Part shown: positions 1 to 17,688 of the stretch, one piece after another
How positions within the stretch are numbered: the stretch's first letter is position 1
Layout: every line of letters begins with the position of its first letter
Source: Candidatus Heimdallarchaeota archaeon
GTDB taxonomy: Archaea > Asgardarchaeota > Heimdallarchaeia > Heimdallarchaeales > DAOWED01
Reading direction: 5' to 3'
DNA: 17,688 bases
Assembly: GCA_030638685.1 (NCBI GenBank)
Contig: DAOWED010000075.1
Location: forward strand, 1 to 17,688
The notes under the pieces: generated by a model
The model's database searches: none
Seen by the model: the letters and a program-made list of their open reading frames with translations, nothing else
What the model was told of the DNA's origin: nothing
Made by a program: the position numbers and the translations under genes

Positions 1-29
1 AGAAAAAGAAAAAAGGTTTAATTAAAAAG

Positions 30-710
30 TTGGTTTCAAAATTCAAGAAAGATTCAACACCAGATGACATGAAATTAGTAAAAGGAACAATTGGAGACTT
101 AGGAGAAGTAGTTGTCGTGATGTCAGATATTCTTGAAAGCTTCGATGTTGAGTATGAGAATGAAGTTGAAAATAAAAGAAATGCTGTCGATAAAGTATGG
201 GTAAAACTACCTAAGTTTATGCAAAGCAGACATCTTAAAGAACAAACAAGAGAAAGGGAAAGAATTAGTAAAGGGAAGAAACAATTAACCACCGTTAAAT
301 CATCATTAAGTAATATGATGACGGTGATTGAGCAATCACCAGATAATTTTGAAAAAGTAGCAGAAACATATGTTGAAGTTGTTTCACCTGCAGGAATAAC
401 TGATGAGAAGGCAGAGGAAATCGAAGAAAAGATAAATGCAATGCAGCTTGAATTTGTTCAATATATGGAAGAAATGCAGAAACAGTTACTTCTACTAAGA
501 ACAACAATGGATCATATGGCTCAAGATTTAGGAGAACATGGAGTTAAAATAGATCATATTACTGAAAAAGTAGAAGAAGTATCAACTAAGCTAGATTCTG
601 TCCAAGAAAAACTTAAGGAGATAAGTAGAAAACTTACAAAAAACAGACTTTTGATGTTTGCATTAGCAACAGGAGTAACTATAGTACTACTCAAAGCAAT
701 ACTGCCATAA
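30..710 (+). CDS. Tail-anchored coiled-coil protein with a SNARE-like (syntaxin/Qa-like) motif. It may be 5'-incomplete.
   Basis: 226-codon ORF. The C-terminal 20 aa (LLMFALATGVTIVLLKAILP, nt 648-707) form a single TM helix ending at the stop, preceded by the basic linker RKLTKNR. Upstream (nt 465-623) a 53-aa heptad stretch has hydrophobic residues at all expected 3-4 spaced positions around H170. The segment DLGEHGVKIDHITEKVE resembles syntaxin-1A LVESQGEMIDRIEYNVE as I recall it. The tracked start is TTG at 30 with no convincing SD. The frame stays open to nt 3, so the true start may lie upstream of the window. An alternative ATG is at 69. Confidence 0.6.
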   Translation: MVSKFKKDSTPDDMKLVKGTIGDLGEVVVVMSDILESFDVEYENEVENKRNAVDKVWVKLPKFMQSRHLKEQTRERERISKGKKQLTTVKSSLSNMMTVIEQSPDNFEKVAETYVEVVSPAGITDEKAEEIEEKINAMQLEFVQYMEEMQKQLLLLRTTMDHMAQDLGEHGVKIDHITEKVEEVSTKLDSVQEKLKEISRKLTKNRLLMFALATGVTIVLLKAILP

Positions 711-738
711 ACAAATCACAAACAGAAACTGATGTACA

Positions 739-2118
739 TTATTCAAAATCAACATGTTCTTTGTTGGCATGAGAAAAATCAATCGAGAGAAAATCAGACC
801 ATTGAGGAGTAGAATAAGTTTTTTTCTGTTTAGCCAGATCATATCTTGAGAAAGGCATTGTAAGATGTCTATGTGCTCCAATGGGAGGTAAATATCTTCC
901 TTTTTCAAGCGATCTAGATTCAAAAACGGGAACTTTGGTTGCAGAGGGATCTTTAATTTTACACTTTTTACACTTGTAACCGGCATTAACACCATCACTT
1001 TCCATTCTTTTATTACAGGAGGGACAAGGTGGATTAACCAATCGAGAAAAGGGTGCAACTTCAATAACATCTAATCGTTCAATATTAAAAGTGGGTAATT
1101 CACTAGGGGAAACACCTCTAATACTTCCACCTACAATTAATCGGTCATCAGGTCGAAGTTCTTTGACGGTAGATCGAAATGATTTAGAAGGTTCATAAGC
1201 CAATGCATGAAATTGAGAACCATCACTTGATCGTTCTAAAGTAAGAATAGTGTGACCTCCAGCAATAATATCGGGTTCATTAACAACTTTTGCTTCAATT
1301 AAACTCACTTCGTAAGGCTCAAGTGAGGGGAAAGCATTCACTAAATGTTCATCGGTTCCTTGATTAGTTCTAAAAACACACCAACCTTCAATTTTTTCCA
1401 GTTGTTTAATCACAGAATTGGCTGAAATAAGGAGATTAGCAGACTCTCCTCTGATTCCGTAAAGAACAGGATCGGGTCCATTTGGTACGGAAGCAATTCG
1501 ACCAGTATCAGAATCATATGAAGAAAAGGTTTGAAAAGAAGAATCATCGAGTCTAATAAAAGATTCACGGTCAATTCTTCGCTTAGTACCTCTATTATTA
1601 GCGATCCGGTACGCCAATAATTCATAAGTAAAGTCATTTTTTAGCTCATTGCCAATAGCTGCTAATGAGCCGATAAGACCTTGACCGGTTCCCTTGAAAG
1701 AATAGTAAACAGAGGGGTGATCAAGAAGAGAAATAGTTTCATCAATCGTTAAAACCTTAATTAACGCCCGTTGAGCAAAAGAAGATAACTCAGAGCCTAA
1801 TTCACCAACCAAAAGAATAAAACCGGGGTTAGTCATTTCATGATCAGCAGTGCGATTGAAAAGCCAAGTACTGAGTTCGTTATGAATTTTTTCAAAATTA
1901 AGAGAGGAGGGGACCAAAAAAGTTAGAGCCACACTTCCATTACCTCGCGTCTTAAAAGGAACATTAGGGTTGTTTCGGATCAAGCGGGGGAAATCGAGGG
2001 GCTTCCAGCCCTTTTCTTTGAGAATAGAGAGAAGTGAAAAAGCAAGATGAGTTGTACAGTTACCAAGAGGACTATCAGTGTCATCAAAACCAAGAGTAAC
2101 TTTCACAAACTGAGACAA
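739..2118 (-). CDS. tiaS: tRNA(Ile2) 2-agmatinylcytidine synthetase TiaS
   Basis: The N-terminus VTLGFDDTDSPLGNCTTHL...FPRLIRNNPNVPFKTRGNGSVA matches the TiaS signature (IGIDDTDS..GMCTTYL, FPRLIRLNP.IPYKTRGNG). GLIGSLAAIG and PVLYGIRGES are conserved. The C-terminal zinc ribbon CPSCNKRMESDGVNAGYKCKKCK matches the A. fulgidus TiaS CPSCGRRMESAG..FRCKKC. TTG start with GGTGG 7 nt upstream. Confidence 0.9.
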   Translation of the reverse strand: MSQFVKVTLGFDDTDSPLGNCTTHLAFSLLSILKEKGWKPLDFPRLIRNNPNVPFKTRGNGSVALTFLVPSSLNFEKIHNELSTWLFNRTADHEMTNPGFILLVGELGSELSSFAQRALIKVLTIDETISLLDHPSVYYSFKGTGQGLIGSLAAIGNELKNDFTYELLAYRIANNRGTKRRIDRESFIRLDDSSFQTFSSYDSDTGRIASVPNGPDPVLYGIRGESANLLISANSVIKQLEKIEGWCVFRTNQGTDEHLVNAFPSLEPYEVSLIEAKVVNEPDIIAGGHTILTLERSSDGSQFHALAYEPSKSFRSTVKELRPDDRLIVGGSIRGVSPSELPTFNIERLDVIEVAPFSRLVNPPCPSCNKRMESDGVNAGYKCKKCKIKDPSATKVPVFESRSLEKGRYLPPIGAHRHLTMPFSRYDLAKQKKTYSTPQWSDFLSIDFSHANKEHVDFE

Positions 2119-2230
2119 AGTACAACCACCATTACTTAGTAAAATATAGAACTGTTATATTAAAAAAAACTGGCTTTGTCTACTTTTGGAAGCAGAAAAG
2201 CTAGATACTGCGAGAAAAAAGGGACTAAAT

Positions 2231-2389
2231 CTATTCCTGTTCTTCCCCTTCAATCCACTCATGAGTGCAAGCACGACAAATGTACTTTTTACGATAAATA
2301 GGTTTGTGGTTGAAATAGCCAACCGGTTTACTCTTATCCTCTACAGTCTTAACATTTGTTTTACCACAATTTCTGCAAGTTATAGCCAA
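2231..2389 (-). CDS. Small (52 aa) C4 zinc-ribbon protein, function unknown. It is not in the supplied ORF track.
   Basis: My own translation of the minus strand gives M(TTG)AITCRNCGKTNVKTVEDKSKPVGYFNHKPIYRKKYICRACTHEWIEGEEQE*. It has two CxxC pairs (C5/C8, C38/C41). A GGTGAT SD (rc of 2395-2400) sits 5 nt upstream of TTG at 2389, and an in-frame stop lies just upstream at 2396-2398. The overlapping plus-strand ORF 2186-2434 has an implausible composition. Confidence 0.6.
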   Translation of the reverse strand: MAITCRNCGKTNVKTVEDKSKPVGYFNHKPIYRKKYICRACTHEWIEGEEQE

Positions 2390-2422
2390 TTTATATCACC
2401 TTTTTATTATCTTAGTATCGAA

Positions 2423-2436
2423 AGCTATCGATAGCT
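2423..2436. promoter_or_regulatory. Perfect 14-bp palindrome AGCTATCGATAGCT upstream of the small zinc-ribbon gene, a candidate operator
   Basis: The sequence is self-complementary. It starts 34 nt upstream of the TTG start (2389), just distal to an A/T-rich TATA-like stretch (aagataataaaaaa on the minus strand). Confidence 0.25.
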
Positions 2437-2550
2437 ATATCACAGAAAGTTAGATAATAAGCCTTTTGCTAAAACATAATCAAAACTATTCCATTATTCT
2501 TTTTTTTATACTTAGTTTTTTTCTTTGCTTTACTAGTTTATTCACTAATA

Positions 2551-3171
2551 TTACTCATTAATTTCATTCCCACAATTATAACAAAATTTTTGCTCACTGG
2601 CCATCTGCTCTATTCCACAATTTGGACACGTATCAGTTGCTTCTAGCTTTTTTTCTTTCGGTGGAGCTATTGTTTCTTTTACGGTTTGAGCTCTTTTAAA
2701 TGGAGATCTGCACGAATAACAAAATTTAGCTATTTCCGGATTCATGGCCTTACACTCTAGGCACTGTTTTGTCGCTCTTGATATGTGTTGCACTGGAACT
2801 GGACTTGTTGTTTTTTCTTGCTCGCGTCCTCTATAAGCGCCACTTTTGTCTTCGGGGATCTCTTTCCCTAACAGCTTCATAAACCAATCATAGCCTGATG
2901 GCCACAATCGATATGAATAATAAAGGGAAACAACTACAAAAACAACTTGCAAAAGATAACCAAAAATTAACACGCTTGGATCTCCTCCTGAGTTTTCAGC
3001 TTGGATTCTCCATGGAAGCAAAACTACTACGAAATAACTGAAGAGTGAATAAACTGCAAAAATGAAAAGAACAATTCCGGTTGTTTTGCGCTCAAAGATT
3101 GAAGATCCACAATTAATACAACGGTAACTGTTGGGAGTATTAGTTGTTCTACAGTTGCGACATTTTTTCAT
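2551..3171 (-). CDS. Membrane protein with three zinc-ribbon (double-zinc-ribbon-type) modules and two TM helices
   Basis: The three modules are CRNCRTTNTPNSYRCINCG (N-terminal), CLECKAMNPEIAKFCYSCRS and CPNCGIEQMASEQKFCYNCGN (C-terminal). Two hydrophobic helices (GIVLFIFAVYSLFSYFVVVLLPW, VLIFGYLLQVVFVVVSLYYSY) lie between them, which places all zinc ribbons on the same, presumably cytoplasmic, side. Confidence 0.7.
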   Translation of the reverse strand: MKKCRNCRTTNTPNSYRCINCGSSIFERKTTGIVLFIFAVYSLFSYFVVVLLPWRIQAENSGGDPSVLIFGYLLQVVFVVVSLYYSYRLWPSGYDWFMKLLGKEIPEDKSGAYRGREQEKTTSPVPVQHISRATKQCLECKAMNPEIAKFCYSCRSPFKRAQTVKETIAPPKEKKLEATDTCPNCGIEQMASEQKFCYNCGNEINE

Positions 3172-3212
3172 TAAGCTAATGATTACTTGAGCATTTAAAA
3201 CAAATACGATTT

Positions 3213-3235
3213 AAAAGAAAGGAGGGGGGGAAAAA
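3213..3235 (-). terminator. Pyrimidine-rich tract (T5 C7 TCC TTTC TTTT on the minus strand) just after sdhB, a possible archaeal oligo-T terminator
   Basis: The minus strand reads tttttccccccctcctttctttt beginning 8 nt after the sdhB TAG (3244-3246). Archaeal termination commonly uses T-runs. The downstream gene has its own TATA-like ttttaaat ~25 nt before its ATG. Confidence 0.3.
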
Positions 3236-3243
3236 CGTTGATT

Positions 3244-3969
3244 CTACTTACCAAACAATCTTGAAAAGCGTTTCTTGACTGCTTGACGCTTCAGATAAGC
3301 AATTGCTTCTGTAGGATTAAGTTCTTTTGGACAAGCTTCACCGCAATTAAACGCCGTGTGACATCGCCATACACCATGATTACCATTGATTAACCCTATT
3401 CTTTCATCGGTCATTGCATCACGGCTATCTCTTACAAACCTAAAAGCCTTCAGAAGAGCTGCTGGTCCGAGATATTCTGGATCAGTCCATACTGTTACAC
3501 ACGAAGAGTAACATGAACCACACAAGATACAATCAATTGAGTTGCCCATTAGTTCTTTTTCCTCAGAAGACTGGATCACTTCTTTTTCCAGCGATTTCTT
3601 CAGGATTACAAAAGGATTCACTGCTCTGATCTTTGAAAAGAATGGCTCCATGTCTATTACTAGGTCTTTTATTATTGGATAGAAAGGTAGAGGTTCTATT
3701 TTTATTGTACCAGTGTAGAAGGATATCTGTTCTTGACAAGCTAGTACATATTTCCCATTAACGTATGCTGCATCAGATCCACATATACCGGCTCTGCATG
3801 CAAATCTAAAGGCTAAACTTCCATCCAAGTTTTCCATGATGTCGAATAATCCTTCAAGAAGAGTTTTACCCTTTTTACGATCCACTTTAAAGTCTTCCCA
3901 GTAGGAACCTTGTTCAGCGTTTTCGGGGTCAAATCTTTTAATTCTAAAAATTACTTGTTCACTCATCAT
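3244..3969 (-). CDS. sdhB: Succinate dehydrogenase / fumarate reductase iron-sulfur subunit
   Basis: Three cluster motifs are present: CRAGICGSDA...C (2Fe-2S), CILCGSCYSSC (4Fe-4S) and CHTAFNCGEACPK (3Fe-4S type). I prefer the ATG at 3969 (MMSEQ...) with GGAGTGAT directly upstream and 8 nt after the sdhA TAG. The tracked start at 4005 would overlap sdhA by 28 nt. Confidence 0.9.
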   Translation of the reverse strand: MMSEQVIFRIKRFDPENAEQGSYWEDFKVDRKKGKTLLEGLFDIMENLDGSLAFRFACRAGICGSDAAYVNGKYVLACQEQISFYTGTIKIEPLPFYPIIKDLVIDMEPFFSKIRAVNPFVILKKSLEKEVIQSSEEKELMGNSIDCILCGSCYSSCVTVWTDPEYLGPAALLKAFRFVRDSRDAMTDERIGLINGNHGVWRCHTAFNCGEACPKELNPTEAIAYLKRQAVKKRFSRLFGK

Positions 3970-3977
3970 TATCACTC

Positions 3978-5699
3978 CTAGTATTTTCTCTCCTCTGGTT
4001 CCCAAATTGAGAGGTCCACCTTTGAATATGATATTTTGCAGGTATCATTCTTGACATCGTAATGAGCCATGGTATGTTTCATGAACTTTTTGTCATTTCT
4101 TTTCATGAAGTCAGTTCTGCAATGTGAGCCTCTAAATTCTTCACGTTTGAGTGCTCCTTCAACGATGACTTCTGCTAAATGTAGTTGTCCACCAAGCATA
4201 TACAATCTGGCTAATTCCCAGTTATAGATTCTACCAGTATACTTGACCTTAATTTTCTTGTAGCGTTCCTTAAGGTCCTTAATAGTTTCTTGTGCTTTTG
4301 TTATGCCTTCCTTATTACGGAAAACACCTAGGTTCTTACTCAATACTTTTTGCATTTCAGCCATGAGTTTAAAGCCATCTTCTGACCCTTCACCATTGAA
4401 GAGATTTTGAATATTTGCTTCAACTTCATCTGCTTCTTTTTGGAGTACTTCTAATGCGTCATCATCCACTTTATTTGCTTCTACAAACTCAGAAGTTGAA
4501 ACACCTGAGATTTTACCAAAAACACAGCATTCGAGTAAACTGTTTCCTCCTAGACGATTAGCTCCATGAACAGAAATACAACTGCATTCACCTGCGGCAT
4601 ACAACCCCGTCATTTCAGATTCAGTCTTATCATTAACTGAAATTCCACCCATTGTATAGTGAGTAGAGGGTCTAATAGGTGCGGGTTCCTCTATCAAATC
4701 TGTTCCAGCAAAACGAATTGCAAGTTCTCTAACTTGAGGTAAGCGGCTTAGAATTTGTTCAGCAGGAAGATGAGTTAAGTCCAGTTCAACATAATCACCA
4801 TCGGGTCCACATCCTCTTCCTTCATTTATTTCAGTCTGGATTGATCGTGCAACAATATCTCGAGGAGCTAGTTCCATTTTATCAGCGGCATAATTTTTCA
4901 TGAAACGCTCTCCATCCTTGTTTCTTAGATAGCCACCTTCTCCTCTTGCTGCTTCTGAAAGAAGAACAGCATTTGTTGCCAAACCAGTTGGATGAAATTG
5001 TACAAATTCCATATCTTTCAGAGGTACACCTTTGAAGTAGGGCAATACAAAACCAAATCCACTATTATGCCAAGAATTAGTAGTGTCCTTGAACACTCTT
5101 CCGGCTCCTCCAACTGCAAAAATAACTGCAGATGCTTGGAAAATTTCTAACTTTCCAGTAATGAGATTTATTGCTACTACTCCTTTGATTTTATTCTCTT
5201 TTTCACCAATTGAAAGAACTATTCGGTCTTCATACATAGGAACTTCGTGGTATAAACATTGTTCATACAACCCCATCATTATTACAGCACCTGTTTTATC
5301 GGTTGAATAACAAGTTCGAGGATATCCTGCTCCACCAAAAGGTCTTTGAGCTATTTTTCCATCCTCTGTTCTTGAAAAGGGTATTCCCAGTTTATCAAGC
5401 TCAAGTATCCTTGGGATAGCTTGTTCTGTCATTGCCAGAACAGCTTTTTGATCAGCAAGATAATCAGATCCTTTTGTAGTATCAAATCCGTGTCTTTCAG
5501 CAGAATCATCTTCTGCTACATTAGCTAAAGCAGCATTGATTCCGCCTTGTGCAGCAGAACTATGAGAACGATATGCTTGAGTAATTGAAACGGTTGCTAC
5601 ATCTTTTCCTCTTTGAGCCGCTTCTACTGCGGCGGAAAGACCAGCCAGACCTGTTCCAACTATCAAAATATCATGTTTAAAGATTTCAACATCAGCCAT
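3978..5699 (-). CDS. sdhA: Succinate dehydrogenase / fumarate reductase flavoprotein subunit
   Basis: DILIVGTGLAGLSAA is the FAD dinucleotide-binding motif. RSHSSAAQGGINAA carries the His used for covalent FAD in SdhA/FrdA. HPTG, RLGGNSL and EFRGSHCRTDF are conserved family blocks. At 573 aa the length is typical. Confidence 0.95.
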   Translation of the reverse strand: MADVEIFKHDILIVGTGLAGLSAAVEAAQRGKDVATVSITQAYRSHSSAAQGGINAALANVAEDDSAERHGFDTTKGSDYLADQKAVLAMTEQAIPRILELDKLGIPFSRTEDGKIAQRPFGGAGYPRTCYSTDKTGAVIMMGLYEQCLYHEVPMYEDRIVLSIGEKENKIKGVVAINLITGKLEIFQASAVIFAVGGAGRVFKDTTNSWHNSGFGFVLPYFKGVPLKDMEFVQFHPTGLATNAVLLSEAARGEGGYLRNKDGERFMKNYAADKMELAPRDIVARSIQTEINEGRGCGPDGDYVELDLTHLPAEQILSRLPQVRELAIRFAGTDLIEEPAPIRPSTHYTMGGISVNDKTESEMTGLYAAGECSCISVHGANRLGGNSLLECCVFGKISGVSTSEFVEANKVDDDALEVLQKEADEVEANIQNLFNGEGSEDGFKLMAEMQKVLSKNLGVFRNKEGITKAQETIKDLKERYKKIKVKYTGRIYNWELARLYMLGGQLHLAEVIVEGALKREEFRGSHCRTDFMKRNDKKFMKHTMAHYDVKNDTCKISYSKVDLSIWEPEERKY

Positions 5700-5940
5700 T
5701 TACCATCATCTATAAAATGTATTAATTATTCCGTTTAGTGCCATCAATTATGTTTTTTAAACTCTACGCTAGTAATCAAATGTTTGAATTTTGCATTTAT
5801 TAATAATTTAATGGCAAATTGGTGAATTATATAACTAGCATTGTTCAAAATGTCCTTTTAATAAAAAAATTACTCTTTGCAATAATATTATAAAACGAGT
5901 AAATGTAGTATATTTAAGAATAGAATTTTGGTGAGAAAAA

Positions 5941-6384
5941 ATAACTAATACATGGAAAATAACCTTTGAAGCAACAAGTCCAGTACCTGATGATGATTTA
6001 ATCTTAGAGTTCGTTGATGCTAGCGATCTTATAGGAGAACCAGTATTAAATGAGACTTTTATAGATCACATTGTTCAAAACGCAAAAATACATGATTCTT
6101 ATTCCATTTTTAGAAATGTAAAAGCTATTAAATCTGATACTGGAGAAGATCTAACTGGTCGAGCAATATGGGCCCTTCTTGGTATAACTAGTGAATCTGA
6201 AGAAAAAATAGGCTTTTTACTTGGAAGTTTACAAAAAGGTGGATATCATGTCATCGGTTTTTGGCCCAAAGAGTTTGCTGCCAAAATTGATAATGATGAA
6301 ACTATTTGGAGAGATAAAATTCAACAGTTTGGTGCCGACCCAAGTTTTTGGCGTCAAGTCGATCTCATAATCGGTTATGAGTAG
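5941..6384 (+). CDS. Hypothetical soluble protein (~147 aa) in an open frame lacking any canonical start codon. Possible ATA start or frameshifted gene.
   Basis: My own translation of frame 1 runs from the TGA at 5932-5934 to the TAG at 6382-6384: ITNTWKITFEATSPVPDDDLILEFVDASDLIGEPVLNETFIDHIVQNAKIHDSYSIFRNVKAIKSDTGEDLTGRAIWALLGITSESEEKIGFLLGSLQKGGYHVIGFWPKEFAAKIDNDETIWRDKIQQFGADPSFWRQVDLIIGYE*. It has no in-frame ATG, GTG or TTG. GGTGA at 5930-5934 lies 6 nt before ATA at 5941. The composition looks protein-like, and a stop-free run this long is unlikely by chance in AT-rich DNA. A hairpin plus T-run follows the stop. Confidence 0.5.
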   Translation: MTNTWKITFEATSPVPDDDLILEFVDASDLIGEPVLNETFIDHIVQNAKIHDSYSIFRNVKAIKSDTGEDLTGRAIWALLGITSESEEKIGFLLGSLQKGGYHVIGFWPKEFAAKIDNDETIWRDKIQQFGADPSFWRQVDLIIGYE

Positions 6385-6390
6385 GAAGTT

Positions 6391-6412
6391 GAAGGCGCCT
6401 CCAGCCTTTTTT
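6391..6412. terminator. Short hairpin plus T-run between convergent genes, a possible bidirectional terminator
   Basis: gAAGGC-gcctcca-GCCTTttttt: the 5-bp stem pairs 6392-6396 with 6404-6408 and is followed by T6 (6407-6412). An A-run follows at 6415-6420, which reads as a T-run on the minus strand just after the NYN gene stop at 6423-6425. Confidence 0.35.
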
Positions 6413-6422
6413 ACAAAAAAGA

Positions 6423-6926
6423 TCAATCTATATTTAATTCAAACACGTGATCAGCTAAACCTTTGATAGCAACTGAAAAACCGGGATCAAAACCGGCTAC
6501 AGCAACCTCTTTCCCTTTTTCCTTAAGTTTCATTATAATTGGTGAAATACGTGCATCTCTAGAACAGATTAAGGTTAAATCGGTTGTTCCTTTATGATAT
6601 TGCTCCAAAGCATGAATCCCCATAGTTAGAGAAAGATCCCCGTGTGAAACAATTGGAGTATAACCAGAGTTAACTACTGCATCCATTAAACCATTGGAAG
6701 CTTTCTGATCAAGGAAGACTTTCTTTTCAACGATGGCACCTAAGAAGTTGGCAACCTCATTAATATCCTCAAGTTTAACTCGATGTCCTTTTACTGTGCG
6801 TAATATATTAGGTCCATCTACAAAGATAACTATTTTTTTTTCTCTTTTAAATAGAGATTTTAGAGTAGTCCACCTGCTAGATAACGTAGGTGATTGATCG
6901 TCTTTTTCTAAATTCATTTTAATCAC
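6423..6926 (-). CDS. NYN / LabA-like (PIN-related nuclease fold) domain protein
   Basis: KIVIFVDGPNIL (the N-terminal Asp motif of NYN domains), SHGDLSL, and LTLICSRDARISPIIMKLKEKGKEVAVAGF...LADHVFEL match the NYN pattern (vLvSgDsDf.pl...lr..Gk.V.v.g...l...ad.f..l). The second Asp of the SgDsD block is Arg here. The tracked GTG start at 6926 overlaps the upstream gene by 8 nt. An alternative ATG at 6917 (MNLEK...) is preceded by AGTGAT and overlaps that gene's stop codon (TAAAATG). Confidence 0.7.
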   Translation of the reverse strand: MIKMNLEKDDQSPTLSSRWTTLKSLFKREKKIVIFVDGPNILRTVKGHRVKLEDINEVANFLGAIVEKKVFLDQKASNGLMDAVVNSGYTPIVSHGDLSLTMGIHALEQYHKGTTDLTLICSRDARISPIIMKLKEKGKEVAVAGFDPGFSVAIKGLADHVFELNID

Positions 6927-8865
6927 TAGTCGTTTCTGAAGCGCTTATCAAACTATCAGGAGGCGTCATTTGTTCGTTCAAACGAACTACCGTGGTATCC
7001 TCGAGAGTTTCTGTTGTCACAAAACCAAATAATTCTAATTCAGCTACTGACTTTCGGACAACAGCAGGATGCATGGTAAGCATACGAGCAATATCCTGTT
7101 CCTTTAATTCAGAACTCAGTCCGTGCAGAAGGAAAATAATCATGTATTTTTGATCATTAACAAGATAGTTTTGAAGATAGGAGCCGAGTTCTTCCAAATG
7201 AACCAATTCATTTTGGTAAGAAACGAGTTTTTGTTCTAACTCATCTTTAACCTCAACATTCATTGTAATTTTGCCTTCATATCCTGACAATTCCTCTTTT
7301 AGAGTTGTAAGTTCGGTTTCAAGAACGCTCTTTTCTTCAATCATCAGTTCATGTTTGGAAAGAGAAGAATTGAATTCATCTTGGATGGAAGTTTTTTCAG
7401 TGGAAACCGCATCATATTTTTCTTGTATTGCGTCTAATGAAGTAGTAAATTCCTCCTTTTCTTTAGCAAGAGAAGAATAGTCATTCTTTACTCGATTAAT
7501 TTCGCTTTCCGTTTCTGAGAGTGATGCCTTCAATTCGGTTAGTGAACTTTCATATTCAGCTTTTTGAGTTGTAGATTCCGACATAATGCGTTCTCTTTCA
7601 GAATCCCATTGGCTTTGAATCTTAGAAATTTCGGTTGGGAACACTTCTTCACTAACTGTTGATTCTGACTCCAAGGATTGAAGTTTTTCATGATAAATTT
7701 GATTTTGTGCATCCAAAGCAGTCTTCTCTGATTCTAATTGAGAATGGGTCTTTTCAAGTTCGGTTAATTTATTTTCCACTGAAGTTTTGACTTCTCTAAG
7801 CTCGGTTAACTCATCGTTCAATTTAGTTGTTTCTTGATCAAGATTAAGTAATCTTGTTTCTAAACCATTCTTTTCTGTAGAAACAGTTTTGTGAGCAGCT
7901 TCTAACTGAGTTAGTTTCTCATTCACTGAAATACTATCTGTTTCACTGCTCTCCATTCTTACTTTCACTTGTGAAAGCTCTAAGTTAAGAGTTCTAATCT
8001 CTTCATTCTTACTAACCATTTCATTTCTAACACTGAACTGTTCTTCCCTTGATTTTTCAAGTTCTTCTTGAAGTGATTTAAAAGCATCACTTTGCTCCTT
8101 ATACTGTTGACTGATTAATTCTCGTTCTCTATTGCTATAATCAGAAAGTTGATTCCTTAAGGTTTTTAGTTCTTCTTGTTGACGATCTATTGTTGCTTTA
8201 AAGCGGGAGATGTCATTTTGTGTATCATCAATGTGTGTCTCCCTATCACCTAAAGCTTCCTGCATCTCTTCTTGCTCAAGACGCATTTGCATCAAAGTTG
8301 CTCCAAGCTGCATATTTTGGCTTTCAAGCCTTTCAATTCCGGCTTCAAGATTAGTTATTTCTGAATTTTTGAGTCTATTTTCTTCACTCAAAGAATTCAT
8401 TTGGTCGACAAGATCCACGTTTTCAGTGGATAGATCAGAGACTGTTTCTGACTGTTCAACAAGAGAGGCTTGATATTGAGCTACTCGTGCTTCTGACAAA
8501 CTGCTTTCAACAGGAGATTGTGTTTGTAAACGTCGGAGTTCTTCTAAAAATTCAGCCTCTATAACGTTTCCTTGTGCTAGTCCTGTTTCAATTCCCTCGC
8601 GTATCTTAGAACCTGATTCTGTCTCAATTTTGAGATAAACGGTTCTTAAGAAATGTATCAAACCATCCTTAAATCGGTTTGAAATTTCAGCAATTTCAGA
8701 GGCAGGATATTGTGAAACTCCAGGAGTTAGTGAGCTTGCTCTTAATTCCTCAGCTTTAGCTCTTAACTGGTCTTCATGCAATAATCTTTGATCTCTCATA
8801 TCTTTCAAATAGTCAAGAATTACTTCTCGAATCACTGTTACTCTGATTTCTTGAAAATGTTCCAT
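6919..8865 (-). CDS. Long coiled-coil protein (648 aa) with an N-terminal helical domain and a C-terminal winged-helix (MarR/ArsR-like) domain
   Basis: Residues ~130-560 are E/K/Q/L/S/T-rich heptad sequence with recurring units, for example VNEKLTQLEAAHKTVSTEKNGLETR and VENKLTELEKTHSQLESEKTALDAQ. The C-terminus KYMIIFLLHGLSSELKEQDIARMLTMHPAVVRKSVAELELFGFVTTE..VVRL looks like a wHTH. GGTG lies 7 nt upstream of the ATG. Confidence 0.75.
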   Translation of the reverse strand: MEHFQEIRVTVIREVILDYLKDMRDQRLLHEDQLRAKAEELRASSLTPGVSQYPASEIAEISNRFKDGLIHFLRTVYLKIETESGSKIREGIETGLAQGNVIEAEFLEELRRLQTQSPVESSLSEARVAQYQASLVEQSETVSDLSTENVDLVDQMNSLSEENRLKNSEITNLEAGIERLESQNMQLGATLMQMRLEQEEMQEALGDRETHIDDTQNDISRFKATIDRQQEELKTLRNQLSDYSNRERELISQQYKEQSDAFKSLQEELEKSREEQFSVRNEMVSKNEEIRTLNLELSQVKVRMESSETDSISVNEKLTQLEAAHKTVSTEKNGLETRLLNLDQETTKLNDELTELREVKTSVENKLTELEKTHSQLESEKTALDAQNQIYHEKLQSLESESTVSEEVFPTEISKIQSQWDSERERIMSESTTQKAEYESSLTELKASLSETESEINRVKNDYSSLAKEKEEFTTSLDAIQEKYDAVSTEKTSIQDEFNSSLSKHELMIEEKSVLETELTTLKEELSGYEGKITMNVEVKDELEQKLVSYQNELVHLEELGSYLQNYLVNDQKYMIIFLLHGLSSELKEQDIARMLTMHPAVVRKSVAELELFGFVTTETLEDTTVVRLNEQMTPPDSLISASETTSD

Positions 8866-9050
8866 AGATTACACCTATTATGTAATTGTGTTTTGATCAA
8901 ACAAAGTGATATTAGATCTAAAATATTAAAGAATTCCGCAAAAAGCACTTTAGCTGAATTTTTAACAAGGGCTTTGCTAATCGATTTTTTACTAGTATTA
9001 TAAGATAATTAACTAAAACTAACTAAAAACTGGAGAGAATCCAAATAAGA

Positions 9051-9656
9051 TTACCATTCATCATCTTCTTTTTCTTCACTACCTGCTTCAAAAGGATCAT
9101 GAGCATCATCTTCTGGGATAATAGCGTATGGATCATCTTCAAGAATTCTTTCGATATTATCTTCCTTAACAAGTTGAGCTAATTTCTTGCGATGATTTGT
9201 TTTCTTTTTTGCTGTAGGGTTTATTTTCAGTTCAGGATTTTCAGTTATCCAGGCTTGAATTTGATCGAGTATTTCTTCTCGATCTAGTAAATCAAAGAAG
9301 TCATCATCATCTTCCAGTGTTATTTTAAAAATCCAACCAACGTATGGTTCCTCATTTAGCTCTTCTGGATTAAGCTTTATCTCTGAGTTTTCTTCAACTA
9401 TATTACATGGGAATGGAGATTTAACAACTAGTTCATCTTCAATTGAAGTAACCGTGAAAAACTCATCACCTTCATCAAATTCTTCACTCTCTGTGAAATA
9501 GATTGATATAATGTCCCCTAGAATCCTCTGAGCAAAATCAGTAATTCCTATGGAATACGAATCTTCTTCATAGTCTCGTTTTACCCATAAAATTTTATCA
9601 ATATAGGAAATGTCTTCTGGTAAATCTAAATCATTGACATCCATTCTTTTCACCAT
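9051..9656 (-). CDS. Glycine-cleavage H-protein-like (lipoyl-domain fold) protein lacking the lipoyl-lysine, with a basic/acidic C-terminal extension
   Basis: IGITDFAQRILGDII, SPFPCNIVEEN..LNPEELNEEPYVGWIFKI match GcvH blocks (VGITDHAQ..LGD, APVSGEIV..N..L...PELVN..PY..GWIFKI). The position of the lipoylated Lys (ESVK) reads TSIE, with E73 at nt 9438-9440. About 70 extra C-terminal residues end in ...EDDAHDPFEAGSEEKEDDEW. An alternative start at 9644 (MDVND) has GGTGA 5 nt upstream. Confidence 0.7.
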   Translation of the reverse strand: MVKRMDVNDLDLPEDISYIDKILWVKRDYEEDSYSIGITDFAQRILGDIISIYFTESEEFDEGDEFFTVTSIEDELVVKSPFPCNIVEENSEIKLNPEELNEEPYVGWIFKITLEDDDDFFDLLDREEILDQIQAWITENPELKINPTAKKKTNHRKKLAQLVKEDNIERILEDDPYAIIPEDDAHDPFEAGSEEKEDDEW

Positions 9657-9769
9657 TATGCTAAGATTTGCCTCTAATGAATTAATCGTAAAGGGGCTTT
9701 TAAGGAGATCGATTGACCTATAACTAGTTTTTGCCTACTAAAAACAATTCAGCCTTTTATATTTTTTCT

Positions 9770-10858
9770 CTAGATTTGCTCAGACAGATGTCTTGAAAAA
9801 GGAAAAGAAATTATTCCTAACAATATTACAAATATGGGGCCCAAAAACGTGTTTAGCAAGGTCAAAGCCCCCGCCTCAGACGGGGTTAATCCTACAAGTT
9901 CAAGGAACAAGGCGCTTGAAAGTGTTCCTCCACCGATTCCTGCGGGAGTAAATGAAACCATTCCAACAACCATTGCCACAGAAATAACACCAAGCCCTTC
10001 AACTAAAGTAATGGGTTCAGTGGATAGAGCATGTGATAGAAGAACAACAACATATCCTTCCAAGATCCATCTTAGTGTTGAGCATAAGTAAACGAATAAT
10101 AAGACAAATTTTTTCTGCTGTATTTTTTTAGTTGAAGAATAGAATCCACCAATTCCTTCTTCTACCCTTTCTCTATTATTTTTCCAAAATGACAGTTTCA
10201 TGGAAGTGAAAAATCGGTCAACTAACCCGTAGATCCAGCGGCCAAAAACAGGGATATTGATAATTAGAAAAAAAATGATCAAAAGCACTAAAATCATTAC
10301 AACCAAAGTATTAAGTGAAACTCTAACCAAATCCATTCGTTCATCAGAAAGATTAGGTAAGTTATCTGCTAGTAAATCAGGGATAACGAAAATTAAGATG
10401 AGCGTAAATGAAAGACCAATTACAACTATATCCGCGAGACGTACAATTAGTATTGCGGCAAGAGAGTGTGTGGGAGCGATTTTTGCTCCTCTATTAAAAA
10501 TTTCAACTGCCCCTAAATCGCCTGATTTTGCAGGGAAAATAACCCCTATTCCATACCCAGCTAAAAAAGTAATTACAAATCGATTAATTGGTACAGGTCC
10601 GTGAAGAGGTTTGAGAGCAAAATAGACCCGTAAACCTCTTAAAAACAAACTGGAAAGCATTAGAATTATTGCTAGCAGAAGAAATTTCCATTTTATAGAA
10701 AGTGAGAAAACTTCAGACCATTCAATCCTAATAACAAAAATTGTTAGAAAAAGAATAGCCAATAGGCTCATTATGATGTCTCGCCATTTATTGCTTTTAT
10801 AAAGCTTGAACTCATTTTCTTTAGTTATGTCTTGCTTATCTTGCGAAATGTAGATCAC
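9770..10858 (-). CDS. Polytopic membrane protein, flippase-like domain (UPF0104 / MprF LPG-synthase-TM-like)
   Basis: About 8 predicted TM helices. The N-terminal pattern (short cytoplasmic start, TM, W..v......KWKFLLLAIILMLSSLFLRGLRVYFALKPL) resembles the family signature with the conserved R after TM2. GTG start 16 nt after the upstream gene's stop. Confidence 0.55.
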   Translation of the reverse strand: MIYISQDKQDITKENEFKLYKSNKWRDIIMSLLAILFLTIFVIRIEWSEVFSLSIKWKFLLLAIILMLSSLFLRGLRVYFALKPLHGPVPINRFVITFLAGYGIGVIFPAKSGDLGAVEIFNRGAKIAPTHSLAAILIVRLADIVVIGLSFTLILIFVIPDLLADNLPNLSDERMDLVRVSLNTLVVMILVLLIIFFLIINIPVFGRWIYGLVDRFFTSMKLSFWKNNRERVEEGIGGFYSSTKKIQQKKFVLLFVYLCSTLRWILEGYVVVLLSHALSTEPITLVEGLGVISVAMVVGMVSFTPAGIGGGTLSSALFLELVGLTPSEAGALTLLNTFLGPIFVILLGIISFPFSRHLSEQI

Positions 10859-10874
10859 CGTATTGATTAGTGTA

Positions 10875-12203
10875 TTATTGCAGCATTGAGCTTATTTCTT
10901 TAAATGTTTGATCCAAGGCTTCAAGTGTATGATCCAATAAGTCCTTTTTATGTTCTGATGAAAGTGCACCTAAACCTCCTCTAACAAAGACACCTTTGTT
11001 TATCAAGCTCATCTGATGAAAAGTGTTCAAGTTTGGTAGGTTTGTTTTTTTGCTTTTTATTTTTTCTAATGAATTATAATTTATTGACATCAAAGAAGCT
11101 GCTCCTGATATTTTTACAGGTAAGGAATTATCACTAACCAAATCCTTTATGCTTTTTACGAAATCTTCACCAGTTTTGTTTAGGGTGTCATAGAAAGCAG
11201 ACCCTCTTTCTTTCAAAGCATTCAAGGTTGCTAATCCAGTAGATGAACTTAAAGGATTTCCACTAAAAGTTCCGCCTCCTACCCAGACAGATTCTCCATT
11301 TTCTGGATTAGCTATTGCCATTATCTCCTTTTTTCCACCATATGCACCGATCGCTAATCCTCCTCCTATAATCTTACCAAGACAAGTTAAATCAGGAGTA
11401 ACCCCAAAATAACCTTGAGCTGAAGAATAGCTTAACCGAAAGCCGGTTATTACTTCGTCAAATATTAGTACTGCACCATACTTGGTTGTTAAGTGTCTCA
11501 CTGTTTGTAAAAACTCTTTTGAAGCTGCTTCTACTCCACCTGATATTAACACCGGTTCAAGGATTACAGCAGCTATTTCATCACCAAATTGCTCAAAGCA
11601 TTTCTTTATTTCGTCAATATCATTATAGCTACAAGAAATAAGGTTTGGATCCTTCACAAGACCTCTGTACTTAACGCCAAATGGAGGACTTATATCTTTG
11701 AAAAGCTGGGAATTCCCTCCATGCCAGCCCCCTTGCATTTTAACAACTAATGAACGATGAGTAAATCCTCTTGCTAATCTCACCGAGTACGATGTTGCTT
11801 CAGAACCAGAACTACAAAATCTAAGTTGTTCAATGCTAGGTGTTGCTTTTCTTATCTCTTCCCCTAACTTAAGAGCTCGTTCGTTAACTGTTCCAAAATG
11901 GGTTCCTTCATGAGTTGCTTCTACTATTGCATCAATAAGTATGTCAGGTGTATGTCCTAGAATGTTGGAATAATGCCCTATCCAGAAATCTATCAATCTT
12001 TGTCCATCTTCTGTATAGAGAAAAGCTCCTTTAGCTTTTTTAATGAACGGCGGATAAAGACCTAATTTAGGAAAATCCCATGTTCTAATATTGTGACTTA
12101 TTCCTCCTGGAAAAAGGTCAACTGCTCTCTGCCAAAGTTCAGAAGAGCGTTTATTGTTGTTAAGATAAATTTCATTATTATCTAAGTTGTCCATACACGT
12201 CAA
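10875..12203 (-). CDS. Class-III PLP aminotransferase, glutamate-1-semialdehyde 2,1-aminomutase (HemL)-like paralogue
   Basis: FPGG...R, SSGSEATSYSVRLARGFT, FDEVITGFRLSYSSAQGYFGVTPDLTCLGKIIGGGLAIGAYGGKKEIM (PLP-Lys in LGKIIGGG) and GTFSGNP align block by block with E. coli HemL. The canonical PGGVNSPVRAF is replaced by PGGISHNIRTWDFPKLGLYPP, so the substrate may differ. The tracked start is TTG at 12203. An ATG alternative is at 12194. Confidence 0.8.
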   Translation of the reverse strand: MTCMDNLDNNEIYLNNNKRSSELWQRAVDLFPGGISHNIRTWDFPKLGLYPPFIKKAKGAFLYTEDGQRLIDFWIGHYSNILGHTPDILIDAIVEATHEGTHFGTVNERALKLGEEIRKATPSIEQLRFCSSGSEATSYSVRLARGFTHRSLVVKMQGGWHGGNSQLFKDISPPFGVKYRGLVKDPNLISCSYNDIDEIKKCFEQFGDEIAAVILEPVLISGGVEAASKEFLQTVRHLTTKYGAVLIFDEVITGFRLSYSSAQGYFGVTPDLTCLGKIIGGGLAIGAYGGKKEIMAIANPENGESVWVGGGTFSGNPLSSSTGLATLNALKERGSAFYDTLNKTGEDFVKSIKDLVSDNSLPVKISGAASLMSINYNSLEKIKSKKTNLPNLNTFHQMSLINKGVFVRGGLGALSSEHKKDLLDHTLEALDQTFKEISSMLQ

Positions 12204-12311
12204 ATTATGTGTGAATCTAAGCTTTGAAAGAGCTTTCTATTTTTCACAAATTGTTTATGGATTCTTTCTAGGAAATATCTTAAATGAGATGATTCAAAGT
12301 AAAATTAAGCT

Positions 12312-13997
12312 ATGGAATCATCGAATAAAAACGCCCTCAGAAAACAGATACTTATCTTCATCCTTCTTCTTGTTAATATCATAGTAAGGCTCCTTCCAAC
12401 TTTGAGTTCAAGAACTCTCTGGGGAGTGGATGCTTGGGACTATATTTATTATATTAAACAATCAATTGAGGGTTCCCAGATTATTTCTCCGGAGTTACAT
12501 GTTCCCGGTTTCTATATTCTGATGACATCCTACTGTCATATTGTTGACATCGATCCTGAAATAGCTTACCTTTTTCTTCCTCAATTAGTTCTAGGCCTTC
12601 TTACTTTAGAGATGTTCATTCTTGCAAGAGTTCTAACCAAAGATGATTCAGCTGGAATAATAGCTCTCCTTTTAACTAGTAGCGGTGGAATTTATGTTCT
12701 TAGAACAATGCTTGTTATTCCAGAATCTTTTGGTTTAAGTTTAATCCCCCTTGGTTTATGGTTATACTGGAAAATGCTTACTATTAGAACTAAAGAGTGG
12801 TCAATTTCATTTCTTATGATCGGTACTACTATTGTTTCTATGCATCATTTATCTGGAGGAGTTTTTCTATGTGCGATAAATTTCATTACTCTTTGGTTCA
12901 GTCTTAACAAGAACCATCGAAAAGATATTTGGGCAAAGGTTATCTTCTTGAACGTTGTAACGTTGATTATTTGGTCTATTACAAGCAAAAACTATCCTTT
13001 TATCGTTGCTCAAAGAGGGTCTCAGTATTTTCTAATTCTAGCACTAGTGATGATTGGTATTTCCATCATTCTTTTTTCAACTAGAGCTATGAAGCCTAGA
13101 GTAATCAAATTAATTCAGTCCGAACTCGTTCAACAATCTTGGTCTTACGTTCTATTCATAACAATTATTCTTCTTTCTTTATGGGTTGGCCTGCGAGCTG
13201 ATTTATCTTTCAAAGTTATAGCTTCATTTCTTCCTGTATCTCTTTTTATTCCCTTTACTCTTGTATGTATCCAAAAAGATTCATTTCAACTTCAACATGC
13301 TAGATCGTTTTTCCTTGGGATGATTTTTTCATATTTCATACTCTTTTCATTAATTGCCTTTAATCCATCAATACAGACACTATTAGGCAGATATGCAGAA
13401 TTCTTGATACAGATTGCTGTTCTTGGAACAGCTATGGGAGCTTCTATAAAACTGAAAGATAAGAACGGAAGGAGAAAATTATATGGATTCACTTTAGCAA
13501 TATTAATGATTACCAACTTTCCTCTTGCATATCCTGATCCCGACATTTGGATGGGTACAACTTTCAATTACTATAGTGAAGAATTAGAGGCAGCAGAATG
13601 GCTTGAAATAAGGATTGATGATCTTGGACTTGATCCAGAAATATCTATAATTGATACGGATAATCGTTTGGGAGTGATGCTTAGGGGGCACGTGGGATTA
13701 AATAGCAGTTGTGGAGAGCCAAGTGATAGCGAACTTGCTTACCTTATTCGTGAAAAACTATCTTTAATTGAAATTGCTTCATACCACTTTTCAAATCATT
13801 CTTTTATTTTCCTTTCACAAGTAATAGTGGATTCGACTTTTGCTATGGGTAAATTTGGGCATGGTCGAACTTTTTCAACAAGTGATATTGCACTTGAAGT
13901 AAGTTCCTACTTTATTTATGCCTTAAATCAACACCCTCAACTTGAAAAAGTGCTAGACTTAGGTAGCGTTTGGATATGGGAGATTAACAATAGCTGA
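12312..13997 (+). CDS. Large polytopic membrane protein with a C-terminal soluble domain, a possible GT-C-fold glycosyltransferase (PMT_2/ArnT/STT3-like architecture)
   Basis: About 12-13 hydrophobic helices are followed by a ~150-aa soluble domain. The first loop after TM1 carries the acidic/aromatic motif LWGVDAWDYIYYIKQ, reminiscent of the first-loop Asp motif of GT-C enzymes. No WWDxG motif is present, so it is not a canonical AglB/STT3. Confidence 0.4.
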   Translation: MESSNKNALRKQILIFILLLVNIIVRLLPTLSSRTLWGVDAWDYIYYIKQSIEGSQIISPELHVPGFYILMTSYCHIVDIDPEIAYLFLPQLVLGLLTLEMFILARVLTKDDSAGIIALLLTSSGGIYVLRTMLVIPESFGLSLIPLGLWLYWKMLTIRTKEWSISFLMIGTTIVSMHHLSGGVFLCAINFITLWFSLNKNHRKDIWAKVIFLNVVTLIIWSITSKNYPFIVAQRGSQYFLILALVMIGISIILFSTRAMKPRVIKLIQSELVQQSWSYVLFITIILLSLWVGLRADLSFKVIASFLPVSLFIPFTLVCIQKDSFQLQHARSFFLGMIFSYFILFSLIAFNPSIQTLLGRYAEFLIQIAVLGTAMGASIKLKDKNGRRKLYGFTLAILMITNFPLAYPDPDIWMGTTFNYYSEELEAAEWLEIRIDDLGLDPEISIIDTDNRLGVMLRGHVGLNSSCGEPSDSELAYLIREKLSLIEIASYHFSNHSFIFLSQVIVDSTFAMGKFGHGRTFSTSDIALEVSSYFIYALNQHPQLEKVLDLGSVWIWEINNS

Positions 13998-14020
13998 AAT
14001 GAACATATTTCTAGGCTATA

Positions 14021-14644
14021 CTATTCACCTAATTCTTCCAAGATCTTAGCTAACTGAGGAGGTAATGCTTCGTTTTCTTTAAGACGTGAAAGATCGCTTA
14101 TCAAATCAATGTCATACCAACTAGCGATGCTTTCAATTTCAGTATAACGAAAATGATTCTCTTGGAATTGAGAAAGGTAGAGACTTGCTGAATGGGGTCC
14201 ATATGAAAATCTAAAAGTTGTACTAGCTCTTGCAGCAAGTATACTTGTTCCACCATCATGAGAAGGACAAATAACCGCATCATTTACTCGAAGAAGATAA
14301 TAAATAGTTGTTAGTAGTCTTGATGAAAGGTTAGGGAGGTCACCCATCACTACTATGTATTTTTCCGGATTTAATTGTTTAACGGCTTTAGAAATTGCAT
14401 TATTTAGATCAAATCCTTCATCATAGATAACTTTGAAAGAATAGTCTGTAAGTTCATCCGGTAAATTTCTATCCGCGGTAAGTAAATAGACTTCATAAGG
14501 TATAGAAAGTTCATTTATTGTATCAAATACTCGTTTCGTCATAGTTAGAACTAAACTATCTATAGATTGTGAATTACTTGGACCAGAACGTAACCTTTGC
14601 TTTGAGCTCGATGAACCACGCACAGGAACCAGTATTGTTACCAT
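14021..14644 (-). CDS. cofC: 2-phospho-L-lactate (or PEP) guanylyltransferase CofC, F420 biosynthesis
   Basis: ILVPVRGSSSSKQRL (PVK...aKsRL), DEGFDLNNAISKAV, IVVMGDLPNL, ICPSHDGGTSIL, FSYGPHSASLY and YDIDLISDL follow the CofC/FbiD conserved block order. Start ATG lies 6 nt after the upstream gene's stop. Confidence 0.8.
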   Translation of the reverse strand: MVTILVPVRGSSSSKQRLRSGPSNSQSIDSLVLTMTKRVFDTINELSIPYEVYLLTADRNLPDELTDYSFKVIYDEGFDLNNAISKAVKQLNPEKYIVVMGDLPNLSSRLLTTIYYLLRVNDAVICPSHDGGTSILAARASTTFRFSYGPHSASLYLSQFQENHFRYTEIESIASWYDIDLISDLSRLKENEALPPQLAKILEELGE

Positions 14645-14650
14645 TCTTTC

Positions 14651-15415
14651 TCACTTTAGTCTATCTTTAATCTCACTAAATAGCAGTGGATTTGAGAGAG
14701 CTGCTCTACCTATAGAAATAGCTGAGATACCTATATTTAACATTTTTAGTGCAATTCCAGTTGTGGTCACAGAATTATTACCGATTATTTTTCCTTGAAA
14801 CAAATCAGCAAAGTCTTTAAGCTTTGTAAGGTCCGCTTCTGGTTTACCGGGCAACATCGCATCTACATGAAGAATGTCAACTGAAGATAAATCATTCACG
14901 AAATCTTTTGGATTTTGGATCACTGAACTTCTGATCTTTAAAGATAAGGGAACTTTTACCCGCTTTTTATATTCATTAATGAAATCATTAAGAAATGAAA
15001 TGTTTGATAACAAGTTTTGACCAATATTAAGTTCTAAAAACTCTGGTTGTCGACAATGAGCATTTAATTCTATAAAGTCAAAAAAAGGAGAAAGGGCAGA
15101 AGCTGCTTTTGCAAAGTTTTCAGGGGAAGAAGCACGGATGTTTATACCTTTCATTACTTTCAAATTCTTAAGTTTAGAAACTTCTAACTTAACTTTTGTG
15201 AGTAAACCTTCGATTTCTTCAACTGTTCCCCACACAAATTCTTTTCTCCCTCTCTTGATTATTTGCTGTGAAGCAAGCTCTGATCGAGCATCTACACTTA
15301 TCCCACCAAGTATAACCCCTTGAGCACCTTGAAGGACTATTTTTCGGCAAAAATCACCATCAGTATATCCCGTCATTGGTGCTAGAAATAGTTGAGGAAA
15401 AGTGGTTTTATCCAT
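14651..15415 (-). CDS. Dus/DHOD-like FMN-dependent TIM-barrel oxidoreductase of unknown substrate
   Basis: LAPMTGYTDGDF (Dus: LAPMaGvTD..fR), IELNAHCRQPE (Dus/DHOD: iDlN.GCP / ElN.SCP with the catalytic Cys), SLKIR (FMN-binding Lys), LHVDAM, IGNNSV and AISIGRAALSNPLLF (Dus: MiGRgal.nPwlF). I prefer the ATG at 15415 (MDKTTF...), 1 nt after the cofD TAG (15417-15419). The tracked start at 15451 overlaps cofD by 35 nt. Confidence 0.7.
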   Translation of the reverse strand: MDKTTFPQLFLAPMTGYTDGDFCRKIVLQGAQGVILGGISVDARSELASQQIIKRGRKEFVWGTVEEIEGLLTKVKLEVSKLKNLKVMKGINIRASSPENFAKAASALSPFFDFIELNAHCRQPEFLELNIGQNLLSNISFLNDFINEYKKRVKVPLSLKIRSSVIQNPKDFVNDLSSVDILHVDAMLPGKPEADLTKLKDFADLFQGKIIGNNSVTTTGIALKMLNIGISAISIGRAALSNPLLFSEIKDRLK

Positions 15416-15416
15416 C

Positions 15417-16346
15417 CTAATCAACTGGTAAGGATAGAAGATAAGAAGCAAGTATTTCTTTAGTGACTAAACTTGTCATTAGCGTTGGAAAAGAGTAAAT
15501 ATTGAGATCATATTTTTGCTCTAGTTTATGTTTCAGTGCTTCATCAGCAACATCAATTACTAAATTTTTACAAAAAGGCTCATAATATGAAGCTACTCCA
15601 TCTGGAGAAACAGATATTCCTTGACTTTGCATAAGCTCAGCAGCTGGTCCACTTACTGGATTTGTACCAATTATCGGTGAGACTGTGATTACTTTGTGAC
15701 GATTTTTCTTCAAGTAATTGCCTATCTCTTTGATACCAATTATAGGATAGATTGAAGTTATTGGATTACTAGGGCCTATAATTATCCTTTCAGCCATTTC
15801 CAGAGCATTCAAGACCTCCTCTGTGGCTTTTGCCGTTTCCAAGCCTTTGAATAGTATTTCATCAACTAATATTTTTCCCCGATGCTTCACCCAATATTCT
15901 TGAAAGTGTATTATTCGATTTGAGCTTTTTATCCATGTTTGAATAGAATCATTTGAAGGAGGAAGTATTTTCGCTTTTATTCCAAGTTGTTTTGAAATCA
16001 TAGCTGTAAACTCAGTTGGTGAATGACCGTTCTTCAGACTATCTCCTCTAAGTATACATAATGCCAAATCTCTATCGCCAAGATTAAACCAAGGGTCCTC
16101 ATTTAATTCTCGTAGTGCTCCTATGCAATTATTGGTATCATCCTTCACTCCCCAGAATTTTTCTAAGTCTAGCCAGTCAGATAATAAATAAAGTAAAGTG
16201 TCTATGTCTGGAGACACAGGTATAGAATACCAAGAATAATCATCAGCAATGTTACCTATTATTGTTAGATCTTCTTCTTGGAGCTGTAACCTTAGACCTT
16301 GAATAAGTTTCGGGGTCCCCGTACCACCAGATAAAACAGTTATCAT
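15417..16346 (-). CDS. cofD: 2-phospho-L-lactate transferase CofD (LPPG:FO transferase), F420 biosynthesis
   Basis: MITVLSGGTGTPKLIQGL, SPDIDTLLYLLSD, LGDRD, GIKAKILPPSND, IHFQEYWV, IIGPSNPITSI.PI, VSPIIGTNPVSGPAAELM and TLMTS match methanogen CofD nearly block for block. Confidence 0.9.
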   Translation of the reverse strand: MITVLSGGTGTPKLIQGLRLQLQEEDLTIIGNIADDYSWYSIPVSPDIDTLLYLLSDWLDLEKFWGVKDDTNNCIGALRELNEDPWFNLGDRDLALCILRGDSLKNGHSPTEFTAMISKQLGIKAKILPPSNDSIQTWIKSSNRIIHFQEYWVKHRGKILVDEILFKGLETAKATEEVLNALEMAERIIIGPSNPITSIYPIIGIKEIGNYLKKNRHKVITVSPIIGTNPVSGPAAELMQSQGISVSPDGVASYYEPFCKNLVIDVADEALKHKLEQKYDLNIYSFPTLMTSLVTKEILASYLLSLPVD

Positions 16347-16378
16347 TATTACCCAGCCCAGTTACTTAGAAATTGCCT

Positions 16379-16945
16379 TTATGGAACAACTAAACGATAA
16401 ATAATAGATTCTTCAGCAAATACACTGCTTCTGACTATTCTTACAACATCTCCAGCCAACGCATGAATGGTTTTTATTGCAGGATCGTTTTCAAAAATTT
16501 TGGGTAAGTCTCTAACTCCAATGTTGTATCTTGTAGTCATTTCTTCGATTTCTTCTGAAGTTAGTATTTCATGAAGTGGAACTAAGTCATGCTTGAATAA
16601 ATCAAAAATAGGGTGAGAAGATGATAAAATTTCTATTCCTGTACTTTCAGCTTCCTTTTTAGCATAATGAGTAAATCGCCTTCTGCTTACTAATACTGCA
16701 GAACTTAATCCTTCCTTCTCGAGTTTTTCGTTTACTTCCCTTACAAAAGAAATACCTACAACTTCTTTCATAGGTATTCTAACAATCATTTTTTCAGAAG
16801 TTTTATCGGAATCAGCATAGATATCTAGTGATTTTTCGGTCTCTTCATAAGAAGTGACTGTGTAACCTCTTCTTTTAAGAATATCAGTTATACCTCTTTT
16901 GTATCTTTCAATTTCGTCTTCTGTGAGTCTTTGATTACTACTCAT
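16379..16945 (-). CDS. rpoH: RNA polymerase subunit Rpo5/H with a eukaryotic Rpb5-like N-terminal domain (full-length Rpb5 architecture)
   Basis: The C-terminal 72 aa (HDLVPLHEILTSEEIEEMTTRYNIGVRDLPKIFENDPAIKTIHALAGDVVRIVRSS...IIYRLV) are a clear RpoH/Rpb5_C domain. The N-terminal ~116 aa (nt 16598-16945) align with the human/yeast Rpb5 N-domain as I recall it: ILKRRGYTVT vs CHDRGYLVT, VVGISFVRE vs KVGIKTIKV, AVLVSRRRFTHYAKK vs ALIVVQQGMTPSAKQ, IEIL...HDLVP vs ILEQF...HELVP. GAGGAT lies 5 nt upstream of the ATG. Confidence 0.85.
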   Translation of the reverse strand: MSSNQRLTEDEIERYKRGITDILKRRGYTVTSYEETEKSLDIYADSDKTSEKMIVRIPMKEVVGISFVREVNEKLEKEGLSSAVLVSRRRFTHYAKKEAESTGIEILSSSHPIFDLFKHDLVPLHEILTSEEIEEMTTRYNIGVRDLPKIFENDPAIKTIHALAGDVVRIVRSSVFAEESIIYRLVVP

Positions 16946-17271
16946 TTGCTATCCTCATATTGGGTTTTCAATATCAATTTAATAAGCTATTGTATCATTG
17001 ACTTGTAAAGATTCAATTTACGCTTTTCGCTTTGATTACATAAATTTCTGTTGTGAGAGATTATGCATAATTTACTAAAACTTGAGCATTTAGTAGACTA
17101 TGATACTTTGTGTTTAACTAGATTGCTTAACCTCGTCTTACTTCACAGAAGAAGCCTTCATCATAGCACGTTAACAAACAAATGTGTCAAGTTAATTAGT
17201 GGTAAGTTAAATATAATCTAGCGAAACAATAAAAAAGTAACCTTTTTATTACTCCTTAGGAGAATAAATCT

Positions 17272-17688
17272 GTGCAGTTAGAAATCCCCGAGAACGAGTT
17301 TGAGCAATTTAAATCAATTATTGCCTCCCGGAAAGCAGAAGAACCTTTACTTGAACAAAGATATGTAACTGAGCAAACTGCCATGCGAAGAGCAGTTCTC
17401 ATGAATGATAAAGGTGACCTCACTGATAAAAGAGTGATCTATTTGGGAGATTCTGACCTTAACAGTGTTGCAGCTATTTTAATTAGTACAACTAAAGAAA
17501 CCGTTGTAGCAGATAAGCAATGTAGTGAAGCATTAGCTTATTTTCATGTCATGGCTCAGATCAGAGAACGGGAGTATTCAGTTGAGATGTTGTGCAGTAA
17601 AGGATACGATACACTATGGTCCATCAATGACGATAATTGGTGTACATTCGTTGCATTTCCCACCGATGACCTGGAGTGCTTGAATTAA
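17272..17688 (+). CDS. BpsA/DUF43-family (branched-chain polyamine synthase-like) short or truncated protein. It ends exactly at the window edge.
   Basis: FEQFKSIIASRKAEEPLLEQRYVTEQTAMRRAVLMNDKGDLTDKRVIYLGDSDLNSVAAIL closely parallels the central block of Thermococcus BpsA as I recall it (LEQFKEI...FDQAYVTPETTVARVALMHSRGDLENKEVFVLGDDDLTSVALML). After VVAD (~nt 17514) similarity fades and the ORF stops after 138 aa, while family members are ~350 aa. GTG start with AGGAG (17258-17262) 9 nt upstream and a TATA-like TTAAATATAA at 17207-17216. Confidence 0.5.
   Translation: MQLEIPENEFEQFKSIIASRKAEEPLLEQRYVTEQTAMRRAVLMNDKGDLTDKRVIYLGDSDLNSVAAILISTTKETVVADKQCSEALAYFHVMAQIREREYSVEMLCSKGYDTLWSINDDNWCTFVAFPTDDLECLN

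Follow-up and report, generated by a model that had tools for sequence, protein, structure and literature searches.

Throughout the eukaryotes, vesicle fusion is driven by SNARE proteins, whose origin bears on how the endomembrane system came into being. To our knowledge, no prokaryotic ancestors of SNAREs have been proposed other than the HPS proteins of Heimdall-group archaea, a case that reportedly rests on four sequences and a single study. HPS1 and HPS2, the ‘Heimdallarchaeota prototypic SNAREs’ (Neveu et al. 2020, bioRxiv 10.1101/810531; Curr Biol 2020), belong to a set consisting of HPS1 (PWI47941.1), HPS2 (OLS22354.1), OLS23218.1 and RMG36020.1 (Neveu, Khalifeh, Salamin and Fasshauer; 10.1101/810531). 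In native gels and size exclusion, complexes of HPS1 and HPS2 with Syx1, SNAP-25 and Syb2 were observed; the helical N-terminal region of the HPS proteins was proposed to be a three-helix bundle, the proteins were placed outside all four SNARE types, and tethering or bending was allowed in place of fusion (Neveu et al. 2020, 10.1101/810531). Other prokaryotic membrane-anchored coiled coils that are proposed or have been shown to engage SNARE-type bundles are IncA of Chlamydia and the SNAREs of the Legionellales, such as LseA. The Legionellales proteins were recently transferred from eukaryotes, have strong SNARE HMM scores and carry mostly CAAX lipid anchors (Neveu et al., 10.1101/810531). Our literature search found no subsequent work on the HPS family.

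Here, we analysed a gene at the very beginning of the window, i.e. of the whole stretch of 17,688 nucleotides (GC 35.5% throughout); its features are collected in Table 1. The reading frame (3..710, +) is open right from the window edge, with nt 3 beginning codon 8 of 242. In the longer contig an ATG is found at position 1230, while the window begins at 1249. As this ATG lies 19 nt before the window edge, the TTG at nt 30 is ruled out as start codon, and the upstream extension of the contig confirmed an earlier, sequence-only reading, which had suspected that the 5' end lies outside the window. A database protein of 242 aa (P0001; MCG3219709.1/MCK5050064.1) is 100% identical to the window translation and supplies the upstream start MTNEHQK. 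Its entry MCG3219709.1 is annotated as ‘hypothetical’ and originates from a Heimdallarchaeota/Kariarchaeaceae MAG. The same protein occurs, identical, in three independent assemblies (ENA, Logan, NCBI), and dN/dS is 0.11 versus the gene of the relative P0002; the gene is real and under purifying selection. Residue numbers are those of the full-length protein throughout, which exceed those of the sequence-only reading by 16 (its H170 is H186).

Table 1 Features of the SNARE-like gene (positions in the window, 1-based)
Feature	Position (nt)	Strand	Remarks
CDS, SNARE-like tail-anchored protein	1..710	+	5'-truncated, 19 nt missing; stop codon 708-710
Polybasic N-terminal helix, residues ~2-22, KKKKKGLIKKLVSKFKK	1..47	+	AlphaFold, low-to-moderate confidence
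N-terminal helical domain	60..383	+	AlphaFold: long helices 27-63, 83-117/118; short helices 68-73, 123-134
SNARE-like motif, 53 residues, 16 heptad layers -7 to +8	465..623	+	Full-length residues 162-214
Zero-layer His186 (CAT), then Gly187	537..542	+	Gly187 invariant, 20/20 representatives
Basic juxtamembrane linker SRKLTKNR, 8 residues	624..647	+	Family consensus KISxKLTxNR
C-terminal transmembrane anchor LLMFALATGVTIVLLKAILP	648..707	+	Kyte-Doolittle 19-residue maximum 2.35

Our analysis shows the product to be a tail-anchored protein with its bulk facing the cytoplasm, in which a polybasic N-terminal helix, a helical domain with two long helices, the 16-layer motif with one buried polar residue in its middle, a basic linker and a transmembrane helix follow one another. 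The anchor abuts the stop codon directly, with zero residues after it, and is conserved in all full-length family members; both the residues and the coordinates agree with the single C-terminal helix, lacking a luminal tail and preceded by a basic linker, that had been read from the sequence before. The linkers of syntaxin 1A and VAMP2 have about 10–11 residues, compared to 8 in the window protein.

In BLASTP, the full-length protein matched HPS2 (OLS22354.1) with an E-value of 1e-29 (32% identity over 230 aa) and HPS1 (PWI47941.1) with 2e-29 (30% identity over 231 aa), the HPS sequences having been taken from the supplement of Neveu et al., with machine-reading errors in them. The window protein has the length of the HPS proteins (~235–245 aa) and their succession of helical N-domain, 53-residue motif, basic linker and transmembrane helix, and shares with them the Heimdall-group lineage, the 16 layers and the glycine after the zero layer. 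Both the SNARE-length motif (~53 residues, 16 layers) and the tail-anchored layout of motif, short linker and single C-terminal helix that define HPS proteins are present, whereas the central glutamine, which Neveu et al. used as a criterion, is replaced by histidine; apart from this one residue the homology is unambiguous. We are close to certain that the window protein belongs to the HPS family. An archaeal SNARE-like protein had already been proposed from the letters alone, with reference to the Heimdall-group proteins of Neveu et al. (2020), and both hold: the MAG belongs to the Kariarchaeaceae, the protein is a full-length homologue of HPS1 and HPS2, which come from that very paper, the homologues keep register and anchor, and the family is the published SNARE-like one rather than an unrelated one. 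As this kind of protein has been known since 2020, the same reading overstated its novelty; what the window adds is a further, well-conserved HPS lineage. The other prokaryotic systems differ from it: the transmembrane domain of IncA is a hairpin, its fold is non-canonical and it acts on host membranes, and in contrast to the Legionellales SNAREs the window protein is an endogenous protein of a free-living archaeon with only a distant likeness to SNAREs.

With phmmer, 1.84 billion representatives were searched exhaustively, which yielded about 20 clusters of 233–250 aa, and all clusters with a source name are labelled as Asgard or Heimdall-group. The HPS1-like representative P0011 and the HPS2-like representative P0006 fall into the same phmmer family as the window protein. 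Judged by these comparisons, the family is broader than published, comprising two subgroups and, at 50% identity, about 20 clusters. The window protein sits in the HPS2-like subgroup in a clade of its own, with 30–37% identity to other HPS2-like members. Word-index homology searches gave only 4 and 9 proteins and a profile search scored only 8,000 candidates, too narrow a scope for a census.

The heptad pattern of the motif is far beyond chance. Of the 16 layer positions, 15 carry a residue of the set VILMF, compared to just 3 of the other 37 positions of the 53-residue motif, and not one of 200,000 shuffles of these residues matched the observed layer hydrophobicity; in the remaining six registers, between 1 and 8 of the 16 layer positions are hydrophobic. 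The 16 residues named in the sequence-only reading, with their 3/4 spacing, were found exactly at nt 465–623. Across 20 family representatives the layers are hydrophobic and conserved, the central layer excepted. The monomer AlphaFold model kinks the motif at residues 186–190.

As far as sequence profiles can tell, homology to the SNAREs proper is modest. The Pfam SNARE profile (PF05739) gave 22.8 bits for the window translation and 20.9 bits for the full-length protein at a cut-off of 26.8 bits, values above that of the experimentally tested HPS1 (19.3 bits). It matches 10 of the 20 family members, all of them sub-threshold, and is the commonest family matched. With the family consensus, SNARE is the top family at 30.9 bits (E 2.7e-7), a score that a consensus inflates. 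The SNARE profile matches asked for in the sequence-only reading exist, but only the consensus exceeds the cut-off, the protein itself does not. Such numbers would also suit a generic archaeal tail-anchored coiled coil (a scaffold, tether or cytoskeleton adaptor) with a convergent SNARE likeness and neither four-helix bundle nor fusion, as all heptad coils that adjoin a transmembrane anchor would look alike and many unrelated coiled-coil Pfam families score near SNARE. The Pfam alignment, for its part, runs from layer +1 via the linker into the transmembrane helix, i.e. the spacing of motif, linker and membrane helix fits the SNARE model through the anchor, which together with the above-threshold consensus argues against a mere coil.

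Searching the PDB with the family profile retrieved syntaxin 7 (1gl2_B, E 1.1e-4), syntaxin 6 (2.2e-4), SNAP-25 (4e-4), syntaxin 1A (5.9e-4), syntaxin 13 (2.6e-3) and SNAP-29 (6.4e-3), and in the alignments to syntaxin 7 and syntaxin 1A, the two inspected at residue level, the Q/H column falls on the zero-layer glutamine. The scores of the SNAREs are equalled or exceeded by those of designed antiparallel coiled coils, reovirus sigma-1 and chemoreceptors, with designed coiled coils at the top, which favours the generic coil; the single-sequence search of the PDB gave weak matches only, again mostly to designed coils. Foldseek with the full-length model returned no SNARE or syntaxin (best E 0.11), a further point for that reading, and the IncA soluble domain (6e7e) was among its non-significant matches (E 0.25).

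In an ungapped offset scan from −14 to +14, for which six of the seven SNARE sequences were entered by hand, offset 0 was best for six of the seven. Syntaxin 6 (53.6) and syntaxin 7 (44.0) scored well above the tropomyosin control (28.5), which in turn exceeded three of the seven SNAREs; syntaxin 1A reached 27.4, VAMP2 23.4 and Sso1 20.0, the latter being ambiguous with 20.9 at −7. Offset −7 often nearly equals offset 0 in score, and the tropomyosin control limits the force of the scan. A hhalign comparison of the motif profile with the single syntaxin 1A sequence gave the expected register at a probability of 2.4%, which is meaningless. Also against a convergent coil stand the conserved glutamine or histidine followed by the invariant glycine exactly in the middle of 16 otherwise hydrophobic layers, as in Q-SNAREs, and the fact that the orthologues HPS1 and HPS2 bind neuronal SNAREs in vitro. 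We consider the generic coil unlikely, though worth keeping in mind, and favour a Kariarchaeaceae-type orthologue of the HPS family, for which the SNARE-like mode of action outlined below is moderately likely.

Within the eukaryotic SNAREs, the Q-SNAREs resemble the window protein in being tail-anchored, with 16 layers and one polar centre, syntaxin 6 and syntaxin 7 being the closest; their ‘QG..D.I’ core resembles that of the family, alignments to syntaxins 1A, 6 and 7 and to SNAP-25 keep the register, and the basic juxtamembrane linker is found in both. The window protein differs from them in its score below the Pfam cut-off and its central histidine, and it fits none of the classes Qa, Qb, Qc and R. 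The Qa-SNARE signature previously seen in the core stands insofar as syntaxin 1A aligns in register; a likeness specific to Qa does not, the best SNARE matches being mixed between syntaxin 7 (Qa), syntaxin 6 (Qc) and SNAP-25 (Qb). A Qa-type syntaxin was therefore rejected, with syntaxin 6 at the top of the offset test, no Habc domain found and the HPS proteins outside the four types.

Instead of the glutamine or arginine that characterises the zero layer of the SNARE superfamily, the window protein carries His186 (CAT, nt 537–539), which aligns with the zero-layer glutamine of syntaxin 7 and syntaxin 1A, exactly where the sequence-only reading had put it relative to the ionic Q/R of eukaryotes. 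The non-canonical zero layer noted there is real, but it is no feature of the family: the central column holds glutamine in 16 and histidine in 4 of 20 representatives. Since histidine is restricted to the clade of the window and one separate lineage, a lineage-specific Q-to-H replacement is indicated, and on this sequence comparison histidine is a clade-specific substitute for the family-consensus glutamine rather than a family trait. It would require just one third-base change (CAA or CAG to CAT), and the histidine side chain would remain polar, hydrogen-bonding and similar in size to glutamine. That a single third-position change suffices might also hint at an assembly or sequencing error or at a neutral polymorphism of one genome, a reading that is very improbable given that the protein is identical in the three assemblies, that histidine is kept in four sequences of 68–89% identity (with CAT again in the 89%-identical orthologue and a dS of 0.46 between two genes), and that it reappears in the unrelated branch P0010. 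A sequencing error is refuted by the three assemblies and the histidine in relatives. Our literature search found no report of histidine at a SNARE zero layer.

One might go further and imagine a homomeric bundle with a four-histidine zero layer in the Kariarchaeaceae clade, switchable by pH or metal, an idea we regard as a long shot. The four histidines might coordinate a metal ion (Zn2+ or Ni2+) or titrate near neutral pH, and assembly of the bundle, or its disassembly independent of an NSF-like ATPase, would then be under pH or metal control. If true, this would be a natural regulatory solution that has no known counterpart in eukaryotic SNAREs, and the independent second Q-to-H change in the P0010 branch would reflect selection and not drift. 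A related speculation is that the tandem paralogue pairs of other Heimdall-group genomes mark an early stage in the passage from homomeric to heteromeric SNARE complexes.

The K-rich beginning of the protein is conserved across the HPS2-like subgroup. The AlphaFold model of the N-domain (pLDDT 83.9, pTM 0.66) contains helices at residues 9–23, 27–63, 83–118 and 123–134, only two of which are long (~36 residues each). Foldseek searches of the PDB with this model gave nothing significant (best E 0.75) and no syntaxin Habc, the best of the non-significant matches being long helical hairpins. Pfam gave no syntaxin N-domain match for the N-domain even at E ≤ 10; the sole match, STX6_10_61_N at E 0.23, was obtained with the family consensus and judged to be noise. 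The domain is most simply predicted to be a long helical hairpin and probably not a syntaxin-type Habc bundle, so that the Habc-like domain suggested in the sequence-only reading finds no support. This suits the generic coil and sets the protein apart from eukaryotic SNAREs: neither Habc nor longin nor any other N-domain known from SNAREs was found. Going by the monomer model, the domain may fold back on the motif in an autoinhibited ‘closed’ state.

For the favoured HPS-type protein, a mode of action can be drawn up from its homologues HPS1 and HPS2, both of which form complexes in vitro with eukaryotic SNAREs. Starting at its N-terminus, the motif would zip up towards the C-terminus into a parallel four-helix bundle, either homomeric or with a separate partner, in which the helices would be brought into register by the central polar layer. 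If the anchors sit in two membranes or two regions of a membrane, zippering would lead to tethering, possibly to fusion or bending. By analogy to its relatives, formation of a bundle by the motif seems rather likely, while its involvement in fusing or tethering membranes in vivo is a tentative suggestion. Speaking against it, a cultured Heimdallarchaeion with internal membranes has been reported to have no clear SNARE homologues. The overall picture of SNARE origin is unchanged by the window protein; it shows that the central polar residue of the HPS family can be histidine besides glutamine, and its clade supplies natural H-versus-Q variants and further targets for biochemical and cell-biological tests, which are becoming possible with cultured Heimdallarchaeia.

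The genomic context bears on whether the gene is archaeal at all. Bacterial SNAREs can be acquired by transfer from eukaryotic hosts (Neveu et al., 10.1101/810531), and a true eukaryotic SNARE could in principle have entered by MAG contamination or recent lateral transfer. The chance of this is practically negligible: archaeal genes surround the gene (TiaS, CofC/CofD, an Rpb5/RpoH-type polymerase subunit, succinate dehydrogenase-type subunits), the gene and its synteny recur in an independent Kariarchaeaceae MAG, none of the 26 phmmer matches is eukaryotic, the source-named ones among the ~20 full-length relatives, which stem from public genomes and metagenomes, are all labelled as Asgard MAGs, and the similarity to eukaryotic SNAREs is weak, in a window with the GC content given above. 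The archaeal neighbours, the second MAG and the Asgard relatives effectively refute a eukaryotic origin.

No partner gene is linked at the locus, the family as a whole has no conserved neighbour, and no paralogue was found within 4 kb in the 10 related loci (L001–L010) or in the window; nine of these 10 loci are HPS1-like in their synteny, and none is from the window's clade. No Rfam family or tRNA was detected in the window. The gene is monocistronic, flanked by a divergent gene upstream (357 aa, no Pfam family) on one side and by the convergent TiaS gene on the other. Further genes in the window encode a zinc-ribbon protein, Sdh/Frd-type subunits, NYN, GcvH, an LPG-synthase-type membrane protein, an aminotransferase, CofC/CofD, a Dus-like protein, Rpb5/RpoH and a BpsA-like protein, i.e. 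the neighbours are housekeeping or metabolic genes.

The reading frame starting at nucleotide 3 of the window is open from its first base and ends with a stop codon at 708-710. A database search revealed a 242-aa 'hypothetical protein' of Candidatus Heimdallarchaeota archaeon (P0001; MCG3219709.1/MCK5050064.1) that is 100% identical to the window translation, along with orthologues of 89% (P0002, Kariarchaeaceae), 83% (P0003) and 78% identity (P0004, a fragment). On L011, a longer contig containing the window start, the gene opens with an ATG at 1230; the window, which starts at 1249, therefore lacks the 5'-terminal 19 nt of this gene. With this upstream ATG, the TTG at nt 30, taken as residue 1 in the sequence-only reading, turned out to be an internal codon, and the true numbering is shifted by +16 (H170 becomes H186). 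As judged from a dN/dS of 0.11 (dS 0.46) against the P0002 gene, the gene is real and constrained. The window is archaeal and AT-rich (35.5% GC).

Every residue named in the sequence-only reading was found in its place. The 16 layers are occupied, in order, by M, M, L, L, M, M, L, H, I, I, V, V, L, V, L and I, followed by the linker SRKLTKNR and a hydrophobic helix of the C-terminal 20 residues (LLMFALATGVTIVLLKAILP; Kyte-Doolittle maximum 2.35) ending at the stop codon. Val, Ile, Leu, Met or Phe fill 15/16 layer positions vs 3/37 other motif positions, none of 200,000 shuffles matched the layer pattern and six alternative registers scored 1-8 of 16; the heptad pattern is thus not due to chance.

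Proteins of this kind have been known since 2020, and the novelty of the find is modest. The paper cited in the sequence-only reading (Neveu, Khalifeh, Salamin and Fasshauer; bioRxiv 10.1101/810531; Curr Biol 2020) indeed reports SNARE-like proteins of the Heimdall group and describes four 'Heimdallarchaeota prototypic SNAREs' (HPS), only one per genome: HPS1 (PWI47941.1), HPS2 (OLS22354.1), OLS23218.1 and RMG36020.1. The criteria for their selection were a complete SNARE motif with glutamine at its centre, connection by a short linker to a transmembrane domain, and a helical region at the N-terminus. On native gels, the HPS1 and HPS2 motifs assembled into complexes with neuronal syntaxin 1, SNAP-25 and synaptobrevin 2 (10.1101/810531). 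In BLASTP, the window protein matched HPS2 (E 1e-29, 32% identity over 230 aa) and HPS1 (E 2e-29, 30% identity over 231 aa), both used as printed in the supplement of Neveu et al., with machine-reading errors. Since these alignments are co-linear all the way from the N-terminal end up to the transmembrane helix, the window protein almost certainly belongs to the HPS family. This homology, together with the verified register, bears out the original finding of a SNARE-like protein with a His zero layer as real and rightly interpreted.

An exhaustive phmmer search over 1.84 billion cluster representatives yielded 26 hits, including about 20 full-length relatives of 233-250 aa. The source MAGs of named relatives bear the labels Heimdallarchaeota, Hodarchaeales/Hodarchaeota or 'Promethearchaeota'. 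In a few cases the label is Thor- or Hermodarchaeota; these sequences sit in clusters at ≥90% identity that also hold Heimdall-/Promethearchaeota-labelled members, probably a sign of loose labelling. Across an alignment of 20 family representatives, all layers are hydrophobic except for small or polar residues at +3, +4, +6 and the zero layer, which is Gln in 16/20 and His in 4/20 and is directly followed by an invariant Gly (motif consensus L.EQGVKLD.ID.K.D.V..KLD..Q..L.KIS.KLT.NR, then the transmembrane helix). A rough neighbour-joining tree separates an HPS2-like group, including the window's clade, from an HPS1-like group. Since His occurs in both, namely in the window's clade and in the HPS1-like P0010, Gln changed to His at least twice independently. 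Both genes examined encode this His by CAT, which differs from a Gln codon by a single transversion. An erroneous His is effectively excluded.

How SNARE-like is this family? The Pfam SNARE profile (PF05739), proposed as a check alongside the sequence-only reading, left the window protein alone below the cut-off of 26.8 bits (22.8 for the window translation, 20.9 for the full protein), but placed the family HMM consensus above it with SNARE as top family (30.9 bits, E 2.7e-7), a type of score that consensus sequences flatter. HPS1, validated in vitro, scores only 19.3 bits. SNARE was the Pfam family matched by most members (10/20, all sub-threshold), followed by V-SNARE_C (7) and Synaptobrevin (4). 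The PF05739 match extends from layer +1 across the linker into the transmembrane helix and thus captures the layout in addition to the coil. With a family profile built from the motif region, a search of all PDB sequences retrieved syntaxin 7 (E 1.1e-4), syntaxin 6 (2.2e-4), SNAP-25 (4e-4), syntaxin 1A (5.9e-4), Monosiga syntaxin 1 (2.2e-3), syntaxin 13 (2.6e-3) and SNAP-29 (6.4e-3), and the Q/H column fell on the zero-layer Gln of syntaxin 7 in this alignment and of syntaxin 1A in hhalign. In an ungapped scan of offsets -14 to +14 (syntaxin 7 taken from the search output, the other six SNAREs entered by hand), offset 0 was best for 6/7: syntaxin 6 (53.6, the highest), syntaxin 7 (44.0), the C-terminal (40.2) and N-terminal (31.9) helices of SNAP-25, syntaxin 1A (27.4) and VAMP2 (23.4); Sso1 gave a tie (20.0 at offset 0 vs 20.9 at -7). 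The top score of syntaxin 6 agrees with Neveu et al., who name it as the closest human SNARE to HPS (10.1101/810531). Designed coiled coils, reovirus sigma-1 and chemoreceptors ranked with or above SNAREs in the PDB search, the tropomyosin control reached 28.5 in the offset scan and no SNARE was among the Foldseek matches of the full and N-terminal domain models; hence, sequence similarity to SNAREs is by itself suggestive, not decisive. The main rival explanation, an ordinary membrane-anchored coiled coil whose likeness to SNAREs arose by convergence, draws on these results and appears rather unlikely to us; the designation 'SNARE-like' rests jointly on layout, register, the conserved polar layer and Gly at the exact centre, and the published biochemistry of orthologues.

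AlphaFold, supplied with the 20-sequence alignment, predicted an all-helical protein with moderate confidence (pLDDT 72.8, pTM 0.65; helices 2-22, 27-63, 68-73, 83-117, 123-134, 141-185, 191-218 and 222-240). In this monomer model, the motif helix is broken exactly at residues 186-190 (H-G-V-K-I), comprising the zero layer and the invariant Gly, which lets the motif halves fold back into a compact bundle; the break may hint at a closed state or be an artefact of single-chain modelling. Modelled alone, the N-terminal domain (pLDDT 83.9) shows two helices of about 36 residues plus shorter ones. Its proposed 'Habc-like' nature found no support: the best Foldseek matches were long helical hairpins (p85 iSH2, bMERB, CHMP3, IMD; all non-significant) with no syntaxin Habc domain among them, and Pfam gave no syntaxin N-domain match. 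The domain may still adopt a split three-helix arrangement. At the extreme N-terminus, the HPS2-like subgroup carries a conserved run of at least five lysines and, after it, an amphipathic basic helix (KKKKKGLIKKLVSKFKK), which could bind membranes or a partner; no description of it was found in the available text of the HPS paper (10.1101/810531).

The window protein belongs to the HPS family and is a conserved coiled-coil protein, tail-anchored and facing the cytoplasm. By homology to HPS1 and HPS2, its motif would zipper in the N-to-C direction into a parallel bundle of four helices, either homomeric or including another partner. In this bundle, the polar layer at the centre would set the register, and the exchange of Gln for His would be nearly conservative. 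Two membranes, or two regions of membrane, would thereby be drawn close to each other and be tethered, bent or fused, as Neveu et al. propose for HPS (10.1101/810531). We regard bundle formation as fairly probable and a fusion or tethering role in vivo as possible, if somewhat doubtful; that the His layer makes assembly pH- or metal-sensitive is very improbable. New are an additional HPS clade (Kariarchaeaceae), a naturally occurring His zero layer with at least two origins, and evidence that the N-terminal domain is not syntaxin-like.

The gene stands alone between a divergent upstream gene and a convergent TiaS gene, an arrangement common to the window and the P0002 genome, and no neighbour is conserved across the whole HPS family. 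Eukaryotic contamination or transfer is effectively excluded by the archaeal neighbour genes, this common arrangement and the phmmer relatives. At 9/10 HPS1-like Hodarchaeales/Heimdall loci, a Roadblock/LC7 (LAMTOR/MglB-type) gene and a TFIIE-alpha gene follow the SNARE-like gene in the same orientation. Proteins of the Roadblock type regulate small GTPases. The window's clade lacks this linkage, which may be mere synteny among close relatives. Two 'Promethearchaeota' MAGs contain tandem pairs of HPS-family paralogues, which could allow heteromeric bundles; four Arf-family GTPase genes flank the L015 pair within 5 kb. The remaining window genes are housekeeping or metabolic, and no RNA genes were found in the window. 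One of its genes encodes a 188-aa protein, in which an N-terminal restriction-endonuclease-like (Mrr_cat/NA-iREase1) domain is fused to an RNA polymerase Rpb5 C-terminal domain (residues 114-186, E 5.7e-23). Eukaryotic Rpb5 has a similar two-domain arrangement; archaeal RpoH is short, unlike this protein.

Locations of features in the window and at related database loci (L-numbers)
Feature	Location	Strand	Remark
N-terminal Lys run and basic helix	window 1-47	+	full-protein residues 7-23; conserved in HPS2-like subgroup
Break in motif helix	window 537-551	+	AlphaFold monomer
Divergent upstream neighbour, 357 aa	L011:13-1086	-	no Pfam family
648-aa gene	window 6919-8865	-	no Pfam family; weak coiled-coil matches only; adjoins NYN-domain gene
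561-aa gene	window 12312-13997	+	no Pfam family
188-aa Rpb5-domain protein	window 16379-16945	-	
Tandem pair P0020/P0016	L015:4213-4920 and 4936-5637	+	15 nt apart
Tandem pair P0053/P0048-type	L017:3189-3842 and 3912-4628	+	
Roadblock/LC7-type arrangement	L002:4804-5310 and 5366-6025	+	same in L001, L003, L004, L006-L010

Follow-up and report, generated by a model that had tools for sequence, protein, structure and literature searches.

An FMN-type TIM barrel of the MJ0144 family, encoded between cofD and cofC in a Heimdallarchaeia locus, is a strong candidate for the enzyme forming the lactyl unit of F420

CofC is the guanylyltransferase that activates 2-phospho-L-lactate (2-PL) or phosphoenolpyruvate (PEP), and CofD is a transferase that attaches the activated unit of the side chain to FO. 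In 2001, Graupner and White reportedly found that 2-PL occurs naturally in methanogens. The premise from which the sequence-only reading of this locus started, that the CofB step is unassigned, holds (PMC8498797). That source also summarizes earlier work that reported, for methanogen extracts, a GTP-dependent phosphorylation of L-lactate to 2-PL, the lactate being supplied by a lactaldehyde dehydrogenase (CofA); should this route operate, a PEP reductase would be unneeded. An unknown archaeal dehydro-F420-0 reductase ('CofX') has also been postulated (PMC8498797, PMC6450877). Bashiri 2019, one of the studies postulating it, looked only for nitroreductase folds near cofE and reported that the M. 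jannaschii CofC accepts PEP (PMC6450877), and the M. jannaschii CofD has a relaxed specificity for the PEP-derived intermediate (PMC8764529).

In the RNA-modification literature the MJ0144 family goes by the name 'archaeal Dus' (PMC3674756), a label that the sequence-only reading had missed. It is treated there as an eighth subfamily of the dihydrouridine synthases (PMC3674756, PMC9775027, PMC13136901), and in 2026 was still described as 'not well-characterized to date' (PMC13136901). Methanosarcina also carries a DusB of the bacterial type (PMC3674756). In the literature searched, no paper was found that ties the MJ0144 family to F420, nor any experimental report of activity for one of its members.

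The window, meaning the whole 17,688-nt stretch of DNA that was analysed, comes from a Heimdallarchaeia (Kariarchaeaceae-like) MAG. The features of the cof unit and its upstream neighbor are as follows.

16379..16945, minus strand: rpoH (RNA polymerase subunit H); Pfam RNA_pol_Rpb5_C 80.9 bits, Mrr_cat 33 bits, NCBIfam PRK09570 88 bits
15417..16346, minus strand: cofD; TIGR01819 289.3 bits (cut-off 257.45), Pfam CofD 152 bits
15416..15416, minus strand: cofD/barrel junction, 1 nt; cofD stop TAG at 15419-15417 and barrel ATG at 15415-15413, by direct reading
14651..15415, minus strand: 254-aa FMN-type TIM barrel, MJ0144 / 'archaeal Dus' family, proposed F420 side-chain ene-reductase; TIGR00736, Pfam Dus, AF2 model
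14645..14650, minus strand: barrel/cofC junction, 6 nt; barrel stop TGA at 14653-14651 and cofC ATG at 14644, by direct reading
14021..14644, minus strand: cofC; TIGR03552 111.4 bits (cut-off 105), Pfam CofC 70.8 bits, ORF map

The order and coordinates of the three genes, as first read, are borne out by the ORF map, and the 1-nt and 6-nt gaps claimed between them by direct reading of the minus strand; all four motifs reported for the barrel (LAPMTGYTD, ELNAHCRQPE, SLKIR and GRAALSNPLLF) occur in its translation. The barrel ORF begins at TTG 15451 in the ORF listing (266 aa), and its 254-aa ATG form is 100% identical to the deposited protein (P0001). The unit ends with cofC; the gene that follows (12312-13997) is convergent. 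The rpoH gene, co-directional and 32 nt upstream of cofD, encodes an Rpb5_C domain that follows an Mrr/PD-(D/E)XK-like N-domain; it also lies immediately upstream of cofD in loci L004, L028, L082-84 and L087, and is context outside the F420 pathway. The arrangement cofD-barrel-cofC is not a matter of chance: other Asgard loci and the Thermoproteota show the same succession of genes, again a few bases apart or overlapping by a few bases.

Synteny was surveyed in 80 loci from GTDB species-representative genomes, the best 80 of at least 583 by similarity to the query. cofD is found within 2.6 kb upstream and on the same strand in 57 of these, and in 51 of the 63 that have enough upstream DNA to judge. 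The linked loci comprise all of those from Asgard archaea (7), one each from Hydrothermarchaeota, Thermoproteota and Methanothermococcus, and 41/41 evaluable loci from Methanobacteriales, which are not independent observations. When neighbors in the 80 best loci are ranked by the number of lineage groups in which they occur, cofD (5/9) and cofE (4/9) stand at the top. The association with cofC and cofD to which the sequence-only reading had pointed is thus upheld, with cofD the most widely conserved neighbor, in five order- or phylum-level groups, and with complete cofE-cofD-barrel-cofC operons. The latter, joined by 4-nt overlaps, are found in Thermoproteota (L024), Freyarchaeia (L076) and Baldrarchaeia (L081); a Jordarchaeales locus (L092) has a divergent cofC followed by cofE-cofD-barrel, and the order cofD-barrel-cofC is found in the Heimdallarchaeia loci L028, L057, L082-84 and L087. 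In Methanobacteriales and Methanococcales the order is cofE-cofD-arfA-barrel, arfA encoding GTP cyclohydrolase III. This matches a published layout in which MTH1019 and MTH1018 (cofE and cofD) are separated by two genes from MTH1015 (AtwA) (PMC3087415). No link to cofD was detected in Archaeoglobi, Methanosarcinales, Methanocellales and Methanoperedens (0/12 evaluable loci).

By sequence, the barrel belongs to the MJ0144 family (TIGR00736; UniProt Q57608). Its match to the TIGR00736 model, 'MJ0144 family RNA dihydrouridine synthase-like', runs the full length (residues 14-246 on model positions 1-230 of 231), with 178.8 bits and E=1.2e-52, below the curated cut-off of 218.7. Members from Methanosarcinales and Freyarchaeia score 197-206 bits (182-206 bits when Hydrothermarchaeota is included), and among the members scored only a Methanococcus protein passes the cut-off. 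The Pfam Dus model is matched with 45.7 bits (cut-off 20.4), covering only residues 74-164. Identification as a dihydroorotate dehydrogenase (DHOD) was rejected, as Pfam DHO_dh (PF01180) gives 19.3 bits against a cut-off of 27, and identification as PyrD likewise, the NCBIfam PyrD models giving 17-35 bits against cut-offs of 269-330.

The AF2 model (pLDDT 95.9) is a bare barrel, the final helix of which closes the chain at residue 254. The best PDB matches are Dus, followed by OYE, DHOD-B and dihydropyrimidine dehydrogenase (DPD), and Dus are the closest relatives in both sequence and structure (DusB 6ei9, E=1.7e-19; 1vhn and 3b0p, TM about 0.7). Dus, the OYE ene-reductases, DHOD-B and DPD are all FMN enzymes that reduce C=C bonds conjugated to carbonyl or carboxyl groups. 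Solved Dus chains are longer (305-350 aa), and their alignments with the barrel run out at about residue 230-260 of these chains; in the AF2 model, compared with these chains, the barrel contains no helical tRNA-binding domain. The sequence-only reading would have been contradicted if the barrel had proved to be a tRNA Dus present throughout the archaea and bearing a surface for tRNA, and the loss of this domain goes against such an identity.

Conservation was assessed in an alignment of 60 family members, in which 22 invariant columns are common to the barrel and the other members, including those from methanogens. Three stretches of the barrel are of particular interest.

15236..15253, minus strand: RGRKEF, residues 55-60, basic motif, nearly invariant in the alignment and specific to the family
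15041..15070, minus strand: ELNAHCRQPE loop, residues 116-125, with the putative general acid Cys121; aligned to DINMGCPAKK of E. coli DusB
14771..14782, minus strand: GNNS, residues 212-215, with N213, N214 and S215 invariant; aligned to IANGDI of DusB

Within the ELNAHCRQPE loop, E116, H120, C121 (codon 15055-15053), R122, Q123 and E125 are invariant in the 60 members. C121 and the KxR motif (K160, R162) are invariant and aligned to the C, K and R of DusB, and the FMN-phosphate loops are also kept; by its alignment, GNNS corresponds to the FMN-phosphate loop ANGD(I) of Dus. Two of the three Dus signature motifs are changed, again invariantly in the 60 members: NxGCP is replaced by N118-A-H-C-R122 (NAHCR), and HxR by H183-V-D185 (HxD). 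The G-to-H and P-to-K/R changes of 'archaeal Dus' had already been described (Kasprzak 2012, PMC3674756). Profile positions 37-88, about 50 residues that include RGRKEF, could not be aligned to DusB or TM0096. F60 is invariant, R55, G56, R57 and E59 are conserved at 90% or more, and the motif is a candidate anion-binding (substrate) lid.

Given these observations, the proposal of the sequence-only reading that the barrel is a candidate F420 side-chain reductase is supported. A role in side-chain reduction, whether acting on PEP or on dehydro-F420-0, is somewhat better than an even bet (about 0.57). The barrel's fold, its retained catalytic residues, the loss of the tRNA-binding domain and the conserved place in operons are observations, and its substrate, stereochemistry and electron donor are predictions. 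The barrel would be an FMN-dependent ene-reductase dedicated to F420 biosynthesis, making the saturated L-lactyl unit through which the glutamate tail is attached to the deazaflavin FO. In a mechanism modeled on Dus and DHOD, N5 of reduced FMN would pass a hydride to C3, the methylene carbon of the enolpyruvyl group, the invariant Cys121 of the ELNAHCRQPE loop would protonate C2, and the family-specific invariant basic residues R57, R94, H120, R122, R162 and H183 may bind the phosphate and carboxylate groups. The electrons would probably arrive via the Cys-rich 'methanogenesis marker 9', as a partner or as a fusion domain, in methanogens and Hydrothermarchaeota; the Asgard archaea have no marker 9 nearby, and NAD(P)H, F420H2 or free FMNH2 are possible reductants there.

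As the likeliest single substrate we tentatively infer free PEP, which would be reduced to 2-PL, then activated by CofC with GTP and transferred by CofD to FO. PEP is preferred over dehydro-F420-0 because the absent piece of the pathway is the source of free 2-PL, and the Hydrothermarchaeota locus L001, in which the barrel adjoins cofD, can also be cited in its favor. We know of no described precedent for a PEP reductase reaction. The broader claim, that the entire 'archaeal Dus' family in methanogens, Archaeoglobi, Bathyarchaeia-type Thermoproteota and Asgard archaea is a PEP reductase (2-phospho-L-lactate synthase) and not RNA-modifying, is best regarded as doubtful at present. If it is true, the CofB gap, open since 2001 (about 25 years), would be closed, and the 2-PL versus PEP controversy would be reconciled, PEP being the metabolic origin and 2-PL the CofC substrate. 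The Dus tree would also lose its only archaeal branch, undercutting the argument that a Dus was present in LUCA.

Among the roughly 200 best matches with readable names, all named members come from F420-using anaerobic archaea, and none from Thermococci, Sulfolobales, DPANN, Bacteria, haloarchaea or ammonia oxidizers (Nitrososphaeria). Haloarchaea and Nitrososphaeria do make F420, so that the barrel, within this limited sample of names, cannot be universal for the F420 pathway. The family includes the hyperthermophilic Methanocaldococcus, Methanopyri and Archaeoglobi. Dihydrouridine is rare or absent in hyperthermophilic archaea (PMC7668247), and the presence of the family there counts for the F420 role and against an RNA Dus.

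The alternative that survives best keeps the F420 pathway and moves the reduction to a later step. CofC and CofD would build dehydro-F420-0 from PEP, and the barrel, as the postulated CofX, would reduce its enolpyruvyl group to the lactyl unit, a non-homologous stand-in for the FbiB nitroreductase domain that acts as MurB does after MurA. The synteny applies equally to this proposal, and the commonest partners, cofD and cofE, encode the enzymes that flank the step. In Methanobacteriales the barrel clusters with both of these genes and without cofC, which fits a step after CofD slightly better. The CofE proteins in barrel-bearing operons are of 249-304 aa and lack a nitroreductase domain; the CofE search returned single-domain proteins only, with no CofE-nitroreductase fusion. 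The use of PEP by the M. jannaschii CofC, the relaxed specificity of its CofD (PMC8764529) and the explicit prediction of a reductase by Bashiri 2019 (PMC6450877) point the same way. Set against them is the reported natural occurrence of 2-PL in methanogens, which points to a free 2-PL pool, and reduction after CofD is considered unlikely.

The main rival outside F420 biosynthesis would place the barrel, with the Cys-rich marker 9, in the biosynthesis of tetrahydromethanopterin (H4MPT) or another methanogen-type cofactor, the adjacency to cof genes reflecting a general clustering of cofactor genes. One candidate is the reductive step from the ribofuranosyl-aminobenzene intermediate to its ribityl form. 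Methanosarcinia and Methanocellia have the barrel and marker 9 as a fusion; the order in Methanosarcinales is barrel::marker 9 - CitG-like - DUF447, and the Methanocellales operon reads A2 - barrel::marker 9 - CitG-like - DUF447 - DmrX, its DmrX matching the TIGR02700 dihydromethanopterin reductase model with 302.8 bits (cut-off 251). The Hydrothermarchaeota locus L001 reads cofE-cofD-barrel-marker 9-CitG-like-DUF447-flavoprotein. In Methylobacterium, CitG-like and DUF447 genes are linked to methanopterin biosynthesis. This linkage to methanopterin genes and marker 9 in Methanosarcinia, Methanocellia and Hydrothermarchaeota is a caveat that the sequence-only reading had missed.

About seven methanopterin steps are without enzymes (PMC3087415), and the spread of the family among anaerobic archaea of the Wood-Ljungdahl type fits H4MPT as well as it does F420. 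However, the CitG-like and DUF447 genes are neighbors in only 3/9 lineage groups, compared with five for cofD and four for cofE. In Asgard archaea and Thermoproteota the barrel is flanked within the cof operon by cofD and cofC, and the vicinity contains no methanopterin genes. The arfA gene that adjoins it in Methanobacteriales and Methanococcales feeds flavin/deazaflavin and not pterin synthesis, and no bacterial (methylotroph) members occur among the named matches. The family is also present in Heimdallarchaeia, which to our knowledge are generally without the H4MPT pathway. A role in methanopterin biosynthesis is judged quite improbable.

Taken at its annotation, the barrel would be the dihydrouridine synthase for archaeal RNA (tRNA), a minimal Dus able to bind RNA either through a partner protein or with no helical domain, and its placement among cof genes would be incidental. 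Its closest relatives in sequence and structure are indeed Dus, it keeps the catalytic Cys, the KxR motif and the FMN loops, and it falls in the eighth Dus subfamily of the literature. In Archaeoglobi it follows Kae1-Bud32 (tRNA t6A enzymes), overlapping the end of that operon by 38 nt. The window protein is also basic (pI 9.24), but half of the family members have a pI <7. The lack of reported activity, the missing helical domain, the altered signature motifs and the unalignable segment bearing RGRKEF also speak against this annotation, as do the bacterial-type DusB of Methanosarcina and the restriction of the family to archaea of the F420/H4MPT type, hyperthermophiles included. It does not explain why a place in operons with cofD, cofC and cofE is conserved across phyla, and a true RNA Dus has little probability.

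It is least probable, and by some way on the improbable side, that the barrel is a consumer of F420, an F420H2- or FMN-linked oxidoreductase for an unrelated small molecule that is co-transcribed for its cofactor need. The cof synteny would also suit a cofactor-dependent enzyme, and the fusion of the barrel to a gamma-glutamyl-cyclotransferase-like domain in the P0134 cluster hints at other small-molecule chemistry, but the barrel lies between two biosynthetic genes with overlapping stops and starts in many phyla, its active-site residues are invariant in all lineages, suggesting a single conserved housekeeping substrate, and structure comparison reveals no known F420-binding fold.

A comparison with known systems places the proposed side-chain ene-reductase closest to Dus (PF01207, COG0042; DusB 6ei9, T. 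maritima TM0096 1vhn, T. thermophilus 3b0p), with which it shares the FMN TIM barrel, the Cys loop after beta-4, the KxR motif and the FMN-phosphate loops. Unlike Dus, it is a barrel without the C-terminal helical domain, has NAHCR for NxGCP and HxD for HxR, cannot be aligned over residues 37-88, and is set in F420 operons. The 'archaeal Dus' of Kasprzak et al. 2012 is the MJ0144 family and thus the barrel's own, its invariant residues being common to the methanogen members; unlike proteins that satisfy the curated model, the window barrel falls under the TIGR00736 cut-off, and the published name implies a function that is putative. With class 1 DHOD/DHOD-B and DPD it shares the FMN barrel and an active-site Cys that serves as acid/base on a C=C bond conjugated to a carbonyl, and the iron-sulfur partner subunits or domains through which DHOD-B and DPD receive electrons may be comparable to the pairing of the barrel with marker 9. 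Unlike DHOD, it scores below the Pfam DHO_dh threshold and has no pyr gene context.

In chemistry, the proposed reaction resembles that of the C-terminal nitroreductase domain of FbiB and its stand-alone bacterial homologues, in which FMN-dependent reduction of an enolpyruvyl C=C is coupled to cofE/cofD homologues (PMC6450877). The barrel cannot itself be an FbiB/nitroreductase-type dehydro-F420-0 reductase, as its TIM fold is unrelated; it is at most a functional analogue, and may act on free PEP instead of dehydro-F420-0. A further analogue is the MurA/MurB pair, in which a flavoenzyme reduces a PEP-derived enolpyruvyl unit, yielding a lactyl unit, although MurB, unlike the barrel, is an FAD enzyme of a different fold that uses NADPH and yields a D-lactyl ether.

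The barrel gene, which encodes an FMN-type TIM barrel, is the middle member of a co-directional three-gene unit on the minus strand, spanning 14021-16346, and the open reading frames bear out the order cofD, barrel, cofC proposed in the sequence-only reading:

15417-16346, minus strand: cofD, 309 aa; TIGR01819, 289 bits, over the cut-off
14651-15415, minus strand: barrel, 254 aa; TIGR00736 'MJ0144 family RNA dihydrouridine synthase-like protein', 178.8 bits, full length
14021-14644, minus strand: cofC, 207 aa; TIGR03552, 111 bits, over the cut-off

The tight coupling claimed for these genes also holds, with one base between the cofD stop codon and the barrel ATG and six between the barrel stop codon and the cofC ATG, and all four of the motifs that had been quoted (LAPMTGYTD, ELNAHCRQPE, SLKIR and GRAALSNPLLF) are found in the window translation. 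The rpoH gene lies 32 nt upstream of cofD and the gene beyond cofC is convergent; cofC is therefore the end of the unit. A promoter and terminator scan of the window (G+C about 35%) gave counts at the level of shuffled sequence, using patterns of bacterial consensus that are uninformative for an archaeal host. A deposited 'tRNA-dihydrouridine synthase [Candidatus Heimdallarchaeota archaeon]' matches the barrel at 100% identity and a Kariarchaeaceae protein at 82%, which marks the window as Asgard DNA. The remaining genes characterized in the window are as follows:

30-710, plus strand: 226-aa protein with a weak SNARE-domain match (PF05739, E=7.9e-5, 23 bits, under the 26.8 cut-off)
739-2118, minus strand: TiaS (tRNA agmatidine synthetase), an ordinary context gene
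3244-5699, minus strand: succinate dehydrogenase/fumarate reductase flavoprotein and iron-sulfur subunit pair, likewise ordinary context
6919-8865, minus strand: 648-aa protein
9051-9656, minus strand: 201-aa GcvH-like protein under the GcvH cut-offs, with additional C-terminal sequence
10875-12203, minus strand: HemL-like class-III aminotransferase, 344-350 bits, well under the hemL cut-offs of 398-527
12312-13997, plus strand: 561-aa hydrophobic, apparently polytopic membrane protein, its gene convergent on cofC
16379-16945, minus strand: rpoH, with an Mrr/PD-(D/E)XK-like N-domain and Rpb5_C, exceeding the usual archaeal RpoH length

The first of these could be a SNARE-like protein as reported for Heimdallarchaeia, or mere coiled-coil noise, while the real functions of the HemL-like and GcvH-like proteins probably differ from the annotated ones. 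The two large ORFs at 12312-13997 and 6919-8865 have no Pfam or NCBIfam match. Two-domain rpoH genes also stand directly upstream of cofD in other Heimdall- or Borr-type loci (L004 6417-6986, L028 6029-7012, L082 2989-3993 and L087 2398-3468), and recall the likewise two-domain eukaryotic Rpb5.

The family match that spans the barrel at full length is to TIGR00736 of NCBIfam. Its curated cut-off of 218.7 is reached by the Methanococcus member scored, and members from Methanosarcinales, Freyarchaeia and Hydrothermarchaeota score 182-206 bits. The Pfam Dus match is partial (residues 74-164, 45.7 bits), and assignment as a DHOD was rejected, with DHOD-family scores under threshold in both Pfam and NCBIfam. 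Across 60 aligned members 22 columns are invariant, among them E116, H120, C121, R122, Q123, E125, K160, R162, H183, D185, N213-N214-S215, S234 and R237; F60, also invariant, directly follows a near-invariant R55-G56-R57-x-E59. The AlphaFold2 model built from this alignment shows one (beta/alpha)8 barrel, at a mean pLDDT of 95.9. Its best relatives of solved structure, by profile search (DusB 6ei9, E=1.7e-19; TM0096 1vhn) and by Foldseek, are Dus enzymes, followed by Old Yellow Enzyme ene-reductases, DHOD-B and dihydropyrimidine dehydrogenase. Every one of them uses FMN in the reduction or oxidation of a C=C bond beside a carbonyl or carboxyl group. The window barrel has a pI of 9.24, but the family as a whole divides about equally, with a median of 7.7, and pI is uninformative here as an indicator of RNA binding.

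F420 is central to methanogenesis and anaerobic methane oxidation, and its biocatalytic uses are growing. According to a 2021 review, the 2-phospho-L-lactate (2-PL) behind the lactyl linker of archaeal F420 would derive from a lactate kinase, CofB, which has never been found (PMC8498797). Mycobacteria use phosphoenolpyruvate (PEP), and their FbiB has a nitroreductase domain that reduces the resulting dehydro-F420-0 intermediate; archaeal CofE is without such a domain, no nitroreductase folds were found near cofE in more than 1000 archaeal genomes, and a separate archaeal enzyme, 'CofX', was postulated (Bashiri et al. 2019, PMC6450877). Cognate archaeal CofC/CofD pairs, one of them from a Hydrothermarchaeota MAG, later proved highly specific for 2-PL, which restored 2-PL as the compound from which the archaeal route starts without settling where it comes from (Hasan et al. 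2022, PMC8764529).

For the synteny survey one genome per GTDB species was scanned, yielding at least 583 barrel relatives, and the best 80 loci by similarity to the query were retrieved. All ORFs of these loci were translated and searched with the window CofC and CofD, and neighbours were clustered and their representatives annotated with Pfam and NCBIfam. Among these best 80 of at least 583, 57 loci have a co-directional cofD no more than 2.6 kb upstream; for the 63 with enough upstream sequence the figure is 51. By lineage, this arrangement is found in 7/7 Asgard, 1/1 Hydrothermarchaeota, 1/1 Thermoproteota, 41/41 evaluable Methanobacteriales (one lineage, not 41 independent observations) and one Methanothermococcus loci, and in none of the 12 evaluable loci from Archaeoglobi, Methanocellales, Methanoperedens and Methanosarcinales.

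Neighbours of the barrel gene, in lineage groups out of nine (best 80 of at least 583 loci)
cofD: 5/9
cofE: 4/9
CitG-like: 3/9
DUF447: 3/9
cofC: 2/9
arfA: 2/9
A2 (AtwA, the MCR activation ATPase): 2/9

Gene orders around the barrel
cofE-cofD-barrel-cofC: L024 (Thermoproteota), L076 (Freyarchaeia), L081 (Baldrarchaeia; cofD and barrel overlap by 4 nt)
cofC divergent, then cofE-cofD-barrel: L092 (Jordarchaeales)
rpoH-cofD-barrel-cofC-M24 peptidase: Heimdallarchaeia L028, L057, L082-84, L087
cofE-cofD-arfA-barrel-A2-marker 9: L059 (Methanobacteriales)

The published numbering of MTH1019 (CofE), MTH1018 (CofD) and MTH1015 (AtwA) fits the Methanobacteriales order (PMC3087415). A survey from the cofE side found cofE-cofD-barrel in Jordarchaeales and two Bathyarchaeia cofE genes alone, so that clustering is not universal; the CofE homologue search returned single-domain CofE only, from Bathyarchaeia, Jordarchaeia and Freyarchaeia. 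The sequence-only reading had made the barrel a candidate F420 side-chain reductase and asked for its synteny with cofC and cofD, and the best 80 of at least 583 loci speak in favour of that role, short of proof. Among the best 150 cluster representatives there is no fusion of the barrel to CofC, CofD or CofE, only marker 9 fusions and one GGACT fusion. The latter is a metagenomic cluster (P0134, 10 members, 317-352 aa) with a gamma-glutamyl cyclotransferase-like (GGACT/AIG2) domain at the barrel C-terminus, which may be a second link to F420, whose tail is gamma-glutamyl.

The reading that we favour, with a probability of roughly one in three, is that the barrel is an F420 side-chain ene-reductase converting PEP to 2-PL. 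The protein keeps all that Dus/DHOD-type chemistry needs, in which FMNH2 supplies the hydride and a cysteine the proton that are added across a carboxyl-conjugated C=C. The RNA-binding domain is gone, and invariant basic residues have been acquired around the active-site loop. Within the F420 side-chain pathway, the enolpyruvyl group alone has such a C=C; free PEP would be reduced to 2-PL by the barrel and the product handed to CofC. Reduction of free PEP is favoured because archaeal CofC and CofD want 2-PL. Nearly as likely, and tentative in the same way, is action after CofD on dehydro-F420-0 to give F420-0, the CofX role, for which we know of no candidate since the 2019 proposal; the tighter tie of the methanogen barrel to cofD and cofE than to cofC slightly favours it. 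Both versions have to contend with the lactate phosphorylation reported earlier for methanogen extracts, with barrel genes that are not linked to cof genes in Methanosarcinia and Archaeoglobi, and with the apparent absence of the family, in a limited sample of named best matches, from two other groups of F420 makers, the haloarchaea and the ammonia oxidisers.

Reduction of methanopterin or another cofactor is an unlikely role, and the neighbourhoods that point to it are real evidence. In Methanosarcinales, Methanocellales and Methanoperedens, the barrel and a Cys-rich domain, 'methanogenesis marker 9' (TIGR03277), form one fusion protein (P0036, P0049 and P0092); marker 9 is a separate gene directly after the barrel in Hydrothermarchaeota (L001 8642-9211), follows A2 at about 2.4 kb downstream of the barrel in most Methanobacteriales (L059 10686-11180), and was found neither in the three Methanococcales loci nor in the Asgard loci or the window. 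It comprises about 110 aa with eight conserved cysteines and is without a Pfam family; a search of Pfam at E up to 10 matched no iron-sulfur or CCG-type family. Judging from those cysteines, marker 9 may, on the favoured F420 reading, be an electron-entry module in methanogens, and the pairing gives this orphan protein a functional partner. CitG-like and DUF447 genes follow the fusion in Methanosarcinales and Methanocellales, joined in the latter by DmrX (dihydromethanopterin reductase, TIGR02700, 302.8 bits), in the operon A2 - barrel::marker 9 - CitG-like - DUF447 - DmrX (L043 6093-11210, L014 5216-10274). This compact cluster of cofactor-related genes also nominates CitG-like and DUF447 for methanopterin steps. 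About seven methanopterin steps are without enzymes (PMC3087415). Hydrothermarchaeota L001 unites both gene sets, as cofE-cofD-barrel-marker 9-CitG-like-DUF447-flavoprotein.

A genuine RNA Dus is a somewhat poorer prospect. In Archaeoglobi the barrel follows dapF or overlaps the end of the Kae1-Bud32 operon, and the overlap lends weak support to such a role; in Archaeoglobaceae it amounts to 38 nt (L085 3495-5768, L006 6444-8717), in a long information-processing operon of eIF2-gamma, Rpb7, Spt4, S24e, S27ae, Kae1 and Bud32. Dihydrouridine is described as rare or absent in hyperthermophilic archaea (PMC7668247), and the family is nonetheless present in Methanocaldococcus, Methanopyri and Archaeoglobi. 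That the barrel is an F420-dependent enzyme working on something else is improbable, and the small remaining probability falls to other roles.

The operon evidence points to one small, easily expressed candidate protein for a step that a major cofactor pathway has been missing for 25 years; this gap thereby becomes directly testable, and the widely propagated 'tRNA-dihydrouridine synthase' annotation may be wrong. If the F420 side-chain reading is true, hundreds of archaeal genomes would carry an annotation in need of correction, accounts of how the Dus family evolved would have to be revised, the missing part for heterologous production of authentic, saturated F420 by the archaeal route would be in hand, and the marker 9 protein would acquire a functional context.

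The family was described as an eighth Dus subfamily, 'archaeal Dus', small, divergent and confined to Euryarchaeota, with NxGCP altered by G to H and P to K/R and HxR by R to D; the N-A-H-C-R and H-V-D of the window barrel are exactly these changes, and Methanosarcina also carries a bacterial-type DusB (Kasprzak et al. 2012, PMC3674756). Its type sequence in a 2022 paper is M. jannaschii Q57608 (PMC9775027), and a 2026 paper still calls it 'not well-characterized to date' (PMC13136901). In the literature searched, we found no experimental evidence for RNA activity of any member, and no paper assigning the MJ0144 family a function or tying it to F420. Canonical Dus chains have 305-350 residues, and alignments to them stop where their C-terminal helical domain starts, a domain that the window barrel lacks; conversely, its profile positions 37-88, RGRKEF included, have no alignment to DusB or TM0096. 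The barrel would be a functional variant among the FMN TIM-barrel ene-reductases, a known kind of enzyme within the Dus/DHOD superfamily.

Follow-up and report, generated by a model that had tools for sequence, protein, structure and literature searches.

The jaw domain at the N-terminal end of Rpb5 lines the lower jaw of eukaryotic RNA polymerases and touches downstream duplex DNA via its TPSA motif. This domain is called eukaryote-specific and absent from archaeal subunit H (PMC6690254, PMC3906176, PMC10881513, PMC3424549), as the preliminary description of the DNA studied here had also held, and searches of the openly accessible literature and its supplements turned up no account of an archaeal subunit H with such an extension. 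A gene in the window (the whole stretch of heimdallarchaeal DNA that was analysed, 17,688 nt) raises the question of where the jaw came from, as its product joins a subunit H domain to an N-terminal domain that resembles the jaw of Rpb5 (Table 1). We consider it probable that this gene encodes a two-domain Rpo5, in which the N-terminal domain is a disarmed Mrr-type domain that serves structurally and is homologous to the Rpb5 jaw.

Table 1. Features of the long-form rpoH locus, in positions of the window.
Feature	Position	Strand	Basis or remark
Long-form rpoH/rpo5 gene	16379..16945	-	188 aa, stop codon included; ATG start
N-terminal domain, residues 1-113: nuclease-dead Mrr-type PD-(D/E)XK fold, Rpb5-jaw-like	16607..16945	-	Pfam, model, HHalign
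D41, retained first acidic residue of the nuclease motif	16823..16825	-	Translation; aligned with D of GIDIIA in Mrr P0175
R56-I57-P58 in place of catalytic (E/Q)xK, dead active site	16772..16780	-	Translation; HHalign
T92-H-Y-A-K-K-E-A99, conserved loop and helix start aligned with Rpb5 TPSA	16649..16672	-	Translation; HHalign to TPSAMK
Rpb5_C / subunit H assembly domain, residues 114-186	16388..16606	-	Pfam PF01191, NF007129, structure superposition
Shine-Dalgarno-like GAGGA	16952..16956	-	6 nt before ATG; read from sequence
TATA-box-like TTATTAAA (putative)	16978..16985	-	Read from sequence; possible archaeal promoter
cofD-family gene	15417..16346	-	32 nt downstream of rpoH; L001 counterpart 88% identical, with PF01933
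Dus-like TIM-barrel gene	14651..15451	-	Overlaps cofD by 35 nt; Pfam Dus 45.4 bits; syntenic in L001, L006, L007
cofC-family gene, last of the conserved four-gene run	14021..14644	-	L001 counterpart 89% identical, with PF01983 CofC

The C-terminal part belongs to a familiar family. The Pfam profile RNA_pol_Rpb5_C is matched over its entire length (positions 1-73 of 73; 80.9 bits against a cut-off of 23.5, E 5.7e-23), and the NCBIfam equivalog for RpoH, on which long forms from Heimdall, Hod and Bathy reach 94-98 bits, is passed narrowly (88.2 bits against a cut-off of 83). The best single match among PDB sequences is subunit H of M. jannaschii (E 1e-18), to which the domain is 56% identical, and the modelled domain superposes on solved archaeal subunit H structures with an rmsd of 1.5-2.0 over ~70 residues. 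The signatures HDLVPLH and YRLV are present; the S-x-T-A-G turn reads SSVFAEES, a degeneration found in the lineage of the 188-aa protein, and the canonical SPTAG is retained in most Heimdallarchaeia long forms. An RpoH/Rpb5 C-domain had been placed at residues 117-188, and that assignment holds.

The assignment of the N-terminal domain is less direct. In the AlphaFold2 model of the full-length product (pLDDT 83.5), residues 9-107 follow the order alpha-beta-beta-beta-alpha-beta-alpha-beta, and the domain modelled alone has a pLDDT of 83.2. Its top Pfam score is to NA-iREase1 (PF22722; 37.1 bits against a cut-off of 27, residues 19-102), and Mrr_cat (PF04471) is also reached (33.1 bits against 21, residues 16-108); Rpb5_N (PF03871) is not, with 13.6 bits (E 0.11) against a cut-off of 27 over residues 14-46 only, and the best relatives score 16.6-17.8 bits on it. 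In Foldseek searches of the PDB, eukaryotic Rpb5 provides the 36 top matches of the full-length model, covering both domains with E down to 5.6e-15 (TM about 0.65 over ~200 columns), and the first matches of the N-domain-only model are Rpb5 N-domains (E 4.1e-5, TM 0.74, rmsd 2.9), followed by the Mrr-like protein AF1548 (TM 0.61) and MspJI (TM 0.53); the comparison with eukaryotic Rpb5 that had been proposed as a check comes out in favour of the likeness. At the sequence level, phmmer aligns query residues 42-186 with residues 61-209 of human RPB5 (E 1e-16), and phmmer and HHalign place four Rpb5 counterparts in order (RRGYTVT/DRGYFIT, VVGISFVRE/SVGIKTMKN, AVLVSRRRFTHYAKK/GIFVYQNGVTPSAMK and IEIL/IETF), bearing out the ordered alignment of the preliminary description. 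The domain has 113 residues against ~140 in Rpb5, and the ~35-residue helical insertion of eukaryotic Rpb5, between helix 1 and the sheet, is absent from the archaeal sequences, where HHalign opens a gap. These results support an N-terminal domain that occupies the position of the Rpb5 jaw domain and has its fold, one that is Rpb5-N-like and no textbook Rpb5_N. From the original reading as a eukaryote-like full-length Rpb5 we keep the two-domain layout, the place of the N-domain and the fold; of the two families expected from the profile search, PF01191 was found and PF03871 fell below its cut-off.

As a nuclease the domain is dead. The first acidic residue of the motif is kept (the reference for its alignment, P0175, is a bona fide Mrr protein), and of 71 long forms 48 have D and 7 have E there. 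The catalytic (E/Q)xK has gone: HHalign sets VRIP opposite VQCK or IQAK of true Mrr, none of the 71 long forms has the catalytic E/Q at 56 or K at 58, and all 14 true Mrr sequences carry (Q/E)-x-K. An ordinary Mrr-type nuclease with intact catalytic residues had been named as the finding that would tell against an Rpb5-like reading; the objection holds by half only, as the family match is there and the catalytic (E/Q)xK is not. Strong conservation is seen elsewhere in the domain. The TPSA motif of Rpb5 is reported to contact downstream DNA (PMC6690254), and the archaeal T-H-Y-A-K-K aligned with it has a conserved T and A and then two basic residues (T in 68, A in 65, K/R in 67 and K/R in 56 of the 71).

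The relationship among the archaeal domain, Rpb5_N and the Mrr nucleases is best seen in comparisons of diverse profiles, made with HHalign from 71 archaeal and 100 Rpb5 N-domains; the eukaryotic profile came from a search with eukaryotic Rpb5 N-domains whose best 120 matches are animal and fungal Rpb5 only. The archaeal profile matches Rpb5_N with a probability of 96.8-97.5% (E 3e-10 to 8e-12, score 61-69, 98-100 columns), against scores of 11-14 and probabilities below 1% for reversed-profile controls, and matches true Mrr with a probability of 99.5% (score 123, E 1e-22). Compared directly, Rpb5_N and true Mrr give 76%, with a score of 35 over 41 columns. Because the archaeal domain is strongly linked to both families and their own link is weak, it forms a sequence bridge between them, and the earlier suggestion of an intermediate in RNA polymerase subunit evolution fits these profiles. 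The link to Rpb5_N depends on profile depth: when the profiles are shallow (21 sequences from Kari and Bathy, 4 from eukaryotes) it falls to 17.6%, and by subgroup it ranges over 18-97% (Heimdall A alone 33%, Heimdall B 62%, Bathy 18%). For every archaeal subgroup true Mrr nucleases are nearer than Rpb5_N. Searched against PDB sequences, the N-domain profile gives nine weak matches, of which the top seven are Rpb5 (best E 0.007) and the other two unrelated proteins, with no Mrr-type nuclease among the nine.

Such values could also arise from two separate events, in which an REase-fold domain was fused to subunit H once in archaea and once on the eukaryotic stem, the likeness then reflecting superfamily membership and no ancestry. 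That the archaeal domain scores far nearer to Mrr_cat than to Rpb5_N would agree with such a history, as would the unreached Pfam Rpb5_N cut-off, the missing eukaryotic insertion and the weak links of the Heimdallarchaeia subgroups taken alone; moreover, the same dead domain is present without Rpb5_C in other proteins and is for this reason regarded as mobile. Against it, archaeal and eukaryotic proteins agree in fusion partner, domain order and hinge (F-D/N-x-F-x-H-x-L-V-P-x-H), and each N-domain is catalytically dead. Rpb5_N, furthermore, links to the archaeal Rpo5 N-domain along its whole length and to free Mrr over a part of it, the N-domain modelled alone finds its best structural neighbours in Rpb5, and the long form occurs in the group that Eme et al. 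(2023) place nearest to eukaryotes, Heimdallarchaeia and Hodarchaeales. We therefore regard independent fusion as unlikely, and lean somewhat towards a jaw that arose in archaea, by fusion of a disarmed Mrr domain to subunit H, and was inherited by eukaryotes from a Heimdallarchaeia-related ancestor.

The two-domain form is no peculiarity of one genome. A scan with an N-domain pattern, which returns long forms only, detected the architecture in the genomes of 33 species, almost all of which bear an Asgard (Heimdall or Hod) label, and the two-domain proteins of Hodarchaeales are named subunit H by NCBI. Several hundred further two-domain proteins are of a 182-aa type, and those with names are labelled Bathyarchaeota, Bathyarchaeia or Thermoproteota. 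In loci of this type (L002, L003, L004 and L041) the long rpoH directly follows an Rpo12/RpoP gene, identified by matches below the family cut-offs (PDB E 7e-8, NCBIfam RpoP E 1e-10).

In non-Asgard archaea rpoH typically stands at the head of rpoH-rpoB-rpoA. The gene studied here does not head such a cluster, as the preliminary description had observed, and lies upstream of cofD across the described gap of 32 nt (16347-16378). No rpoB or rpoA motif was seen within 6-10 kb in L001-L040 or in the gene table of L041, 41 related loci in all. The order rpoH, cofD, dus-like gene and cofC recurs in three loci, L001 and the Hodarchaeales-type L006 and L007; synteny of rpoH and cofD across all Heimdallarchaeia was rejected, the pairing being confined to Kariarchaeaceae and a single group of Hodarchaeales type. 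The window contains no restriction-modification or defence context, and neither the window nor the syntenic locus L001 has a NACHT or NTPase gene.

This neighbourhood had been taken as a hint that the gene is a repurposed paralogue. In such a second copy Rpb5_C would tether a DNA-binding dead module to the polymerase, or act elsewhere in regulation or defence, a short rpoH doing the normal job. The lack of linkage to rpoB and rpoA in all 41 loci might be cited for it, together with the degenerate TAG turn and narrow equivalog pass of the 188-aa protein, an N-domain whose top Pfam family was described from conflict systems, and variants with 2-3 tandem dead-nuclease domains (P0133, P0134, P0142). 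The conserved Asgard core of RNA polymerase and ribosomal genes, however, consists of rpoA1-rpoA2-L30e-nusA-S12 and leaves rpoH outside (PMC10833476). Among Asgard archaea it looks normal for rpoH to lie apart from rpoB, and for this reason the distance is no evidence of repurposing, so that we drop the hint. Nor has the short gene come to light: L001-L040, the loci scanned for it (L041 being outside the scan), hold one RpoH-like gene each, and no close relative of short length came out of a full-length search of 5.8 billion proteins, within the limits that the word index sets to the method. In Heimdallarchaeia the long forms mostly have SPTAG and reach 94-95 bits with the RpoH equivalog, the 182-aa form sits in an rpoP-rpoH pair, and NCBI names the long forms subunit H. 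On the loci and sequences covered here, a repurposed paralogue seems very unlikely.

The reading frame has been kept uninterrupted across both domains in five proteins of 84-100% identity and in several hundred more distant ones; four of the relatives, at 84-90% identity, carry it as a single ORF, every one on a separate contig. Because the same two-domain ORF is conserved across close and distant proteins, chance and a frameshift or assembly artefact joining two genes are rejected. The intergenic region upstream of rpoH is 326 nt long and contains the TATA-like TTATTAAA, and the Shine-Dalgarno-like site, as read from the sequence, supports the long start of the ORF. Hardly any credence can be given to an active Mrr-type nuclease fused to RpoH or to an artefactual joining of two genes: Mrr_cat is above its cut-off and D41 is retained, but (E/Q)xK is absent from 71 of 71 long forms and replaced by R-x-P here, on which ground an active Mrr-type nuclease is rejected, the single ORF recurs among close and distant relatives, the two-domain model is confident, and annotation is seen to err in the opposite direction, some GenBank records shortening the 182-aa ORF to its last 81 residues.

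We return to a two-domain Rpo5 with a disarmed jaw-like domain. Under this reading a former Mrr-type restriction-endonuclease domain would have lost its catalytic (E/Q)xK and become a structural module, homologous to the Rpb5 jaw and bearing T-H-Y-A-K-K in place of the TPSA loop. The C-terminal domain is the universal assembly domain, which docks on the largest subunit. The long form would then be the cell's working subunit H, its N-terminal domain would sit at the jaw and contact DNA or factors, and the eukaryotic jaw domain would descend from the archaeal fusion, making long-form Rpo5 the probable archaeal precursor of the Rpb5 jaw. If true, long-form Rpo5 would join the "eukaryotic signature" components of the core transcription machinery, among which it has not been listed before. 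Reviews and structural work published up to 2024 put the Rpb5 jaw in eukaryotes only, and a conserved two-domain Rpo5 would move its origin into archaea, give it a concrete source in a disarmed restriction enzyme, and supply the debate over the closest archaeal relatives of eukaryotes with a character from the transcription machinery. What the jaw domain does becomes testable in a simpler system with a single polymerase, and an annotation problem is flagged, as the last 81 residues alone are called in some records of the 182-aa gene.

Among known systems, canonical archaeal subunit H or Rpo5 (about 75-85 aa; 1hmj, 4qiw_H, 2waq_H) is of the same family as the C-terminal 73 residues, and differs from the long form, which begins with a folded domain of 113 additional residues, has no rpoB downstream and, in the lineage studied here, shows a degenerate S-x-T-A-G turn. 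Mrr_cat and the Mrr-like AF1548 (PDB 1y88) share with the N-terminal domain the fold, clear sequence homology and the first Asp; unlike them, the domain described here has lost (E/Q)xK (R56, P58) and is joined to a domain of an RNA polymerase subunit. NA-iREase1, the NACHT-associated inactive restriction endonuclease, is likewise an inactive REase domain, whereas ours has no NACHT or NTPase partner and is fused to Rpb5_C. Rpo13 of Sulfolobales adjoins the N-terminal end of Rpo5 and contacts double-stranded DNA (PMC13257274). It is an archaeal addition in the region predicted for the long-form N-domain, and a functional analogue only, being an unrelated small helical protein with its own separate gene. 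Viral Rpb5 homologues (ASFV D205R/vRPB5 and vaccinia Rpo22) are subunits of the two-domain kind that lie outside eukaryotic cells, align with the model in Foldseek over ~207-212 columns (E 8e-12 to 2e-5), and are more distant, at 13-16% identity; they are taken as derived from eukaryotic Rpb5. Eukaryotic Rpb5 itself (RPABC1/ABC27, shared by Pol I, II and III) is longer (~210-215 aa against 188 aa), includes the insertion after helix 1, reads TPSA where the archaeal protein has THYAKK, and lies further from Mrr_cat than the archaeal sequence does, whose source is an archaeon that has just one RNA polymerase. In both, an REase-fold N-domain without the nuclease catalytic residues is followed, across the same hinge, by Rpb5_C, and the two share an RGY closing helix 1, a VG[IV] turn, the T-x-x-A of TPSA and IE-x-F/L.

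The long-form subunit H, in which an N-domain (residues 1-113) precedes Rpb5_C, combines the assembly domain of subunit H with a folded Mrr-type domain, nuclease-dead by its motif, that has the position and the fold of the Rpb5 jaw. Its gene, rpoH, is one uninterrupted ORF, with GAGGA 6 nt upstream of the ATG and a TATA-like TTATTAAA approximately 35 nt upstream, both read from the sequence. Residues 114-186 of the product are unambiguously an Rpb5_C/subunit H domain (Pfam E 5.7e-23); the product scores 88.2 bits against the NCBIfam RpoH equivalog (cut-off 83), and its top single PDB sequence match is subunit H of M. jannaschii. Its stop codon and the start of the next gene, of the CofD family, are 32 nt apart; a Dus-like and then a CofC-family gene come after, an order common to Kariarchaeaceae and one Hodarchaeales-type group and absent from the other Heimdallarchaeia examined. 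A preliminary description had stated the ORF, the subunit H domain, an N-terminal extension and the CofD-family neighbour at 32 nt, and all of these facts were confirmed. The closest named relative of the product (90% identity) is encoded on a syntenic 68-kb contig annotated 'Candidatus Kariarchaeaceae archaeon'; Kariarchaeaceae are a family within Heimdallarchaeia, Asgard archaea (Eme et al. 2023).

The N-terminal 113 residues adopt a confident fold in AlphaFold2 models (pLDDT ~83 both in the full protein and alone), with the order alpha-beta-beta-beta-alpha-beta-alpha-beta of the PD-(D/E)XK restriction-endonuclease core. With 37.1 bits for NA-iREase1 and 33.1 bits for Mrr_cat they pass both Pfam thresholds, and they fall below that of Rpb5_N (13.6 bits vs 27). 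Despite this Pfam assignment, several independent comparisons tie the domain to the Rpb5 jaw. By phmmer against the PDB, human RPB5 aligned colinearly from query residue 42 to the C-terminus. When an N-domain-only profile was run against all PDB sequences, Rpb5 supplied the top seven of nine weak matches (best E 0.007); the remaining two were unrelated proteins, and no Mrr-type nuclease was among the nine. In structure searches, the full-length model matched 36 Rpb5 chains over ~200 columns (E down to 5.6e-15, TM ~0.65) and archaeal H subunits over the last ~70 residues only, and the isolated N-domain model found Rpb5 first (E 4.1e-5, TM 0.74, rmsd 2.9), with Mrr-like AF1548 (TM 0.61) and MspJI (TM 0.53) close behind. 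Eukaryotic Rpb5 differs by a ~35-residue insertion that the archaeal long form lacks. The eukaryote-type N-domain proposed in the preliminary description is therefore upheld as a Rpb5 jaw fold linked to Rpb5 by profile and structure, but formally the domain is an inactivated Mrr-type domain and no member of Pfam Rpb5_N.

In profile-profile comparison, 71 archaeal N-domains matched 100 Rpb5 N-domains with a probability of 96.8-97.5% (E 3e-10 to 8e-12, score 61-69, 98-100 columns), a link that ranged from 18% to 97% when taken by subgroup and dropped to 17.6% with shallow profiles (21 Kariarchaeaceae and Bathyarchaeota/Bathyarchaeia sequences vs 4 eukaryotes). The archaeal domains matched 14 true Mrr nucleases at 99.5% (E 1e-22, score 123, 97 columns), and Rpb5 N-domains matched the true Mrr nucleases directly at 76% (E 2.3e-5, score 35, 41 columns); reversed-profile controls scored 11-14, with probability <1%. 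At the level of sequence profiles, the archaeal domain therefore bridges Mrr nucleases and Rpb5_N, which is highly diverged.

True Mrr proteins carry the motif G-x-D ... (Q/E)-x-K. The N-domain of the window protein keeps D41, and the (E/Q)xK positions are taken by R56 and P58. In a set of 71 diverse long forms, the residue at position 56 varies among R, H, W, Y, F and S, with E or Q in none (0/71), and K is found at position 58 in none (0/71). Judged by these residues the nuclease is dead, disarmed just as Rpb5 is in human (FVFFP) and yeast (WVEFC), so the domain is not the ordinary, catalytically intact Mrr nuclease that the preliminary description had considered as a competing identity. The top-conserved surface element, T92-H-Y-A-K-K-E-A (T in 68/71, A in 65/71, two basic residues after), aligns with the TPSA loop of Rpb5, which is that jaw's contact with downstream DNA (PMC6690254).

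Long-form subunit H is a family and no single-genome oddity. The N-domain-only profile retrieved 383 proteins from a 5.8-billion-sequence collection; nearly all of the best 120 are 182 aa long with Rpb5_C at the C-terminus, and the named proteins among these are labelled subunit H, from Bathyarchaeota or Thermoproteota. When 1.84 billion representatives were searched exhaustively with HMMER, 98 clusters were obtained, with Rpb5_C after the dead-nuclease domain in approximately 35; Hodarchaeales and Bathyarchaeia are among the named long-form members. With one genome taken per species, the N-domain motif [RKA][FYL]THY[AT][KR][KR]EA yielded 33 loci, nearly all labelled Heimdallarchaeota, Hodarchaeota or Promethearchaeota (three on chromosome records of 1.4-4.9 Mb), each matching the query from residues 1-18 to 187-188.

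Some variants have the dead-nuclease domain in two or three tandem copies, and others have acidic tails. P0133 (378 aa), P0134 (481 aa) and P0142 (436 aa), named 'RpoH/Rpb5 C-terminal domain-containing protein' by NCBI, carry 2-3 tandem dead restriction-endonuclease domains, lysine-rich linkers and then Rpb5_C; P0130, P0135, P0149 and a protein of locus L039 end in acidic or lysine-rich low-complexity tails of 50-100 residues. In P0008 (142 aa, 66-kb contig) a SAP-like helix-extension-helix segment before Rpb5_C (SAP_new25 and SAP matches sub-threshold) replaces the nuclease-fold domain. The dead (R-for-Q) domain is also found without Rpb5_C in proteins of 190-283 aa (P0168, P0170, P0172, P0176-P0178, P0180, P0181, P0183, P0200), which may represent stand-alone relatives of the fused domain or its origin; P0176 and P0177 show weak zinc-ribbon matches (TFIIB-type, Lar-like).

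That the long form is a paralogue rather than the polymerase's own subunit H would accord with the degenerate S-x-T-A-G turn (SSVFAEES) in the C-domain of the window protein's lineage. Against this, long forms pass the RpoH equivalog, a single RpoH-like gene was present per locus in 40/40 loci scanned, and a full-length search of 5.8 billion proteins returned no short close relative. Furthermore, at four loci of the 182-aa type, long rpoH begins 0-5 nt after a small zinc-ribbon gene ends, and that gene matches whole S. acidocaldarius Rpo12 (PDB E 7e-8) and NCBIfam RpoP (E 1e-10, below family cut-offs). By these matches the gene is identified as Rpo12/RpoP; its product is extended by ~15 residues at the N-terminus relative to solved Rpo12. 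Such an rpoP-rpoH pair is expected of a real polymerase subunit and counts in favour of the long form being one. Since the turn is degenerate and the copy counts are at the level of loci, a paralogue retains a small probability. The preliminary description also took the gene's non-canonical position as a possible sign of repurposing, which is not borne out: rpoB or rpoA lay near long rpoH in 0/41 loci, and the core conserved in Asgard genomes, rpoA1-rpoA2-L30e-nusA-S12, does not include rpoH-rpoB (PMC10833476). In Helarchaeota and Thorarchaeota, the Rpo5 accession numbers quoted in figure legends are far from those of Rpo1 (PMC13257274). Separation of rpoH from rpoB thus seems to be the Asgard norm, as gauged from accession numbers in the latter two groups.

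Public annotation conceals the N-domain where gene calls are truncated. In the Bathyarchaeota MAG contig MEZF01000058.1 (L041), the GenBank call covers just the C-terminal 81 residues (OGD57471.1), although the 182-aa ORF is intact, and P0248 belongs here too; annotation may be part of the reason that the long form went undescribed. In Bathyarchaeia GCA_046761185.1 (L005), rpoH is called as two products, probably because its N-domain contains a frameshift or sequencing error, as 90%-identical relatives have 189 aa.

The window's other genes are ordinary archaeal housekeeping genes. The Dus-like gene, wedged between cofD and cofC from Kariarchaeaceae to the Hodarchaeales-type group, may act in F420-related synthesis as a partner not recognised so far. 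SNARE-like proteins are reported from Heimdallarchaeota, and the 226-aa ORF may be one of them: residues 174-219 give a sub-threshold Pfam SNARE-domain match (23 bits; cut-off 26.8), with coiled-coil-type matches as well. Two large ORFs without a Pfam match have conserved counterparts in L001, the syntenic Kariarchaeaceae contig. A gene with faint IFT52-GIFT and OST48-N-like matches adjoins long rpoH in two different Heimdallarchaeia groups.

Coordinates of rpoH and other genes in the window and in related loci (L-numbers)
Feature	Locus	Position (strand)	Remarks
rpoH, long form	window	16379-16945 (-)	188 aa
Dus-like TIM-barrel gene	window	14651-15451 (-)	weak Pfam Dus match; 35-nt overlap with cofD
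Dus-like gene	L006	11564-12337	
Dus-like gene	L007	3500-4240	
ORF with SNARE-domain match	window	30-710 (+)	226 aa
ORF, no Pfam match	window	6919-8865 (-)	648 aa
NYN-domain gene	window	6423-6926	8-nt overlap with 648-aa gene
ORF, no Pfam match	window	12312-13997 (+)	561 aa
Gene adjoining long rpoH	L009	6681-7973	~430-480 aa
Gene adjoining long rpoH	L006	8140-9576	~430-480 aa
Gene adjoining long rpoH	L007	43-1458	~430-480 aa
Zinc-ribbon gene	L002	9815-10000	61-66 aa
Zinc-ribbon gene	L003	325-507	61-66 aa
Zinc-ribbon gene	L004	9811-9999	61-66 aa
Zinc-ribbon gene	L041	5492-5692	61-66 aa
rpoH, truncated call	L041	5698-6246	182 aa
rpoH, split call	L005	5347-6112	72-aa + 91-aa
rpoH, tailed long form	L039	787-1371	

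RNA polymerase subunit H/Rpb5 is already known; the two-domain archaeal variant is undescribed in the literature searched, that outside subscription journals. A 2012 survey of the PD-(D/E)XK superfamily places Rpb5_N under 'Eukaryota' only, and papers of 2014, 2018 and 2024 give archaeal RpoH without the N-domain or the jaw as eukaryote-specific (PMC6690254, PMC3906176, PMC10881513, PMC3424549). Eme et al. (2023) make no mention of a long-form subunit H, and an analysis from 2026 of the small subunits of archaeal RNAP treats Rpo6 and Rpo8 without discussing the feature (PMC13257274). The interpretation in the preliminary description is thus supported in part: the protein is a two-domain subunit H of full length that resembles Rpb5, and that the long form is an evolutionary intermediate is plausible, but the N-domain is formally an inactivated Mrr-type domain and not a Pfam Rpb5_N member.

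The C-domain would dock on Rpo1, as it does in every archaeal and eukaryotic polymerase structure solved, and the N-domain would then lengthen the lower jaw alongside the channel for downstream DNA, with a conserved basic loop in the place of the DNA contact of Rpb5. So placed, it could make open and elongating complexes more stable and give factors a surface to dock on. The Rpo13 of Sulfolobales, which is unrelated to the long-form N-domain, occupies the neighbouring region and binds DNA (PMC13257274); this suggests, by analogy, that different lineages may have filled the jaw-side site in different ways.
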